Source: Eubacteriales bacterium
GTDB taxonomy: Bacteria > Bacillota > Clostridia > Saccharofermentanales > DTU023
Length of the DNA: 64,000 nt
Assembly (NCBI GenBank): GCA_030537595.1
Contig: JAUNVR010000002.1
Coordinates: forward strand, 5,750 to 69,749
Direction of reading: 5' to 3'
The notes beneath the pieces were generated by a model that made no database searches, was not told the origin of the DNA, and saw nothing but the letters and a program-made list of their open reading frames with translations. Shown here in pieces: positions 1 through 64,000 of the stretch (within the stretch, counting starts at the first letter, position 1; each line of letters begins with the position of its first letter). The position numbers were made by a program, and so were the translations under genes.

Positions 1-165
1 GGTTGTTTAATAGGAATTCACGCAGTTTTTTTCCTGCTGTATTTCGTCTCCGTTTAGCCATGAGCCTATTCTAGCAGAACTGAAGCCTGGGGCAAAACCA
101 TTATTGAGTTATCGACTATTCTCTCGTCAAAGTAGGCGCAGAGAATTAAGGATTGGATTACGCGA

Positions 166-2064
166 ATGTCAATAGATGCTTGTACTTTAAGAGAATTAAT
201 TAGGGAACTTTCTGACTTAATAATACCTAGCCGTGTTGAGCGCCTGCAACAGGTCGGCAAACAACGGCTGCTAATCAGCCTAAGATCTAGGGCAGGGCGT
301 TTTAAGCTGCTCTTGTCCGCTGATGCTTCAGAGTCTGTGATTTATCTAAGTGACGAGAGCTGGCAGAGCCCGGAGCGTCCACCGGCTTTTTTGCAGCAGT
401 TAAGAAAGCAGTTACAGGGGGCCGAGTTGAACTTTATTCGCGCCGTTGAGGATGAGCGGATTGCGGTTTTAGGTTTTACTCGTTTAAATGACTTAGGCGA
501 TCCTGAGGACTTACGCTTGATTGCAGAGCTGATGGGGCGGCACGCTAATTTAATCCTCTGCCGCGATGAGCTAATCCTTGAAGCAATTAAGCATATTGAT
601 TCAAGCCAATCCCGTTTCCGAGAAGTCATGCCAATGCGGACTTACGTAAAGCCGCCTGAGCAAAATGCGATCTCACCCCAGGAACTGCTAGATAGGCTGA
701 AAGCGGGCTCGGACCTAATGGAGCTAATTGCTGCTGAGGGGCAGACCGCCCCACTAGATCGTTTTTTAGTCAGAAATATTGCTGCTATTTCTCCCTTAAT
801 GATTGCGGATGCTCTGATCAATCACAGTTTGGACGAGCGCCTAGATTATAAGGCTTTAGACTCAGCTCAGAAAGAACGGCTAAGCTCTGCCTTAATCGAG
901 CTTTGTGAAAAATATCTCGAAGTAGCACAGGCAGCTTATCTTTATTATCGTGAAGCTGAGCTTAAAACTCCCTTTGCTTACCATGTAATAGATTTCAAAA
1001 GCTTACCCTACAGACGTAAGTTCAATAAGCTTAGTTCAGCCTTAAAAGCCTACTACAGCTCGCAGCACGCCGCCGCTGAGATTGCAGCGGAGCGGAGTAA
1101 TTTGGCTAAGGCTTTACAGAGAATTCGGAAGAATACTCAACGTAAACTCGAGCTCCATGAAAAAGACTTGGCAGCAAGTGCTGACCGCTATGACTTACAG
1201 AAACGCTGTGAGCTTTTGCAGGCAAACTTCGTGCGTTTAAAAGACTTAGCACCGGGGAGCGAAGAGCTGACTGTAATTGACTATTGGGACCCTGAATTAG
1301 CAGAAGTTAAAGTCAAGCTTAATCCAAAGATTTTACCGACTCGGAATGCAGAGTATTATTCTAAACAATATAAGAAAAAGATGGTGAAGGCAGAGAAGGC
1401 AGAAGCTTTTTTGAAGCAGGATCAGAGAAATTTAATCTATATTGGGGAGTTGGAGGAAAATCTGGCTAGGGCACAAAGTCTGGAGGACTTAGACGCAGTG
1501 AAAGAGGATATTGACCATCTCGCTGATTTGGCCTTCAGCCAAAAAAATGAAAGCTCTCCTGAAGCCTCCGGCTCTAATTCAAATAAAAAACAGCCTGATA
1601 TGGTTGGCAAAAGGCGGAGTAAGAAACAGCCACAGCGCAGCCGTAAAAAGCAAAAAACAGCGAAGCCAAAAGCCTTAAAAGCTCGCCGCTATGAATTTGA
1701 TGGAATCAGAATCGAGGTCGGGCGGAACAATTTACAAAATGATGAGCTCTCTTTACATCGAGCGAAGCGGGATAGCCAATGGTTCCATATTAAAAATAGG
1801 CCGGGAGCACACGTTGTCGTGCATGCGAAGAAATCTGAATTAAGCCCTGAGCTAGAGTTGGCAGCTGCTGAGCTTGCGGCCTGGTTTTCTAGTGCTAATC
1901 AAAACTTCGGTGAAGTCACTGCTGAAGTAGACCGTTGTACAGTAGGGAATTTACGTAAGACTAAGGGTTTGCCACCTGGGCAGCTTTTGTACTCTAGTGA
2001 AGCCAGCTACCGAGTTACAAGTAAAGGTCCAGAGAAGATCAAGGGTCTTAGCGATTTAGCTTAG
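166..2064 (+). CDS. rqcH: Ribosome quality control protein RqcH (NFACT / FbpA family)
   Basis: 632 aa. N-terminal FbpA/NFACT-N-like region, central coiled coil and a Lys-rich linker. The C-terminal NFACT-R/DUF814 motif is GRNNLQNDELSL...WFHIKNRPGAHVVV. Confidence 0.85.
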   Translation: MSIDACTLRELIRELSDLIIPSRVERLQQVGKQRLLISLRSRAGRFKLLLSADASESVIYLSDESWQSPERPPAFLQQLRKQLQGAELNFIRAVEDERIAVLGFTRLNDLGDPEDLRLIAELMGRHANLILCRDELILEAIKHIDSSQSRFREVMPMRTYVKPPEQNAISPQELLDRLKAGSDLMELIAAEGQTAPLDRFLVRNIAAISPLMIADALINHSLDERLDYKALDSAQKERLSSALIELCEKYLEVAQAAYLYYREAELKTPFAYHVIDFKSLPYRRKFNKLSSALKAYYSSQHAAAEIAAERSNLAKALQRIRKNTQRKLELHEKDLAASADRYDLQKRCELLQANFVRLKDLAPGSEELTVIDYWDPELAEVKVKLNPKILPTRNAEYYSKQYKKKMVKAEKAEAFLKQDQRNLIYIGELEENLARAQSLEDLDAVKEDIDHLADLAFSQKNESSPEASGSNSNKKQPDMVGKRRSKKQPQRSRKKQKTAKPKALKARRYEFDGIRIEVGRNNLQNDELSLHRAKRDSQWFHIKNRPGAHVVVHAKKSELSPELELAAAELAAWFSSANQNFGEVTAEVDRCTVGNLRKTKGLPPGQLLYSSEASYRVTSKGPEKIKGLSDLA

Positions 2065-2095
2065 GAGCAAAGTTCTAGTTTAAGTATTAAAAAGC

Positions 2096-2129
2096 AGGAA
2101 AGGCAGCGCTGAATTAGGCTGCCTTTCCT
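2096..2129. terminator. Perfect 12-bp stem hairpin between convergent rqcH and the prs-like gene
   Basis: aggaaaggcagc (2096-2107) pairs with gctgcctttcct (2118-2129) around a 10-nt loop. An A-run lies on the 5' side, which reads as a T-run on the minus strand, so it best fits a terminator for the minus-strand prs-like operon and may be bidirectional. Confidence 0.7.
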
Positions 2130-2167
2130 CTTAATCCTTGCGGAGAACTTAATTATTCAGCTTAAAG

Positions 2168-3391
2168 CTAGGGCATTTTACGCAGTAGCTTTTTAATCTT
2201 ATCAGTCGGGTCTAAGAGCGCTGACATTGAAGCGTTATGGTTTAAAGCATCAATTAAGAGGGCGATAAACTTACTCATATCAGCACTGATAAACCATTCC
2301 TGATCAGCCAAATCTGCTGGGTGGTAGTTGAGGTTAGTCGAGATGACATAATCGACCAGACCTTCTTCGTGGGCCTTGCTAAAGCGTTCAATTCCGTCGG
2401 TAAAGAGTGCGAAGCTGGAGACGCAGAAGATTCTTCTGGCATTTTTGGCCTTTAGAATTTTGGCCAAATCGAGCATTGAATCACCAGAGGAAATCATGTC
2501 ATCGACGATTAAAACATCATAGCCAGCGACGGAGTCACCAAGGAACTCGTGGGCAATGATCGGGTTACGGCCGTCGCGGATAGTGGTGTAGTCGCGCCGT
2601 TTATAGAATGTCCCGAGGGGTAGCCCGAGGACGGAGGCGAAGTACATTGATCTTTGGATTGCACCTTCGTCCGGGGAGATAACCATCATCTTGTCGCGCT
2701 CGAAGGAGAGGTCAGGGATCTCTCTAATCATTGATTTCAAAATCTGATAGGTTGTCGGGATTGATTCGAAGCCCGAAATAGGTACGGAGTTTGAAACTCT
2801 ATCGTCGTGTGCGTCGAAGGTGATGAAGTTATTGATTCCAAGGTGGAAGAGTTCTTCTAGCATGTAGGCGCAGTCTAAAGATTCCCGCGAGTTTTTGCGA
2901 TGCTGGCGTCCTTCGTAGAGGAAGGGCATGATGACATTGATGCGAGCGGCCTTACCTGAGGCTGCGAGGATTGTCCGCACGAGATCCTGGTAGTGATCGT
3001 CGGGTGACATCCGATTGGGCTGGCCAAACATTTTATATTCGCAGGAATAGTTGAGGGGATCGCAGATGATGTAAAGGTCGTGGCCTCTAACTGTATTTTT
3101 AATCACGGCTTTGGCTTCACCGGTCGCGAAACGAACACAGTCGACGGGGACGCGGTAGTCTGGGCGGACGAAGCCGGGGGTAAAGGCGTCGGAATCATCA
3201 AAGTTGGTGACGTACTCATTTCTGCGGTCGACGAGTCGGCTATTAATCTTTGCGCCGAAGTCTTTTGCACCGTCGAGGCAAATCATGCCGATTGGACCCA
3301 CAGCTGGCATCTTATTTTGGCCATATTGGTCATAAATGAAGTAATTTTTATCGTGGAATTTATCCAGTAATTTTTGTTGTTTATCAGTCAT
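2168..3391 (-). CDS. Ribose-phosphate pyrophosphokinase-like protein, long divergent form (paralog 1)
   Basis: 407 aa. Prs-like framework: RFATGEAKAVIKNTVRGHDLYII (compare RFsDGE..v.i.esvRG.dvfii), PFLYEGRQHRK (compare PYygYaRQDRK), TFDAHD, the PRPP/ribose-5-P loop VLIVDDMISSGDSM, and a KRR flexible loop. It carries insertions relative to the ~315-aa canonical Prs. Confidence 0.75.
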   Translation of the reverse strand: MTDKQQKLLDKFHDKNYFIYDQYGQNKMPAVGPIGMICLDGAKDFGAKINSRLVDRRNEYVTNFDDSDAFTPGFVRPDYRVPVDCVRFATGEAKAVIKNTVRGHDLYIICDPLNYSCEYKMFGQPNRMSPDDHYQDLVRTILAASGKAARINVIMPFLYEGRQHRKNSRESLDCAYMLEELFHLGINNFITFDAHDDRVSNSVPISGFESIPTTYQILKSMIREIPDLSFERDKMMVISPDEGAIQRSMYFASVLGLPLGTFYKRRDYTTIRDGRNPIIAHEFLGDSVAGYDVLIVDDMISSGDSMLDLAKILKAKNARRIFCVSSFALFTDGIERFSKAHEEGLVDYVISTNLNYHPADLADQEWFISADMSKFIALLIDALNHNASMSALLDPTDKIKKLLRKMP

Positions 3392-3401
3392 GCTGCTCCT
3401 C

Positions 3402-4625
3402 TTATACCTTTCCTTGTGCTTTGTAATGCTCAGCTAATCTAGCCTCAATGAAGCGTGAGGGGTCGATGGCCTTTTGTAAAGATTGGTTAAAGTTAACTAG
3501 ATCAATTATTTTAGCGACATAGTCAGATAAGTCGATTTCCATGAACCAGGACTTTTCTCTGACTTCAATCGGTAGATAGCTTAAATTAGAAACGAAGATT
3601 TTCTCGATTACGCCTTCATCTTTGGCCCCGTCAAAAAGTTGCCAGCCCCGGGAGAAGTGGGCGAAAGAAACTGCAATAAAGATTCTTCTAGCACCGCGAT
3701 CTTTAAGTTGAATTACGCAGTCCATGACAGTCTGTCCACTATCGAGCATATCATCGACAATCAAGACATCTTTACCCTTAACATTTTCGCCGAGGAATTC
3801 CTTCTGGGCTTTTTCAGCTGTGGTTGCAAGGGTTCTGACCTTCGTTCTTTTCCGATAAAAGATGCCGAGCGGGACTTTGAGGATTGAGGCGTAGTAAACA
3901 CAGCGGTTGATTGTGTTTTCGTCAGGCGCAACGACCATGAAATGCTCGGGATCTAACTGTAGGTCTGGGTAGTTGTCTAGTAAGGTTTTGACCATATGGT
4001 AGGAGGTCGGAAAAGTTTCAAAGTTATTGCGTGGGACGGCATTAGCAACTCTTGCATCATGTGCGTCAAAGGTGATGAAATTACTAACCCCATAACTAAA
4101 GAGTTCTTTTAACATCATGGCGCAGTCCATAGATCCGCGGTTGACTCTGCGATACCGCCTGCCGGCATAGAGGTAGGGCATCACAACGTTAATTCTGCGG
4201 GTAATGCCATGGGTAGCCGTAATAATCCGTAGTAGATCCTGATAATGGTCATCAGGTGAGAGTGAGACGAATTTGCGCATTCTACTCATGTATGCGCCGT
4301 GGTTTAGAACGTCAGAGATAATGAAAACATCGTGTCCTCTGACCGAGTCTATTAAGGTTGCTTGACCTTCACCGGAACTGAAGCGTGATAAGTCTACTTC
4401 AGTACGGTAATCACGCCGCAAAAAACCGCGCTCTTCTACGAGTTGGGCTTGGTTCTCAACTGCGAGAGCACGGCGTGCAGTCAGTTCTGAATTGATCTTG
4501 TCTGAAATCTCCAGTGGCATCTGGTGCGAGATTACAGCAAGAGGGCCGATCGGTTTGATTATTTTTTCGTGCAGGTGAGCAGTAGAGCTAGCACCTGCAG
4601 CAAGGTTGGGACCTTGTTGAGACAT
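3402..4625 (-). CDS. Ribose-phosphate pyrophosphokinase-like protein, long divergent form (paralog 2)
   Basis: 407 aa, the same length and layout as its neighbour: RFSSGEGQATLIDSVRGHDVFII, PYLYAGRRYRR, TFDAHD, VLIVDDMLDSGQTV. It is separated from paralog 1 by 10 nt. Confidence 0.7.
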   Translation of the reverse strand: MSQQGPNLAAGASSTAHLHEKIIKPIGPLAVISHQMPLEISDKINSELTARRALAVENQAQLVEERGFLRRDYRTEVDLSRFSSGEGQATLIDSVRGHDVFIISDVLNHGAYMSRMRKFVSLSPDDHYQDLLRIITATHGITRRINVVMPYLYAGRRYRRVNRGSMDCAMMLKELFSYGVSNFITFDAHDARVANAVPRNNFETFPTSYHMVKTLLDNYPDLQLDPEHFMVVAPDENTINRCVYYASILKVPLGIFYRKRTKVRTLATTAEKAQKEFLGENVKGKDVLIVDDMLDSGQTVMDCVIQLKDRGARRIFIAVSFAHFSRGWQLFDGAKDEGVIEKIFVSNLSYLPIEVREKSWFMEIDLSDYVAKIIDLVNFNQSLQKAIDPSRFIEARLAEHYKAQGKV

Positions 4626-4781
4626 CTTTGACCTCCCTTGGAAACTAGTATTTATAGTATAGAAAATTTATTAGCGCTAAACAAGCTGGGCAAAATCTTC
4701 ACAATTACGGCCTGAATTAAAGTCCTGGCTCGACCGCTGAGCTGGGATAGGCCATAATTAAAACGAATGGGAGGATGGATT

Positions 4782-5372
4782 ATGGAAAAGATAAATTTTA
4801 GACGGGCAAAGCTGGCAGTAGCAGCTCATACCAAAGCGCAGATTCCTGAGGCCTTGCGCCCGAGGATAATTTTTGCCGGGCGCTCCAACGTCGGTAAGAG
4901 TTCTTTGATTAACCTTCTGACTGGCCAAAAGAATCTAGCGCGGGTTAGTCAAACTCCGGGTAAGACGCAATCTTTGCTGTTTTTTGATATTGATGAGAAA
5001 ATCTGGCTCGTCGACTTGCCAGGTTATGGTTATGCGAAAAGCAGCTACAGTAAAAAGGAGGCTTTTTCCGATTTGGTCAGCCGCTTTTTAGAGCTTCATT
5101 CAGACCTCTCTCTGGTGCTTTTAATCATTGATTCCAGGCGAGGCCTACAAAAGGACGAGGGAGATTTTTTAGCCTGGGCCAATGCTCACAATATTCCCTT
5201 AAGAATAGTTTGTAATAAGATTGATCAGTTAAAGCAAAGTGAGCTGCAAAAGTTAAAGTCGCAATTTGGTAAGCAGGCCCTTTACACCTCTGTCCCTAAG
5301 CGGAGGGGTCTAAATGAACTGCGGCAAGCAATCGCTGATGCGGTAGGCTTGGAGGTTTTGCCCGTAGATTAG
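4782..5372 (+). CDS. engB: Ribosome biogenesis GTPase EngB/YsxC
   Basis: G1 GRSNVGKSSLIN, G3 DLPGYGYA, G4 NKID. I prefer the ATG at 4782 (GGGAGGA 6 nt upstream) over the track start at 4767. Confidence 0.9.
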   Translation: MEKINFRRAKLAVAAHTKAQIPEALRPRIIFAGRSNVGKSSLINLLTGQKNLARVSQTPGKTQSLLFFDIDEKIWLVDLPGYGYAKSSYSKKEAFSDLVSRFLELHSDLSLVLLIIDSRRGLQKDEGDFLAWANAHNIPLRIVCNKIDQLKQSELQKLKSQFGKQALYTSVPKRRGLNELRQAIADAVGLEVLPVD

Positions 5373-5398
5373 TCACTTAGTAAAAAACCATAAATTGA

Positions 5399-5438
5399 CG
5401 GTAAATTTTGAGCAATTGCTCGGATTTACCGTTTTTTT
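5399..5438 (+). terminator. Intrinsic terminator after engB
   Basis: cggtaaat ... atttaccg stem with an inner gagca/tgctc stem, followed by T7. Confidence 0.75.
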
Positions 5439-5484
5439 CTGCTCTTAACTTCCTTCCTCTGCTTGACAATGACTTAGAGAGGAG

Positions 5485-8049
5485 GTGAGTGATTTGTGGC
5501 GAAAAGCTGAAGTGATGAAACTAAGACTAGCTCGTTTTTACAGGGCGTGGCGTGCTTTAGACTTAAATCTATTTGATTCAGCTGAACCTGGTCTTGGAGC
5601 CTTAGTAGCGCTTTTAAGCTTGCTATTTATAGTTTTTATAAAATCTAGATTCAAGCATTTAGAAGCTTTAATTTTTTGCGCCTTCTTTTTAATTCTAGTC
5701 CTGATAAATTTGCGGAAAAATAGGCGGAGAGCTTTTGTTTTATTTTTATCAGCTCTCTTAATAATTGCGTTTTTTCGTTTTAGCAGATGCTTTGCTGCCT
5801 TTCAAAATGCGCCTGAATTGGCAGATTTGAGCTTAGAGGGTGAGTTCAAAGTTTTGCGCACAATTAGTCAGAACCGGACTCGCAATACGGCGGGCTATTT
5901 GCTGGAGTTTGTGGCTTCAGAGAAGGGGGCAGATGAAGCTAAGTATTCGGGGCTTAGGATAATTCTTTATGCTTCGCGGGAGCTGAACTATGTCAAAGCT
6001 TTCCGCGCACGCTTAGAGCTAGAGAAAATGACTGAGGCTTTAAACCCAGGGGCTTTCTCTCAAGCAGCCTACGGCCGAGGTTTTGCTGCGACTTTTTCAG
6101 CTCGCCTGAAGAAGGGGCAGTATGAGGTGCTTGAGTTTCGCCGCTTACTCCGCCTTAGAGAAAGCTTAACTCATGGCTTAGAGCAGCTAAGAACTTTATG
6201 GCAGGAGGATTTAGCTCCTGATTCTGTAGCCCTCTTAAATGCTTTATTTTTAGGCGATAAAAGTGCTTTACAGGCCTACGATCAGGAATGTCTTAGAACT
6301 TCCAGCTTAAGTCACCTAGCCTCTGTCTCAGGTTTACATCTTTACTTTATTCTGCAGCCTTTGCAGATGCTATTTCGTGCTTGTCCCAGGCTCAAACGCT
6401 TTGATTTAGCTCTAAGTTTATGCCTTTTATTGCCCTGGTACTTTCTGCTGGGTTTTAGACCAAGCTTTTTAAGGGCCTTACTATTATTTCTATTTAATCA
6501 CTTTGGGAGATATTCTGCTGCACGCTCTGGAGGGCTTAATAACTTAGCCTGGGTAGCCTTCTGCCTGATTTTCTATGAGCCTTTTCTGATCTTCAATCTT
6601 GGCTTTCAATTTTCATTTTTAGCCTCAGCTGCAATCTTAATTTTAGCGCCAAAGCTAAGCCAGCTATTGCTCAAATTATGTCCTATTTTAGGGGAGACGA
6701 TTACAGAGCTTCTTGCAGTCGGACTTGCAGTTCAATTACTGATGTTTTTACCCCAGTATTTAATTTCATGGCAAGTTAATCTCTTTGCGTTGGCCTTAAA
6801 TATTTTGGCGGCTTTTGTAGTGAATTTAATTTTTCAGCTTAGCTTCCTCCAGCTCGCTCTTTATGGGCTTCAAAGCCTGGTCCGGACTTTTATTTTTAAG
6901 ACTTTTAACTTCAGCTTCCTAAATAAAGTTCTGGCGCGTCTAGTCGATTCTACTACTGCGGCCTTTTTAACTTTAGCCAGAAAGGGTCAGGCTTTAGCTG
7001 GGCAGCTTTCTGGCAGGCGACAAATTTTCCTGCTCCTAACTTTTGTCATCTGCCTAATAGCTGCTTTTTTCCTCTGGCGTAAAAAGGCTCCTTGGCCCCA
7101 CCCGAAGTGGCGCTTACAAATTCTGCAGCTAGTCCTGATTCTAAGCTCAATTACCTTAACTTTGCACTTTGCTCTTTATCAGATGCAGCCAGATTTAGAG
7201 CTGCTATATCTTTCCGTAGGACAGGGTAATTCAACTTTAATCCGCTATGGTAAAACTGCTATTTTGATTGACGGGGGAGTACCAGAGCAGGCATACAGCT
7301 CCGTCTTGCCAGCCTTGCACTATTTTGGTGTTAAGAAAATAGATTTGGCAGTGATTAGTCATGGCCATAATGATCACATCGGAGGAATTTTGGAACTGCT
7401 TAAATTAGGCAAAGTTTCCTACCTCAGCTATCCAGAAAGTGAGGTTGACGAGCCTAATTCACCATATAATCAGGCTTTTTGGCGAGAGTTTAAAGCACGC
7501 TACCCGGGGCGCTCGCTGAGCGCTGGTGATCAGATTACTATCAGCTCTAAGCGAGGTTTTTCACTTAGTTCAGCTTCCAAGAGAGAGGATAGATTGGAGA
7601 TTAAGGTCTTAGCTCCAAGCTCGCAGAGGACTTGGCTAGAAAGCAATAAGAATGATGCTTCGGTGGTCCTCGAGTTGAGCTATCAGGATCTGAGCTTCCT
7701 CTTCACCGCAGATGCAACGGCTCCTGTGGAGGCTGAAATTATCCCCTTAATCCAAGGGGCAAAGCTCAAGGTCTTACAGGTTGCACATCACGGATCAACT
7801 ACCAGCAGTACTAGTGAATTTTTAGCTGCATATCCTCCGGATTTAGCGATTATCTCTGTCGGCCGAAACAATTACGGACATCCTAAGCCGGAAATCCTAG
7901 AACGCTTGGCTAGTAGCGGAAGAATTCTCCGGACTGACCAGGATGGCGCAATCCTGATACAATACAAAGGCGGGAATTGGACAGTCAGTACTCAACGCAG
8001 GAAAGCTAAGGCGATTCTCGTTAAAGAAGGAGAAAAATTAGCAGAATGA
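5485..8049 (+). CDS. comEC: DNA internalization competence protein ComEC/Rec2 (polytopic membrane domain plus C-terminal metallo-beta-lactamase domain)
   Basis: 854 aa with many TM helices. The C-terminal MBL motif is ISHGHNDHIGG with a later QVAHHGS. The start is uncertain: GTG 5485 abuts the AGGAGG, and TTG 5494 has better spacing. Confidence 0.85.
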   Translation: MSDLWRKAEVMKLRLARFYRAWRALDLNLFDSAEPGLGALVALLSLLFIVFIKSRFKHLEALIFCAFFLILVLINLRKNRRRAFVLFLSALLIIAFFRFSRCFAAFQNAPELADLSLEGEFKVLRTISQNRTRNTAGYLLEFVASEKGADEAKYSGLRIILYASRELNYVKAFRARLELEKMTEALNPGAFSQAAYGRGFAATFSARLKKGQYEVLEFRRLLRLRESLTHGLEQLRTLWQEDLAPDSVALLNALFLGDKSALQAYDQECLRTSSLSHLASVSGLHLYFILQPLQMLFRACPRLKRFDLALSLCLLLPWYFLLGFRPSFLRALLLFLFNHFGRYSAARSGGLNNLAWVAFCLIFYEPFLIFNLGFQFSFLASAAILILAPKLSQLLLKLCPILGETITELLAVGLAVQLLMFLPQYLISWQVNLFALALNILAAFVVNLIFQLSFLQLALYGLQSLVRTFIFKTFNFSFLNKVLARLVDSTTAAFLTLARKGQALAGQLSGRRQIFLLLTFVICLIAAFFLWRKKAPWPHPKWRLQILQLVLILSSITLTLHFALYQMQPDLELLYLSVGQGNSTLIRYGKTAILIDGGVPEQAYSSVLPALHYFGVKKIDLAVISHGHNDHIGGILELLKLGKVSYLSYPESEVDEPNSPYNQAFWREFKARYPGRSLSAGDQITISSKRGFSLSSASKREDRLEIKVLAPSSQRTWLESNKNDASVVLELSYQDLSFLFTADATAPVEAEIIPLIQGAKLKVLQVAHHGSTTSSTSEFLAAYPPDLAIISVGRNNYGHPKPEILERLASSGRILRTDQDGAILIQYKGGNWTVSTQRRKAKAILVKEGEKLAE

Positions 8050-9098
8050 CTAAAAGCTATACTGATTTAAGACGGGCAATAGAAAAGAAAGAAGTTCCTA
8101 ATTTAATATTTCTGCTTTATGAAGAGCCGTATTTGCTGCGCCAACTCGAGCGACTTTTAAAGGCTGAACTGATTCAAGCGGGCGCAGAAAGTTTAGATTA
8201 CATAGAACTAAGTGGGCAAAAGGCGGAGAATTTGCAAGTTGATAGCCTCCGTGAACTAAGCCAGACGCCAGCATTTGTTTCTGAGCGTAAATTGATTTTG
8301 GTCAAGGATTCTGGACTTTTCCGGCTTGGGAAGAATAACAGCCGGGGGCCCGCCTTTAGGCCAGAGGTCAAGGATCTATGGCTAGAGCTACTATCTGCTT
8401 TGCCGGATTCAGTAACTGTGGTGTTTAGAGAAAGTAAAATAGACCGCCGGCAAAAGAATTTTTGGCAGAGTTTGGAAGCTAGTGGAGCCTGGATTGTGGA
8501 GGTTAAGCAAGTAGATGAAGCGACCCTCTTTCAATGGATGACGGCAGTTCTAGCTCAGGCTGATTTAGCCTTGAGTCGTAGGGCAGCTGAGGATATCTCT
8601 GAGCGTTGTAATCTAGAGATGGATAGCATTTATATGGAAATGCAAAAACTCTCGGCAATTGCGCAGGCTAGAGGGCTAGAAGCAGTTACAGAAGAGCTGG
8701 TTAATGAGGCGGCTAGACCTAATTTGAATGCAGATATTTTTCAACTCTTAGATCAGCTAGCAAGCGGTCGAAGCGCAGAGGCTTTTAAGCTGAAAAAGCG
8801 TCTACTAGAGCGCCGTGAGCCCCTGCAGTTAATTCAGTTTATGCTGGCGCGAAAGCTGCGCCAACTGCTGATTGCTAAGGACATAGCTTCGGCACCCGCC
8901 CTCGCTAAACGGCTGAAAGTTCCGCCCTTTGTTGCGCGCAAGTTGATTCAGGAGGCGAAGAACTTTAAAAGCGAGGACTTAGAAGCACAGTATCGAACAT
9001 TATTCTTAAGTGATTGGCAGGTCAAGCAGGGCAAATTGTCTGATGATATTGCCTTTGACTTAGCACTTTTGGAACTCGGAGCCTTAAAAAAGAAATGA
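8046..9098 (+). CDS. holA: DNA polymerase III delta subunit (HolA)
   Basis: 350 aa with an ATGA overlap onto the comEC stop. This is the classic comEC-holA synteny of Bacillota, and the size and helical C-terminus fit. No sharp motif was visible by eye. Confidence 0.7.
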   Translation: MTKSYTDLRRAIEKKEVPNLIFLLYEEPYLLRQLERLLKAELIQAGAESLDYIELSGQKAENLQVDSLRELSQTPAFVSERKLILVKDSGLFRLGKNNSRGPAFRPEVKDLWLELLSALPDSVTVVFRESKIDRRQKNFWQSLEASGAWIVEVKQVDEATLFQWMTAVLAQADLALSRRAAEDISERCNLEMDSIYMEMQKLSAIAQARGLEAVTEELVNEAARPNLNADIFQLLDQLASGRSAEAFKLKKRLLERREPLQLIQFMLARKLRQLLIAKDIASAPALAKRLKVPPFVARKLIQEAKNFKSEDLEAQYRTLFLSDWQVKQGKLSDDIAFDLALLELGALKKK

Positions 9099-9192
9099 TC
9101 AAGTCAGAAGTAAATCTCAAGTAAGTGAAAAATACTTGGCGATAAGGCAGTCTTTTAATATAATTGGAAAAATTGGAGCAAGGAGCTGAACA

Positions 9193-10587
9193 ATGGAAAA
9201 CTTAGTCTATATTAGTGATATCTACCGTGAGCCTGAGGCTTATACAGAGGGCGAGATAAGGGTCGGAGGTTGGCAAAGAACCTTGCGTGACCAAAAGAGC
9301 TTTGCTTTTTTAGATTTGCGTGATGGAACAGATTTTCGTGGCCTACAAATTATTCTCACCCCGGAGGCTTTAGAAAATTACAAAGAGCTTGCTCATGCCG
9401 GTAACGGTGCGGCCTTGATCTGTACTGGCAGTTTAAAGTTAACTCCGGAGGGTAAGCAGCCCTTCGAATTACATGCCTCCAAGGTCGAGATAGAGGGCAA
9501 GTCACCGGCTGATTATCCGCTCCAGCCAAAGCGGCACAGCCCAGAGTTTTTACGCACTATTCCCCATCTTAGACCACGTAGTAATCTCTTCCAGGCAGTG
9601 TTTAGACTGCGTTCAGTTCTGGCCTTCACCTTGCACGAGTTTTTCCAAAAACGCGGCTTCGTCTATGCCCAAACTCCGATCATTAGTTTTAGTGATGGAG
9701 AAGGTGCAGGTGAAATGTTCACGGTTACAAACTTTGACCTGAATCATCCTGCAAAGACGGATAAGGGTGAAGTCGACTTTAGTGAAGACTTCTTTGCCAG
9801 GAAGGCGCAGCTCACAGTTACAGGCCAGATGGAAGGTGAGGCGATGGCGCAAGCCTTCCGTAATATCTACACCTTTGGCCCAACTTTTAGAGCGGAGAAC
9901 TCAAATACTGTTCGCCATGCTGCGGAGTTTTGGATGTTGGAGCCAGAGCTTGCCTTTGCGGACTTAGATGATGTTATCGCTTGTGCTGAAGATATGCTGA
10001 AATACACGATTAAGCACGCTCTCGAAGCCTGTCCTGTAGAGTTTGAATTTTTCAATAATTTTGTTGAAAAGGGCTTGATCGAACGCCTGGAGAAATTGGT
10101 CAACGCAGAATTTGTGCGCATGACTTACACCGAGGCAATTGCTGAGTTAAAGAAGGCCGAGACCGAGTTCTCCTACCTGCCAGAATGGGGCGATGATTTG
10201 CAGAGCGAACATGAGCGTTATATTTGCGAGAAAGTGATTGATGGGCCAGTTTTCGTCACGGACTATCCGAAAGATATCAAAGCCTTCTATATGAAGCAGA
10301 ATGAAGATGGAAAAACAGTTGCTGCAACCGACCTCCTAGTTCCCTACGTTGGTGAAATCATCGGCGGCTCGCAACGTGAGGAATCGGAAGAGAAATTGCG
10401 TGCGAGAATTCGTGAGCTGGGGATGAAGGAATCAGAGTACGAATGGTATCTGGCCTTGCGGCGCTACGGCAGTACTCGGCATGGCGGCTTTGGCCTCGGC
10501 TTTGAACGCTTACTGATGTATTTAACTGGCGTTAAAAATATCCGAGACGTGCAGATTTTCCCAAGAACTAAGGGTTTCTGCATTTAA
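9193..10587 (+). CDS. asnS: Asparaginyl-tRNA synthetase
   Basis: 464 aa class IIb aaRS. Motifs: FRAENSNTVRHAAEFWMLEPE and GGSQRE...GGFGLGFERL. Confidence 0.92.
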   Translation: MENLVYISDIYREPEAYTEGEIRVGGWQRTLRDQKSFAFLDLRDGTDFRGLQIILTPEALENYKELAHAGNGAALICTGSLKLTPEGKQPFELHASKVEIEGKSPADYPLQPKRHSPEFLRTIPHLRPRSNLFQAVFRLRSVLAFTLHEFFQKRGFVYAQTPIISFSDGEGAGEMFTVTNFDLNHPAKTDKGEVDFSEDFFARKAQLTVTGQMEGEAMAQAFRNIYTFGPTFRAENSNTVRHAAEFWMLEPELAFADLDDVIACAEDMLKYTIKHALEACPVEFEFFNNFVEKGLIERLEKLVNAEFVRMTYTEAIAELKKAETEFSYLPEWGDDLQSEHERYICEKVIDGPVFVTDYPKDIKAFYMKQNEDGKTVAATDLLVPYVGEIIGGSQREESEEKLRARIRELGMKESEYEWYLALRRYGSTRHGGFGLGFERLLMYLTGVKNIRDVQIFPRTKGFCI

Positions 10588-10671
10588 AATATAAGTAGAT
10601 TATATTTAGAGCATTAAATTATCTCAGCTTATTTCAACTAATCTGCTCTTCTAAAGAAAGAGAGCTTAGGA

Positions 10672-11361
10672 ATGGAAAAATTGAGAATTTATGATTTACC
10701 CCGGGATTGTCGTCCTTATGAAAAATTGGAGGACAATGGTGAGGCTGCTTTGGCTGATGCAGAGTTATTGGCGATTATCATTAACTCTGGCAGCCAGGGC
10801 AAAACAGCCTTGGATATCGCCCAAAATCTTTTGGCCGAAGGTCGGAATCTAGAGTTTATAAGGCGGGCATCCTTAATGGAGTTGCAGGAGTTTCCGGGGA
10901 TTGGCAGGGTCAAGGCTCTGCGCCTTAAAGCAGCTCTGGAATTAGCTACGAGGCTGTTTTGCAAGGCGACGGAAAGCGGAGATCTAATTACTTCACCAGA
11001 AGCTGCTGCAGGTTATATCAGTCACAAGCTGGCAAACCTCGATCACGAGCAATTTCATTGCATCTATCTGGATTGTAGGAAGCGGGTGATTCGTTCAGAA
11101 ATGATTGCGACCGGTGGATTGGACAGTACTGTAGTTAAACCGCGGGAGGTTTTTCGCAGGGCCTTGCGCTTGAATGCGCATAGTTTAATTCTGAGCCATA
11201 ACCATCCCTCCGGAAACCCTGATCCATCGCCAGCAGATATTCGCTCGACCGAAGCGTTTTGTGATTTAGGTAAAAAATTGGGTATTCCAGTTTTGGACCA
11301 TCTGATAATTGCAGATACAACTTGCTTAAGTTTACGTGAAGAGGGTTTAATGCCGGTTTAA
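10672..11361 (+). CDS. radC: RadC-family JAMM domain protein (UPF0758)
   Basis: 229 aa with an HhH-like N-terminus (ELQEFPGIGRVKA) and the JAMM motif SHNHPSGNPDPSPADI. Confidence 0.9.
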   Translation: MEKLRIYDLPRDCRPYEKLEDNGEAALADAELLAIIINSGSQGKTALDIAQNLLAEGRNLEFIRRASLMELQEFPGIGRVKALRLKAALELATRLFCKATESGDLITSPEAAAGYISHKLANLDHEQFHCIYLDCRKRVIRSEMIATGGLDSTVVKPREVFRRALRLNAHSLILSHNHPSGNPDPSPADIRSTEAFCDLGKKLGIPVLDHLIIADTTCLSLREEGLMPV

Positions 11362-11463
11362 GCCAGGGGCAATTTAGTATATGATTTACGGGTGAGATTT
11401 AATCTGAGCTGGTTCTCTGGTTATGGTTTAAGCTTATATTTTACTTAGCTGAAAGGTTTGGTC

Positions 11464-12327
11464 ATGTCACAAGGGCGTAAGTCACGTGTCTTAATTTTAA
11501 TTATAGTGAGTCTCGGCTTGGTGGCCCTGATTCTATTTTCGAGCCTGCCAGAGCGGCCTCTCAGTATGTTGAATTCTCCTTTATCAGCAGTGCTCACACC
11601 CTTGCGTAAAGCAGGGCGCAGTGTGAAGTTAAAGCTGGGGGATTACTTTTCCTCGAGCCGAGAACAGGCTGCTTTAAGAGCGAGTAATGAGGCCCTTTTG
11701 GCGGAAAATCTCCAGTTGCGCCTAGAAATTAGAGCGAATGAAAAAGCCGCAGAAGAATTTCATAAGATTCGGGATGCCTTTAAGTTAAAAGAGGCATTTC
11801 CCCAGCAGAGTTTTCAAGCTGCTCATATTTTGGCGACCCCGGGTGGGAAGGAATTGGATCTAATCAATGTGGACGTGGGCACCAATGATGGCTTGCTCCT
11901 GAGTGGCACTAGCACTCACGCTGTCCTCTCTGCATCTGCTGCGGTTTATGGCAGAGTCTATTCTGCCGATTATCGGAGTGCAAAGATCCTGCCTGCCTGG
12001 CATGAGGGATTTTCGATTTCTGCCAGAAGTGAGGCAGATACAGCGCACAGTTTTCGAGTTAGAGGGGATTTTCGCTTGAAAGATGAGCGCCTATTGCTTG
12101 CTGACCAGATTCCGGTTGCTGCTGCAGTGCGGAAGGGTGACTTAATCGTCAGCTCAGGCAGTGGTGGCATCTTCCCACCAGGCCTGGCTATTGGCTATAT
12201 TGAGGAATTATATGATGCCGCGGAAGAGGGCTTCCGCGAAGCAGTAGTTCGACCGCTGGTTGATTTTTCTGACTGCCCCATAGTCTTCGTGCTCTTATCC
12301 ACTGATGCTGAGGAGGAGCTCAAGTAA
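11464..12327 (+). CDS. mreC: Cell shape-determining protein MreC
   Basis: N-terminal TM helix, a coiled coil (ENLQLRLEI), and the C-terminal beta domain motif SGSGGIFPPGLAIGYI. The ATG at 11464 has better SD spacing than the TTG at 11458. Confidence 0.85.
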   Translation: MSQGRKSRVLILIIVSLGLVALILFSSLPERPLSMLNSPLSAVLTPLRKAGRSVKLKLGDYFSSSREQAALRASNEALLAENLQLRLEIRANEKAAEEFHKIRDAFKLKEAFPQQSFQAAHILATPGGKELDLINVDVGTNDGLLLSGTSTHAVLSASAAVYGRVYSADYRSAKILPAWHEGFSISARSEADTAHSFRVRGDFRLKDERLLLADQIPVAAAVRKGDLIVSSGSGGIFPPGLAIGYIEELYDAAEEGFREAVVRPLVDFSDCPIVFVLLSTDAEEELK

Positions 12328-12328
12328 G

Positions 12329-12904
12329 ATGAGTGATTTCCAAGCCAGGGAAAAACGACAAAAGTATATAAACTGGAGTATCTTTCCTCTAGTCATTTTG
12401 GCGCTGTTCTTGGACTCAGCTGACTTTCTGAGCTTTGGTCAGTCAGCTATTAGAGGGGATTTTATAGCTGCACTGGTTTTTGTTTACACAATTCTAAAAG
12501 GTGGTCGGGATGCCTTTTGGCTAGCCTTAATCTGTGGCTATCTAAGGGACTATCTGGCGGCTCCCGCGATGGGGGTTGGAGCACTGCCGCTACTCTTTGT
12601 GTATGCAGTTGCGGCGCTCGACTTTTGGCCGAGTGGGAAGCTCTTCTTTCGCCTCTTGCAATTTTTGCTGGCGCATTACTTAGCGGCTATCGCTTTTGCT
12701 TTTACTTCGCGCCTTGTCGCCTGGCAATTAGATCTTAGTAATTCCCTGCCTGCTTATCTCATTTATCATTTAAAGCTTGCCAGCCAGAGCCTAGTCTTAG
12801 ACTTACTGGCTTTTGCATTTTGGTATCTGATTTTAAGCTACAGTAAAAATAAAAAATCTAAACAGAGGTCAGCAGGGGTGTTAAAGGAGCTCGGTAAACG
12901 ATGA
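12329..12904 (+). CDS. mreD: Probable MreD (small polytopic membrane protein following mreC)
   Basis: About 190 aa with 5 predicted hydrophobic helices. Its position between mreC and PBP2, and the ATGA overlap with the PBP2 start, support the call. The ATG at 12329 lies just after the mreC stop. Confidence 0.6.
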   Translation: MSDFQAREKRQKYINWSIFPLVILALFLDSADFLSFGQSAIRGDFIAALVFVYTILKGGRDAFWLALICGYLRDYLAAPAMGVGALPLLFVYAVAALDFWPSGKLFFRLLQFLLAHYLAAIAFAFTSRLVAWQLDLSNSLPAYLIYHLKLASQSLVLDLLAFAFWYLILSYSKNKKSKQRSAGVLKELGKR

Positions 12905-15183
12905 AAAAATTCCTTAACTTTTCCTTTAAAGACCGTCCTTTAGACGCAGACAAGCAGCTTAATCCGCAGCGGATTAAACGGCGCTTCTCTTTGATTTTGG
13001 CCTTAATTTTATTGGCCAATACGGTGCTTTTCTTGCGTACTGCGAGTCTTCAGTTTTCAGGTGGGCGTCAACCGCTTGTGGAAGAGACAGTGGGGCGCAG
13101 AAGGCAGATAACTGTTCCGGCACCGCGTGGAGATATCATCGATTTAGCCGGCCGCCCCCTAGCCTGGTCCGAGGAGGTCGAATCCTTATATATTGTCGAA
13201 ACTGGCTTGAGTGACAAGGAGCTCAACAGTCAATTGCTGAGCTTATATGAACTACTGGAAAGTCACGGCGTGAAGGTGGAAAGTAAATTTTCAGAGTACT
13301 TTGACTTTGCATCCGATACCGTCGATAGTGAGCAGAATCCCCGTTTTGTCTTTAAGCAGGATATGGACGTCATTAGAGCCTGGCAGAAGGATCGGGACCT
13401 TTTCAATTTAAAGGATAAGTCTGCTCAGACCTTGGCCTTATATAAGATCAAAGAAGAGCCGAGTAACTTTTTTAATTATCTACTTTACGACTTTTTCAAG
13501 ATTGAAAATAGGCAGGCTGGTGCCTCGCGGCGCTACACTAATTTAGAAGCGTATAAGATTATGACTATGCGCTACCACCTTTTGGCCAATAACTGGGCTT
13601 TTGTCCAGGGCCAAGCGGTGCTAGTAGCTCGCCCCATTAATGCAAGTATTAAGGCGGTAATTACCGAGCAAAACAGTAAGTATCGAGGCCTGGTATTCGC
13701 CCCCTCATATCGCCGGCGCTACGCAGAGGATGCGAAGTACTTTTGCCATGTTTTGGGCTATGTTGGAAAGATATCTGCAGTCGAGTATGAGAACTATAAG
13801 CAGTATTCATATACCGTGCAGGATGAGGTCGGTAAAGCCGGAGTCGAACTGTCTTGTGAGCGCTATTTGCATGGTGAGCCTGGGGTGGTTTCGCTGGCCA
13901 GCTGGGTCAAGGATGAGCAGGGCGACTACTTCCTTCCGGCGACCTCAGCAATTTCACCGAAACCTGGGATGACGGTGCGCCTAACCATTGATACTAAAGA
14001 TCAAATTGCAGCCTTTAAAGCCCTGCGAGATAACATTAAAGTTCAGCGTTTACAGGATCCGGAAAAAGGTAATGCTGGAGCGACAGTGGCCTTGGATACT
14101 AAGAGCGGTGCAATTATTTCCATGGTCTCTGTCCCGGTTTACGATCCCAGAGATTTCGGGGCGGCAGGCTACGATGATGCTGCAGCCTTGAGAGTCAAGA
14201 ATTATCTTGAGGATAATAAGCACAAGGCCTTATTAAATCGCTGTATCGGTGAGATTTATGCTCCGGGTTCAACCTTTAAGACAATTACTTCAATCGCTGC
14301 GATTATGGAAGGCGTGATCAAGCCCGGGGAAGAGTTTTACAACTGCAAGGGTATTGATACAGTCGGTTATCGTGAGTGGGAGTGTTTTAATGCCCAGGGC
14401 CAACCGCATGGTGTACAAAATCTTGCGACGGCTCTAGTTAACTCCTGTAACTTATATTTCTATCAGCTGGGCCTTGATCTAGGCATTGATAAGCTGGCCA
14501 AATGGTCGAAGATCTTAGGTCTAGGTGAGTATAGTGGAATTGATTTGCCGGGTGAAGTAAAGGGGATTAGGCCGGGGCGAGAGTTAAAGTTTCAGACCCG
14601 AGCCTTGCCGGAGGATCAGGAGTGGTACCCGGCCGACACTTGTCAAACTGCAATTGGCCAATTTGATAATGCTTATACCATGCTCCAGATGGTTAGAGCG
14701 ATTGCTGCCTTGGCGACGGGGGACTTATTAACCCCACACGTGATTAAAGAAATCACAGATCATACTGGGGCGGTGCAAAGAGCTGAGGTGATTGACAAGC
14801 GGAAGTTGGACTTGTCGCCCACGGCAATCGAGATGGTCCGCCGCGGCATGGTCGGTCTAACGCGGGAAAGCCGATCCTACACGCGGCTGAACTTCGAGCA
14901 CTTCCCGATATCTGTAGCAGCTAAGACTGGTACAGCTGAAGTTGGTGCGAGTCAGGAGCTATACATCACTAACGGACTCTTTGTCTGCTATGCCCCTGCA
15001 GACGAGCCTGCTGTAGCGATATCTTGTATTGTAGAGAACTCAGATAGCTTTGGTGACTCAGCTTCATACATCGCCCGAGATATTTTGGCCGAGCGATTTC
15101 AGGTCGAGTTAACACTGGATGTTTTGCAGTGGCAAGACCCGCGAGATGTTGAAGAGGTATTTAATACCGGCTTCTATGACTAG
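12901..15183 (+). CDS. mrdA: Class B penicillin-binding protein (PBP2-type elongation transpeptidase)
   Basis: 760 aa with an N-terminal TM anchor and the transpeptidase triad STFK (APGSTFKT), SCN (VNSCNLY) and KTGTA. Confidence 0.85.
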   Translation: MKKFLNFSFKDRPLDADKQLNPQRIKRRFSLILALILLANTVLFLRTASLQFSGGRQPLVEETVGRRRQITVPAPRGDIIDLAGRPLAWSEEVESLYIVETGLSDKELNSQLLSLYELLESHGVKVESKFSEYFDFASDTVDSEQNPRFVFKQDMDVIRAWQKDRDLFNLKDKSAQTLALYKIKEEPSNFFNYLLYDFFKIENRQAGASRRYTNLEAYKIMTMRYHLLANNWAFVQGQAVLVARPINASIKAVITEQNSKYRGLVFAPSYRRRYAEDAKYFCHVLGYVGKISAVEYENYKQYSYTVQDEVGKAGVELSCERYLHGEPGVVSLASWVKDEQGDYFLPATSAISPKPGMTVRLTIDTKDQIAAFKALRDNIKVQRLQDPEKGNAGATVALDTKSGAIISMVSVPVYDPRDFGAAGYDDAAALRVKNYLEDNKHKALLNRCIGEIYAPGSTFKTITSIAAIMEGVIKPGEEFYNCKGIDTVGYREWECFNAQGQPHGVQNLATALVNSCNLYFYQLGLDLGIDKLAKWSKILGLGEYSGIDLPGEVKGIRPGRELKFQTRALPEDQEWYPADTCQTAIGQFDNAYTMLQMVRAIAALATGDLLTPHVIKEITDHTGAVQRAEVIDKRKLDLSPTAIEMVRRGMVGLTRESRSYTRLNFEHFPISVAAKTGTAEVGASQELYITNGLFVCYAPADEPAVAISCIVENSDSFGDSASYIARDILAERFQVELTLDVLQWQDPRDVEEVFNTGFYD

Positions 15184-15269
15184 TTCATACAAAAAATGCC
15201 TGTAATACTTGCCTGTTTTTTGGACATTTGATATAGTTATTTAAGCTCAAATGAGCATAAGGAGGCCAC

Positions 15270-15674
15270 GTGAAAATTATATTGATGGCGGATCAGCGCA
15301 AGTATGACTTGCTTGTTAATTTTTGTATTGCCTACAAGCAAATCCTGAAAAAACAGGAGCTCAGTTCGCAGTTCAATCTTTCACGTCAAATTTTTGAGGC
15401 CTGTGAGCTTCCAGTAGAAACTTTAGCTAGTGATCGTTTTGCTCAACTGGAGCAATTAGCCTCGAAGGCTCATTATAATGAATTAGACGCAATCATTTAT
15501 TTGCGCGACCCGCAGGAATTCAATCCACATAGCGACAGTTCATTTGATAAGCTGGCTCGTGCCTGCGATGCGAATTCGATTCCTTATGCGACTAACTTGG
15601 CAACTGCCGAGCTTTTAATCCTAGCCATCGACCGCGGTGACCTCGACTGGCGTGATTTGGTCAGGGCGAATTAA
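15270..15674 (+). CDS. Methylglyoxal synthase-like (MGS fold) protein lacking catalytic residues
   Basis: 134 aa that aligns without gaps to MgsA (MKI.L.A..., AY..ILK, LRDP....PH, SIPYATNLATAELL). The HD, TGTTG and GGDQQ catalytic/phosphate motifs are replaced by DQ, SQFNLS and FAQLEQ. Confidence 0.75.
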   Translation: MKIILMADQRKYDLLVNFCIAYKQILKKQELSSQFNLSRQIFEACELPVETLASDRFAQLEQLASKAHYNELDAIIYLRDPQEFNPHSDSSFDKLARACDANSIPYATNLATAELLILAIDRGDLDWRDLVRAN

Positions 15675-15691
15675 TTTCATAGAGGCACGCC

Positions 15692-16414
15692 ATGAAAATC
15701 ATTATTTATCCAGAAACCTGGCGTTCTGCAAATTCGTATTTAATTTTAGCAGAGCATAATTATCTGATAGATCCTAGTCTGGGGCCGGATAAAATAGCTG
15801 CGAAGGTAGACTATTTAATTGCAACTCATGGTCATTTCGATCATATTGCAGCCTGCGATGAGTGGCGTGAGAAAGCAGATTCGAAACTTTTTATAACTGT
15901 AGAAGATAGTGCAAAGCTGCAGGACAGGGAGGCGAACTGTTCCTGCCTTTTCTGCCAGCCGAATACCTACCAGGCGGCCGAGCATTTAATTGCGAATGAG
16001 GAGATTTTACAGTTTGAAGCGACTCTGCGCTTTAAAGTTTTGCATACACCAGGTCACACGACGGGTTCAATTTGCCTGCTTTTAGAAAGCTTGTATGATC
16101 AAGCGGCTTGGCAGTTTGAACAAGCCTCGAAGACTGGCTCGAGCCAAGTTGAAGAGAGTCAGGTAAATAGTGGCGACTCACCAGACTTAGTCAGAGAGCA
16201 ATTTCAGCCGATTGCCTTATTTACGGGGGATACAGTTTTTGCCGATAGTATCGGGCGGATGGATCTACCAAGTGGTGACCCTAGTCAGATGCGCGAAAGT
16301 TTGCAAAAGTTCAAGGCCTGGACGAAGAATTTACCGGCTGATTTAATTGTTTTCCCAGGTCATGGTAGGGCCTTAAAGCTGGGCGAACTACTAAGTCAAA
16401 ATCCCTATCTTTAA
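15692..16414 (+). CDS. MBL-fold metallo-hydrolase (glyoxalase II-like)
   Basis: Motifs ATHGHFDH, HTPGHTTGS, FTGDTVF and PGHG. An insertion of roughly 45 aa of polar residues sits between the motifs. Confidence 0.8.
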   Translation: MKIIIYPETWRSANSYLILAEHNYLIDPSLGPDKIAAKVDYLIATHGHFDHIAACDEWREKADSKLFITVEDSAKLQDREANCSCLFCQPNTYQAAEHLIANEEILQFEATLRFKVLHTPGHTTGSICLLLESLYDQAAWQFEQASKTGSSQVEESQVNSGDSPDLVREQFQPIALFTGDTVFADSIGRMDLPSGDPSQMRESLQKFKAWTKNLPADLIVFPGHGRALKLGELLSQNPYL

Positions 16415-16526
16415 TTATTTAGCCATTTCTAATCATTAAACTCCGACTCAGCAGGCTTGTGTTATAATTAGCTTTGCGCTTTTGCGCAGCTCTAGAAGGA
16501 TTATCTAGTAAAGCGGAGAATATGAA

Positions 16527-17567
16527 ATGCAAGATTTATTAAATGAATTAAAAAACTTAAAAGCTGAATTCGAAACTGGCTTGGACTCAATTAAAGAAAG
16601 CAAAGAGCTGGATGAATTGCGGCTTAAATTCCTCGGAAAAAAAGGCAAAATAACTGCTCAGATGAAGAACATGGCTAAGCTATCGGCAGAAGATAGGCCT
16701 GTTTTCGGGGCGGAGGCGAATCGCTTGCGGCAGCAGATTGAGGCTGCAATCCAGCAGGCGGCCAAGGATTTGGAGTCAGCGCGTAGAGAGCTTCAGTTTA
16801 AGGCTGAAGAGCTAGATGTGACTAGGCCCGGAAGAGCTTTAAAGCGAGGCTTAGCGCATCCCATAACCCAGGTAATTGATGAAATTTCTGAGGTTTTTTT
16901 CAGTCTCGGCTTTGCCTTGGCAGATGGTCCTGAGGTTGAGTTTATTAAGAATAATTTTGACCTACTGAGAATTGCTGAAGGCCATCCAGCACGCGATTTT
17001 CGAGATACCTTCTATATCAATGATGAGGCAGTTTTGAGAACTCAAACTTCTCCAGTGCAGATTAGAACGATGCAAAGCCAGGAGCCACCGATTAAGATAA
17101 TTTGCCCCGGCCGCTGCTACCGTTCAGATACGCCAGACGCCACTCACTCACCAGTCTTCCATCAGATTGAGGGCTTAGTGATTGATCATGGTATTGCAAT
17201 GTCTGACTTAGTCGGCCATTTGGAACTTTTTGCGAAGGCAATCTTTGGTCAAGATACGAAGATTAGATTACGCCCGCATCATTTCCCCTTTACAGAACCA
17301 TCTTGTGAGGTCGATATATCCTGCTGGGCCTGTCACGGTGTAGATAGTGAAAGCTGTTCAACCTGTCGGGGCGAGACCTGGGTTGAAATACTGGGCGCCG
17401 GCATGGTTCATCCGGAGGTTATCGAAAACTGCGGTCTCGATTCTAAAGAGTATTCTGGATTCGCTTTTGGCCTAGGCGTAGAACGGACTGCGATGGGGCG
17501 TTATGGCATTGATGATATCAGACGTTTTTATGAGAACGATCTACGTTTTTTACGGCAGTTTCACTAG
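16527..17567 (+). CDS. pheS: Phenylalanyl-tRNA synthetase alpha subunit
   Basis: 346 aa. Motifs HPARD, FRPHHFPFTEPS and GFAFGLGVER. Confidence 0.95.
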   Translation: MQDLLNELKNLKAEFETGLDSIKESKELDELRLKFLGKKGKITAQMKNMAKLSAEDRPVFGAEANRLRQQIEAAIQQAAKDLESARRELQFKAEELDVTRPGRALKRGLAHPITQVIDEISEVFFSLGFALADGPEVEFIKNNFDLLRIAEGHPARDFRDTFYINDEAVLRTQTSPVQIRTMQSQEPPIKIICPGRCYRSDTPDATHSPVFHQIEGLVIDHGIAMSDLVGHLELFAKAIFGQDTKIRLRPHHFPFTEPSCEVDISCWACHGVDSESCSTCRGETWVEILGAGMVHPEVIENCGLDSKEYSGFAFGLGVERTAMGRYGIDDIRRFYENDLRFLRQFH

Positions 17568-17579
17568 AGGAGTTTAGGC

Positions 17580-19991
17580 ATGCAGATTTCATATAAGTGG
17601 TTATTAGAACAAGTTCCTTATCAAGGGAGTATTGAAGATTTTTGTGAGACCCTTTCTTTGACCGGGACTAAGGTCGAAGCGGTGGAGGAAGCCTTTGCGG
17701 AAATTTCGGGTGTGGTGGTCGGCCAAATTTTGGCGATTGAAGCCCATCCGAATGCAGATCGCCTAAAGCTCTGTGAGCTCGATCTGGGTGATCAGCGATT
17801 ACAGTTAATCACCGCGGCGACTAATGTGGAAGTTGGTCAGAAGGTTCCGGTAGCGACGGTCGGAGCAAGCTTAGCCGGAGGACTGAAAATTAAACGCAGT
17901 AAGATGCGTGGAATTGAGTCCGCTGGGATGCTCTGTTCGATTGCTGAACTCGCTTTAAGTCCTGCAGATTTTCCGGAGGCTGAGGAGGATGGGATTTTTA
18001 TCTTGCCAGCCGCTGCCCCGCTTGGACAGGATGTCCTAGATTATCTAGATTTACGTGATTATTATATTGAGTTTGAAATCACGCCAAACCGGCCAGACTG
18101 CCTATCCCTCGCTGGTTTAGCGCGTGAAGCCGCGGTCAGTTTTAAGCTCGACTTAAAAGCAGAAGATTATAGCTTGGATAAGGTCCTCAGCCCAGGGGCT
18201 AAGGACAGTGCAAGTGAGCTAGAAATCAAGCTAGAGGACAGTAGTGATTGTCCACGCTATTCGGGCTGGATTATTGACGATGTTAAAATCGAAGCTTCTC
18301 CTGCCTGGATGCGGAAACGGCTGCGGGCTAGTGGTATTAGGCCAATTAATAATCTGGTTGATATTACCAACTATGTAATGTTGACTTGTGGCAATCCTTT
18401 GCACGCCTTTGATTACTCAATAATTGAGGGCGGAGAGGTCAATGTGCGTCGAGCTAGGCCTGGGGAAAAGATTAGAACTTTGGACGGGGTCGAGCGCCAG
18501 TTGAGTCCGGAGGAATTAATTATTGCGGATAGTAAAAAACCGCTAGCTGTGGCCGGTGTCATGGGTGGCGAGGAGAGCGAAATTACCGCAGATACTAAGA
18601 CTGTATTTTTGGAAGTGGCAAGCTTTAAGCCTGAACTGGTGCGGAAGGCTTCGCGCAAGCTAGATCTGCGCTCAGACTCATCCTTGCGCTTCGAGCGTGG
18701 GGTTGATCCACAGGCCTTGATTAAGGCCAGAAACCTTGCCTTAAAGCTAATTGTCGAACTGGGTGCGGGTAAGCCGCGGGCTGCAGGTATTCTAGTGGGC
18801 GAAGATTTCCCGCCGAGACGTGAGATTGACTTCGAGCCAGAGGCAATCAATGCGATTCTCGGCCTCGAAGTCGACGAGTCAAAGATGTTAGATATTCTCG
18901 AGCGTTTAGGCTTTGAGATTGTTGCGGAGCTGGGACAGCGCTCGTTAAAGGTGCCAAGTTGGCGCGCTGATGTCGAGGCTGCTGCAGATTTGGCCGAAGA
19001 GGTCGCGCGTTTTGTCGGCTACAATAGCATTACCCCGAGACTTAATTCTGGTCGGGTCAAAGCAGCTGTCAGAAAGAGCCTAGCACAGCAAAGAGAGGCC
19101 GTTATCCGTGAGATTGTACTTGCTGCCGGGGCTTTTGAGGCGATGTCCTCACCCTTTGCCTCAGCTCAAGACTTCGCTGACTTAAATTTGGGCGAAGAAG
19201 CCTTGGCTCAAGCGGTGAAAATTATTAATCCCTTGGGCAAGGAGCGGGAATACTTAGCCCAGAGCATGTTGCCGCGTCTTTTAGAGCATCTTGAAGTCAA
19301 CCAAAGAGAAAAGGAAGCTGAAATCTTCTTTTTTGAACTGGCGCGTAGCTTTAAGTCTGAGGATCAGACTAGAGGACTTCCTTTAGAAGAGAAAACTCTA
19401 AGCCTGATACTTTATCGTGAAGCTGAAAAGGGTAGCGAGACTTTCTTCTTCTTAAAGGGAATTTTAGAGCAGATTGAAGCTGCTATGCACTGTTCTGAAT
19501 GGACTTATAGCCCTGTTGAAAAGCCGTATTATCAGCCGGGTCAGGCTGCTGAAATCAGGGTCAAGGGTGAATTATTAGGCAGTTTAGCTAGGGTGCATCC
19601 GGAGCTTTTAGAAAAGAAAGATGTTAAAGGTCCTGTGCTCTTTGCGGAGTTGAATCTGAGCCGAATTTTCGAGCTTGAGGAGCAGGAATTTAAATTTGTG
19701 AAACCATCACGTTTCCCTGCCTCTGAGCGAGATTTAGCTATCGTAGCTCCCCGTTCTTTCCCTGCGGTTGAAATATTAAAGCTAATCAAAGAGCATGGAG
19801 GCCAGGAATTAAGCGAGGTCGAGCTCTTTGACCATTATGAAGGTGAACGCATCGAAAAGGGTCTAAAATCACTAGCCTACAGTCTGTCTTTCCGCTCTAA
19901 ATCAGCCACGATGAAGGATTCAGATATTGATCGGAGAATTGCAAAGATCGTTGAGGCCCTAGAAGCTAAGGGCTTACACCTAAGAGAGTAG
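17580..19991 (+). CDS. pheT: Phenylalanyl-tRNA synthetase beta subunit
   Basis: 803 aa. N-terminal tRNA-binding OB domain (HPNADRLKLCELD), B3/4 and B5 regions, and a C-terminal FDX-ACB-like domain. It sits immediately after pheS. Confidence 0.95.
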   Translation: MQISYKWLLEQVPYQGSIEDFCETLSLTGTKVEAVEEAFAEISGVVVGQILAIEAHPNADRLKLCELDLGDQRLQLITAATNVEVGQKVPVATVGASLAGGLKIKRSKMRGIESAGMLCSIAELALSPADFPEAEEDGIFILPAAAPLGQDVLDYLDLRDYYIEFEITPNRPDCLSLAGLAREAAVSFKLDLKAEDYSLDKVLSPGAKDSASELEIKLEDSSDCPRYSGWIIDDVKIEASPAWMRKRLRASGIRPINNLVDITNYVMLTCGNPLHAFDYSIIEGGEVNVRRARPGEKIRTLDGVERQLSPEELIIADSKKPLAVAGVMGGEESEITADTKTVFLEVASFKPELVRKASRKLDLRSDSSLRFERGVDPQALIKARNLALKLIVELGAGKPRAAGILVGEDFPPRREIDFEPEAINAILGLEVDESKMLDILERLGFEIVAELGQRSLKVPSWRADVEAAADLAEEVARFVGYNSITPRLNSGRVKAAVRKSLAQQREAVIREIVLAAGAFEAMSSPFASAQDFADLNLGEEALAQAVKIINPLGKEREYLAQSMLPRLLEHLEVNQREKEAEIFFFELARSFKSEDQTRGLPLEEKTLSLILYREAEKGSETFFFLKGILEQIEAAMHCSEWTYSPVEKPYYQPGQAAEIRVKGELLGSLARVHPELLEKKDVKGPVLFAELNLSRIFELEEQEFKFVKPSRFPASERDLAIVAPRSFPAVEILKLIKEHGGQELSEVELFDHYEGERIEKGLKSLAYSLSFRSKSATMKDSDIDRRIAKIVEALEAKGLHLRE

Positions 19992-20054
19992 ATTTATTTG
20001 ACGGATTATTGACGAGCTTTAACGCCTTTAGTCGTAGAGAATTAAACAGAAAAC

Positions 20055-20112
20055 AGTCCTCAGCTGGAAGAATAGATTTATCAAAGTAAATCAGAAAGCT
20101 GAGGACTTTTTA
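20055..20112 (+). terminator. pheT terminator hairpin that also contains the SD of the next ORF
   Basis: An 11-bp outer stem agtcctcagct/agctgaggact (20055-65 and 20097-107), an inner 6-bp stem gattta/taaatc, then T5. GAGGA (20101-05) lies inside the 3' arm, 8 nt before the ATG at 20114. Confidence 0.7.
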
Positions 20113-20113
20113 T

Positions 20114-20401
20114 ATGCAATTTACCCTTGAAACTGCTTTGACAGTACCTTTGACATTGTTGCTGATAGTTTCATGTCTAGTCTACATCCTGCCCTTAGAT
20201 CAGGAGCAGCGAGAGCAGAGCTTGCAAATTGCTGAATGCCTAGTTCTAGCCCAGCAAGCAGATCAGCTTTATGAGCGTAGCTTTAGTCCAAAGGGGCTAG
20301 TCTATGTCGGATCATCAGCCCAACGCACAGTCGAATTTATGACGCTATTTTTAGACTTAAAAGCCTTCCTAAAAGATGGCCTAGATCTTTTTGGGGGTTA
20401 A
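20114..20401 (+). CDS. Small TadE-like membrane-anchored protein
   Basis: 95 aa. The N-terminus MQFTLETALTVPLTLLLIVSCLVYIL resembles the TadE signature (vEfAl.lP.ll.l hydrophobic helix). Confidence 0.45.
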   Translation: MQFTLETALTVPLTLLLIVSCLVYILPLDQEQREQSLQIAECLVLAQQADQLYERSFSPKGLVYVGSSAQRTVEFMTLFLDLKAFLKDGLDLFGG

Positions 20402-20405
20402 GTCA

Positions 20406-21845
20406 ATGCTGCGGAATAAATTGTCTGAAAGAATAGCAGCCAGCTCTTTACTTTTAGTCTTAATTGTCCCTGCCTTTTTTACTGCTTTAATTATGGGTCT
20501 AGAATCAGCCAAAATGAGAGTCTCTGAACTAGACTATCTAAGAGCTCAAAAAGCTGCCGCCGACTATGCTCTGACTCATTACGACCGTGATTTATGGGCG
20601 AATTTTAGGCTCTGGGCGGGCCGTGAGGTCAATGACTTAGAGACAGTTCGGAAAATTTTGCCTAAATTGGAGGGCCTAGATTTAGCAGTTTATAGCGAAA
20701 CGGAGGCCTTTTCGGAGGAAGATCTTCGTGCCCAAATTTTAAAGCAGATGAAGGAGCGCTTACCACTTCAGCTTATGAATCAGTTGCGCTTAAGACTGGA
20801 GCGTTTTGGCAGCCATAGTTCCTCGATTAAGGCGATAACGGATTCAGCCTTAGCTGAAAGTTCAGAAGATAGTCTGGAAGAATTGGAGTTTTGGCGAGCT
20901 GAATTGCTTGGCGATGCGGGCAGTCCGGATGAGGGCGGATTAGATGATTTAGAAGATGATCTAGATGAACTAGAAGATGAAAGCGAATCTGAATCCCAGG
21001 CTGAGCGTAGAGCGAAGAAGCTTTTGGCAAAGCTTTTTTCCGAGCTCGATGAGCAGAAACGATATTTACTCAGTAACTATTCTGCAGAGGAGCTTAATGA
21101 GCTACCCCTAGATAGCTTGAAAGGCTTGGCTTTAATTGGCGATATGGCCCAGTCTTATGCTGATTTTACAGCTCAAGTCGGGCTTGAGAAATTGCAGCTG
21201 ATAGAGTATGTTCTAGCATATTTCCCGGCTGCTGTTACTGTGCAAAAAACTAATGAACAGACGCAGGATATCCTGAGACTTGATGGTCTGCCCCATAGTC
21301 AGCTCAAGGCCAAGTATCCGCAAAATTATGCTGAGATGATTTTGACCGGCTTAAGTGATGCCAAGGCCAAGAAACGGGTTGAATACTATATCTTAGCTCT
21401 CAGACTTGGTGCGCACTATGCATCGCTCAACGGACAGCCAGAGAAAAAACAAAAATATTTAACTTACGGAACTTTGATTTCGGGCTTAATATCCATAGTT
21501 TCACTCGGCAATATCGTAGTTCCCCCTGAAGGAATAGCGCAGGTGATTATCTTTGCAAAAGCTGGTCGTGGCGCTCGCAAAGATTTAAAGCAGCTACTAA
21601 AGGGCAGGGCCGTAGCTTTCTGGCCGCAGAAGGATTTGCAGAAATTTGAAATTTATTACCATGACTTTCTACGTTTTTTCTTCTTGGCCAAAAGCGAAAG
21701 CAAGATTCTTGAACAGCTTGCCCTCCAATTAAAGAGCCTTTTCCCCCAAGCTACTGTCGGAGCCTACCGAATTGAAGCAAGCTTTAAAGATTATGCCAAG
21801 TCTCAGTTTATTGTGGACTACCTTGAAAGAAAGGGGAGCGAGTAA
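20406..21845 (+). CDS. TadG/Tad-domain-like large membrane-anchored protein with an acidic low-complexity insert
   Basis: About 480 aa. The N-terminal helix plus ESAKMRVSELDYLRAQKAAADYAL fits the Flp pilus-assembly TadE/G-like (Tad) N-terminal pattern. It carries a D/E run, DEGGLDDLEDDLDELEDESESES. The C-terminal half (AEMILTGLSD...LRLGAHY...YYHDFLRFFFL) recalls the DUF5702-type proteins of Firmicute tad loci; that comparison is from memory and was not searched. Confidence 0.55.
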   Translation: MLRNKLSERIAASSLLLVLIVPAFFTALIMGLESAKMRVSELDYLRAQKAAADYALTHYDRDLWANFRLWAGREVNDLETVRKILPKLEGLDLAVYSETEAFSEEDLRAQILKQMKERLPLQLMNQLRLRLERFGSHSSSIKAITDSALAESSEDSLEELEFWRAELLGDAGSPDEGGLDDLEDDLDELEDESESESQAERRAKKLLAKLFSELDEQKRYLLSNYSAEELNELPLDSLKGLALIGDMAQSYADFTAQVGLEKLQLIEYVLAYFPAAVTVQKTNEQTQDILRLDGLPHSQLKAKYPQNYAEMILTGLSDAKAKKRVEYYILALRLGAHYASLNGQPEKKQKYLTYGTLISGLISIVSLGNIVVPPEGIAQVIIFAKAGRGARKDLKQLLKGRAVAFWPQKDLQKFEIYYHDFLRFFFLAKSESKILEQLALQLKSLFPQATVGAYRIEASFKDYAKSQFIVDYLERKGSE

Positions 21846-22819
21846 TGAGCTGGCTAAAGAAATTAGAGCGCAAGGAGGCGAGTATTGTGCTCGAGCTGGC
21901 CTTGGCGATTCCAATCTTTCTCTTTGCTGCTTATTTTATGATTTCAGCGATCTTGGCTCAGCGCCAGGCCTTAGTTTTACGTCATGCGCTAGAGCAAACG
22001 GCAAATGAGCTAGAGGTCCTCTTACCCTTAGTTGAAGATGGGGCAGCCTTGCTTTTTGGCGAGGCCCAGGTGGCTGAGTTGATTGCCGAAATCTTGCCGG
22101 AGAACCCGGGGCTTTTAGAGTCTGCAGCCTTAGATTTGGCCTCCTCCGAGCTACTGGGCACTTTTTTACAAGCTCGTGTTGACTACTGGGCTCAAGCCAC
22201 AGCGAGTCAACTGCAGCTAAGATTAGCAGAGCATAATCGGCAGATATTACTTAGTTGGAGAGATGGTGGTCAGAGTCTATTAATGACCTTATATTACGAA
22301 TTGACCACGCCCTGGACTAAGCATGAGCAGCGCAGTTCGGCCTATGTTCCACTCTGGCTTAGTACTAGTGCAGAGGGAGGAAGCGAGGATTCTGATTCCG
22401 AGGATAGAGATAATATCTGGTCTGAGAGTAATTTCACAAGAGGGCGCGAATTTCGGGCTGCCTATGGGGCTAATTTGCCCTTTAATACGCCAGTTATAGC
22501 CTACTATGCGGCAGGGCATGCAAAAGCCATCCGCTCATTAGACTTGACGGCGCCAAGTTATCAAGATAAAGCTCAGGCCAGTGAGCAAATCCTGTATGAG
22601 ATTAAACGCTTAGCCAAGTACCAGGGTGGGAAAATACCGGGTGCTAGAGAGCTAAAAGCTGAGCAGATTCAGCGCAGGGAATTACTTTTGATTATTCCTG
22701 AAAATAGTCCAGCAGAATACTCAGAAGAATTTTGGCAAGCCCAGAAAAGTTTGGCGGCCCAGTATGGGGTGGAGCTGAAGCTAGTGCGTGATCAGAATAG
22801 CTATAGATATGCTGATTAG
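21845..22819 (+). CDS. TadE-like N-terminal anchor fused to an uncharacterized C-terminal globular domain
   Basis: 324 aa with a TAATG overlap onto the upstream gene. The N-terminus RKEASIVLELALAIPIFLFAAYFMISAIL matches the TadE pattern. An acidic linker (GGSEDSDSEDRD) follows, then about 135 aa of unknown function. Confidence 0.55.
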   Translation: MSWLKKLERKEASIVLELALAIPIFLFAAYFMISAILAQRQALVLRHALEQTANELEVLLPLVEDGAALLFGEAQVAELIAEILPENPGLLESAALDLASSELLGTFLQARVDYWAQATASQLQLRLAEHNRQILLSWRDGGQSLLMTLYYELTTPWTKHEQRSSAYVPLWLSTSAEGGSEDSDSEDRDNIWSESNFTRGREFRAAYGANLPFNTPVIAYYAAGHAKAIRSLDLTAPSYQDKAQASEQILYEIKRLAKYQGGKIPGARELKAEQIQRRELLLIIPENSPAEYSEEFWQAQKSLAAQYGVELKLVRDQNSYRYAD

Positions 22820-22927
22820 CGGCTAATTGTTACGCCAAAGAGCGAAACTTTGCTCTGGCGCTACTGCATACTGACAAGTGGCCTATTTTTAGCTAAGATT
22901 AGTCAGTGGAAGTGAGGTAAGATTTAT

Positions 22928-25744
22928 ATGGGATTACTGACCAAAATCTTTGGCACACATTCAGAACGTGAAATTAAAAAGATTAGGCCTATAGTCGATC
23001 AGATTTTAGCCTATGAAGACGAGATGAGAGCTCTGAGCGATTCGGAGCTACAGGCAAAAACGCCTGAATTCAAGGAGCGCTTAGAGCGCGGAGAAACAGT
23101 TGATGATATTCTCCCAGAGGCTTTTGCCGTAGTTCGCGAGGCAGGCGACAGAGTTTTAAAGATGCGCCATTTCCCAGTCCAGCTTTTAGGCGGGATTGTG
23201 CTGCATCAAGGCCGTATAGCTGAAATGAAAACCGGTGAGGGCAAGACCCTGGTGGCGACCTTGCCGCTTTATTTAAATGCCTTAGAAGGCAAGGGCTGCC
23301 ACCTGGTTACGGTTAACGACTATTTGGCAACGCGTGACTCTGAGTGGATGGGTAAGATTTTTAAATTCCTCGGCCTCTCGGTTGGTTTGATCGTTCACGG
23401 CAAGACCAAGGCAGAACGACGTGAGGCTTATGCGGCTGATATTACTTATGGTACGAATAATGAATTCGGCTTTGACTATTTGCGCGACAACATGGTTAAC
23501 CGGAAGGAAAATTTAGCGCAGCGGGAATTGAATTTTGCAATTGTAGACGAGGTTGACTCGATTCTGATTGACGAAGCTAGAACTCCCTTGATTATTTCTG
23601 GGCAGGGTGACGCTTCTTCTGACTTATATACCAAGGCGGATCAGTTTGTCCGTAGCTTGCAGCCGCGGAAACTGCGCGAAGTTGAAACTCGCGAACAGCA
23701 AGAGGCGCTGGAGGAAATCCAAGAAGAATGCGATTACATCATTGATGAAAAGAATAAAACATCAATCCTTAGCCGTCGTGGTGTGCGGAAGGCTGAAAAA
23801 TTCTTTGGGATTGAGAATCTCTCGGACCAAGAAAACTACAAGCTAAATCACCATATCAACAATGCCTTGAAGGCCCACGGTACGATGTTCCGGGACACAG
23901 ATTATGTGGTGGCCGATGATGAAGTAATTATTGTTGACGACTTTACTGGTCGCTTGATGCAGGGTCGTCGCTATTCAAATGGCTTACACCAGGCGATTGA
24001 GGCGAAGGAAGGCGTAAAGGTCCAGCGCGAATCGAGAACCTTGGCGACAATCACCTTCCAGAACTACTTCAGAATGTATAAAAAGCTTTCTGGAATGACT
24101 GGTACAGCCTTAACTGAAGAGGATGAATTCAGAGCGATTTACGAGTTGGATTGTATTGAGATACCGACGAATAAGCCGATCGCACGTGAGGATTTGGCCG
24201 ATGCAGTGTTTAAGTCTGAGGCGGGTAAGTATCGGGCCTTAATCGAGCAGGTTAAGGAATTGCATGCCAAGGGGCAGCCCATTCTGGTCGGTACCGTTTC
24301 AGTCGATCGTTCAGAACTTTTGTCCCAGTTATTCAAGCGAGAAGCATTGGTCCACAATGTGCTAAACGCAAAGCACCATGAGCGAGAAGCAGAAATTGTT
24401 GCTCAGGCAGGACGCTTAGGCGCAATCACTATCGCAACCAATATGGCTGGACGTGGTACGGATATTGTGCTGGGTGGTAACCCTGAGCATATGGCTAAGC
24501 AGGAGATGCGCAAGCAAGGTTATTCTGAAGACTTAATTGAACAGGCCAATGCCTTCAACGAAACTAATGATCAGGTAATTTTAGATGCTAGAGCCAAGTT
24601 CAGAGAGCTCGAAGCTGAATTCAAAAAAGAGACAGAAGCAGAAAAGGAAGCTGTAATTGCTGCCGGAGGACTCTGCATTCTGGGTACTGAAAGACACGAG
24701 TCAAGACGAATTGACAATCAGCTGCGCGGGCGTTCCGGCCGTCAAGGTGATGCTGGTGTATCGAAATTCTACCTCTCTCTTGAGGATGATTTAATGCGCC
24801 TCTTTGGTGGCGAAAGAATGCAGAGAATGTTCGAGACTTTAAGGGTCGACGAAGATATGGAAATCCAAAACCCGATGCTGAGCAGAGGTATAGAGTCTGC
24901 GCAGCGGAAGGTTGAGGCGCAAAACTTCGCCATTCGTAAACATGTCTTAGAATATGACAACGTCATGAATCAACAAAGAGACATCGTTTACAAGCAGAGA
25001 AAAGAAGTATTGGCCGGGAAGGATTTACACGACTGGTTCTTGAAGACCATCTATGACTTGGCTCTGTCTGAGTTCTCGGCTGCCTCGGCAGAGGCCGCAG
25101 AATTAGAAGACTGGGATCATCCAGCGCTTAAATTGCGCCTGAATGACCTTTTCGGTGACCTCGATTATATTGACAGCTTATCAACGATGAGAGGCTATAT
25201 TGAGCCTGAAGAACTGGCGCAAGGCTTACTCGAGGCTGCCAAAGAGAGGCTAGTGGAAAGAACTGCAAGCCTGGAAGATCCAGAGTTAGTTAAGGAAATT
25301 GAGCGCTATATCCTCTTGACAACCGTAGACAACCATTGGATGGATCACATTGATGCAATGGATGATTTACGCGATTCGATCGGGATGCGTGGTTATGCTC
25401 AACACGATCCAGTTGTAGAATACCAAAAGGAAGGCTCGGAAATGTTCCTGGCCATGAATGAGGGGATTAAAGAAGACGCGGTACGTCTTCTAATGCGAGC
25501 CCATTTGGCAGTTGAAGAAAGAAAAGAGCGGAGTGAAAGTGGCTTGAAGGCGGTCCACCGGAGTTCGGATAATGCGTTCTCGGGCAGCCCGCAAATGCAA
25601 AGACAAGCTGCGACGCCCCAGCAGAGCACTCCAGTGAGAAGACAGACTATGCCCGGTCGGAATGATCCCTGCTGGTGTGGAAGTGGGAAAAAGTATAAGA
25701 ATTGTCACTTACGCGAGGATGAGCAAAAGCTGCATGAAGAATAG
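22928..25744 (+). CDS. secA: Preprotein translocase ATPase SecA
   Basis: 938 aa. Motifs MKTGEGKTLVA and DEVDSILIDEARTPLIISG, plus the C-terminal zinc motif CWCGSGKKYKNCH. Confidence 0.97.
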   Translation: MGLLTKIFGTHSEREIKKIRPIVDQILAYEDEMRALSDSELQAKTPEFKERLERGETVDDILPEAFAVVREAGDRVLKMRHFPVQLLGGIVLHQGRIAEMKTGEGKTLVATLPLYLNALEGKGCHLVTVNDYLATRDSEWMGKIFKFLGLSVGLIVHGKTKAERREAYAADITYGTNNEFGFDYLRDNMVNRKENLAQRELNFAIVDEVDSILIDEARTPLIISGQGDASSDLYTKADQFVRSLQPRKLREVETREQQEALEEIQEECDYIIDEKNKTSILSRRGVRKAEKFFGIENLSDQENYKLNHHINNALKAHGTMFRDTDYVVADDEVIIVDDFTGRLMQGRRYSNGLHQAIEAKEGVKVQRESRTLATITFQNYFRMYKKLSGMTGTALTEEDEFRAIYELDCIEIPTNKPIAREDLADAVFKSEAGKYRALIEQVKELHAKGQPILVGTVSVDRSELLSQLFKREALVHNVLNAKHHEREAEIVAQAGRLGAITIATNMAGRGTDIVLGGNPEHMAKQEMRKQGYSEDLIEQANAFNETNDQVILDARAKFRELEAEFKKETEAEKEAVIAAGGLCILGTERHESRRIDNQLRGRSGRQGDAGVSKFYLSLEDDLMRLFGGERMQRMFETLRVDEDMEIQNPMLSRGIESAQRKVEAQNFAIRKHVLEYDNVMNQQRDIVYKQRKEVLAGKDLHDWFLKTIYDLALSEFSAASAEAAELEDWDHPALKLRLNDLFGDLDYIDSLSTMRGYIEPEELAQGLLEAAKERLVERTASLEDPELVKEIERYILLTTVDNHWMDHIDAMDDLRDSIGMRGYAQHDPVVEYQKEGSEMFLAMNEGIKEDAVRLLMRAHLAVEERKERSESGLKAVHRSSDNAFSGSPQMQRQAATPQQSTPVRRQTMPGRNDPCWCGSGKKYKNCHLREDEQKLHEE

Positions 25745-25745
25745 C

Positions 25746-25775
25746 AAAATAGCGCCGCTAAAACGGCGCTATTTT
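25746..25775 (+). terminator. Intrinsic terminator after secA
   Basis: aaaatagcgccg / cggcgctatttt forms a 12-bp stem with a 6-nt loop. Confidence 0.75.
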
Positions 25776-25944
25776 ATGCCCTAAAATGTTTAAAATAGGC
25801 TTTAGAAAAAGTTGCTCTGGAATCTGGAAAAGCCCGGGTAACAAAAGACACAAGGCTTTAATTAGGAGGGCAGATGAACTAAGATAAGAGGCAGAAATTC
25901 AAGCGTATATAGATTGTATATGGCGTTAATTCGTAGGAGGAATT

Positions 25945-26463
25945 ATGGACAAGAAACTTTTAGAAATGACTCAGAATCAAATTCAAATGGAGTACTTCTC
26001 AGGCTACTTATATCTTTCAATGGCTGATTGGCTCGAAAGACAAGATTTACCTGGTGCTGCAAATTGGATGTACATCCAATACCAAGAGGAAGTTTTGCAC
26101 GCACAGGGCTTTATTAAGTTCTTACAGCGCTTAGGCCAACCAATCGCCCTGCGCCAAATTGACCAACCACAGCGCGAGTTTGAGAGCCTGGAAGAGGTCT
26201 TTCAGATGGCATTAGACCATGAGAAGGAAGTTTCAGAGTCAATTCGCAATATGGCCAAGCGGGCTAATGAGGCTGATGAGTTTGAAATGCGTGAGTTCCT
26301 GAACTGGTACATTATGGAGCAGGTTGAGGAAGAAGAAAATGCTGAAGAAAACCTAGCCAATGTTCAACTGATTGGGAATAACCCAGCTGGTCTTTATAGC
26401 CTCGACAAGTCCTGGGCTGCTAGATCATTCGAAGCTGAGGACATTCCTTATATCGAAGGCTAA
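25945..26463 (+). CDS. Non-heme ferritin
   Basis: 172 aa four-helix-bundle ferritin pattern: QIQMEYFSGYLYLSM, QEEVLHAQ, ALDHEKEVS. Confidence 0.85.
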   Translation: MDKKLLEMTQNQIQMEYFSGYLYLSMADWLERQDLPGAANWMYIQYQEEVLHAQGFIKFLQRLGQPIALRQIDQPQREFESLEEVFQMALDHEKEVSESIRNMAKRANEADEFEMREFLNWYIMEQVEEEENAEENLANVQLIGNNPAGLYSLDKSWAARSFEAEDIPYIEG

Positions 26464-26487
26464 GCCTTGATTTAGAAATGTATATAA

Positions 26488-26516
26488 AGAAGAGGAGCTG
26501 CGGCTCCTCTTTTTAT
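26488..26516 (+). terminator. Intrinsic terminator after the ferritin gene
   Basis: agaggagc-tgcg-gctcctct followed by TTTTT. Confidence 0.8.
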
Positions 26517-26569
26517 TTCTGTCATTTGTGAGCTAAAAAACTTTCGAAAATGTCGCAAGTTTAAGCAGC

Positions 26570-26599
26570 AAAAAACCTCGGCAATATGAGCTGCCGAGG
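26570..26599 (-). terminator. Intrinsic terminator after tRNA-Thr (minus strand)
   Basis: cctcggca / tgccgagg stem. The A6 at 26570-75 reads as a T-run on the minus strand. Confidence 0.75.
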
Positions 26600-26606
26600 T
26601 TCTGTC

Positions 26607-26681
26607 TGGAGCCGAAGGTGGGAATTGAACCCACGACCTATTCATTACGAGTGAATTGCTCTACCCCTGAGCCACTTCGGC
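26607..26681 (-). tRNA. tRNA-Thr (anticodon CGU)
   Basis: The reverse complement folds as a cloverleaf: acceptor gccgaag/cttcggc, anticodon stem attca/tgaat with loop cuCGUaa, T arm gtggg-ttcaatt-cccac. CCA is encoded. Confidence 0.9.
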
Positions 26682-26948
26682 ATAGTGCAAACAGAATACC
26701 AAGCCGTGCTCGTAGTGTCAATCCTCTACTTTAGTCACGAGCATAAATTTAAAAACTGGCGTTCTGCACCAATATTTTGTTCTAATATCGGCGGATTTGT
26801 TTTGTCAGTAACTTGTAGAAAAGTTAGCAATGACTTATTATAATTCCGATTGAATTAGTGCCTACTAACTCAGGACGTGAGAACTGGCGCCTTAACTAGT
26901 GCTAGATTCGGGGTCGTGGGTTATTAGTATTGGAGACTGGGGATTAAT

Positions 26949-28409
26949 ATGGCTCAGAAAATTAAATTTAAGGAGCACTGCATTAGTAGACTGCTTGCTC
27001 TCTGTCTAGCATTAGCTTTTATCGCGCTAATGCCAATTTCGATTGTCCAGGCAAAGAAAAGTTATTCAAGCTGGCAGGAGCTGGCTGAGGATATGCACAT
27101 TTGTTTTGAGGAAGCGCTTCAGTTTATCGATGAAGGTGAAATGCGTGCGGCCTACGACAAAATGAATGAAGCCTATTTTGGTCACTATGAGGTGCAGGGT
27201 TTTGAAGCAAACGTAATGAACTACATTGCTTCAAAGCGAGTCAATCACATTGAAGCTCTCTTCCGTGAGATTAAGCATGCCCTCTTAGGTAACTATGAGC
27301 ATCATGAAACTGAGATCAAGGAAAGAATCATCCTGCTCGATGGTAAGGTTTACCGTGATGCGATGGTTCTTGATGGGGTTGCCGACAAGGACTCCGAGGA
27401 TGAGGTCGGGCAAATTGTTTTTGCTGACAATGAGGAGAGTTTGAATATCTTCTTAGCAGCCCTCGGCCTGAGTGAAGATGCTGAAGAGCAAGCAGCAGAT
27501 GGTGAATCTGCACTCGAAGCTGCAGCTGCTGCAAAGGCTGCGGCACAGAGCCAACAGGTTGATCCTGCAGTTAAGAACAGACGTTCCTTTGTAACTTCTT
27601 TTGTCTTAATGCTACGTGAGGGTATGGAGGCGATTCTAGTTTGCGTTGCCATCATTACCTATCTCGTTAAAACCGGCAATGGTCACCTGCGTAAAGCTGT
27701 TTACTACGGCATGCTCGCAGGTTTGGGTGGCAGTATTATTTTAGCCTTCCTCGTCCATCACTTCCTCGGCGGCGTGGGTCAGGAGCTAATTGAAGGCTGG
27801 ACTATGTTCCTCGCCGTAATTGTGCTCTTCTGGGTCAGTAACTGGATGCTCTCTAAGAGTGAGGAAGAGGCCTGGGAAGCTTATATCGAGGGTCAGGTGC
27901 GGCGTTCAATCGATCGGCGGAGCATGATTGGTTTAGTTGGTGCAGCCTTCCTTGCCGTAATTCGTGAAGGGGCTGAGTTAATACTCTTCTATCGGGCTTC
28001 CTTTGGTAGTTCAATGACCAGCTCTAAAGCTGCTATTTATGGTCTGCTCGCTGCAGTTGCCGTCCTAGTTGCAGTCTTTTTAATCCTGCGGTACACTACT
28101 GTTCGCCTACCCTTAAAACCCTTCTTCTTTATCACAAGTATCCTGCTTTATGTGCTGTGTATCAGCTTCATGGGCAAGGGAGTTAAGGAGCTTGCAGAGG
28201 CCGGCGTGATTTCCGGTGTAACAACCATCCCTGCAATGAAGGGCTTCCAGATTGATGCGCTTGGCATCTACGATAGAGCGGAAACAATTATTCCGCAGAT
28301 TATGTTGTTAATTGCTTCTTTGTGGATTTTGATCTCGCATGCTGCGAAGTCGAGAGCTGAGAAGAAGAAATTAAATAAAACCGTTGTCGAATCATCTACC
28401 GACAAGTAG
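26949..28409 (+). CDS. FTR1/EfeU-family high-affinity iron permease with an N-terminal extracytoplasmic domain
   Basis: 486 aa with two REGxE motifs (LREGMEAIL and IREGAELIL) in a 7-TM core. The first ~200 aa form a signal/anchor, a helical domain and an Ala/Glu-rich linker. Confidence 0.85.
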   Translation: MAQKIKFKEHCISRLLALCLALAFIALMPISIVQAKKSYSSWQELAEDMHICFEEALQFIDEGEMRAAYDKMNEAYFGHYEVQGFEANVMNYIASKRVNHIEALFREIKHALLGNYEHHETEIKERIILLDGKVYRDAMVLDGVADKDSEDEVGQIVFADNEESLNIFLAALGLSEDAEEQAADGESALEAAAAAKAAAQSQQVDPAVKNRRSFVTSFVLMLREGMEAILVCVAIITYLVKTGNGHLRKAVYYGMLAGLGGSIILAFLVHHFLGGVGQELIEGWTMFLAVIVLFWVSNWMLSKSEEEAWEAYIEGQVRRSIDRRSMIGLVGAAFLAVIREGAELILFYRASFGSSMTSSKAAIYGLLAAVAVLVAVFLILRYTTVRLPLKPFFFITSILLYVLCISFMGKGVKELAEAGVISGVTTIPAMKGFQIDALGIYDRAETIIPQIMLLIASLWILISHAAKSRAEKKKLNKTVVESSTDK

Positions 28410-28445
28410 ATTTTTCGTACCACAATACGATCAGGAGGATTGTAT

Positions 28446-29207
28446 ATGAAAAAAACATTTATGAGCACCGTATTAGCAATGCTGATGTGCTTGGTCCTAG
28501 TCTTTGGCTTAGTCGCTTGTGACTCACAGAAGCAGGCCGCAGACCCCACAGAAGCACCAGTTGCTGATGCAGAGCCCGCAGTTGAAGCTGAAGCAGAAGA
28601 TGCAGAAGCAGCAGTAGCTGATGAAGCTGAAAAAGCCGAAGAGGCTGAAGCAGAGCAAGCTGGCTCACCGGAGTTACCCGGCGAATCAGGCTTCCTCGAA
28701 ATCGAAATCGGCGACCTGCAGATCGCTGGTCCTTTCCAGGTTCAGTTAGTTTACTTCCAGGGCGTTGATATGATTCCTGCAGGTAAGCAACCCAGCGCTG
28801 ACGAATCAGACATGCACTTGGAAGCTGACATCCACCTCTTACCGGAATTTGCTCCGCAATTCGGTTTTGGTGCTGGTGAAGATATTTGGCCTGCCTACCT
28901 CACTGTTGACTACAAGGTCTTAAGTGAAGATGGTCAGACTGAAATCACCTCAGGTTCAATGATGCCGATGAACGCCGATGACGGCCCTCACTACGGTATC
29001 AATATCAAGAAGGGTTTAATCCCTGTTGGTAAGTATCAGATCGTTCTGGAATTCAGACCTTCAGATGACTACCTGCTGCACGTTGACTCCGAGACCGGCG
29101 TACCTCTGGCACGCACCGAGGGCTTGGATGCAACCTCAACCTACTACGAGCAACAAACTGTTACAGTTGAGTGGAACTACACCGGTGAACAGCTCGAAAA
29201 CAAATAA
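28446..29207 (+). CDS. P19/Tp34/FetP-type iron-transport lipoprotein
   Basis: Lipobox GLVAC and an Ala/Glu-rich tether. The metal-site motifs MHLEADIHLL and DDGPHYGINI are typical of the P19/Tp34 family. The ATG at 28446 lies 7 nt after the AGGAGG. Confidence 0.8.
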   Translation: MKKTFMSTVLAMLMCLVLVFGLVACDSQKQAADPTEAPVADAEPAVEAEAEDAEAAVADEAEKAEEAEAEQAGSPELPGESGFLEIEIGDLQIAGPFQVQLVYFQGVDMIPAGKQPSADESDMHLEADIHLLPEFAPQFGFGAGEDIWPAYLTVDYKVLSEDGQTEITSGSMMPMNADDGPHYGINIKKGLIPVGKYQIVLEFRPSDDYLLHVDSETGVPLARTEGLDATSTYYEQQTVTVEWNYTGEQLENK

Positions 29208-29221
29208 GCAATAAACCTTAT

Positions 29222-29264
29222 AGCAAACGGAGTAGGAGATTTTCTGCTGCTCCGTTTGCTTTTT
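29222..29264 (+). terminator. Strong hairpin plus T-run between the P19 gene and the DUF2318 gene
   Basis: agcaaacggag / ctccgtttgct forms an 11-bp stem with a 17-nt loop, followed by TTTTT. Confidence 0.75.
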
Positions 29265-29288
29265 ACTTAATCAAGAGGGGTCATATAA

Positions 29289-30596
29289 TTGTCAGATTTT
29301 TTTATTGAAATCATTCGCTACTTACTAGCCCCGAGTATCCTGCTTGCTGTCATTGCTGGTTTTTGCCTGCATTATGGACAGAAGTATGAACGCTTGCTGG
29401 CCGCTGTCCTTGCGGGAGGCGGGCTATTTTTCAGTTTAGGGATTTACACTGCAAAACGTTTGCAGCCAAAGAAGCTCCTAAAAACCTTAACCAGGCTTAA
29501 TCGCCAGCTTTTGGCAGCAGCTTTTATCCTTTTGCTGCTTGCGATTATTGTCTTTGTAATTTTTATTTTATTTGCGCGGCGTGCGCGCGCTGAAGGCGAT
29601 GAGAAAAAGGCTTTTTCCAAAGTACTTGGATCATTATTTATCATTCTTTCCAGCCTGGCATTTGGAGCTATCCTGGCCAGCAGTTTACCCTTTGTACTCC
29701 TGAAAACTAAGGAGTTTGTCGCTTTCGGTGAAGATTCCTTCGGGACCTCTTCTCTCTTTAGGGTCGGCGGTTACTTGAGTGGTGCGCTCGTGCTCTTCAT
29801 GTTGGGTCTTTCTCTTTTCCAACTGTATCGGCGCTTAAGTAAGGCTCCTTTTAATCTTTTTGCCTTGCTGATTCTGCTGGCTTTAGACTTTGACTATGCT
29901 TTAAAGGGGATTAGTGCCCTGGCTCGTCTGCATATTCTGAAAAGTAGTAATGACCTAGTTTTCAGGGTGATGATTTTAGACGATAAGAGCCTCGGATTAA
30001 ATGCCTTCATATATTTGGCCGTGATTAGCATGACTGCGCTTTATGTTTATTTCACGCATCGCCATTTAAAGGGCGAATTTGCGACACCGGCACGCCGTAG
30101 AAAGGCGCGGTGGTGGTTAAGAAATTGTCGTCGTTGGTCAGTTTCTGCAGTCGTCTTTATCTTAATTTCTTACCTAGCCGTTACGGTGCTTTTGGCCTAT
30201 GTCAGTCGGCCGGTTGTTTTGACACCGCCTCAGGAATATCAGGAAACTAAGGACTTAATCATTATTCCACTCGAGGATGTTGATGATGGTCACCTCCATC
30301 GTTTCTCCTATGAATTCGAGGGCCATGATATTCGCTTTATCATCGTTAAAAAGCCTCAAGGCAGTGCCTATGGAGTCGGCCTCGATGCCTGTGATATCTG
30401 TGGTGTGGCAGGTTACTATGAGCGGAATGATGATGTTATTTGTAAACGCTGCGACGTGGTGATGAATAAGGCGACAATCGGTTTTAAAGGTGGCTGTAAT
30501 CCGGTACCTTTTAACTACGATTTAAAAGATGGCCAGATTATTATTGAAAAGACCGTGCTCGAGGCGGAAAAGAATCGTTTCCCGATTGGCCGTTAA
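29289..30596 (+). CDS. DUF2318-type polytopic membrane protein with a C-terminal Cys-rich (CxxC...CxxC) domain
   Basis: 435 aa with a TTG start and about 7 hydrophobic helices. The soluble C-terminus reads GLDACDICGVAGYYERNDDVICKRCDVVM...GGCNP. It occupies the same position as Cj1660/FlcA in P19 loci. Confidence 0.7.
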   Translation: MSDFFIEIIRYLLAPSILLAVIAGFCLHYGQKYERLLAAVLAGGGLFFSLGIYTAKRLQPKKLLKTLTRLNRQLLAAAFILLLLAIIVFVIFILFARRARAEGDEKKAFSKVLGSLFIILSSLAFGAILASSLPFVLLKTKEFVAFGEDSFGTSSLFRVGGYLSGALVLFMLGLSLFQLYRRLSKAPFNLFALLILLALDFDYALKGISALARLHILKSSNDLVFRVMILDDKSLGLNAFIYLAVISMTALYVYFTHRHLKGEFATPARRRKARWWLRNCRRWSVSAVVFILISYLAVTVLLAYVSRPVVLTPPQEYQETKDLIIIPLEDVDDGHLHRFSYEFEGHDIRFIIVKKPQGSAYGVGLDACDICGVAGYYERNDDVICKRCDVVMNKATIGFKGGCNPVPFNYDLKDGQIIIEKTVLEAEKNRFPIGR

Positions 30597-30621
30597 ATCC
30601 GGAAAGTGATAGGAGATAAGC

Positions 30622-31905
30622 ATGTTTTGGAGAATGGTTCGCGGAACCTTATTCCGACAAAAAAGCAAGATGTTAATGATTGCCTTTACCGTGGCTTTGG
30701 GTATTTCGCTCTGTACTGCAATGATGAACGTAATGCTCGGAGTTGGTGATAAAATAAATCAGGAATTAAAGACCTACGGTGCCAATATCAACGTGGTGCC
30801 AAAGGATGCTTCCTTATTGGATGATCTTTATGGTATTTCGGAAGGTGTCGGGGTCAGTGATAAGTTCTTAAATGAAGAAGACGTGCCCAAGATAAAACAA
30901 ATTTTCTGGGGCTTTAATATTGTCGATTTTGCGCCCTTTTTAAATGTCAAAGCTCAGTCTGATGATTTAGGGCAAGAGATAAATGTAATGGGCACCTGGT
31001 TCAAAAAAGAATTTGTTTTGCCAACTGGTGAAGATGTAGTAGCCGGGATTAGCAGCATGAAGAACTGGTGGACAGTTGAAGGTGAGTGGTTACAGGACTC
31101 GGATTCAGAGGGAATTATGCTCGGCAGTTTAATTGCCGGGCGCAATGGTTTAAAACTAGGCGATAAACTCAGCCTGAGTAGTGCCGGCGGTGAAAAGACT
31201 TTTCTAGTGCGCGGTATTATCCAGGCTGGTGGGCCAGAAGATGAGGAAGTTTTCATGAATCTGGCGAGTGCGCAAGCTATTTCTGGGCTTGAAGGCAAGG
31301 TCTCGAGTATCGAGGTCTCAGCCCTGACGACCCCGGATAATGACTTGGCTAGAAAGGCCTCCCAAAACCCTAAATCCCTGACGCCTTCGGAATATGATGT
31401 CTGGTATTGTACAGCCTATGTCAGTTCGATTTGCTACCAGATTCAGGAGGTTGTCAGCGATGCTGTTGCCAAGCCAATCCGGCAGGTCGCTGAATCGGAG
31501 GGGACGATCTTGAATAAGACCCAACTTCTGATGCTTCTGATTACAATTCTCTCCTCAATCGGCTCAGCCTTAGGTATTAGCAATCTAGTTACAGCCTCAG
31601 TAATTGAAAGAAGGCAGGAAATTGGCCTAATCAAGGCAATTGGTGGTCGCGATATCAGAATCGTGCTCCTAATCCTGACAGAAATTTTATTAACAGGCTT
31701 ATTCGGTGGTGTCCTTGGCTACTTTGCTGGCTTAGCATTTACCCAGATCATCGGTCTGACCGTCTTTGGCTCACGAATTCCTCTGGCCCCGATGGTTATC
31801 CCAATCGACTTAGTCCTCTTATTAGCGGTAATCCTGATTGGTAGTATCCCCTCAATTCGCTATTTATTAAGACTAAAGCCGACAGAAGTTCTCCACGGGA
31901 GGTAG
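30622..31905 (+). CDS. FtsX/MacB-type ABC permease (first of a pair)
   Basis: 427 aa with an N-terminal TM helix, a large extracytoplasmic domain, and a C-terminal 3-TM FtsX domain (ERRQEIGLIKAIGG). Confidence 0.85.
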   Translation: MFWRMVRGTLFRQKSKMLMIAFTVALGISLCTAMMNVMLGVGDKINQELKTYGANINVVPKDASLLDDLYGISEGVGVSDKFLNEEDVPKIKQIFWGFNIVDFAPFLNVKAQSDDLGQEINVMGTWFKKEFVLPTGEDVVAGISSMKNWWTVEGEWLQDSDSEGIMLGSLIAGRNGLKLGDKLSLSSAGGEKTFLVRGIIQAGGPEDEEVFMNLASAQAISGLEGKVSSIEVSALTTPDNDLARKASQNPKSLTPSEYDVWYCTAYVSSICYQIQEVVSDAVAKPIRQVAESEGTILNKTQLLMLLITILSSIGSALGISNLVTASVIERRQEIGLIKAIGGRDIRIVLLILTEILLTGLFGGVLGYFAGLAFTQIIGLTVFGSRIPLAPMVIPIDLVLLLAVILIGSIPSIRYLLRLKPTEVLHGR

Positions 31906-31908
31906 AAT

Positions 31909-33111
31909 ATGACTAAGCGTAAAATGTATTTAAAAATGATCAGCAGTTCGCTACTGCGACGCCGGTCGAGAATGCTTGTCGCCCTTTTGGCAATTGCCAT
32001 TGGCGCCACAATCATGTCCGGTATGGTCACGATTTATTACGATATCCCCCGTCAGCTCGGCAAGGAGTTCCGTTCCTATGGAGCGAACTTTGTGGTCTTA
32101 CCTAATGGTGATAAGAAAATCATGGAGGAAGATTTAGCGGCTGTCCATCAGTCAATAGATCAGAATAAATTAGTTGGCCTAGCTCCTTATCGCTATGAAA
32201 CAACAAAGATCAATCAAAAGCCTTATATTTTGGCCGGGACAATTATGGATGAGGCCAAAAAGAACAGTCCCTTCTGGTATGTTGAAGGTGAGTGGGCGGA
32301 CAATAATGACCGCACGGAAGTAATGATTGGTAAGGAAATTGCGCGCACCTTGAACCTATCAATTGGCGATAGTTTCCAGGTGGACGGAGTTAAATATGGC
32401 CACGAAGTCGTCGGCACAAAACAGGACGACAAAACTGAGGACTATCTTAAAAAATCGACAACTGATGATTATTACAGTCAAAAGTTCACGGTCAAAGGCA
32501 TTATCACTACTGGTGGTGCTGAGGAAGGCTTTATTTTCTTAAATGTTTCAGTTTTGAACGAGCTTTTGGAAGATGAGCTCCGCTTAGATGGGATTGAGTG
32601 CAGTATTGAAGGCAATCAGGCCGAGCTTGAGCAGTTGGCGACAAAGCTGAATGCTGCAAACGAAAACCTAGTTGGCCGTCCGGTCAAAAGGGTAACTCAA
32701 TCTCAGGACACGGTTTTAAATAAGTTGAAAGCTCTGGTCTTACTGGTAAATCTAGTCGTTTTGATGTTGACCATGATTTCCGTTTTTACAACCATGCTCG
32801 CGGTAGTTGCCGAGCGCAGAAAAGAAATTGGCCTGAAAAAGGCTCTCGGCGCGGCCGACAAAGAGATTATGAAAGAATTTTTTGGTGAAGGTTTCGGTCT
32901 CGGCCTTTTAGGTGGGGCTTTGGGTGTAGTCCTGGGCTTCTTCTTTGCTCAGCGGGTTAGCCTAAGCGTCTTTGGCCGGGCAATTGAGTTTTCACCAATG
33001 ATTATCCCACTGACCTTAATTGCCTCAACCATAATTACTGTGGTTGCTAGTATTTGGCCGGTCAGACAGGCTACTAAGGTAGATCCGGCTATCGTCTTAC
33101 GTGGGGAATAG
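31909..33111 (+). CDS. FtsX/MacB-type ABC permease (second of a pair)
   Basis: 400 aa with the same architecture (ERRKEIGLKKALGA). It starts 3 nt after the previous gene. Confidence 0.85.
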   Translation: MTKRKMYLKMISSSLLRRRSRMLVALLAIAIGATIMSGMVTIYYDIPRQLGKEFRSYGANFVVLPNGDKKIMEEDLAAVHQSIDQNKLVGLAPYRYETTKINQKPYILAGTIMDEAKKNSPFWYVEGEWADNNDRTEVMIGKEIARTLNLSIGDSFQVDGVKYGHEVVGTKQDDKTEDYLKKSTTDDYYSQKFTVKGIITTGGAEEGFIFLNVSVLNELLEDELRLDGIECSIEGNQAELEQLATKLNAANENLVGRPVKRVTQSQDTVLNKLKALVLLVNLVVLMLTMISVFTTMLAVVAERRKEIGLKKALGAADKEIMKEFFGEGFGLGLLGGALGVVLGFFFAQRVSLSVFGRAIEFSPMIIPLTLIASTIITVVASIWPVRQATKVDPAIVLRGE

Positions 33112-33120
33112 GAGTTTAAT

Positions 33121-33876
33121 ATGTCAGAGTTAAAACAAGAGCAAAATCTGAAGCAGGCTTTAGCAACTGAGACTAAAGCTCAGGAAGCATCTAGCTCAGA
33201 TATTTTACTAGAGTTAAAGGGTGTTTCAAAAATTTATGAAACAGTAAATGCGCTGCAAGACATTAATCTTACCGTGCGTAAAAATGAGTGGATTTCCGTC
33301 ATGGGTTCTTCAGGCTCAGGTAAGACAACCCTGATGAATATTGTCGGTTGCATGGATAAGCCTTCTACGGGCGCGGTATTACTAGACGGCCAGGATATTA
33401 CAAAAGAGAGTCAGAAGAGCCTGACGACAATTCGGCGGGAAAAAATTGGCCTGATTTTCCAACAGTTCCACCTGATTCAGTTTTTGACTGCAGTGGAGAA
33501 TGTAATGGTTGCCCAGTACTACCACAGTATGCCTGATGAAGAGGAGGCGATGGCCGCTTTGGAGAAGGTTGGCTTGAAAGATCGAGCCAAACACTTACCG
33601 AGTCAGTTATCTGGTGGTGAGCAGCAAAGAGTTTGTATTGCTAGAGCCTTGATTAACAATCCCGAGTTAATTTTGGCCGATGAGCCGACTGGTAACCTGG
33701 ATGAGGAGAATGAGCAGATGGTCATTGGAATTCTGCGCCGGCTCCATGACGAGGGGGCAACAATTATGGTTGTGACCCATGACCCAGAAGTCGGTGATGA
33801 GGCTGACCGGAAGGTTGTTTTAGACTACGGCAGAATTAAGGAAATCGTTGACCTCAAGGCTTTAAAACAGAACTAA
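33121..33876 (+). CDS. ABC transporter ATP-binding protein (MacB/LolD type)
   Basis: Walker A GSSGSGKTT, Q-loop, signature LSGGEQQR, Walker B ILADEPTGNLD, H-loop VTHD. Confidence 0.92.
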   Translation: MSELKQEQNLKQALATETKAQEASSSDILLELKGVSKIYETVNALQDINLTVRKNEWISVMGSSGSGKTTLMNIVGCMDKPSTGAVLLDGQDITKESQKSLTTIRREKIGLIFQQFHLIQFLTAVENVMVAQYYHSMPDEEEAMAALEKVGLKDRAKHLPSQLSGGEQQRVCIARALINNPELILADEPTGNLDEENEQMVIGILRRLHDEGATIMVVTHDPEVGDEADRKVVLDYGRIKEIVDLKALKQN

Positions 33877-33950
33877 TAGCTAGCTTGAATTAAGCTTATA
33901 ATGAAATTAGCTTGCTGAACTAAGATTCACCAGCTTAAGGGAGGAAAATT

Positions 33951-34388
33951 ATGAAAGAGAAAATTTTAAGTAGAAGTACTACTTTAATCGCAGCCCTATT
34001 AGTCCTACTGATGGCTTCTGCGCTGTTTAGTGCCTGCTCGAAAAAGGCCAAGTTCAATCCTGAGCAGCTAAAAGATGGCAGTTATACTGGAGAGTTCGTT
34101 GATGATGATGAGAATCCTTCCAGAGTAGAGGTCGAATTGACCATCGAGGGTGGGAAGATTATTAAATGTGAGGCTGCAGAATATGATCACAATGGCAATT
34201 TGAAGGCCGAGGAATATGCTGCAATTAGTCCTGAGGCTGCGAAGGCAGTTGAGGGTATGAGAGAGTATCCGGACTTGCTTTTAAAGGCTCAAGATCCGGA
34301 CACAATTGATGCCGTCTCCGGAGCGACAATTTCTTTGGATCGTTTCAAAGCGGCGGTCTGGGATGCATTAAAGAAAGCAGAAAATTAG
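33951..34388 (+). CDS. FMN-binding-domain lipoprotein with a flavinylation motif
   Basis: 145 aa with lipobox LFSAC. The C-terminal DAVSGATIS (nt 34308-34334) matches the D-x-x-[ST]-G-A-[TS] site where FMN is covalently attached in NqrC/RnfG/PplA-type FMN_bind domains. Confidence 0.75.
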   Translation: MKEKILSRSTTLIAALLVLLMASALFSACSKKAKFNPEQLKDGSYTGEFVDDDENPSRVEVELTIEGGKIIKCEAAEYDHNGNLKAEEYAAISPEAAKAVEGMREYPDLLLKAQDPDTIDAVSGATISLDRFKAAVWDALKKAEN

Positions 34389-34440
34389 CTGCCTTTCAGC
34401 CCGCCAATAAGGGCCGTAAATAATTCCAATTAGAGAAGAG

Positions 34441-34899
34441 TTGACTATGAATATACTTAAAGAGAATCGTTTTTTAAATCTGCTGCAGTGTTTTTTAGCT
34501 GTAATCCTAGCTCTAGTTCCTTTTGTGATTAAGCCAGTATGTCGCAGCTTAATGAAGAATGGGCTTCCAATGCCTTGCCATTATTCAGGCATTTTAATAA
34601 CTGTGTTAGCCCTGGTCGTGGCAGCAGTCAACCTGCTTGCATTTTGCTTGAAAAAGTCTGTATTTACTCTAATCAGCAATATAGTTAGTATTCTCTTAAT
34701 TGCCTTGGCATACTTACTGCCAAGTCGAATAATCACTTTGCCTTTTTCTTTCCTGCCTCGCTTTGGGCTCTGCCAATCTGCTGGGATGTCCTGTCGCCAC
34801 TCCTTTCATTGGGTGACAGTGCTAATTGTCTTAATCGGACTCGTGGCAGTGATTCAATTAATAATTTTGGCAGTTGGCCAGAATAAGGCTAAGGTTTAG
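34441..34899 (+). CDS. Small 4-TM Cys/His-containing membrane protein (DUF4418-like)
   Basis: 152 aa with four hydrophobic helices and the motifs PMPCHYSG and MSCRHSFHW. The family name is from memory, and the family is typically adjacent to FtsX-type ABC pumps. Confidence 0.5.
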   Translation: MTMNILKENRFLNLLQCFLAVILALVPFVIKPVCRSLMKNGLPMPCHYSGILITVLALVVAAVNLLAFCLKKSVFTLISNIVSILLIALAYLLPSRIITLPFSFLPRFGLCQSAGMSCRHSFHWVTVLIVLIGLVAVIQLIILAVGQNKAKV

Positions 34900-34907
34900 G
34901 TGTTTCA

Positions 34908-36107
34908 ATGCAAGAAGGATTAAGTACACGGCGTCTAGCTAAGGGGAATATCAGTCGTAAACCATTACGGAGCTTTGGCCTAATCTTCCTCGTGGCCTGT
35001 CTCAGCGCCTTACTCTTCTTTGGGACTCACTTGAATCAAAGCTTGGCGCGCGGCTTAAATAGCCTCTCGGAGCGGCTTGGAGCTGATGTGATGGTAGTTC
35101 CTGCTGGCTATAAGGCCAATCTTGAAAGTATTCTTTTAAAAGGTGAGCCAAGTACTTTCTACTTACCGGCTGAGATTATGGAAGAGTTGGCAGACTTTCC
35201 CGGGATTCAGGCAGCGAGCCCTCAGCTTTATGTGGCGACTCTTTCGGCTTCCTGTTGTTCTTATCCGGTGCAGATTATTGGCATAGATCCAGCAAGTGAC
35301 TTCTTAATCGAGCCGTGGTTGGCCGATAGTTTAAAGCATGAGCTACCCGATGGGGAGGCCATGGTTGGCGGCAATATCATTGGCGAAGCAGGGGATGAGG
35401 TCCATTTCTTTGACCAAAGTCTAAGAATTGCTGGACGCCTCGAAAAAACAGGGATGGGCTTTGACTCGACTGTTTTCGTGACCATGGACACGGCCCTAAA
35501 ACTAGCACGCGCGAGTGAGCGGATGGGCGCAAACCCAGCTGCCGCCGGAGCGCAGATCTCCTGTGTCATGATTAAGGTGAAGCCGGGGATTGATTCGGCC
35601 AAGCTTGCTAGCCTAATTACTGAAAAGCTAAGTGATCAGGGCGTATTTGCAATGTTCGGCAAACGTATAATCAACTCAGTAGGCGCAAATTTGGCTCTTC
35701 TTTCGAGGTATATAAATGTCACAATGTTGGCGCTTTGGCTGGTTTCATTCCTAGTCTTGGCACTGGCTTTCTCGACTATGATAAATGAGCGTAAGCGTGA
35801 GATGGCAGTGTTGAGAGTTTTGGGAGCTGAGCAGCGGAAGATTCGTAATATCTTCCTCTATGAAAGTACTAGCCTGTGCTTATATGGGGGCCTAATCGGG
35901 CTTTTATTGGGCCTTGTCCTGTCCTTAGCTGTAGCTCCGCAATTGAGTAAAAGTTTAAGTATTCCCTTTAGAAGTCTAGGGCTTGTAGAAAACCTTGCTT
36001 TGGCAGGCCTGACTATACTGCTGGTCTTAGTAATTGGTCCCTTGGCGGCAATCCCTGCTATTCGCAGATTTAGCCGGGAAGATCCCTGTCGTTATATCAG
36101 AGACTGA
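34908..36107 (+). CDS. FtsX/MacB-type ABC permease (third copy)
   Basis: 399 aa with an N-terminal TM helix, an extracytoplasmic domain, and the FtsX C-terminus (ERKREMAVLRVLGA). Confidence 0.85.
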   Translation: MQEGLSTRRLAKGNISRKPLRSFGLIFLVACLSALLFFGTHLNQSLARGLNSLSERLGADVMVVPAGYKANLESILLKGEPSTFYLPAEIMEELADFPGIQAASPQLYVATLSASCCSYPVQIIGIDPASDFLIEPWLADSLKHELPDGEAMVGGNIIGEAGDEVHFFDQSLRIAGRLEKTGMGFDSTVFVTMDTALKLARASERMGANPAAAGAQISCVMIKVKPGIDSAKLASLITEKLSDQGVFAMFGKRIINSVGANLALLSRYINVTMLALWLVSFLVLALAFSTMINERKREMAVLRVLGAEQRKIRNIFLYESTSLCLYGGLIGLLLGLVLSLAVAPQLSKSLSIPFRSLGLVENLALAGLTILLVLVIGPLAAIPAIRRFSREDPCRYIRD

Positions 36108-36142
36108 TCAAGAGAGATATTTGGAAAGCTAGGAGATAGTTA

Positions 36143-36838
36143 ATGTTGGTAGAACTAAAGCAGGTGACAAAGACATTTCAGCGCGGAGGGCAGGAAATAA
36201 AGGCTGTGAATGCAGTCGATTTAAACCTCGAAGCAGGTGATTTTGCACATATTATTGGCCGCTCTGGAAGTGGTAAAACTAGCCTTTTGAATCTGATTGC
36301 AGGCCTGATGAAGGTGGATTCTGGGACGATTAGAATTAAGGGTCAGGAAATTCAGAACTTGGACAGCGAAAAGCTCGCCCGTTTCCGCAACGAGGAAATT
36401 GGTTATATTCCTCAGCATGCTGTTTTGATGGAGAGCTTGAATGCGCTGGAGAATGTGCTCTTACCATGGTACCTCTATAAGCGGGAGGGTGATGCGAAGG
36501 GGCGCGCGCTTTATCTCTTCGATAAATTGGATATTCGCAGTCTGACAGAGGCCTATCCTAATCAATTATCGGGTGGGGAGCTGCGCCGGATTCAAATCGC
36601 CCGAGCCTTGATGAACGATCCCAAGCTACTCTTGGCTGATGAGCCGAGCAGCGACTTGGATATTGCCACTACGGCCGATCTAATGAACTTATTACAAGAT
36701 CTGAATCGAGATGGATTAAGCCTAATTGTCGTAACTCATGAGTTGGAGACCTTGGCTTATGGCAAATCGGTCTATACGATGACTGAAGGGGTGCTCGAAT
36801 CTGGTTGTCAGCTGGAACTTAATCGCCCGAAGCTTTAA
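36143..36838 (+). CDS. ABC transporter ATP-binding protein (second copy)
   Basis: Walker A GRSGSGKTS, signature LSGGELRR, Walker B LLADEPSSDLD, H-loop VTHE. Confidence 0.9.
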   Translation: MLVELKQVTKTFQRGGQEIKAVNAVDLNLEAGDFAHIIGRSGSGKTSLLNLIAGLMKVDSGTIRIKGQEIQNLDSEKLARFRNEEIGYIPQHAVLMESLNALENVLLPWYLYKREGDAKGRALYLFDKLDIRSLTEAYPNQLSGGELRRIQIARALMNDPKLLLADEPSSDLDIATTADLMNLLQDLNRDGLSLIVVTHELETLAYGKSVYTMTEGVLESGCQLELNRPKL

Positions 36839-36863
36839 GGCTAGATAATTCTGGGAGTTTTCA

Positions 36864-38393
36864 GTGCGCAAAATAGCAGTTATTTTTATCTCATTACTCA
36901 CAATCTTAGCCCTAGGCCTGACAGCTTGTGGCCCGAAGCTCAGCCCTGAAGAGCAGGAGCTAGCGCTCGATTCGGCTGGAGAAAAACCTAGCTCGAAGCG
37001 GACGCGCTTAGAGCTAGCCATACCGCCGGATCTAGATTCAGATTATCGCCCAGCACTGAGCTCGAGAATTGAGCAGAGAGTAATCACTGCTCAGCTCTAT
37101 GAGGGTTTATGTGGCTACAACACACAGGGCAAAGTTAGATTGCAAGCAGCAGCAAAGATCCTGCCCAATGCAGACTATACCCAGTGGGTGATCCACTTGC
37201 GAGATGATCTGAAGTGGAGTGATGGGACTTCGCTCACGGCAGAAGATTTCAAGAACTCATGGGTAAAACGTTTAAAGCCTGAAAGTAAAGCAGAACTCGC
37301 TTTTCTCGGCTTTAAAATTAAGGCTGCTGAAGACTATTATAATGGCCTAGTTGAGGCTGAAGAGCTAGGTATCACGGTCAAAGATAATAGTCTAATTATT
37401 GATTTAATTGAAGCGGATGAGAATTTCCCCGAGTGGTTGACCCGCGATTTCTTTTTGCCGGAAAAGGAGCTAGCTGGGCAGAAGCTATACAATGGACCAT
37501 ATTGTTTGAAATCTGAAACAGAGGAGGAGCTTATCCTCGAGCATAATCCCCAGTATTGGGATGATATTAACACTCATATTAAGGAGATTCGCTTCCGGAA
37601 AATGGATGACCCAGTAGCCGCTTACGAGGCTTTCGTCCGTGGTGACATAGACTATTTCGGCCTCCCATTTTATCAGGTTCCTCATGCCAGAAGGGAAGCT
37701 TGTAGCCGGCAGCCCGAATTTATTTCGGCCGAGATTGGGGAGATTTCTTATCTCGACTTATCTGCAGAAGAGGCACTCTTCTCAACTTTTGAATTACGTA
37801 AAGCCCTCTATCAGGCCTTAGATGTACCCTTTATACTCAGAGTAATCCGCTGCGATAAGTCAGAGGCCTTATTCGAGCAAGCAGCCCCGGATTCAAAATT
37901 ACGGAAGGAACTACAAGCAGATTTCCCAGAGCTAATGGCAGCTGTGGGTTTGGAGGAAAAACCGCGTGAACCTTTGATCGGGATGAGCGAGGGCTCCTAT
38001 CTAGAGTATCGAGAATTAATTGCTTGTGGTAAGCAGTGGTTAGATTTATATCAATTACGCCTCTTAATTAATGAGGAAAGTAAATTCCCGCAGGAAGAAA
38101 AAGCCTCATTCATCTACCGTAAATGTCTCTACGGTAGCAATAATCAAAATGACTTAATCTATTATCTTAAAAATCAAGATAAAACTCGCTTGACTGCTTC
38201 GAGAATTTTTACAGTGCGCGAAGAATTTGCTTCAAGCGCTGACTTCCCCAGTGCATTTGAAGCCTTAGCAGATAGCTTAATTGTGCTGCCCTTAGCAAAA
38301 TTAAATTGGCAAATTTTAATTCAAGCCCATCTTGAGGGCTTCTATTTGCCACCTAATGCTTTAGTCAGATTGCAGGATTTAAACCTGCGTTAA
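36864..38393 (+). CDS. Family-5 (Opp/Dpp/Nik-type) solute-binding lipoprotein
   Basis: 509 aa with a GTG start and lipobox GLTAC. SBP_bac_5 hallmarks are LYEGLCGYNTQGKV and WVIHLRDDLKWSDGTSLTAEDFKNSW. Confidence 0.85.
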   Translation: MRKIAVIFISLLTILALGLTACGPKLSPEEQELALDSAGEKPSSKRTRLELAIPPDLDSDYRPALSSRIEQRVITAQLYEGLCGYNTQGKVRLQAAAKILPNADYTQWVIHLRDDLKWSDGTSLTAEDFKNSWVKRLKPESKAELAFLGFKIKAAEDYYNGLVEAEELGITVKDNSLIIDLIEADENFPEWLTRDFFLPEKELAGQKLYNGPYCLKSETEEELILEHNPQYWDDINTHIKEIRFRKMDDPVAAYEAFVRGDIDYFGLPFYQVPHARREACSRQPEFISAEIGEISYLDLSAEEALFSTFELRKALYQALDVPFILRVIRCDKSEALFEQAAPDSKLRKELQADFPELMAAVGLEEKPREPLIGMSEGSYLEYRELIACGKQWLDLYQLRLLINEESKFPQEEKASFIYRKCLYGSNNQNDLIYYLKNQDKTRLTASRIFTVREEFASSADFPSAFEALADSLIVLPLAKLNWQILIQAHLEGFYLPPNALVRLQDLNLR

Positions 38394-38455
38394 AAAGGCG
38401 AAGCCCAGGCTATCTTCTAAAGATAATAGCTATTACAGATTAGAGGGAATTCAAG

Positions 38456-38776
38456 CTAGCCTAGTCTGACCGCAGTTCCAGAAGCAGTGACCATTAACAT
38501 GCTGCCAGCTTGACCTAGAACTTCAATATCCAATTTGACTCCAACGACTGCATCACAGCCCAAGTTACGAGCGCGCTGGGCCAGCTCTTCTAGGGCTTCT
38601 TCACGAGCCTGAATTAGTTCTTCTTCATAACCTGCTGAACGCCCACCAAAGATATCTCTGAAGCTCGCACCAATATCTTTAAGAATGTTTATGCCAGTGA
38701 TGACCTCGCCAAAGACTACGCCGCGGTATTCAAGAATCTGCCGACCTTCAATATTTGGGGTTGTGGTAATAATCAT
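38456..38776 (-). CDS. YbjQ/UPF0145 family protein
   Basis: 106 aa. Motifs [24 protein letters not shown] and DAVVGVKLD. Confidence 0.9.
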
Positions 38777-38928
38777 ATATAGCCTCCATGGATAGAAAAG
38801 AATTGCAAAGTAAATTATAGCTCAGGAATCTTTTGCTGGGAACTATTATTTTTTAAGAAAATCTAGAAATCACTTTTTAAAATGGCATATAATAAAGCAA
38901 AAGTTAAAGTGAAATATGGAGTGTAATT

Positions 38929-39696
38929 ATGAAGATAGATAATCAAGCGAAAATTAAAGCTATGCGAGAGTTTCTACGCGATACGATCCGTCTCAATACT
39001 GATTTTAAACTGACGGATAGAGCCCAGGGAATAGCCCAGCCAGCCATAGAAAAAGCAGTTCTAGAAGCTCAGGAATTAATTAGCCTGCCTGATCCCTCTA
39101 AGACAGAGCTTGCTCCGCTTGACCTACGCGCACTATTAGAAAGGCGCCGGAGTGTGAGAAGCTATGCAGAAGAAGCCTTGAGTTTAACTGAGCTTTCTTG
39201 GCTTTTATATGCCACTCAGGGTGTGAGCAAGCAGACCACGCAGCATAATGTGTTTAGGACTGTACCCTCTGCAGGTAATCGGCACCCCTTTGAAACTTAT
39301 GTCGCTGTGCAGAGAGTCACTGGTTTAAGCCAGGGAATCTACCGTTACTTGCCTTTAGAACATGCCTTGGTCTTTGAATCAGAACTTAAAGATTATGAGA
39401 GTGAGTTAACGGCTGCCGCCCTCGGTCAGCGCTTTGCCGGAAAAGCTGCCGTCAACTTTATTTGGACAGCAATACCTTACCGGACGGAGTGGAGTTATGG
39501 TCCAGTTTCAGTCAAGGTAATCGCGATGGATTTAGGTCATATTTGCCAAAATCTCTATCTCGCAGTAGAAAGTATAGCTTGTGGGACTTGTGAAATCGGA
39601 GCCTACCACCAAGAACTGGCTGACCGCCTTTTAAAAGTTGACGGCCAGGACGAGTTCGTAGTGGCAATGGCTCCGCTGGGCAAACTTAAACAATAG
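38929..39696 (+). CDS. SagB/ThcOx-type nitroreductase-fold dehydrogenase
   Basis: 255 aa. Motifs RRSVRSY and PSAGNRHPFETYV, plus a C-terminal nitroreductase-fold segment. Confidence 0.8.
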   Translation: MKIDNQAKIKAMREFLRDTIRLNTDFKLTDRAQGIAQPAIEKAVLEAQELISLPDPSKTELAPLDLRALLERRRSVRSYAEEALSLTELSWLLYATQGVSKQTTQHNVFRTVPSAGNRHPFETYVAVQRVTGLSQGIYRYLPLEHALVFESELKDYESELTAAALGQRFAGKAAVNFIWTAIPYRTEWSYGPVSVKVIAMDLGHICQNLYLAVESIACGTCEIGAYHQELADRLLKVDGQDEFVVAMAPLGKLKQ

Positions 39697-40300
39697 CCTT
39701 ATATACGACTTCTAGCATCTGATCTAGGCCGCGACTGATATTTTCAAGTGACATTGAAGCTTTAGCGGCTTTATCGATGACCTGCTCAGGCAGGTAAGGT
39801 ACGTGAATGAAGCCAGCAAGGCAGCTCGGATTAGTCTGAGCGCAGTGATGGAGGATGGTGTACATTAAGGCGTTGCAGACAAAGGTTCCGGCCGAATTTG
39901 ATAAAGCGGCCGGAATTCCTGCAGCCTTTGCAGCTGCTATCATTTCTTTTAAGGGTAGAGTCGAGAAGTAGGCAGCCGGGGCATCAGAAATGACTGGTTC
40001 ATCGACTGGCCGATAGCCTGCGTTATCACAGATTCCTGCATCGGAAATATTGATAGCCACTCGCTCAGGGCTGATTGCAAAACGGCCCCCAGCCTGACCG
40101 ATAGCCAAAATTGCAGCGTAGCGCTCCCTTGATAAATGCTCTTCGATCAAGCTTTTACTCTGCTTAAATTCAGTCGGAATTGGCAGGTGCACTAGTTTGT
40201 CTTTGTACTTCGATTCGGCGAGAATTTTTAAGACGGCCTCGCGCGCGGGGTTGATTGTCTCCTGATTAAAGGGGTCAAATGAAGTTAATAGTATTTTCAT
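39686..40300 (-). CDS. pcp: Pyroglutamyl-peptidase I
   Basis: 204 aa. Motifs ILLTSFDPF, catalytic Cys context AGTFVCNALMY, and FIHVP. It overlaps the convergent SagB-like gene by 11 nt. Confidence 0.9.
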   Translation of the reverse strand: MKILLTSFDPFNQETINPAREAVLKILAESKYKDKLVHLPIPTEFKQSKSLIEEHLSRERYAAILAIGQAGGRFAISPERVAINISDAGICDNAGYRPVDEPVISDAPAAYFSTLPLKEMIAAAKAAGIPAALSNSAGTFVCNALMYTILHHCAQTNPSCLAGFIHVPYLPEQVIDKAAKASMSLENISRGLDQMLEVVYKAIV

Positions 40301-40302
40301 AG

Positions 40303-40638
40303 TTATGAGAAGAGGACAATTAAGAGCATCTTGAAAGGCTCTTTGGCGTAAACGGAATGGGGCTGATTGGCCGGCATGACAATTGCTTCTCCAGCTTTTA
40401 GGCTGAATTCCTCGCCGGAAATTACGATTTTAGCCTCGCCGTCGAGAGCATAGACTAGGGCATCACCATCAGATGAGTGAGTGCTAATTTCCTCGTCTTG
40501 ATCAAAGGCAAAGAGAGTTAGGCTATGTTGATCATTCTGAGCTAGAGTTTTACTTACGATTTGTCCATCCAGGTAGCTTAGTTCTGAAGCTAAGGGCAAG
40601 ACCTTACTATGTTCAAGATTTTTAATGAAATTTTTCAT
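40303..40638 (-). CDS. Cupin-domain protein
   Basis: 111 aa with a cupin_2-like beta-barrel pattern (HSSDGDALVYALDGEA...GEAIVMPANQPHSV). Confidence 0.7.
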   Translation of the reverse strand: MKNFIKNLEHSKVLPLASELSYLDGQIVSKTLAQNDQHSLTLFAFDQDEEISTHSSDGDALVYALDGEAKIVISGEEFSLKAGEAIVMPANQPHSVYAKEPFKMLLIVLFS

Positions 40639-40766
40639 AAAATCTACTCCTATCTTGTAATTTGCATTATCATAGGTCTACACAAAGTTGAGGTAGATAA
40701 TGCAGTTACAGTATAGCCTAAAATCACTGCTGATTTAATTGCTTAGCTCAGGATAGGGGGATTAGT

Positions 40767-41543
40767 TTGGATCTAAAAGTTCATCAACAATTAATTGACA
40801 CTATAGCTTCTAGGATGAAGTGCTTAGATGCCGAGTTCGAAGCTTCTTTAGCTTTTGTTTTTTATGATATGGGGAATCCCGAAAATGATACACATCTGAG
40901 GGGCTTTACAATTAACCCAGGTTTTTCTGAAAAGTCATTGCCTGACTTTGACCGGATTCTTCAGCGCCTCGAAGATGATCCGCGCAAAGCCTGGGCTGCC
41001 AGGGTTCACCCGGAGGCGCTTCAGGCAGCTGAGCGCTTCCTTGGGGAACGGGGCTTTAAACTTACTGAGCCGGAGGGCTACCCGGTCATGCACCGGACTG
41101 AGCCGATTCTTCGGGACTTAAAGCATCAGATTAAGCTATTAACTAGGGCAAATCTTGGCAGCTTTGATTTTCAATCTGCGACAGCACTCTTGGCCAAAGT
41201 CTTTAAGCTGACAATTGAGACTGCGGAAAAGATTCTTTGGGCTGCTTTAAATTCTCCTGATGAAGTAAATCAGCTAGCAGTAATCAAGGCGGATGAAGTT
41301 ATTTCCCTCGGTCTTTTGACCCAGCAGAAAGATCAGGAAAGCGCCGGACTCTACTACATTTCAACGGCAGTTGAACGAAGAGGTGAGGGACTGGCAAAAG
41401 ATCTTGTCAGCTACTTAAGTAATCTGGCCTTCGAGCAGGGGGCCAAAGAGGTGATTTTGCAAGCCTCAAGCTTAGGCGAGATTGTCTATAGACAGTTAGC
41501 TTATGAAGAAGTAGGCAGGTATTACCATTTCGATAATAAGTAG
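40767..41543 (+). CDS. GNAT-family N-acetyltransferase (C-terminal domain)
   Basis: 258 aa with a TTG start. Motif A-like segment: VERRGEGLAKDLVSYLSNLAFEQGAKEVILQAS...YRQLAYEEVG. Confidence 0.7.
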   Translation: MDLKVHQQLIDTIASRMKCLDAEFEASLAFVFYDMGNPENDTHLRGFTINPGFSEKSLPDFDRILQRLEDDPRKAWAARVHPEALQAAERFLGERGFKLTEPEGYPVMHRTEPILRDLKHQIKLLTRANLGSFDFQSATALLAKVFKLTIETAEKILWAALNSPDEVNQLAVIKADEVISLGLLTQQKDQESAGLYYISTAVERRGEGLAKDLVSYLSNLAFEQGAKEVILQASSLGEIVYRQLAYEEVGRYYHFDNK

Positions 41544-43714
41544 TCTAATAGGTTGTAGTGGCTAAAGATGCTGACAGCAATCAGACTAGATACGGACATG
41601 ATTTTAATCAAAATGTCGAGTGATGGGCCGACTGTATCTTTCAGAGGATCACCGACTGTATCGCCGATAATCGCAGCATTGTGAGCCTCAGAGCCACGCT
41701 CGGAGCCGGCGAGACCGCCGATTTCAATGTATTTTTTAGCGTTATCCCAGGCGCCTCCGGCATTGCCTGTATACAAGGCGAGCATAATGGCTGAAAGGGT
41801 GGCGCCAATTAGCACGCCTCCGACAAATTTTGGGCCGAAGATAAAGCCGGTGCAAACGGGAAAGAGAACTGAGATCAGAGCTGGTTTACGCATCTCTCGC
41901 AAGGCTCCATCAGAAGAGATTTCAATGCAGCGCTTGTAATCGGGTTGAGTCTGACCTTCTAAGACTCCGCTGATCTCTTTAAATTGCCGCCTTACTTCAT
42001 TGACCATGGTTCTTGCTGTTTTGCTAACTGCATCGATTAAGAAGCCGCTAAAGAGGAAGGGCAGAGCAGCACCAATCATCGCCCCGACTAGGCTGATAGG
42101 TTGAACTAGGTTTAAGCTAATTACTTCGGCCGCTGGGGTTGCTGCATAAAGGTATGAGACCATCATCGAGAGGGCGGCGAGCGCAGCTGAGCCAATCGCG
42201 AATCCTTTCCCGATTGCGGCCGTGGTGTTGCCCACTGCATCAAGCGTGTCTGTGATGATCCGAACTTCTGCATCGAGGGAGCTCATCTCGCTGATGCCGC
42301 CAGCGTTGTCAGCGATGGGACCATAGGTATCGACTGAAACTGTTGCGGTGACAAAGGAGAGCATGCCCATGGCAGCAATTGCGACCCCGTAAATTCCGGC
42401 GACAGAGTAGGAGCCGTAGATCGCGCTGGCTAAGACAATGACAGGAGCCATTGTTGAACGCATGCCCACGGACATGCCGGAGGTAATAGTTAGAGCAGTG
42501 CCTTCAAGGGTGGACTCAGCAACAGACAAAGTCGGTTTATAGCTATAACTAGTATAGTATTCAGCCAAAAGACCAATTGCGATGCCAGCCATAACTCCAA
42601 AACAGGCTGCCAGCCAGGGTGAGATAAAACCAAGCCTGAACTGCGCAGACTTGAGGTCTAGATCAGGCCTGGACTTAAAGAGCCAGGCAGTCAGGCCGAG
42701 GCCGAAAATAAGACTTAGGCTGGCAGAAATCCAGGTCGATAAATTGAGTTCGCGATGGGCTTTTGTGGATAATTTTGGCTTGACCAGAAGTGACATCGTG
42801 CCAAGCACACAGGCCAGGAGGCCAAGGGCAGCAAAAACTACTGGATAGATAATCATGCGGCGCAAGAGCTCGGCAGAGATTGGGCTCGCATGGCTGCGAT
42901 AAAGTTCACAGGCGAGAATTGCAGAGGCGAGAATTGCCCCGACATAACTTTCTAGTAAGTCAGCACCTAAACCCGCTACGTCGCCGACATTATCTCCGAC
43001 ATTGTCAGCAATTGTCGCTGGGTTCCGCGGGTCGTCTTCGGCAATCTTGGCCTCGGTCTTACCGACTAAGTCTGCACCCATGTCTGCCGCCTTTGTATAA
43101 ATACCTCCGCCAACCCGGTTGAACATGGCAATTAGGGAGCAGCCTAAGGCGTAACCAGAGAGTGTAACTGTAAAAGGAATAGGGAAGCCTAAAAAGTTTA
43201 AGCGCTCACGCCCCTCCATAACAGCTGCAATTTGACCGTCAAATAGGCCAAAGCAAAGATAGACAAGAAGAATCCCCAAGAGGGCAAAAGCACCGACCGA
43301 TAAGCCCATGACGCTGCCACCGCGGTAGGCCACCTTTAAAGTTTCAGCTAAGCTTTTGCTAGTCCTGGCGACATTTGAAACCCGGACATTACAGTAGGTT
43401 GCAATTTTAAGACCGACCCAAGCCGCAGTCCCACTCATCACAGCGCCTAGAATAAATGAGATAGCCATTTGCCAGGAGATAAAGACAGTAAGAATTGAGG
43501 CGACGATTAGCATAATCAGCGAAAGCGAACGATACTCATTGCGGATAAAGGTATTAGCACCTTGGCGGATGGCCAGGGCAATCTCCTGCATTCTTTGACT
43601 ACCCTCATCTAGTTTTTTGACTGAGTAGAAATTATAGAGGGCATAGCCGAGAGCAATACTTACTGAAATGCTGATTAGAATAATAAATACAAGGCTTGAC
43701 ATATCTTGCTCCAA
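41522..43714 (-). CDS. hppA: Membrane-integral pyrophosphate-energized cation pump, K+-dependent subtype
   Basis: 730 aa with about 16 TM helices. Motifs DNVGDNVGDVAGLGADL and GDTVGDPLKDT. GNTTAAIGKG carries Ala rather than Lys, the residue associated with K+ dependence. Its 3' end overlaps the convergent GNAT gene by 22 nt. Confidence 0.92.
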   Translation of the reverse strand: MEQDMSSLVFIILISISVSIALGYALYNFYSVKKLDEGSQRMQEIALAIRQGANTFIRNEYRSLSLIMLIVASILTVFISWQMAISFILGAVMSGTAAWVGLKIATYCNVRVSNVARTSKSLAETLKVAYRGGSVMGLSVGAFALLGILLVYLCFGLFDGQIAAVMEGRERLNFLGFPIPFTVTLSGYALGCSLIAMFNRVGGGIYTKAADMGADLVGKTEAKIAEDDPRNPATIADNVGDNVGDVAGLGADLLESYVGAILASAILACELYRSHASPISAELLRRMIIYPVVFAALGLLACVLGTMSLLVKPKLSTKAHRELNLSTWISASLSLIFGLGLTAWLFKSRPDLDLKSAQFRLGFISPWLAACFGVMAGIAIGLLAEYYTSYSYKPTLSVAESTLEGTALTITSGMSVGMRSTMAPVIVLASAIYGSYSVAGIYGVAIAAMGMLSFVTATVSVDTYGPIADNAGGISEMSSLDAEVRIITDTLDAVGNTTAAIGKGFAIGSAALAALSMMVSYLYAATPAAEVISLNLVQPISLVGAMIGAALPFLFSGFLIDAVSKTARTMVNEVRRQFKEISGVLEGQTQPDYKRCIEISSDGALREMRKPALISVLFPVCTGFIFGPKFVGGVLIGATLSAIMLALYTGNAGGAWDNAKKYIEIGGLAGSERGSEAHNAAIIGDTVGDPLKDTVGPSLDILIKIMSVSSLIAVSIFSHYNLLDYLLSKW

Positions 43715-43854
43715 TCGAATCTGTGGCTATAAATAATAGTCTTTAGTATTAATTTTACAACATTTGAGAAAGTCTACAAGTTTACCTTTGCCTTCTCCGG
43801 CTTTATACTAAGAGCCGAAAAAGCTAGCTAGCTAGTTTAGAAAGAGGAGAGAAG

Positions 43855-44397
43855 ATGAGTTCCAGGCTAGTTGAAGGTGTGGAGGCGAGCCTTTTTGAAA
43901 TTCTAGAGCGACGTGAGTACTTGGCCAGCCTGATAGAAGCTGCCTTAAACGAGCAGCCTGAGCGCTGCATCCTAGTTTTTAAACTAAATATCCCCGGGGC
44001 GGTAAAAAACAACAAGTTGATTAAAGAATTAGCTGAGCTCGCTGAGCAGGTAATTCGCGAAAGATTTGCTCAATCCGGAATCTGTTTAGAAGAGCTTTTT
44101 CTGGACAATAATTTAAAGACGGGGCCGGAGTATTTACTGAGCTTAAAAGGGGAGCCCTTCCACTTAAAAAGCATAGCTCTTGCAATTGAGGAGGAGCACC
44201 CCTTGGGGCGGCTCTTTGACCTCGATATCATTAGTCTTAATGGCCAGATTTCTCGGCAGGATTTAACTTACCCAGGCAGGCGCTGCTTTTGCTGTGAGCA
44301 GGATGCCAAGATCTGTGGCCGCTCTAGGGCTCATTCGCTCTCGGACTTACTGCTGGCAGTAGAAAATATATTGCGTAAGGCAGGCTTAGATTGCTAA
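43855..44397 (+). CDS. citX: Apo-citrate lyase phosphoribosyl-dephospho-CoA transferase (holo-ACP synthase CitX)
   Basis: 180 aa that closely parallels E. coli CitX. EEEHPLGRLFDLDI matches HPLGRLWDIDV, and PGRRCFCCEQDAKICGRSRAHSLSDLL matches [27 protein letters not shown]. Confidence 0.85.
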   Translation: MSSRLVEGVEASLFEILERREYLASLIEAALNEQPERCILVFKLNIPGAVKNNKLIKELAELAEQVIRERFAQSGICLEELFLDNNLKTGPEYLLSLKGEPFHLKSIALAIEEEHPLGRLFDLDIISLNGQISRQDLTYPGRRCFCCEQDAKICGRSRAHSLSDLLLAVENILRKAGLDC

Positions 44398-44524
44398 TTT
44401 TTCTAGCTTGAGAAGGGCTTTTTGTCAAGGCCTAAATTAACCTGGAACTACTATCTGTTTTTAGGCAAATGTGTTAAACTTATCTGAGCTGTAATGGCTA
44501 TTTGTTACTAAGGAGGAGTTTAGC

Positions 44525-45373
44525 TTGTATAAAATTCTAAGTAAGCGCCGTCTAAACTCAGAGACGTGTGAGATGGAAATTGAATCAAAGCTGATTGCCA
44601 GAAAAGCTAAGCCCGGACAGTTTATTATTTTCCGGGTCGATGACGACAGTGAACGCATACCTTTAACCATTGCGGGTACTGATCCGGAGCGTAACGCAGT
44701 TAGAATCATCTTCCAGATGGTTGGTGAGGGCACAATGCGTCTTGGTGAGCTGGAAGTCGGCGATGCGATTCTAGACTTCGTTGGACCTCTCGGAAAGCCA
44801 AGTCACCTCGATGAATACAAAGGCAAGAGAGTTGCTGTTATCGGTGGTGGTTTGGGCGCAGCAATTGCCTATCCTCAGGCTGCATACCTACATAAAATCG
44901 GCGCTCAAGTCGATATGATTGTCGGTTTCAGAAATCAGGATATCATCATCTTGGAAGATGAGATGAAAGCTGCATCTGACCGCCTCTTTATCATTACTGA
45001 TGACGGGTCGAATGGGCGTAAAGGTTTCGTGACCAATGTGCTCCAGGAACTGCTGGATGAAGGCACTGAATATGATGCAGTTATCGCAGTCGGACCTCTA
45101 GTGATGATGAGAGCAGTCGCAGAACTGACCAGACCTCTTGAAATCCCCACTCTAGTTTCAATGAACACAATCATGGTTGACGGCACAGGAATGTGTGGTT
45201 GCTGCCGTGTAACAGTGGGTGGCGAAACAAAATTTGCCTGTGTTGACGGTCCGGATTTTGACGGCCATCTGGTTGATTTTGAAGAGGCCATCAGACGTTC
45301 AGGCTTGTTTAAAAAGCAAGAGCAAGAAGCAAAGGAAGAGCATATTTGCCGATTGACCGGAGGGAAGAGATAA
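44525..45373 (+). CDS. nfnA: NfnA-type ferredoxin-NADP+ reductase subunit (FAD/2Fe-2S; small subunit of NADH-dependent reduced ferredoxin:NADP+ oxidoreductase)
   Basis: 282 aa with a TTG start behind AAGGAGG. Motifs AKPGQFIIFRVDDDSERIPLTIAG and the C-terminal cluster MCGCCRV...FACVDGPDF. Confidence 0.85.
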   Translation: MYKILSKRRLNSETCEMEIESKLIARKAKPGQFIIFRVDDDSERIPLTIAGTDPERNAVRIIFQMVGEGTMRLGELEVGDAILDFVGPLGKPSHLDEYKGKRVAVIGGGLGAAIAYPQAAYLHKIGAQVDMIVGFRNQDIIILEDEMKAASDRLFIITDDGSNGRKGFVTNVLQELLDEGTEYDAVIAVGPLVMMRAVAELTRPLEIPTLVSMNTIMVDGTGMCGCCRVTVGGETKFACVDGPDFDGHLVDFEEAIRRSGLFKKQEQEAKEEHICRLTGGKR

Positions 45374-45374
45374 G

Positions 45375-46787
45375 ATGGCTAAGCAAAAAAGGAATATGAG
45401 CCTGGTTAAGGTTCCAATGCCTGAGCAGGATCCTAATGTCAGAAATAAGAACTTCTTTGAAGTAGCCTCCGGCTATACCCCGGAAATGGCAATGGAAGAG
45501 GCTCTCCGCTGCCTCCAATGTAAACATAAGCCCTGCGTCGGCGGCTGTCCGGTCAATGTACGGATTCCAGAATTTATTGCAAAAGTTGCAGAAGGCGATT
45601 TCAAAGAGGCCTATGAAATTATTACTTCGACGAATAACCTGCCTGCAGTTTGCGGTCGGGTCTGTCCGCAGGAATCACAGTGTGAGCAGCGCTGCGTACG
45701 CGCAATTAAGGGTGAACCGGTAGCGATTGGTCGCCTGGAGCGCTTTGTTGCAGACTGGTACATGGAAAATGTTGACAAAGCAATCCCTGAAATCGTGAAG
45801 AATGGTCATAAGGTGGCGGTTGTAGGTTCTGGCCCGGCCGGTCTGACTTGCGCTGGTGACCTCGCGAAACTAGGCTATGACGTAACTATTTACGAAGCCT
45901 TCCACGTACCCGGCGGTGTTTTAATGTATGGTATCCCTGAATTCCGTCTGCCCAAGAAATTGGTCCAAGCTGAAATCCAGGGTTTACGTGATATTGGCGT
46001 TCACATTGAAACCAATATGGTTATTGGCCGGATTCAATCACTCGAAGAATTAGTCGTGGATGAGAATTATGAAGCCATCTTTATTGGTACTGGTGCAGGA
46101 TTACCTACTTTCATGAGAATTGAAGGCGAGAACTTGAACGAAGTCTACTCGGCAAACGAGTTCTTAACCAGAATTAACCTAATGCGTGCCTACGATTGGC
46201 CGAATGCTAAGACTCCAATTAATATTGGTAAGAGAGTAGCAGTTATCGGTGGTGGTAACGTCGCAATGGACGCTGCACGTTCTGCGAAGCGTCTGGGTGC
46301 CGAGCACGTTTACATCATTTACCGTCGTTCTGAAGAAGAGCTTCCGGCGAGGGCTGAAGAAGTGCACCATGCGAAGGAAGAAGGCATTGAGTTCATGCTG
46401 CTGAATAATCCGGTCAGAATCGTTGACGACGGCCGCGGCTGGGTTAAGGGTATTGAACTAGTTAAAATGGAGTTGGGTGAGCCTGATGAATCAGGTCGCA
46501 GAAGACCACAGGCAATCCCAGGTTCAGAACACATAGTCGATCTGGAATCTGTAATTATTGCGATCGGCCAGAGCCCGAACCCCTTAATTAAGGACACTAC
46601 TCCAGATTTAGAATGTGCATCATGGGGCGGTATCATCGTCGATGAGGCCAGCATGAAAACTTCAAAGGATGGCGTCTATGCAGGTGGTGATGCGGTAACC
46701 GGTGCAGCGACAGTTATCTTGGCAATGGGTGCAGGTAAGACTGCAGCGAAATCCATTGATGAGTACATCAAAGCTAAGCATGCCTAA
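45375..46787 (+). CDS. nfnB: NfnB / glutamate synthase small-chain-like NADPH oxidoreductase subunit
   Basis: 470 aa. 4Fe-4S motifs CLQCKHKPCVGGCPV and CGRVCPQESQCEQRC, plus two Rossmann motifs VAVVGSGPAGL and VAVIGGGNVAMD. Confidence 0.88.
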   Translation: MAKQKRNMSLVKVPMPEQDPNVRNKNFFEVASGYTPEMAMEEALRCLQCKHKPCVGGCPVNVRIPEFIAKVAEGDFKEAYEIITSTNNLPAVCGRVCPQESQCEQRCVRAIKGEPVAIGRLERFVADWYMENVDKAIPEIVKNGHKVAVVGSGPAGLTCAGDLAKLGYDVTIYEAFHVPGGVLMYGIPEFRLPKKLVQAEIQGLRDIGVHIETNMVIGRIQSLEELVVDENYEAIFIGTGAGLPTFMRIEGENLNEVYSANEFLTRINLMRAYDWPNAKTPINIGKRVAVIGGGNVAMDAARSAKRLGAEHVYIIYRRSEEELPARAEEVHHAKEEGIEFMLLNNPVRIVDDGRGWVKGIELVKMELGEPDESGRRRPQAIPGSEHIVDLESVIIAIGQSPNPLIKDTTPDLECASWGGIIVDEASMKTSKDGVYAGGDAVTGAATVILAMGAGKTAAKSIDEYIKAKHA

Positions 46788-46858
46788 GCTAAACTAAGCG
46801 TTAAGTACAGGGGAGGCCGTTCCAATGGAGCGGCCTGCCATTTTATAGGAAGGATTTA

Positions 46859-48040
46859 ATGTTCAGAGATATCAGGATAATTCATACTGCGGATTGGCAT
46901 TTTGGCAATCCATATCGTAATTATGCTGCTGGCCTGAGCAGGGAACTGCGTAAACAGGCCTTTTTAGCACTCTCTGAATTGCAGTCCTTGATCCAAAAGG
47001 AAGCGTGTGATTTGCTGGTTTTTGCTGGCGATACCTTCCACAAAAGCTTGGCTTCAATGCCCGAAATCTTAGACTTTGATCGCTTTTTAAGCGAAGTTGA
47101 AGCCCGCTACATTATAGTTCTAGCAGGTAATCACGATCCATATTTTCCAGGCTCAAGCTGGTCTAAAATGAGGGCCTTTAATGACCCTAGAGTCATCCTC
47201 GTTGCAGAGGACAAGCCCTATTATGATTTGCCGGAATTAGGCCTGAGGATTTTTGCTAGAAGTTTTAAGGCCAAGCAGGCGCGGAAGCGGCTCTATCCTG
47301 AAAAGCTAGAAAGTCGAGCAGATTATTACAATCTATTAATTGCCCATGGTGAATTAGTGCAAGCTGGGCAAAGCTCCCTTTATCAACCACTCAGCAAGGC
47401 TTGGCTCGAAGCTCAGGACATAGACCTTTGCTTACTCGGCCATATTCATCAGCGGCAAGTGCAGTATCTGGGCTCTAGAAAGCTACCCGTGATTTATCCA
47501 GGTTCGCCCCAGAGTTTAGGCTGGGGCGAGTGTGGCCTACGTGGGGTAGAAGTTATTGAGCTTCTAGCTGGTCAAAGAAAGGCAATCAAAAATTACTTTC
47601 TGCCGCTGTCGGGGAGCAGATTTATTCAGCAAAAGATTGACCTGCAAAAGCTGCTCTCAGAAGCTAAGACGAGTGAGGCTGAGCAAGATAAAGTTACATA
47701 TCTAGCAGGCAAGATTTTGACTCTAGCCAAGTCTTGGCCGGAGTATCGCCCAGAGCGAGATCTATTAAAGCTCGATTTATATGGGGAATTAGATTTTAAC
47801 TTAGCTCTTTCCTCTCTAGAAAATTATTTGAGCCGCCATTTATTTTATCTTGAGCTTAATGATTATACCCAAGCTCAGCTGGATTTAACCCAAGTTCAGG
47901 AAGCTGAAAGTTTTATCGGGGCTGCTTATCGCGAGAGCCGCAAATTAATTGCGGCCACTAGCTCAGAGCAAGATGAGCTATTGATTAATGCGGCGTGGAA
48001 TTTACTAAAGCGAAAGTATGGGGGCTGGAATGAGATTTGA
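46859..48040 (+). CDS. SbcD/Mre11-like metallophosphoesterase (YhaO type)
   Basis: 393 aa with calcineurin-like motifs HTADWHFG, AGDTFH, AGNHD and GHIH. Confidence 0.85.
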   Translation: MFRDIRIIHTADWHFGNPYRNYAAGLSRELRKQAFLALSELQSLIQKEACDLLVFAGDTFHKSLASMPEILDFDRFLSEVEARYIIVLAGNHDPYFPGSSWSKMRAFNDPRVILVAEDKPYYDLPELGLRIFARSFKAKQARKRLYPEKLESRADYYNLLIAHGELVQAGQSSLYQPLSKAWLEAQDIDLCLLGHIHQRQVQYLGSRKLPVIYPGSPQSLGWGECGLRGVEVIELLAGQRKAIKNYFLPLSGSRFIQQKIDLQKLLSEAKTSEAEQDKVTYLAGKILTLAKSWPEYRPERDLLKLDLYGELDFNLALSSLENYLSRHLFYLELNDYTQAQLDLTQVQEAESFIGAAYRESRKLIAATSSEQDELLINAAWNLLKRKYGGWNEI

Positions 48041-50441
48041 AGAAATTAAAATCGAGGCCTTCGGCGCTTTAGTAAAGCGTAGGCTTACATTAGCTCAGGG
48101 CTTAAATATCATCTACGGCAAAAATGAAAGTGGCAAAAGCTCAATTGCAGCATTTATTTATGCTGCTTTCTATGGTTTCCCGAGAAAGCAACGTTCCTTG
48201 GAGCGTGACTTGAGGCGCAGATATCGGCCCTGGCATGCAGATGACTATGGGGGTAGGATCCGTTATCTTGAGGCAGGAAGACGCTATGAATTAAGGCGGA
48301 GTTTTGCGCAGCAAAATAGATTAGATACTGTCCATCTAATAGACAGCGAGAATGCGCGAGAGCTGAGACTTCAGAACTCTGATGCCCCGGGGGAGGAAAT
48401 ATTAGCGCTCAAAGAGGAAGAGTTTTTAACAGCCTGCTTTGTCCTCGATAGATTGGCCGGAGGATTTGATTTCAAGAGCTTACAAAGCTCTATTGCTGAG
48501 CGTAGTTTAGAAGACTACTCCGGTGAATTGTGGCAAAAGTTGCGCCGTGAATTAGAGGCGGAAAGGCGTGAGCTTAAACCTTTCAGAGGGCCGGGTGGTG
48601 CTTTGGAGGAAGTGGAAGCCCAGCTCTTGGCCCTGGATACACGTTACCGGGCAGCAATCTTAGAAGAAGAGCGTCAAGCTGATTTAGCCGCGAGGATTAA
48701 GGCAATTGAGGCTGAAATAGCGGCTTATGAGCAAGGCGCTGAAGCCTTCAGGATCCGCGAGAATTTAGCTCAGGCCCGGGCTTTTTCTGAGCGCTATGCT
48801 GCTTACCTAAGACTTGAAGACGAGTTCGAAGAAAGCCTTCAGGAGAAGGCAGGTGCAGATTTAAAAGAAGGGAATGCGGCAGCTTTTTCCGCTCGCTCGG
48901 GCCACCGTTTATCAGTCTTGGAAGTAGATGAGTTTGCAGCCTTAGACAAGCGTTTCAATGACTCGCATAAGGACTATCTCTTACGCCTCGATGAATCTGC
49001 GGATTTGCAATTTAAATTGCAGCAATTAGAGGCCCAGCTGCAGCAGTTAGAAGCGGCAAGGGCGAAGGCAAAAAGACAGCTATTGCAGGCCGAAAAAGCC
49101 TATCAAGAGGCTAATCTAGAGAGCAGAAAAGCTGAAATCTCAGAGTTGAAGAAGGAGCAATTTGAGTCCAGAAGATCGAGCTCTAATTTAGGCTTCAATC
49201 TTTTTAGCCTGGGGCTCAGTATGCTCTCTTTTATACTGGCTATTGTATTCGATAAATGGCAGTTTCTACTGGGCGGACTTGCCCTAGTTTTTGCCCTGCT
49301 TACTGTCTTTCTTTTCTGGCGCAGTGCCCAGATTGCCAAGCGGGCGCAGCGGGAACTTGAAGAACGGCAGCAGATTGATGCTAAGAAAATCGACTTCGAG
49401 CGGGGCAGGCTAGAGGACTTTCGGGCGCGTGAACTGGAACTAAAGTGGAAGCTCGAACAAAGTTACGCAGCCATCGATGAAAAGCATGCACAAGCACTTC
49501 AAGCCACTGAGCTTGCGGCAGAGGCAAAACGCAAGTTTAGCCAAGCAAAGCGCGATTATCTTTACTTTTTAGAGCGGATTTTAGGTCGCAAACCAGATGA
49601 TTCAGAGCTGGGTGAACTCTATGTAAAAATTGTCAAGACTAGTTTAAGCGGTGAGCAGACGGCGAGAGAAAAGGCTGAGTGGGAGCAGCGCAAGGCGGAA
49701 TTGCTCCAGGGTCTGTCTGAGGCTGAATTTAAGTTAAGAGCTGCTGAGGCTAGAAGTCTAGTTAATGAACTCGAGGCCAAGCTGGCTAAATTAGGGCAGC
49801 ATGGCTTAGAGTTTCCAGCAGGGGAGCATGCTGAACTAAAGCTCAGTAGGCTGAAGCGAGAGCAAGCGGACTTAGGACGGGAAATGGCTTTGTCTTTGGC
49901 CCAGGATGAAAGCGCTGCTGCGATTGCCTTAGAACTGGAAGATTTGGAGCTTAAGCACAGTAAATTAAGTCGCGAAGTAGAAATTTATGATTTGGCTTTA
50001 AAGCTTGGTGACAATGCTGAGCGAGAATTACGCCAAAGAGCCGTCCCAAGCCTAATTAAGGCCTCGGAAAAGTATTTTAGGGATTTGACTGAGGGGCGCT
50101 ACCAGGCCTTATTACAAAGTGAAGCTGGTGAAATAAAGCTCGGTCAAAGTGGAGCATCTGCTTTATATTCAGAGGCCTACTACTCAGAGGGCACTCGAGA
50201 TTTATTAGAGTTAGCACTCCGCCTAGCCTTTGGCGATTTGCTGCAAAAAAAGAGCCGTACTGCCTTAGTTTTAATCCTCGATGACCCACTTTTACGTTTA
50301 GATCAAGAACGTAAAATAAGAGCCTTTAAATTCCTCTCTGACTATGCCTTGCGGAGTGGGCGGCAGTTGATTTATCTGACAGCTGATGAGAGTTTGGAGC
50401 AGCTGGCAAAGCAAGCTCAGTTAAATCTTCAATATTTATAG
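48030..50441 (+). CDS. SbcC/Rad50-like AAA ATPase with a mid-protein transmembrane hairpin (YhaN type)
   Basis: Walker A GKNESGKSS, long coiled coils, two ~19-aa hydrophobic helices (nt 49194-49319), a signature-like YSEGTRD, and Walker B LVLILDDP. It overlaps the upstream gene. Confidence 0.8.
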   Translation: MRFEEIKIEAFGALVKRRLTLAQGLNIIYGKNESGKSSIAAFIYAAFYGFPRKQRSLERDLRRRYRPWHADDYGGRIRYLEAGRRYELRRSFAQQNRLDTVHLIDSENARELRLQNSDAPGEEILALKEEEFLTACFVLDRLAGGFDFKSLQSSIAERSLEDYSGELWQKLRRELEAERRELKPFRGPGGALEEVEAQLLALDTRYRAAILEEERQADLAARIKAIEAEIAAYEQGAEAFRIRENLAQARAFSERYAAYLRLEDEFEESLQEKAGADLKEGNAAAFSARSGHRLSVLEVDEFAALDKRFNDSHKDYLLRLDESADLQFKLQQLEAQLQQLEAARAKAKRQLLQAEKAYQEANLESRKAEISELKKEQFESRRSSSNLGFNLFSLGLSMLSFILAIVFDKWQFLLGGLALVFALLTVFLFWRSAQIAKRAQRELEERQQIDAKKIDFERGRLEDFRARELELKWKLEQSYAAIDEKHAQALQATELAAEAKRKFSQAKRDYLYFLERILGRKPDDSELGELYVKIVKTSLSGEQTAREKAEWEQRKAELLQGLSEAEFKLRAAEARSLVNELEAKLAKLGQHGLEFPAGEHAELKLSRLKREQADLGREMALSLAQDESAAAIALELEDLELKHSKLSREVEIYDLALKLGDNAERELRQRAVPSLIKASEKYFRDLTEGRYQALLQSEAGEIKLGQSGASALYSEAYYSEGTRDLLELALRLAFGDLLQKKSRTALVLILDDPLLRLDQERKIRAFKFLSDYALRSGRQLIYLTADESLEQLAKQAQLNLQYL

Positions 50442-50607
50442 CCTCAAAGATCATGGCCTTTAGACTTAGGGGATATGCTACAATATTCATGCAAAGTCAA
50501 GGCTCAAAGAGGCTAGTTAAAGTTAATTTAGAAAGCAATCTTTAGAGCATTTAGAGCTCAAGAATTGAGCATTAATAAAGGAGGAAGCGGTCTGACCGCA
50601 AGGAAGC

Positions 50608-51795
50608 ATGAAAACAGGACTAAAACGCATTCAGAAGCAAGTAAAAGAAATGCAAGACGCAGGTGTATTCGTTGAGGAGAGGGTCATCACAGGACCACAA
50701 ATGAATCGAATTAATACCCGTCAGGCAGCAGATGTAATCAATATGTGTGCCAACAACTATCTGGGCTTGGCGAATCATCCTAGATTGTTAAAAGCGGCAA
50801 AGGAAAGTTACGATAAGTGGGGTTACGGCCTTTCTTCTGTACGTTTCATCTGTGGAACACAAGAAGTACATAAAGAACTAGAGCAGGCGCTGGCTAAATT
50901 CTTTGGTTTTGAAGATGTAATTCTTTATTCCTCTTGCTTTGATGCGAATGGTGGCCTCTTTGAAACTCTCCTGGGAGCTGAGGATGCGATTATCTCTGAT
51001 GAGCTGAATCATGCCTCTATTATTGACGGAGTCAGACTCTGTAAGGCAAAGCGCTTCCGTTATAAGAATAATAATATGGAAGATTTAGAGCGCTGTCTGA
51101 AAGAGGCAGATGAGGCGGGTGCCGAAGTCAAGCTGATTGCGACTGACGGCGTTTTCTCGATGGATGGTATTATCTGTGACTTAAAGACAGTTTGTGATTT
51201 AGCAGAAAAATATGATGCCCTGGTCATGGTTGATGACTCACATGCCTCAGGCTTTGTGGGCAAGACAGGCCGAGGCACTATTGAGCACTGTGATGTGATG
51301 GGGCGAGTCGATATCTTAACCTCGACCCTAGGCAAGGCGATGGGTGGAGCCTCCGGTGGTTTTACCGCATCCTCAAAGGCTGTGGTTGATCTTTTAAGAC
51401 AAAAGAGCAGACCCTATTTATTCTCGAATACCTTAGCCCCGGCAATTGCGAACACCAGCTTGGAAGTTTTAAGAATCCTGGATGAAGATCATAGCCAGTT
51501 GGAGAAATTACAAGAGAATACTGAGTATTTCAGACGGGGTGCTGAAGAAATCGGCCTGACAATTATTCCAGGCACACATCCGATTGTGCCGGTGATGGTT
51601 TTTGACCCCTTAAAAGCAATAAAAATTGCTGATGAGATGTTAAGTCGCGGCGTTTATGTCGTGGCCTTTAAGTATCCGGTGGTCCCCAAGGAGAAAGATA
51701 GAATCAGAGTTCAGATTTCTGCTGCACACGAGCAGGCTGATTTAGACTATGTACTCTCTGTCTTTAAAGAGATGAAGGAAAAATACGAGATTTAA
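50608..51795 (+). CDS. kbl: Glycine C-acetyltransferase (2-amino-3-ketobutyrate CoA ligase)
   Basis: 395 aa alpha-oxoamine synthase. Motifs NNYLGL, DDSHASGF and the PLP lysine context TSTLGKAMGG. The N-terminus parallels E. coli Kbl. Confidence 0.85.
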   Translation: MKTGLKRIQKQVKEMQDAGVFVEERVITGPQMNRINTRQAADVINMCANNYLGLANHPRLLKAAKESYDKWGYGLSSVRFICGTQEVHKELEQALAKFFGFEDVILYSSCFDANGGLFETLLGAEDAIISDELNHASIIDGVRLCKAKRFRYKNNNMEDLERCLKEADEAGAEVKLIATDGVFSMDGIICDLKTVCDLAEKYDALVMVDDSHASGFVGKTGRGTIEHCDVMGRVDILTSTLGKAMGGASGGFTASSKAVVDLLRQKSRPYLFSNTLAPAIANTSLEVLRILDEDHSQLEKLQENTEYFRRGAEEIGLTIIPGTHPIVPVMVFDPLKAIKIADEMLSRGVYVVAFKYPVVPKEKDRIRVQISAAHEQADLDYVLSVFKEMKEKYEI

Positions 51796-51833
51796 TTATC
51801 CAAAATTACTCTGCCAAAAGTTCTGAAAAAGTC

Positions 51834-51862
51834 TTGACAAGAACCGCGGATGGTCATATCAT
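51834..51862 (+). promoter_or_regulatory. Sigma-A-type promoter for tRNA-Lys
   Basis: TTGACA, a 17-nt spacer, then TATCAT. The -10 ends 14 nt before the tRNA 5' end. Confidence 0.6.
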
Positions 51863-51876
51863 AGCAAAGCGGATAT

Positions 51877-51952
51877 GCGCCATTAGCTCAGATGGCAGAG
51901 CAACTGACTCTTAATCAGTGGGTCCCGGGTTCGATTCCCTGATGGCGCACCA
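51877..51952 (+). tRNA. tRNA-Lys (anticodon CUU)
   Basis: Acceptor gcgccat/atggcgc, anticodon arm actga-cuCUUaa-tcagt, T loop ttcgatt. The T stem has one C-U mismatch. CCA is encoded. Confidence 0.88.
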
Positions 51953-51953
51953 A

Positions 51954-51985
51954 ACCCTCACAGTTTTCACTGTGAGGGTTTTCTT
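51954..51985 (+). terminator. Intrinsic terminator after tRNA-Lys
   Basis: accctcacag-ttttca-ctgtgagggt followed by TTTT. Confidence 0.8.
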
Positions 51986-52069
51986 ATCTCTACTGGGCGC
52001 TATTGACGCAAAATGCTAAGATAGATTTAGCTCTAGATAAAGAGGACTGTGAGCTGAAAGGTGAGACTA

Positions 52070-52828
52070 ATGAATATGAAGGAAGAACTGAATTTAAAAG
52101 AATCTGCTTTGGAATTAAAAAACTTGCTTGAAGCTAGTAAGTACACAGTGTTTTTTGGTGGTGCAGGAGTCTCCACAGCCTCGAATATTCCTGACTTCAG
52201 GGGGGCTCAGGGTCTCTACACTAAGAATTTAGCTGCGGAGGAGATTTTAACCCCGCGTTTTCTCTGCACTCAGCCTGAAGCGTATTATGATTTTTACCGT
52301 AAATATTTTATGCTTGATGGTATCCAGCCGAATCCCGCCCACACTGTCTTAGCGAGGCTTGAGGCAGAAGGCTTGATTCAAGCGATTATTACCCAGAACG
52401 TTGACGGCTTACATCAAGCCGCAGGCTCTAAAAAGGTCTTTGAACTTCATGGTAGTGGCCAGTCTTTTTACTGTAATAACTGCCAGCGTGAGTACAGCTA
52501 TGAGACCGTTGACAAAATGCCCAAGGTTCCCCGCTGCGAAAGTTGTGGTGGCATCATTAGATCAAAGATTGTGCTCTATGAAGAAGGCCTGCCGGAAGCA
52601 GTGGTTCAGGCAGCCTTAGTAGAAATCATGAAGGCGGAGTTACTGATTGTCGGGGGGACCTCATTGACGGTTTATCCGGCTGCTGGTTTTATCAATTATC
52701 AGAGGCGTGGGGGGAAGCTGGTCCTGATTAATAAGGGCGAGTCTCACTGCCCGCGAAAAGTAGATTTATTTATCGACCAGCCCATTGCCGAGCTCTTTCT
52801 CGAGCTGGAGAAAATGATTTTTAATTAA
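52070..52828 (+). CDS. cobB: NAD-dependent protein deacylase (Sir2 family)
   Basis: Motifs GAGVSTASNIPDFRG and TQNVDGLH, with zinc cysteines CNNC...CESCGG. The ATG at 52070 is preferred over the GTG at 52061. Confidence 0.88.
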   Translation: MNMKEELNLKESALELKNLLEASKYTVFFGGAGVSTASNIPDFRGAQGLYTKNLAAEEILTPRFLCTQPEAYYDFYRKYFMLDGIQPNPAHTVLARLEAEGLIQAIITQNVDGLHQAAGSKKVFELHGSGQSFYCNNCQREYSYETVDKMPKVPRCESCGGIIRSKIVLYEEGLPEAVVQAALVEIMKAELLIVGGTSLTVYPAAGFINYQRRGGKLVLINKGESHCPRKVDLFIDQPIAELFLELEKMIFN

Positions 52829-52933
52829 TTGCTCAAGTGCCGGGCTTGCAGTTATTTATTTTCATGTGTTATATTTTCCGTTGAACCGGATAGTTTAGAA
52901 CGGCATTTGATGCCACGGAGGAAAAACTGAAAA

Positions 52934-54352
52934 GTGGAAGATGATACTATACCGCGATTGTTTTTGTCGCAGATTTTTGTCGCCGATGCCAGCGCTGCCG
53001 GGGCCGGAGGGACATCTTATTTGGGGAGCATTATTTTAATCCTCATTCTGATCCTGATTAATGGTTTCTTCTCAGCAGCAGAGATGGCGATTGTCACCTT
53101 AAATGAACAGAGAATTCGTAAGGAAGCTGATAGTGGTGACCGCAGGGCAAAATACCTGATTCCCTTTATTGATAATCAGGGCAGTTTTTTAGCGATGATT
53201 CAGGTCGGTGTTACACTGGCCGGCTTCTTGTCGTCAGCTTTTGCTGCCTCGAAGTTTTCAAATCCGCTGTATCTGGCGATTGACCCGAGTGGAATCCGTC
53301 CCTGGTTACATAGTCTGATTACCTTTCTCTTAACTTTGATTTTATCTTCATTTACCCTAGTCTTTGGCGAATTAGTGCCAAAGCGGATTGGGCTTTATAA
53401 GCCAGAGCAATTTGCCCGGGGCTTTGTGCCAGTATTTCGCTTTTTCTCTTTCTTCTTAAAGCCGATTGCGAGCTTCTTGAACTGGATTTCAGTTAAGGTC
53501 TCGATGCTGATTGGGATTAATCCGCAAATTGGTAATGAGCGAGTTACAGAGGAAGAGATTCGTTTAATGGCAGAGGTTTCACGCGCCTCAGGCGATATCG
53601 ATAAAGAAGAGGCGGAGATGATTAATAATATTTTCGAGCTCGATGATCGCGAGGTTTCGGAAATCATGACGCCGCGGACCAATATGGTGACCTTGCCTTT
53701 GGATGCTAGTTATGAAGAAGTTATCGAGGTTGCTGCAGCTGAGCGCTATTCGAGAATTCCAGTTTACGACGAGGACATCGATGATATCGTCGGAATTCTG
53801 CACATCAAGGACTTACTGCGCTTTGAACAAGAGAATAAGGATGAGCGAGCCTTTAGCTTAAAGGATACAATTCGCCCGGCTCTGTTTACCCCGGAAAGCA
53901 AGTCGCTATCAATTTTATTTAGAGAAATGCAACAGCACCGTCACTCGATGGCAATTGTCGTTGATGAGTACGGTGGCACTGATGGCCTAGTTTCGATTGA
54001 AGACGTGCTCGAGCAGATCGTGGGTAAAATCGAGGATGAGTATGATGAAGAGCCGGAGCCTTTTATTGAGAATCCGGATGGTTCATATACACTCGATGGC
54101 CTACTCTCTATTGATGAGGCAGCACGCTATTTACCGCGGCTAGAGATTCTGGTCGACAACGAAGATTTGGATGACTACGATACAATCGCCGGCCTGGTCT
54201 TGGGTTTACTAAAATACATTCCGAATGAGGGCGAGCAGCCTCATGTCGATTTCGGCGATTTACGTTTTACAGTACTGGAGATGGACGATCGTAGAATTGC
54301 CAGAGTTAAGGTGGAGTATATTCCGCTAGAGCAGAGTGAGTCGGACGAGTAA
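52934..54352 (+). CDS. CNNM/TlyC-family membrane protein (DUF21, CBS pair, CorC_HlyC domains)
   Basis: 472 aa with a GTG start. The N-terminal DUF21 TM region (INGFFSAAEMAIV) is followed by a CBS pair and a CorC-type C-terminal domain. Confidence 0.85.
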   Translation: MEDDTIPRLFLSQIFVADASAAGAGGTSYLGSIILILILILINGFFSAAEMAIVTLNEQRIRKEADSGDRRAKYLIPFIDNQGSFLAMIQVGVTLAGFLSSAFAASKFSNPLYLAIDPSGIRPWLHSLITFLLTLILSSFTLVFGELVPKRIGLYKPEQFARGFVPVFRFFSFFLKPIASFLNWISVKVSMLIGINPQIGNERVTEEEIRLMAEVSRASGDIDKEEAEMINNIFELDDREVSEIMTPRTNMVTLPLDASYEEVIEVAAAERYSRIPVYDEDIDDIVGILHIKDLLRFEQENKDERAFSLKDTIRPALFTPESKSLSILFREMQQHRHSMAIVVDEYGGTDGLVSIEDVLEQIVGKIEDEYDEEPEPFIENPDGSYTLDGLLSIDEAARYLPRLEILVDNEDLDDYDTIAGLVLGLLKYIPNEGEQPHVDFGDLRFTVLEMDDRRIARVKVEYIPLEQSESDE

Positions 54353-54374
54353 GGATAAGGAAGGATTAGAACTG

Positions 54375-57188
54375 ATGGCAGAGCAGAAGGCAGTAGCAGA
54401 ACTTTCGAAGCAGAGCTTATTAAGTGAAAGTGAAACATATCAATTAGGGCTTGCGGAGGTGATTGAGCGACTCTCAGTTTCTCCTGCCGAGGGGCTGAGC
54501 CAAGCTGAAGCCGAGCGCCGGCTCGAGCTTTATGGTCCTAATGAATTGGCCAAAGAAGAACATGAACCGCTGTGGAAGAAGTTTCTTTACCAGTTCAAGG
54601 ACACAATGGTCTTAATCCTGATCGCAGCCTCAATCTTGTCAATCTTTCAAGGTGATGTCTATGCTTCATTAATAATTCTGGCAATTGTAATCGTCAACGC
54701 TGTCTTAGGGGTAATCCAAGAGGGTAAGGCGGAACAAGCCATTGAGGCTTTGCAGCAGATGTCGGCGCCTAAATCCAGGGTCCTGCGTGAAGGCCAACAA
54801 TTGATGTTGGGCAGCGCTGACTTAGTCCCAGGCGATATCCTCTATTTAGAAGCTGGAGATATAGTACCGGCTGATCTCAGGATTCTAGAATCGTCTAACT
54901 TAAAGGCGGAGGAGGCGGCTTTGACCGGCGAGTCATTGGCCGTCGAGAAGGCTGCTGAGTTTAGCACCAGTGAGAAGATTGCCCTAGGCGACCGTAAGAA
55001 TCTTTTATTCTCGGGTACTTCCTTAACTTATGGTCGGGCCAAGGCGGTGGTATGCCAGACTGCTGAAGATACTGTCATCGGCCATATTGCAAGTTCTTTA
55101 ACCGCGATTGAAAAGGAAGAGACGCCTTTACAAAAGAATTTAAATCACCTCGGGAATATCCTCGGAATCATCTGTATTGCGATTTCCGTGATTGTCTTTT
55201 TGGCCGGTCTTTTACAAGGCGGCGATCCGCTTAAGTTGTTGATGACTGCAGTATCCTTAGCGGTTGCAGCAATTCCTGAGGGCCTGCCTGCTGTGGTAAC
55301 TATCGTGCTCGCTTTAGGCATGAATCGAATGGCTAAAAAACACGCCATCGTAAAGCGCTTGATGGCGGTTGAAACCTTGGGTTCTGTCGATACCATTTGC
55401 TCAGATAAAACCGGAACTTTGACTCAAAATGAGATGACTGTACAGCGTGTCTATGCTGACAATCAGCGTTTCGAGGTCAAAGGAATCGGCTACGCTCCTG
55501 TTGGCGAGGTGCTAAAAGAGAACGGAGAGGCGCTAGCTACTCAGGAAGTCGAGAGTGAGGCATTAAGAGCGCTGCTTGAAGTCTGCGTGCTCTGTAATGA
55601 TGCGAAGCTCAATCAGGAGGGGAATGAGTGGTCGATTCTCGGGGATCCGACAGAGGCTGCGCTCTTATCCTTAGCGGGCAAGCTGGGTTATGAAGCAGGG
55701 CAGTTAAAAGAAAAATATCAACTAGTAAAGGACTTGCCCTTTGATTCAGAGCGCAAGATGATGTCAGTTTTCTATGCTGGCTTTCAGGATGGTGTGCGCT
55801 CACTGACCAAAGGGGCGCCTGATATACTTCTCGCTCGCTGTACAAAGGAGCTAGTTAATGGTGCAGAGCGCGAGCTGACTGCTGCTCGAAAAGAGCAGAT
55901 CTTGGCGGAAAATACCGCGCTAGCAAAGCAGGCCTTACGGGTTTTAGCCTTTGCCTTTAAACGCGGTGAGGACAGTGAGAGTGCAGAATCAGAAATGATT
56001 TTCCTCGGTTTAGCTGGAATGATTGATCCGGCTCGCTCTGAGGCAAAGGAGGCTATTGCTGTTTGTCGTGAAGCTGGAATTAAGCCTGTGATGATCACCG
56101 GCGATTATAGTGATACGGCTGAGGCGATAGCAGCGGACTTAGGCATGCTTCAGCCTGGAGATAGGGTGATTGATGGTCTGGCGCTAGATGAGCTGAGTGA
56201 TGCTGACTTAGAGGCCGAGATTGATCAGATTAGAGTTTTTGCCCGAGTTTCTCCGGATCATAAATTGCGCATTGTTAAACAGCTCCAGGCCAAGGGACAT
56301 ACGGTCTCGATGACTGGTGATGGGGTAAATGACGCCCCTGCCTTGAAGCAGGCTGATATTGGTGTTGCGATGGGAATCACTGGGACAGAGGTTTCGAAGT
56401 CCTCGGCCGAGATGATTCTAACCGATGATAATTTCGCGACAATTGTTTCAGCTGTTGAGGAAGGGCGGGTAATTTACTCCAACATTCGTAAATTCGTCGG
56501 CTTTTTACTCTCCTGTAATGTCGGTGAGATTTTAGTAATTTTCCTGACTACCATGCTTTTAGGGCCGCAGTTTACGCCCCTCTTACCAATTCAACTACTC
56601 TGGTTAAATCTGGTTACAGACTCCTTCCCAGCCTTAGCCTTAGGCCGGGAGCGCGGCGAGGCCTATATTATGGATCGGCCGCCTCGTGACCCCAAGGAGA
56701 GAATTATCAATAAAGAGATGATTCTTTCAATCGCCGTGCAATCAATTGCAATCTTCGTTTCGGTCTTTGCGGCCTTCCAGCTTGGACGCTATTTCTACCC
56801 CGACGTGCTGCTGGGCGCCAATGAGCAGATTCTAGAATTTGCTCAAAGCTTTAATTTCTGGGCCCATGAAGGCTTTTCACCCTCTAATGGGGCACGGACC
56901 TTTGCCTTTGTGACCTTGATTACTGCAGAGCTTCTACGAGCCTTTACCTCACGCTCGGAGACGCAGTCAGTCTTTAAACTTGGCGTGTTCTCAAATAAAA
57001 CCATGAATAAGGCAGTACTGCTCTCCTTTGCGATGATGCTCCTGGTGGTCTTTATTCCGGCCCTGGATCGGCTCTTTTATACCATCAGTCCGAATCCTCG
57101 GGACTGGGGAATTATTATCGGCCTAGCCTTTATTCCCTTTGTGGCAGGTGAGCTCTTTAAGAAGATTTATCATCGGAGGGAAGCTTAA
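54375..57188 (+). CDS. P2-type cation-transporting ATPase (Ca2+-ATPase-like)
   Basis: Motifs TGES, PEGLPAVVT, DKTGTLT, MITGD and TGDGVNDAPALK. The ATG at 54375 is preferred over the track start at 54336, which overlaps the upstream gene. Confidence 0.9.
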   Translation: MAEQKAVAELSKQSLLSESETYQLGLAEVIERLSVSPAEGLSQAEAERRLELYGPNELAKEEHEPLWKKFLYQFKDTMVLILIAASILSIFQGDVYASLIILAIVIVNAVLGVIQEGKAEQAIEALQQMSAPKSRVLREGQQLMLGSADLVPGDILYLEAGDIVPADLRILESSNLKAEEAALTGESLAVEKAAEFSTSEKIALGDRKNLLFSGTSLTYGRAKAVVCQTAEDTVIGHIASSLTAIEKEETPLQKNLNHLGNILGIICIAISVIVFLAGLLQGGDPLKLLMTAVSLAVAAIPEGLPAVVTIVLALGMNRMAKKHAIVKRLMAVETLGSVDTICSDKTGTLTQNEMTVQRVYADNQRFEVKGIGYAPVGEVLKENGEALATQEVESEALRALLEVCVLCNDAKLNQEGNEWSILGDPTEAALLSLAGKLGYEAGQLKEKYQLVKDLPFDSERKMMSVFYAGFQDGVRSLTKGAPDILLARCTKELVNGAERELTAARKEQILAENTALAKQALRVLAFAFKRGEDSESAESEMIFLGLAGMIDPARSEAKEAIAVCREAGIKPVMITGDYSDTAEAIAADLGMLQPGDRVIDGLALDELSDADLEAEIDQIRVFARVSPDHKLRIVKQLQAKGHTVSMTGDGVNDAPALKQADIGVAMGITGTEVSKSSAEMILTDDNFATIVSAVEEGRVIYSNIRKFVGFLLSCNVGEILVIFLTTMLLGPQFTPLLPIQLLWLNLVTDSFPALALGRERGEAYIMDRPPRDPKERIINKEMILSIAVQSIAIFVSVFAAFQLGRYFYPDVLLGANEQILEFAQSFNFWAHEGFSPSNGARTFAFVTLITAELLRAFTSRSETQSVFKLGVFSNKTMNKAVLLSFAMMLLVVFIPALDRLFYTISPNPRDWGIIIGLAFIPFVAGELFKKIYHRREA

Positions 57189-57231
57189 ACTTTAACTTAG
57201 CAGTTTAAAGCCCGAATTATCAGTAAAAGAC

Positions 57232-57260
57232 TTGACAGCTGGAGTCAAATAAGCTAGACT
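57232..57260 (+). promoter_or_regulatory. Candidate promoter of the infC-rpmI-rplT operon
   Basis: TTGACA (57232-37), a 17-nt spacer, then TAGACT (57255-60). It overlaps a perfect 10-bp inverted repeat (57237-46 / 57257-66). Confidence 0.5.
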
Positions 57261-57391
57261 CCAGCTTGTTACATTAAGTAGATTCCGATCTCACCTTGAG
57301 CACAGCGAAGAGGTAAAGCATTTTCAATCCGAGAGGATTGTTTTGTCGAGCGGAATCAACACCGCTTTTTTTCTGCGCTAAAAGGAGGCAA
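57261..57391 (+). ncRNA. Probable ribosomal protein L20 leader (infC operon attenuator)
   Basis: About 130 nt of untranslated leader ahead of infC. It contains the hairpins caatcc-gaga-ggattg and gagcgg-N8-ccgctt followed by a T7 run (57348-57372), directly upstream of the infC SD. The position and layout match the L20-responsive leader of Bacillota. Its structure was not verified. Confidence 0.5.
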
Positions 57392-57919
57392 ATTATCGCA
57401 AGGCATAAAGACAACACCCTGATCAATGATGCGATTCGGTACAGTTCCGTTCGCTTGATCGATAAGGACGGGGAAATGATTGGGATGGTATCCCGCGAAG
57501 AGGCATTACAAAGGGCTGCTGAAGCAAGCATGGACTTAGTCCTAATTGCTGATCAAAAGGACAACCCGGTCTGTAAAATTATGGACTACGGAAAATATGC
57601 TTTTGAACAGTCAAAGAGGGCCAGGGAAGCCAAGAAGAACCAAAAGGTTACTCAGGTCAAGGAAGTCCAGATTAAATTGACCACTGAAGAACACGACTTT
57701 AATGTCAAAGTTAGGAACGCACGTCGCTTCCTCGAAAAAGAAGATCGAGTGAAGGTCGTAATCCGCTTCCGTGGCCGTGAAATGAACTATCAAAACCAGG
57801 GTATTGAAGTCATGAATGACTTTGCTGATGCGATTAAGGATCTGGGTACGGTTGATCGTGCCCCGCGCATGGAAGGTCGCCATATGGTCATGTATTTGGC
57901 ACCCTTAAAGGAAAAGTAG
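57392..57919 (+). CDS. infC: Translation initiation factor IF-3, probable ATT start
   Basis: The conserved N-terminus begins at [34 protein letters not shown] lies at 57383-88, and ATT 57392 (or ATC 57395) is the likely start. The track start ATG 57338 lies inside the leader terminator. Confidence 0.88.
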
Positions 57920-57935
57920 AGTAAAGGAGATAGAG

Positions 57936-58133
57936 ATGGCTAAGCAAAAAACACACAGCTCATCAAAGAAGCGCTTCAAGGTTACCGGTACCGGTAAGGT
58001 CAAGCGCGCACAGGCTTATAAGAAGCATATTTTGACTAAGAAAAGCACAAAGCGCAAACGTAAACTGCGCCAAGTAGTAGTGGCGAGTGATCCAGATACC
58101 AAGCGGATCAAGAAGCTCATTCCTTACAAATAA
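57936..58133 (+). CDS. rpmI: 50S ribosomal protein L35
   Basis: 65 aa, basic. Motif [22 protein letters not shown]. Confidence 0.95.
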
Positions 58134-58152
58134 AGAAGGGTAGGTGCAGTAA

Positions 58153-58500
58153 ATGGCAAGAATTAAACGTGGAGTACGGGCAAGAGCTCGTCATAGAAAA
58201 GTCCTGAAGCAGGCAAAGGGCTATTTCGGTAATAAGAAGAAACTGTTCAAGGTTGCTAATCAGCAGGTGATGAAGTCGGGTCAATACGCCTATAACCACC
58301 GTAAGCTGAAGAAGCGTGATTTCCGCAGACTTTGGATTACCAGAATTAATGCCGAGGCCAGAAATAATGACCTCACCTATTCTCGCTTAATCAATGGCTT
58401 AAAGCAGCAAAATATCGCTCTAGACCGCAAGGTTCTAGCAGAGATGGCTGTTTCTGACAAGGCGGCTTTTGCCAAGCTTTGTGAGCAAGTTAAGGCATAG
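58153..58500 (+). CDS. rplT: 50S ribosomal protein L20
   Basis: 115 aa. Motif [26 protein letters not shown]. Confidence 0.96.
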
Positions 58501-58549
58501 AGATTTAGAGCAGAAGCTCGCCGGGGTCAGCTGATCCCGGCTTTTTAAT

Positions 58550-59377
58550 TTGGCTATGAAAGATAGTTTTCCAGAAAATTTACAACGTATCAGCTCAGCT
58601 GAGAATCCAAGCTTTAAGGCTGCCTTAAAGCTCTTATCTACGCATGGCCAGGCCAAGTCTGGGGCCATCCTTTTGTCGGGCTGGAGAGAGCTTTCGCAAG
58701 CCATCTCTTTAAATTGCCAGATTGACTATATCTTCCTGGATGAAAGTCCTGAAGCTTTAGACTTTTGGCGCTCTCATCAGGCGAAGATCCAGCCGGAGCT
58801 GGTCCGGATCTTAAGCCCAGCCTTGTACCGTAAGCTGTGTTTCAATCAAAGTGAGCAGTGGCCGATCGCAGTTATGCGGGTTCCAGAAGCGGATTTTGAG
58901 CAGGTGGATTTAAGTCAGCAGGAGCGAATTTTAGTCTTAGATCGAGTGCAGGATCCAGGCAATGTAGGAACCTTACTGCGGACAGCTGCGGCCTTCTCGT
59001 ACAATTTGGTGCTTTTGACTGAGGGCTCAGCTAGACTTAGTAATCCTAAGCTCTGGAGGGCTGCTGCAGGCTCTTTGGGAGCCTTGGACTTATACTCGGG
59101 CCTCGATCCTCTAAGGGTCATAGAAGCGCTTAAATCTGCCTCAGTGGAAGTTCTACTAGCTGACTTAGATGGGCTCGATCCAGCTGCGTACCTGAGCACT
59201 CAAGCATCAAACTCGCAGAAGCGGCCAAGGGCCCTGATTCTCGGAAATGAGGGCAGGGGGCCAGGGCCAGAATTTAGAGCAGAGGCTGAGCAGATTTTGA
59301 CTATTCCAATCTCTAAGGATGCAGAATCTTTAAATGTTGGAATTGCCGGCGGTATTCTCATGTATCTTTTGGCCTAG
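58550..59377 (+). CDS. SpoU/TrmH-family RNA 2'-O-methyltransferase
   Basis: 275 aa. Motifs DRVQDPGNVGTLLRTA, LILGNEGRG and IPISKDAESLNVGIAGGILMY. Confidence 0.85.
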   Translation: MAMKDSFPENLQRISSAENPSFKAALKLLSTHGQAKSGAILLSGWRELSQAISLNCQIDYIFLDESPEALDFWRSHQAKIQPELVRILSPALYRKLCFNQSEQWPIAVMRVPEADFEQVDLSQQERILVLDRVQDPGNVGTLLRTAAAFSYNLVLLTEGSARLSNPKLWRAAAGSLGALDLYSGLDPLRVIEALKSASVEVLLADLDGLDPAAYLSTQASNSQKRPRALILGNEGRGPGPEFRAEAEQILTIPISKDAESLNVGIAGGILMYLLA

Positions 59378-59394
59378 ATTGGTGAAAATTTCTC

Positions 59395-59423
59395 TTGCAC
59401 ATCAGTATTTTCTGTGCTACGAT
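59395..59423 (+). promoter_or_regulatory. Candidate promoter for tRNA-Glu
   Basis: TTGCAC, a 17-nt spacer, then TACGAT preceded by TGc (extended -10-like). Confidence 0.5.
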
Positions 59424-59460
59424 TTAGCTTGCTTGCTGATTTCAGCAGCAGAATAATTCT

Positions 59461-59535
59461 GGCCCTATGGTCAAGCGGTTAAGACGCCGCCCTCTCACGG
59501 CGGAATCAGGGGTTCGATTCCCCTTAGGGTCACCA
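59461..59535 (+). tRNA. tRNA-Glu (anticodon CUC)
   Basis: Nearly colinear with Bacillus tRNA-Glu (ggccc..tggtcaagcggttaagac.ccgcc). The anticodon loop is cuCUCac and CCA is encoded. Confidence 0.9.
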
Positions 59536-59536
59536 A

Positions 59537-59572
59537 ACTCTCACAGCAATTTCTGTGGGAGTTTTATTTTTT
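59537..59572 (+). terminator. Intrinsic terminator after tRNA-Glu
   Basis: actctcacag-caattt-ctgtgggagt followed by a T-rich run. Confidence 0.8.
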
Positions 59573-59654
59573 CTAAAAGTTACGAATTCGCAAATTTTCT
59601 ACTGAATAGTGTAGAATAAAAGGTAATGTTTTTTCAAAAAAGGTGGTATTAACT

Positions 59655-62528
59655 TTGCAGGATAAGATCCTAATTCGTGGTGCGCGAGAGAATAATTTAC
59701 GCAATATTAACGTAGATATTCCCCGCGATAAATTAGTAGTGCTGACCGGTTTATCCGGCTCGGGTAAGTCGTCTTTGGCCTTCGATACGCTTTACGCGGA
59801 GGGTCAGCGACGCTATGTCGAGTCCTTATCGGCCTATGCCAGACAATTTCTCGGCCAAATGCAGAAGCCGGATGTTGACCAAATTGATGGTCTTTCTCCG
59901 GCAATTGCGATTGATCAGAAAACTAGGTCTTCAAATCCGCGCTCGACCGTTGGTACAGTGACGGAGATTTACGATTACCTGCGCTTACTCTATGCTCGGG
60001 CGGGAACCACCCATTGTCCAGAGTGTGGGGCGGAAATAGCCCCGCAGAGCTTAGCCCAGATTATGGAGCGGATTGAGGCCTATCCAGAGCGCAGTCGGCT
60101 TTTGGTGATGGCGCCCTTAGTGCGGGACCGCAAAGGGGAGTATCAGAAGCTCTTTCCAGCCCTGCGTAAGGATGGATTCGTGCGAGTCAGAATTGATGGA
60201 GAAATCTTTGATTTAAGTGAGCTCGAAGATGACTTTAAGCTGAGCAAGAATCTGCGCCACAATATTGAGCTAGTGGTTGACCGGATTGTCTTGAAGCCAG
60301 AATCGCTGACACGTCTAGCTGATTCTCTGGAACTTGCTTTAACTAAGGCTGATGGCCTAGTTTTAATTCAGATTCAGGTTCCAGTTCCGGGTGAAAGCGG
60401 CGAGTACCAGATTGAAGAAAAACTCTTTTCTCAAAACTATGCTTGTCCTAAGTGTAATCTCGACCTGGGCGAGATTTCTCCACGCCTATTTTCATTTAAC
60501 AATCCGAGTGGCGCATGTCCGCGTTGCTCGGGTCTTGGTGAGCATTTAGAAATTGATCCTAATCTAGTGGTCTTTGACCCTGATATGTCTTTAAATGAGG
60601 GGGCAATCCAGGCCATTGGCTTTAATTTTGCTGATGAAAGCACCTGGTCCAGGGGTTTTATCGAGGCCTTAGCGAAACGCTATAACTTTTCACTGGATAC
60701 ACCATATAAGAAACTTCCAGAAGCGATTAAAAAGATAATTCTATATGGGAATGACGGGGAGAAGATGTCAATTGACACCTCGCGCTCACGCTTTGCCAGA
60801 AAAAAGGGTTATCGCTCGGATTGGAAGGGCGTTATTCCAACGATGACGAAACGTTTAAACGAGAATGTTTCTGTTGAGAAAAAGGAGTGGTACAGCCCCT
60901 ATATCTCGAGTACACCTTGTCCTGAATGCAAGGGGGCTCGTCTCCGGCGTGAGGCGCTGGCAGTGACTGTCGGCGAGCTGAATATCGCGGAGCTGTGCCA
61001 GATGAACTTGCAAGAGATATCAGATTATCTGCACCTACAAAGCTTCTCGGCTCAAAAAAGACAGGTTGCAGAGACTATTTTGCGCGAGATTTTGGCGCGC
61101 TTAAACTTTCTTTTAGATGTCGGTTTATCCTATCTTTCACTCAGCCGCTCGGCCGGAACCTTGTCTGGAGGCGAAAGCCAAAGAATTAGGCTTGCTACGC
61201 AGATTGGTGCTGGCCTGATGGGTGTCTTATATATCCTAGATGAGCCTTCTATAGGTCTTCACCAACGTGATAATCGGCGCCTTCTAAATACCCTTAAACG
61301 CCTGCGCGACTTAGGCAATACTGTTGTGGTTGTCGAGCATGACGAGGAGACCATCTGGGAGGCTGACCATATTTTGGACATCGGTCCTGGTGCTGGTTCG
61401 GAGGGTGGATATTTAGTTGCTCAGGGCACGGCAGAAGAGATTATCAAGGTGCCTGAATCGATTACTGGGCAATATCTTGGTGGCTTTAAAAAGATTCCAG
61501 TCCCCGAACAAAGGCGCAAGCGCGGCAAGAAGAATCTCGTGATTAAAGGCTGCCGTGAGAATAATCTAAAGGATATAGATGTCAGTATTCCCCTAGGTGT
61601 GATGACTGCTGTTACTGGAGTTTCAGGTTCAGGTAAGTCCTCCCTAGTGGATGGAATTATTCTGAATAAATTACGCGAGGCCTTGAATGGCGCACGTAGA
61701 ATATCAGCAAACTTCGACTCGGTTTCAGGTCTGAATTATCTGGATAAACTAGTGGCCATCGATCAGTCGCCAATCGGGCGTACGCCGCGCTCGAATCCGG
61801 CGACCTATACTGGTGCCTTTGATGAGATTCGTAAGCTCTTTGCCAATACTAAAGAAGCTAAGGCTAGAGGCTACAAGCCTGGTCGTTTCTCCTTTAACGT
61901 GAAGGGTGGGCGCTGTGAGGCCTGTAAGGGCGATGGTGTAAAGCGGATTGAAATGCACTTTTTACCGGATATGTACGTGGAGTGTGAAATTTGTAATGGT
62001 CAACGCTACAAAAGGGAGACCCTTGAGATAAAATATAAGGGTAAGAACATTGCTGAAGTTTTAGCGATGTCCGTGGAAGAGGCCTACGAGTTTTTTAAAG
62101 CGATTCCGCCCTTGCGTAAAAAGCTCGGCACCTTATTAGATGTCGGCTTGGGCTATATCAGCTTAGGTCAGCCATCGACTCAGTTGTCTGGGGGTGAGGC
62201 GCAGCGAGTTAAGCTCGCGACGGAGCTTGCTAAGCGGCAAAGTGGAAATAGCTTTTACATCCTAGATGAGCCGACTACGGGATTACACAGTGCTGATGTC
62301 CATCGTTTAGTTGACATCCTCCAGAGGCTGACTGACAATGGGAACACAGTTTTGGTAATCGAGCATAATTTAGATGTGATTAAGACCTGCGATTACATCA
62401 TCGACCTGGGTCCGGAGGGTGGAGACGGTGGCGGCACAATAGTCGCTCAAGGTACGCCGGAAGAGCTTGCCAAGAGCCCCCTCTCCTATACGGGGCAGTA
62501 CTTGAAAGAGATTTTGAAGAGGAAGTAA
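59655..62528 (+). CDS. uvrA: Excinuclease ABC subunit A
   Basis: Two ABC modules ([14 protein letters not shown] and [11 protein letters not shown]; LSGGESQR and LSGGEAQR) and zinc modules ([27 protein letters not shown]). The TTG at 59655 gives the canonical N-terminus [15 protein letters not shown]. Confidence 0.96.
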
Positions 62529-62552
62529 GAAAAAGGAAGTCATTATCCAGTT

Positions 62553-64000
62553 ATGAATTATTTAGGTAAGTGTGAAAACTGTGGCAAAAATGAAGCCATA
62601 ATCGTAGTGCAAAATCAAGAGAATCCGAGTGAAGCACGGAAGCTTTGTTTGATTTGTGCGGAAGAATTGGGTGTCGGACAATTAAACAAGCTGTTGGAAC
62701 TTTGGGGTTATGCGGACTATGACGTGCAGGAAATGCAAAATACAGTCAATGAATTCTTTGCCAACTTTTCTGCTGATGATTCGCAGAATTTGCTGGATTT
62801 AAGTGGACTTCTTTCGGATTCACCAGACTTTGAAGAGGTACGGGCGGCTTTCCAGGAAAACGATTTCCCCCAAGCCCTGGAAAAACTGAAAGAGCTGGGC
62901 ATCAATCCAATGTCTTTTGACGACTTGGCAGCCTCAGCAGCTGATGGCTTCAAGGATTTGCAGGCTAGGTTAGCTCAATCTAAGGAGCAGGCAGATGACT
63001 TAAGCAGTCCTGAGACTGATCCTGACTTTAGCCTTTCCGCTGAGCTTAATCGAGCTGGCGAGGACTATAGTTCTGGGGCGGCCGAAGAGAGTCCTGAAAA
63101 TCCTGACGAGGGTAGACGTAGAAATCCCTTAGCTCAGTTATTTAGGAGCTGGACTGAGGGCTCTTCGGGTCAGCCGGAACCAGTTTCAGCGAGCCGCCAG
63201 CGCAAGCGCAGCAACACAAAGCAAAAGTACAAGTATCTTTACCAGTTTGGGGTCAACCTGAACGAAAAAGCTCGTGAAAATAAAATTGATCCAATCGTAG
63301 GCCGAGAGAAAGAGCTCGCCCGCTTGGCGCAAATTCTAAACCGTCGGCAAAAGAATAACCCGGCCTTAATCGGTGAGCCAGGAGTCGGCAAGACTGCCAT
63401 AGCCGAAGGGCTGGCCAAGCGGATTGTCGAAGGCAAGGTGCCTGCGAAGCTTTTAGATAAAGACCTGTACCTGATTGATATGTCATCGATGGTCGCTGGA
63501 ACTCAATTTAGAGGCCAGTTTGAAGCCCGGATTAAAGGGGTCATCGAAGATGCGAAGGATGCTGGAAATGTCATCCTAGTCATCGATGAGCTACATAATA
63601 TAATTGCTGCAGGTGATTCTGAAGGTGGGATGAACGCTGCTAATATCTTGAAACCAGCTTTGGCCAAGGGTGAAATATCAGTTATTGGCGCGACCACCCT
63701 GGATGAGTATCGCAAGTATATCGAGAAAGATTCAGCCCTCGAGAGAAGATTCCAGAAGCTGATGGTTGAGGAGCCTAGTGCAGAAGAAACATTTGATATT
63801 TTACAAGGTTTGAAGAAGCACTACGCAGACCACCACTTTGTGCTTTACCCAGATGAGACCATTGGCGCTGCTATCCAACTTTCACAGCGTTACTTGAATG
63901 AGCGCTATTTACCAGATAAGGCCATCGATATCTTAGATGAGGCCGGCAGTCAGCAGAACCTGAATAACGAACTTTTGGTCAAAGAGCGCGAGCGGGAACT
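62553..64000 (+). CDS. clpE: ClpE-type Hsp100/Clp ATPase, 5' part (runs off the window end)
   Basis: This gene is absent from the supplied ORF track. My own translation from the ATG at 62553 is open to nt 64000. It has an N-terminal C4 zinc ribbon (CENCGKN...CLICAEE), about 190 aa of acidic low-complexity linker, then the Clp D1 module: DPIVGREKELARLAQILNRRQKNNPALIGEPGVGKTAIAEGLA, Walker B VILVIDELH, and ALERRFQ. Confidence 0.85.
   Translation, partial: MNYLGKCENCGKNEAIIVVQNQENPSEARKLCLICAEELGVGQLNKLLELWGYADYDVQEMQNTVNEFFANFSADDSQNLLDLSGLLSDSPDFEEVRAAFQENDFPQALEKLKELGINPMSFDDLAASAADGFKDLQARLAQSKEQADDLSSPETDPDFSLSAELNRAGEDYSSGAAEESPENPDEGRRRNPLAQLFRSWTEGSSGQPEPVSASRQRKRSNTKQKYKYLYQFGVNLNEKARENKIDPIVGREKELARLAQILNRRQKNNPALIGEPGVGKTAIAEGLAKRIVEGKVPAKLLDKDLYLIDMSSMVAGTQFRGQFEARIKGVIEDAKDAGNVILVIDELHNIIAAGDSEGGMNAANILKPALAKGEISVIGATTLDEYRKYIEKDSALERRFQKLMVEEPSAEETFDILQGLKKHYADHHFVLYPDETIGAAIQLSQRYLNERYLPDKAIDILDEAGSQQNLNNELLVKERERE

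Follow-up and report, generated by a model that had tools for sequence, protein, structure and literature searches.

Why should three genes whose products resemble Tad pseudopilins lie between pheST and secA, with no pilus machinery beside them? We call these genes g1, g2 and g3, or together the trio, and refer to the whole 64 kb stretch of DNA that was analysed as the window. The locus is laid out as follows.

16527-19991: pheS/pheT, the upstream flank of the trio
20055..20107, + strand: hairpin and U-run, probable pheST terminator (fold energy compared with shuffles)
20114-20401, + strand: g1, 95 aa, leaderless TadE-like pseudopilin
20406-21845, + strand: g2, DUF5702 protein, 479 aa from the ATG (the NCBI start) or 484 aa from a TTG at 20391
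20928..20999, + strand: acidic low-complexity run of g2, DEGGLDDLEDDLDELEDESESESQ, residues 175-198 of the 479-aa form
21171..21674, + strand: conserved DUF5702 core of g2, residues 256-423
21845-22819, + strand: g3, 324 aa, modular TadE-like pseudopilin
22409..22789, + strand: C-terminal domain of g3, CdiA-CT EC869/YPIII-like with a PD-(D/E)xK fold, residues ~189-315
22928-25744: secA, the downstream flank of the trio

A preliminary description of this DNA reported three close-packed genes on one strand, wedged between housekeeping operons, and the open reading frames, their junctions and both flanks are exactly as it said. The stop codon of g1 is followed by GTCA and the g2 ATG, a 4-nt gap that becomes an 11-nt overlap if the TTG start is used instead, and g2 and g3 are joined by a TAATG overlap. 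The N-terminal signature strings quoted for the three products are likewise present. Upstream of g1, the hairpin has an 11-bp perfect outer stem and an inner hairpin, with a U-run after it, and a folding energy of -21.7 kcal/mol (z-score -4.24; none of 200 shuffles was as stable). It is probably the pheST terminator, and a simple terminator scan missed it because its loop is long. The Shine-Dalgarno sequence of g1 (GAGGA, 20102-20106) sits inside the 3' arm of this hairpin.

The absence of Tad machinery, which had been noted for the surroundings of the trio, extends over the whole window. Specifically, we found that: (i) a Pfam scan of 20 otherwise unidentified ORFs (166 to 43714) returned no T2SSE, T2SSF, Flp or Peptidase_A24 domain; (ii) a Walker-A regular expression run over the window gave nothing relevant to a CpaF-type ATPase, its sole match being a 251-aa ORF that is too short for such an ATPase and went unmatched by phmmer with two real CpaF proteins; and (iii) phmmer searches with two real protein sets as queries detected no tadZ, cpaF, tadB, tadC, flp1 or A24 gene in the 64 kb. 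The same holds at related loci, where Tad core genes, Flp and prepilin peptidase were absent within 10 kb of the trio in 52-53 of the 53 species loci surveyed (about 0.94 Mb).

Family searches with the window proteins alone give weak evidence of what the trio is. Among the profiles named in the preliminary description, DUF5702 (PF18960) stood, matching g2 at 32.3 bits against a gathering cutoff of 26, while the other two were not significant: TadE (PF07811) reached 11.6 bits on g3 (E=0.31; cutoff 22.9), and Tad (PF13400) had no match on g2. For g1 there was no Pfam or NCBIfam match above threshold, and NCBIfam gave only noise-level matches, such as ComGE on g1 at E=0.08. Homologues are more informative. 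TadE was matched at E<=1 by 12 of 18 g3 homologues (best 2.7e-5) and scored 20.0 bits on the g1 protein of one related locus (L002); DUF5702 was matched by five of six g2 homologues (best E=7.6e-42). Weak PF13400 matches were seen in one of the six g2 homologues (E=0.24) and in the g2 protein of the Tissierellia locus described next (E=0.43).

What settles the identity of the trio as Tad pseudopilins is that the same g1-g2-g3 set sits in complete tad operons of distant Firmicutes. Two such loci, one from a Tissierellia MAG (L067) and one from a JGI metagenome contig (L068), carry the three genes in this order directly after flp1, and their trios, unlike that of the window, are thus encoded within a tad locus. 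These operons include a T2SSE/CpaF gene (E=1e-47 and 6e-57, respectively), two T2SSF genes each and an Flp1_like gene (56 and 54 bits), followed by a g1-like gene, a DUF5702 g2 (77 and 155 bits) and a g3-like gene; L068 alone also has a tadZ-like gene upstream, and in L068 a Peptidase_A24 gene follows the trio. The trio HMMs match these genes strongly (g2, E=6e-23 and 2e-35; g3, E=2e-18 and 5e-25). The comparison establishes that the trio is homologous to the three genes found between flp1 and the prepilin peptidase in complete tad operons. Together with the TadE matches among g3 homologues and a G/A-X4-E/F motif in all three proteins, this bears out the reading of the trio as a TadE/TadG-type pseudopilin module.

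The orphan state of the trio is no accident of one genome. Homologues of each gene, in the same order and with 22-59% identity, occur in more than 50 species-level genomes, and the trio stands apart from the Tad core in about 45 such genomes, all members of the order Saccharofermentanales. Its position there is fixed, 3' of mreCD-PBP2-mgsA-like-MBL-(pheST) and 5' of secA, and the gene that follows g3 across loci is secA or a trpR-like gene. The description of the trio as an orphan therefore applies to some 45 species, and it is not the end of a contiguous tad locus disrupted solely in this genome, since the detachment is order-wide. Gene order and sequence relationships establish that in the Saccharofermentanales the trio was detached from the core genes and has been inherited at one site upstream of secA. 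Across about 45 species the genes have kept both their order and their location although identity falls to about 25%, which points to purifying selection.

One unusual protein of the three is g1. Its N-terminus reads MQFTLE-TALTVPLTLLLIV, such that the start methionine occupies position -1 of a prepilin cleavage site, with Glu at +5 and a hydrophobic helix after it. In all secA-linked loci g1 starts with M-x-x-[ST]-[IL]-E or MSTLE, and an in-frame start codon upstream of g1 is absent in at least 17 of them. By contrast, the g1 proteins of long-form and Tad-linked loci begin with an ordinary leader, G↓SxTxE (the arrow marks the cleavage site). Positional homologues of g1 are present in every locus with room for them. 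An iterated g1 HMM drifted into g3 because both proteins have a TadE-like N-terminus, and the homology of g1 to Tad-linked g1 genes consequently rests on position, size and motif. Our literature searches found no description of leaderless pilins or of a pseudopilin whose start codon lies at the prepilin cleavage site. The leaderless start of g1 and the disabled nuclease domain of g3 (below) are undescribed features, and neither was part of the preliminary description.

The large subunit, g2, has a class III signal, KLSERI-A↓ASSLL, followed by a hydrophobic helix. Among 48 secA-linked homologues the -1 residue is Gly in 43 and Ala in five, with a basic leader and Phe or Leu at +5. The acidic run reported earlier for this middle protein (~480 aa) is present as DEGGLDDLEDDLDELEDESESESQ, with 14 D/E in 24 residues; the region is variable, indel-rich and not conserved among homologues. 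No vWA/MIDAS domain was matched in g2 or its homologues. Word-index searches with g2, alone or as a six-sequence profile, recovered only itself and one homologue, and low-complexity acidic words probably swamped the candidates. The structure model of g2, built from a two-sequence alignment, was unusable (pLDDT 31.7). We found no papers on DUF5702 (PF18960) in the literature.

In g3 the parts follow one another in the order leader, A↓SIVLE, hydrophobic helix, helical plus three-stranded module, acidic linker (~172-186) and C-terminal domain; the signal reads KLERKE-A↓SIVLE-LALAIPIFLF. An AlphaFold2 model (mean pLDDT 77) shows a helix at the N-terminus, then a beta-sheet, the acidic linker at low confidence and the C-terminal domain as a separate unit. 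The -1 residue is Gly in at least 40, and Ala in about seven, of 48 secA-linked homologues, with Glu at +5 wherever the motif was located, and in the wider g3 family it is Gly in 124 and Ala in 21 of 164. This family is large: the word index returned 19 homologues and a library search 3243 representatives, so that it comprises at least 3243 clusters at 50% identity, and it has no dedicated Pfam model.

Several searches converge on the origin of the C-terminal domain. PF21111 reached 26.3 bits on g3 (cutoff 27) and is matched by 17 of 18 homologues (best E=2.6e-9); Foldseek of the g3 model found 4g6u_A (E=2.4e-8) and 4zqu_A (E=3.3e-7); a g3 profile found 4zqu_A in the PDB (E=5e-10); and tblastn matched the C-terminus of a Rhizobium CdiA-like protein in a plasmid collection (33% identity, E=2e-8), a collection in which no annotated trio was found. 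Judged by these profile and fold matches, the domain is homologous to CdiA-CT DNase toxins, with a degenerate active site. The catalytic residues of the CdiA-CT EC869-like DNase are E177, D198, S209 and K211 (PMC9086364), and the last three of these could be aligned with g3. In the window g3, D198 is replaced by Ala (Ala219), S209 by Ala and K211 by Arg. Over 152 family representatives the D198 position is Ala in 90, Ser in 41 and Asp in nine, and the residue matching S209 varies. What the domain does keep is a basic side chain where K211 would be, along with an S-x-D motif that is invariant.

We favor, with somewhat better than even confidence, the explanation that the trio supplies the minor pilins ('tip' or priming proteins) of an adhesion pilus, namely a Firmicute Tad (type IVc) pilus of the Flp1 type. 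In it g1 would be a small TadE/F-like protein, g2 would hold the TadG/CpaL position as the large pseudopilin-like subunit and g3 would be a second TadE/F-like protein with a grafted domain. Most likely, then, this is a split tad system whose core is encoded elsewhere in the genome. In this scenario N-terminal hydrophobic helices would insert all three proteins into the membrane, and a prepilin peptidase encoded elsewhere would cut g2 and g3 after the Gly or Ala at -1. Because translation of g1 begins at the cleavage position, g1 would need no cleavage and would stay uncut. The three helices could then form a bundle on a TadB/C platform, whose genes would likewise lie elsewhere, and from there prime Flp pilin polymerisation, leaving the trio at the pilus tip with the g2 body and the catalytically disabled nuclease fold of g3 displayed as binding modules.

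Homology and gene order, the conservation of the trio and the published precedents given below support this explanation, as do the processing signals. The Tad signal consensus is G/A-X4-E/F (PMC12607857), and all three proteins carry the motif, with Phe or Leu at +5 in g2 and with the leader missing in g1. Gly or Ala stands at -1 in about 47 of 48 secA-linked g3 homologues and in 48 of 48 g2 homologues; that this residue and the Phe or Glu at +5 were kept in g2 and g3 argues for continued processing and assembly. Furthermore, the cleavage-site proportions are the same in the detached and the wider g3 family, so that selection on the cleavage site shows no relaxation in the detached copies. A split locus is favored over a stand-alone complex by the kept peptidase motif and Glu at +5, and the modular layout of g3, which resembles that of known modular minor pilins, supports a tip role. 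Against this explanation are: (i) the lack of core, Flp or peptidase genes in the window or within 10 kb at related loci; (ii) the loss of the g1 leader, which could equally mean emancipation from pilus machinery; (iii) Ala, not Gly, at -1 of both g2 and g3 in this genome; (iv) the below-threshold scores of the TadE and Tad profiles on the window proteins; and (v) the lack of a vWA domain in g2, unlike TadG/CpaL.

The same observations can be read differently if the Tad motor is lost or unused. The three bitopic proteins might then form a machinery-independent envelope complex, exapted and tied to the neighboring cell-wall and secretion genes, an idea that we consider unlikely. It would suit the order-wide fixed site upstream of secA, the missing core genes, the leaderless g1 in all secA-linked genomes and one locus (L061) in which g3 too is nearly leaderless, starting MASISLE. 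However, G/A at -1, a basic leader and E/F at +5 persist in g2 and g3 at wider-family frequencies, which would be unexpected without a peptidase or filament assembly; synteny among housekeeping genes can reflect a rarely rearranged region; and there is precedent for detached minor-pilin genes serving a distant core (PMC12075869, PMC12607857). A stronger form, which we regard as distinctly improbable, is that the Saccharofermentanales lack the Tad motor altogether and that the former tip trio became an autonomous core-genome envelope complex, with a g1 that would be 'pre-matured' through its start at the old cleavage site, a disabled CDI nuclease fold exposed beyond the membrane and expression coupled to the pheST-secA region. 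If true, this would make it a pseudopilin assembly of a new kind, independent of any machinery.

Another possibility, in our view a slim one, is that the trio tips an Flp pilus or short pseudopilus for DNA uptake, the dead DNase-fold domain of g3 serving as DNA receptor. The homology of this domain to Zn-dependent DNase toxins would fit, as would the loss of the catalytic Asp with the basic K211 position and S-x-D retained, and Flp/Tad pili are required for Micrococcus to be transformed and for Liberibacter to take up DNA (PMC4322843, PMC8513845). The window also contains comEC, 12 kb upstream of the trio, but this linkage is unspecific: comEC-holA is followed by asnS/aspS-like genes, radC and mreCD, all housekeeping genes, at about 12 kb from the trio. 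Moreover, PD-(D/E)xK folds serve non-DNA ligands too, and the proposal is a sub-case of the tad-tip explanation with a functional guess added.

Highly improbable, and rejected, is an active-toxin reading in which g3 would work as a nuclease effector, either at the tip of a pilus or after release to kill competitors. That g3 is homologous, both in sequence and in fold, to the DNases CdiA-CT EC869/TA271 and YPIII as well as to the Rhizobium CdiA-like C-terminus would speak for this reading, as would the contact-dependent killing mediated by Tad tips in Myxococcus (PMC12075869), but the catalytic Asp is lost in the window and is Ala or Ser in 131 of 152 family representatives (Asp in nine), the S209 equivalent varies, no immunity-like gene directly follows g3 (secA or the trpR-like gene comes next), a CdiA/Rhs delivery scaffold is absent, the N-terminus being a pseudopilin module, and, unlike polymorphic toxins, the trio belongs to the core genome as a single-copy set passed on vertically. 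Least credible of all is a decaying, functionless remnant of a lost tad operon, as might be read from the distance to core genes, the weak TadE/Tad scores and Ala for Gly at -1 in this genome; it is largely refuted by order-wide conservation, with intact ORFs, gene order, translationally coupled junctions and motifs kept in about 45 species with 25-59% identity and no frameshifts seen in the window.

If the trio is indeed the tip set of a split Tad pilus, two uncharacterised families, DUF5702 and the large g3 family, gain a Tad tip context, and the minor-pilin genes of a whole order of rumen, gut and digester Clostridia must be sought outside tad loci. The fold of a CDI-toxin nuclease has been recruited, in catalytically degenerate form, as a grafted pseudopilin domain, and the leaderless g1 provides a natural test of whether peptidase processing does more than remove a leader. 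We found no papers on the pili of Saccharofermentanales in the literature.

Proteins of the TadE/F/G type assemble into a heterotrimeric tip complex, and this complex primes Tad pili (PMC12075869); TadG/CpaL is the apical subunit (PMC12918778). Like TadE, TadF and TadG (CpaJ, CpaK and CpaL), the trio comprises two small and one large pseudopilin with a G/A-X4-E/F signal and an N-terminal hydrophobic helix, and in distant relatives it comes directly after flp and tadBC; by analogy, a heterotrimeric tip or priming role would be expected. It differs in that the window proteins have no significant TadE/Tad match, the DUF5702 subunit lacks a vWA domain, g1 is leaderless, g3 has a nuclease fold and no core is nearby.

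Detached Tad tip genes as a general phenomenon are already documented in Caulobacter and Myxococcus. In Caulobacter crescentus, cpaL, an 'orphan', lies apart from the main pilus cluster yet works with that pilus, and it has the G/A-X4-F/E motif (PMC12607857). It is, like the genes studied here, a Tad minor-pilin-like gene with a prepilin motif away from its cluster, but it is one gene only and encodes a vWA domain, whereas here three minor-pilin genes moved together, none with vWA. The Kil 'Tip' clusters of Myxococcus xanthus (KilL/KilM/KilN paralogue trios) are, by their description, three-gene TadEFG-like sets mostly off the core clusters (three of four lie away from core genes), with a variable distal domain proposed at the pilus extremity (PMC12075869). 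However, they belong to a Gram-negative predator, number four redundant clusters, are T3SS*-associated and act in killing, whereas the trio is a single cluster of monoderm fermenters at a housekeeping site.

For the modular architecture of g3 there are two further points of reference. PilB and PilC of Streptococcus sanguinis join a pilin module to a grafted globular tip domain (PMC12075869, PMC12607857), and g3 follows this plan, with an acidic, flexible linker; the grafted domain of g3 is a CdiA-CT-type PD-(D/E)xK fold, not a vWA or lectin domain, and in Foldseek the g3 model matched PilB (7ba2_A) without significance (E=0.43). The CdiA-CT EC869(TA271)/YPIII Zn-dependent DNases (PF21111; 4G6U, 4ZQU) are homologous to g3 residues ~189-315 and have the GxNLPxNFP and KSLD-type motifs in common with it. 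They are set apart from the g3 family by its change of Asp198 to Ala or Ser, its variable Ser209, its lack of an immunity gene and of a CdiA/CdiB or other scaffold for toxin delivery, and its fusion to a pseudopilin.

The trio between pheT and secA consists of three genes on the + strand, referred to here as g1, g2 and g3, and the order and junctions of these genes agree with the preliminary description of the region:

17580-19991: pheT, upstream flank of the trio
20055-20107, + strand: hairpin and U-run (dG -21.7 kcal/mol, z = -4.2), directly 5' of g1 and right after pheT
20114-20401, + strand: g1, 95 aa
20406-21845, + strand: g2, 479 aa (484 aa from an alternative TTG start at 20391)
21845-22819, + strand: g3, 324 aa
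22928-25744: secA, downstream flank of the trio

The sequence GTCA separates the g1 stop codon from the g2 ATG, and g2 and g3 overlap in TAATG. G+C content and skew of the trio equal those of its flanks, and there is therefore no sign of recent acquisition. The acidic run of g2, DEGGLDDLEDDLDELEDESESESQ, lies in a region that is variable and indel-rich when compared with homologues. The C-terminal end of g2 is, in contrast to that region, conserved and beta-hairpin-like. Given that the Shine-Dalgarno sequence of g1 (GAGGA, 20102-20106) falls within the 3' arm of the hairpin, with the AUG 7 nt 3' of the stem, this probable pheST terminator may double as a limiter of g1 translation. The intergenic gap upstream of pheS is only 112 nt (16415-16526) and Rfam detected no T-box or other leader in it; across the window Rfam matched nothing but three tRNAs (26610-26681, - strand; 51877-51949 and 59461-59532, + strand).

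Taken alone, the window proteins match known profiles weakly. In Pfam, g1 had no match, g2 matched DUF5702 (32.3 bits vs a cutoff of 26), and g3 scored just below the cutoff for CDI_toxin_EC869_like (26.3 bits vs 27) and below that for TadE (11.6 bits vs 22.9, E=0.31); NCBIfam gave noise-level matches only. No mention of DUF5702 (PF18960) was found in the literature searched. By the profile test that the preliminary description itself set, its TadE/TadG-type assignment would be doubtful. That assignment is established instead by gene order and homology at two loci with complete Flp1-type tad operons, one in the most distant genome surveyed (L067, a Tissierellia MAG) and the other on a metagenome contig (L068). 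In order, these operons encode: (i) a TadZ-like receiver/ATPase (L068 only); (ii) T2SSE/CpaF (E=1e-47 in L067, 6e-57 in L068); (iii) two T2SSF proteins; (iv) a Flp1_like pilin (56 and 54 bits, respectively); (v) a g1-like pseudopilin with the motif G↓AVALVE or G↓SVQIIE; (vi) a DUF5702 protein corresponding to g2 (77 and 155 bits; trio-HMM E=6e-23 and 2e-35); (vii) a g3 homologue (L067 7727-8860 and L068 10001-11110; trio-HMM E=2e-18 and 5e-25) and (viii) in L068, a Peptidase_A24 followed by a TPR protein. Since the trio homologues sit inside complete operons, homology and gene order identify the trio as the minor-pilin gene set located distally in a Firmicute tad operon. We hold it highly probable that these are at least minor-pilin genes of Tad derivation, a narrower claim than the mechanism proposed below. 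L068 also contains an additional 175-aa ORF between g2 and g3 (9505-10032) with a lipoprotein-like N-terminus (LFLFSAC), which has no counterpart in the detached trios.

The absence of pilus machinery near the trio, also part of the preliminary description, was upheld by three kinds of search. Pfam scans of the 20 unidentified ORFs in window 166-43714 yielded housekeeping, iron-uptake and ABC-transport families (among them NFACT, two Prs-like, GTPase, ComEC, HolA, the P19/Ftr system, MacB-type permeases and H+-PPase). A CpaF-type Walker-A regex run over the window returned nothing relevant, its sole match being an ORF of 251 aa, which falls short of the length of a CpaF-type ATPase and had no phmmer match with real CpaF proteins. 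Using two authentic protein sets, phmmer found no TadZ, CpaF, TadB, TadC, Flp1 or A24 peptidase in the entire 64 kb window. With the exception of L067, no Tad core gene was found within 10 kb of the trio in 53 loci (0.94 Mb in total).

Elsewhere in the window, two tandem 407-aa paralogues on the - strand (2168-3391 and 3402-4625) carry PRPP-synthetase domains (Pribosyltran_N, Pribosyltran, Pribosyl_synth). An iron-uptake cluster (25945-36838) lies directly 3' of secA and includes a 172-aa ferritin-like ORF and a 486-aa FTR1-like ORF (both read by eye), a P19-type Fe2+ transport protein (PF10634), an FtrD-like protein, an FMN_bind protein, DUF4418, three MacB/FtsX permeases and at least one ABC ATPase (36143-36838); from its Walker-A motif, the ORF at 33121-33876 is a candidate second one.

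Detachment of the trio is shared across the lineage and is not a case of a contiguous tad locus disrupted only in this genome. Purpose-built g1, g2 and g3 HMMs were applied to six homologue contexts and 54 species-level genome loci; g2-g3 adjacency was kept at all of them, and a short g1 lies 5' of g2-g3 wherever sequence exists to show it. About 45 genomes share the order mreC-mreD-PBP2-mgsA-like-MBL-(pheS-pheT)-g1-g2-g3-(trpR-like)-secA, these being from Saccharofermentanales, Fastidiosipilaceae, Mageeibacillus, Saccharofermentans and 'Ruminococcaceae bacterium AB4001/YRB3002'. A long-form group occurs in unrelated contexts (g1 200-260 aa, g2 750-940 aa, g3 355-444 aa). The small trpR-like gene (PF01371) was seen between g3 and secA in L009/L010 and L012/L013 (L009 11177-11524; L012 11136-11453), and at many other loci the g3-secA gap of 0.5-0.8 kb is of a size fitting such a gene; the window and its closest relatives are without it. 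For g3 alone, a word-indexed database gave 19 homologues, and 1.84 billion cluster representatives, searched exhaustively with a profile, yielded 3243 at E<=1e-3 (265 of them at E<=1e-30). Among the best 150, almost all span the greater part of the profile, with lengths of about 300-490 aa.

Tad prepilins follow the consensus G/A-X4-E/F, with hydrophilic residues before it and a hydrophobic stretch after (PMC12607857). In secA-linked genomes the -1 residue of g3 is G in at least 40 of 48 and A in about 7 (A in the window, KEA↓SIVLE), and +5 is E at all loci in which the motif could be placed; among the best 164 sequences of the family, -1 is G in 124 and A in 21, and the median leader is 13 residues. 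The g2 protein has a basic leader, G (43/48) or A (5/48, as in the window) at -1, and F or L at +5. These alignments show that the prepilin motifs and the E/F at +5 remain constrained in detached copies. The g1 of long-form and Tad-linked loci has a normal leader (G↓SxTxE); in all secA-linked genomes g1 starts M-x-x-[ST]-[IL]-E or MSTLE, its Met falling exactly on the site expected for the -1 Gly, and at least 17 genomes, the window included, have no in-frame start codon upstream. Methionine aminopeptidase removes Met ahead of Ala, Gly or Ser, which are found at residue 2 of g1 in most genomes, so that the resulting N-terminus would equal that of a pseudopilin after processing. The window g1 has Gln at residue 2, and Met is therefore probably kept. 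No account of leaderless pilins turned up in the literature searched. The g3 of one secA-linked locus (L061, 9548-10513) appears almost leaderless, starting MASISLEAALALP, and may be on the same route toward leader loss.

An AlphaFold2 model of g3 (alignment of 18 sequences, mean pLDDT 77) opens with a long helical region at the N-terminus, followed by three strands (132-169), a disordered acidic linker (172-186) and an alpha/beta domain (196-315) with pLDDT of about 80-97. Foldseek matched the model to the CdiA-CT structures of E. coli TA271/EC869 (4g6u_A, E=2.4e-8) and Yersinia pseudotuberculosis (4zqu_A, E=3.3e-7), with no other significant match in the PDB, and the g3 family profile matches 4zqu_A by sequence (E=5e-10). 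By tblastn, the domain is 33% identical (E=2e-8) to the C-terminal end of a 'hemagglutinin repeat-containing protein' from Rhizobium; this CdiA-like protein (Rhizobium sp. CB3171 plasmid pCB3171_5, NZ_CP121657.1 37392-44243) keeps D198, S209 and K211, and the small hypothetical gene after it is likely an immunity gene. Toxins of the EC869/YPIII type are DNases that depend on Zn and use E177, D198, S209 and K211 for catalysis (PMC9086364); the last three of these residues could be compared, the E177 equivalent being not alignable. The D198 position is Ala219 in the window (A 90, S 41, D 9 among 152 family representatives), S209 is Ala (variable in the family) and K211 is Arg (K 81, R 38, H 11); an S-x-D motif near the catalytic positions is invariant. 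From these replacements, we judge the domain to be a degenerate nuclease fold that is most likely non-catalytic. Degeneration has gone in opposite directions, detached g3 having Ala/Ser at D198 and K/R at K211 whereas the Tad-linked proteins (L067, L068) keep Asp and have Tyr.

Assembly of Tad pili is primed by a heterotrimeric tip complex of TadE/F/G-type proteins, on which a variable distal domain is exposed (PMC12075869), and TadG/CpaL is the apical member, supplying a C-terminal strand (PMC12918778). We lean toward a split tad system in which the trio forms a tip complex and the core lies elsewhere. The N-terminal helices of g1, g2 and g3 would bundle on a TadB/C platform encoded elsewhere, an A24 peptidase, also encoded elsewhere, would cleave g2 and g3 while g1 bypasses cleavage, and the complex would nucleate Flp polymerisation and then cap the pilus, presenting g2 and the g3 pseudo-nuclease domain as binding surfaces. 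The weakest step is the existence of such a core, as the scans covered the window and, in other loci, 10 kb flanks of the trio. An exapted envelope complex independent of any machinery would fit the leaderless g1, the fixed location among housekeeping genes and the absence of core genes nearby, but leaves peptidase motif retention in g2 and g3 unexplained, and we regard it as unlikely. As a functional refinement of the split tad system, the apparently dead DNase fold of g3, together with transformation that depends on Flp pili elsewhere among bacteria (PMC4322843, PMC8513845), suggests a putative DNA-receptor tip for DNA uptake; we give this a low probability. comEC (Competence and Lactamase_B domains) and holA lie at 5485-9098, about 12 kb 5' of the trio, and their proximity bears solely on this speculative reading. 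That g3 is an active toxin is very improbable, as its active site has lost residues and no immunity-like gene lies 3' of it. Least credible is a decaying remnant, in view of conservation across about 45 species.

There is precedent for tip genes located far from the core, namely Caulobacter cpaL (PMC12607857) and Myxococcus Tip1-3 (PMC12075869), and detached clusters of this kind are thus not new in themselves. What is new here is: (i) a Firmicute version, with DUF5702 at the TadG position; (ii) the order-wide fixation of the trio beside secA; (iii) a leaderless pseudopilin and (iv) a pseudopilin with a degenerate CDI-toxin nuclease domain, defining a large unannotated family.
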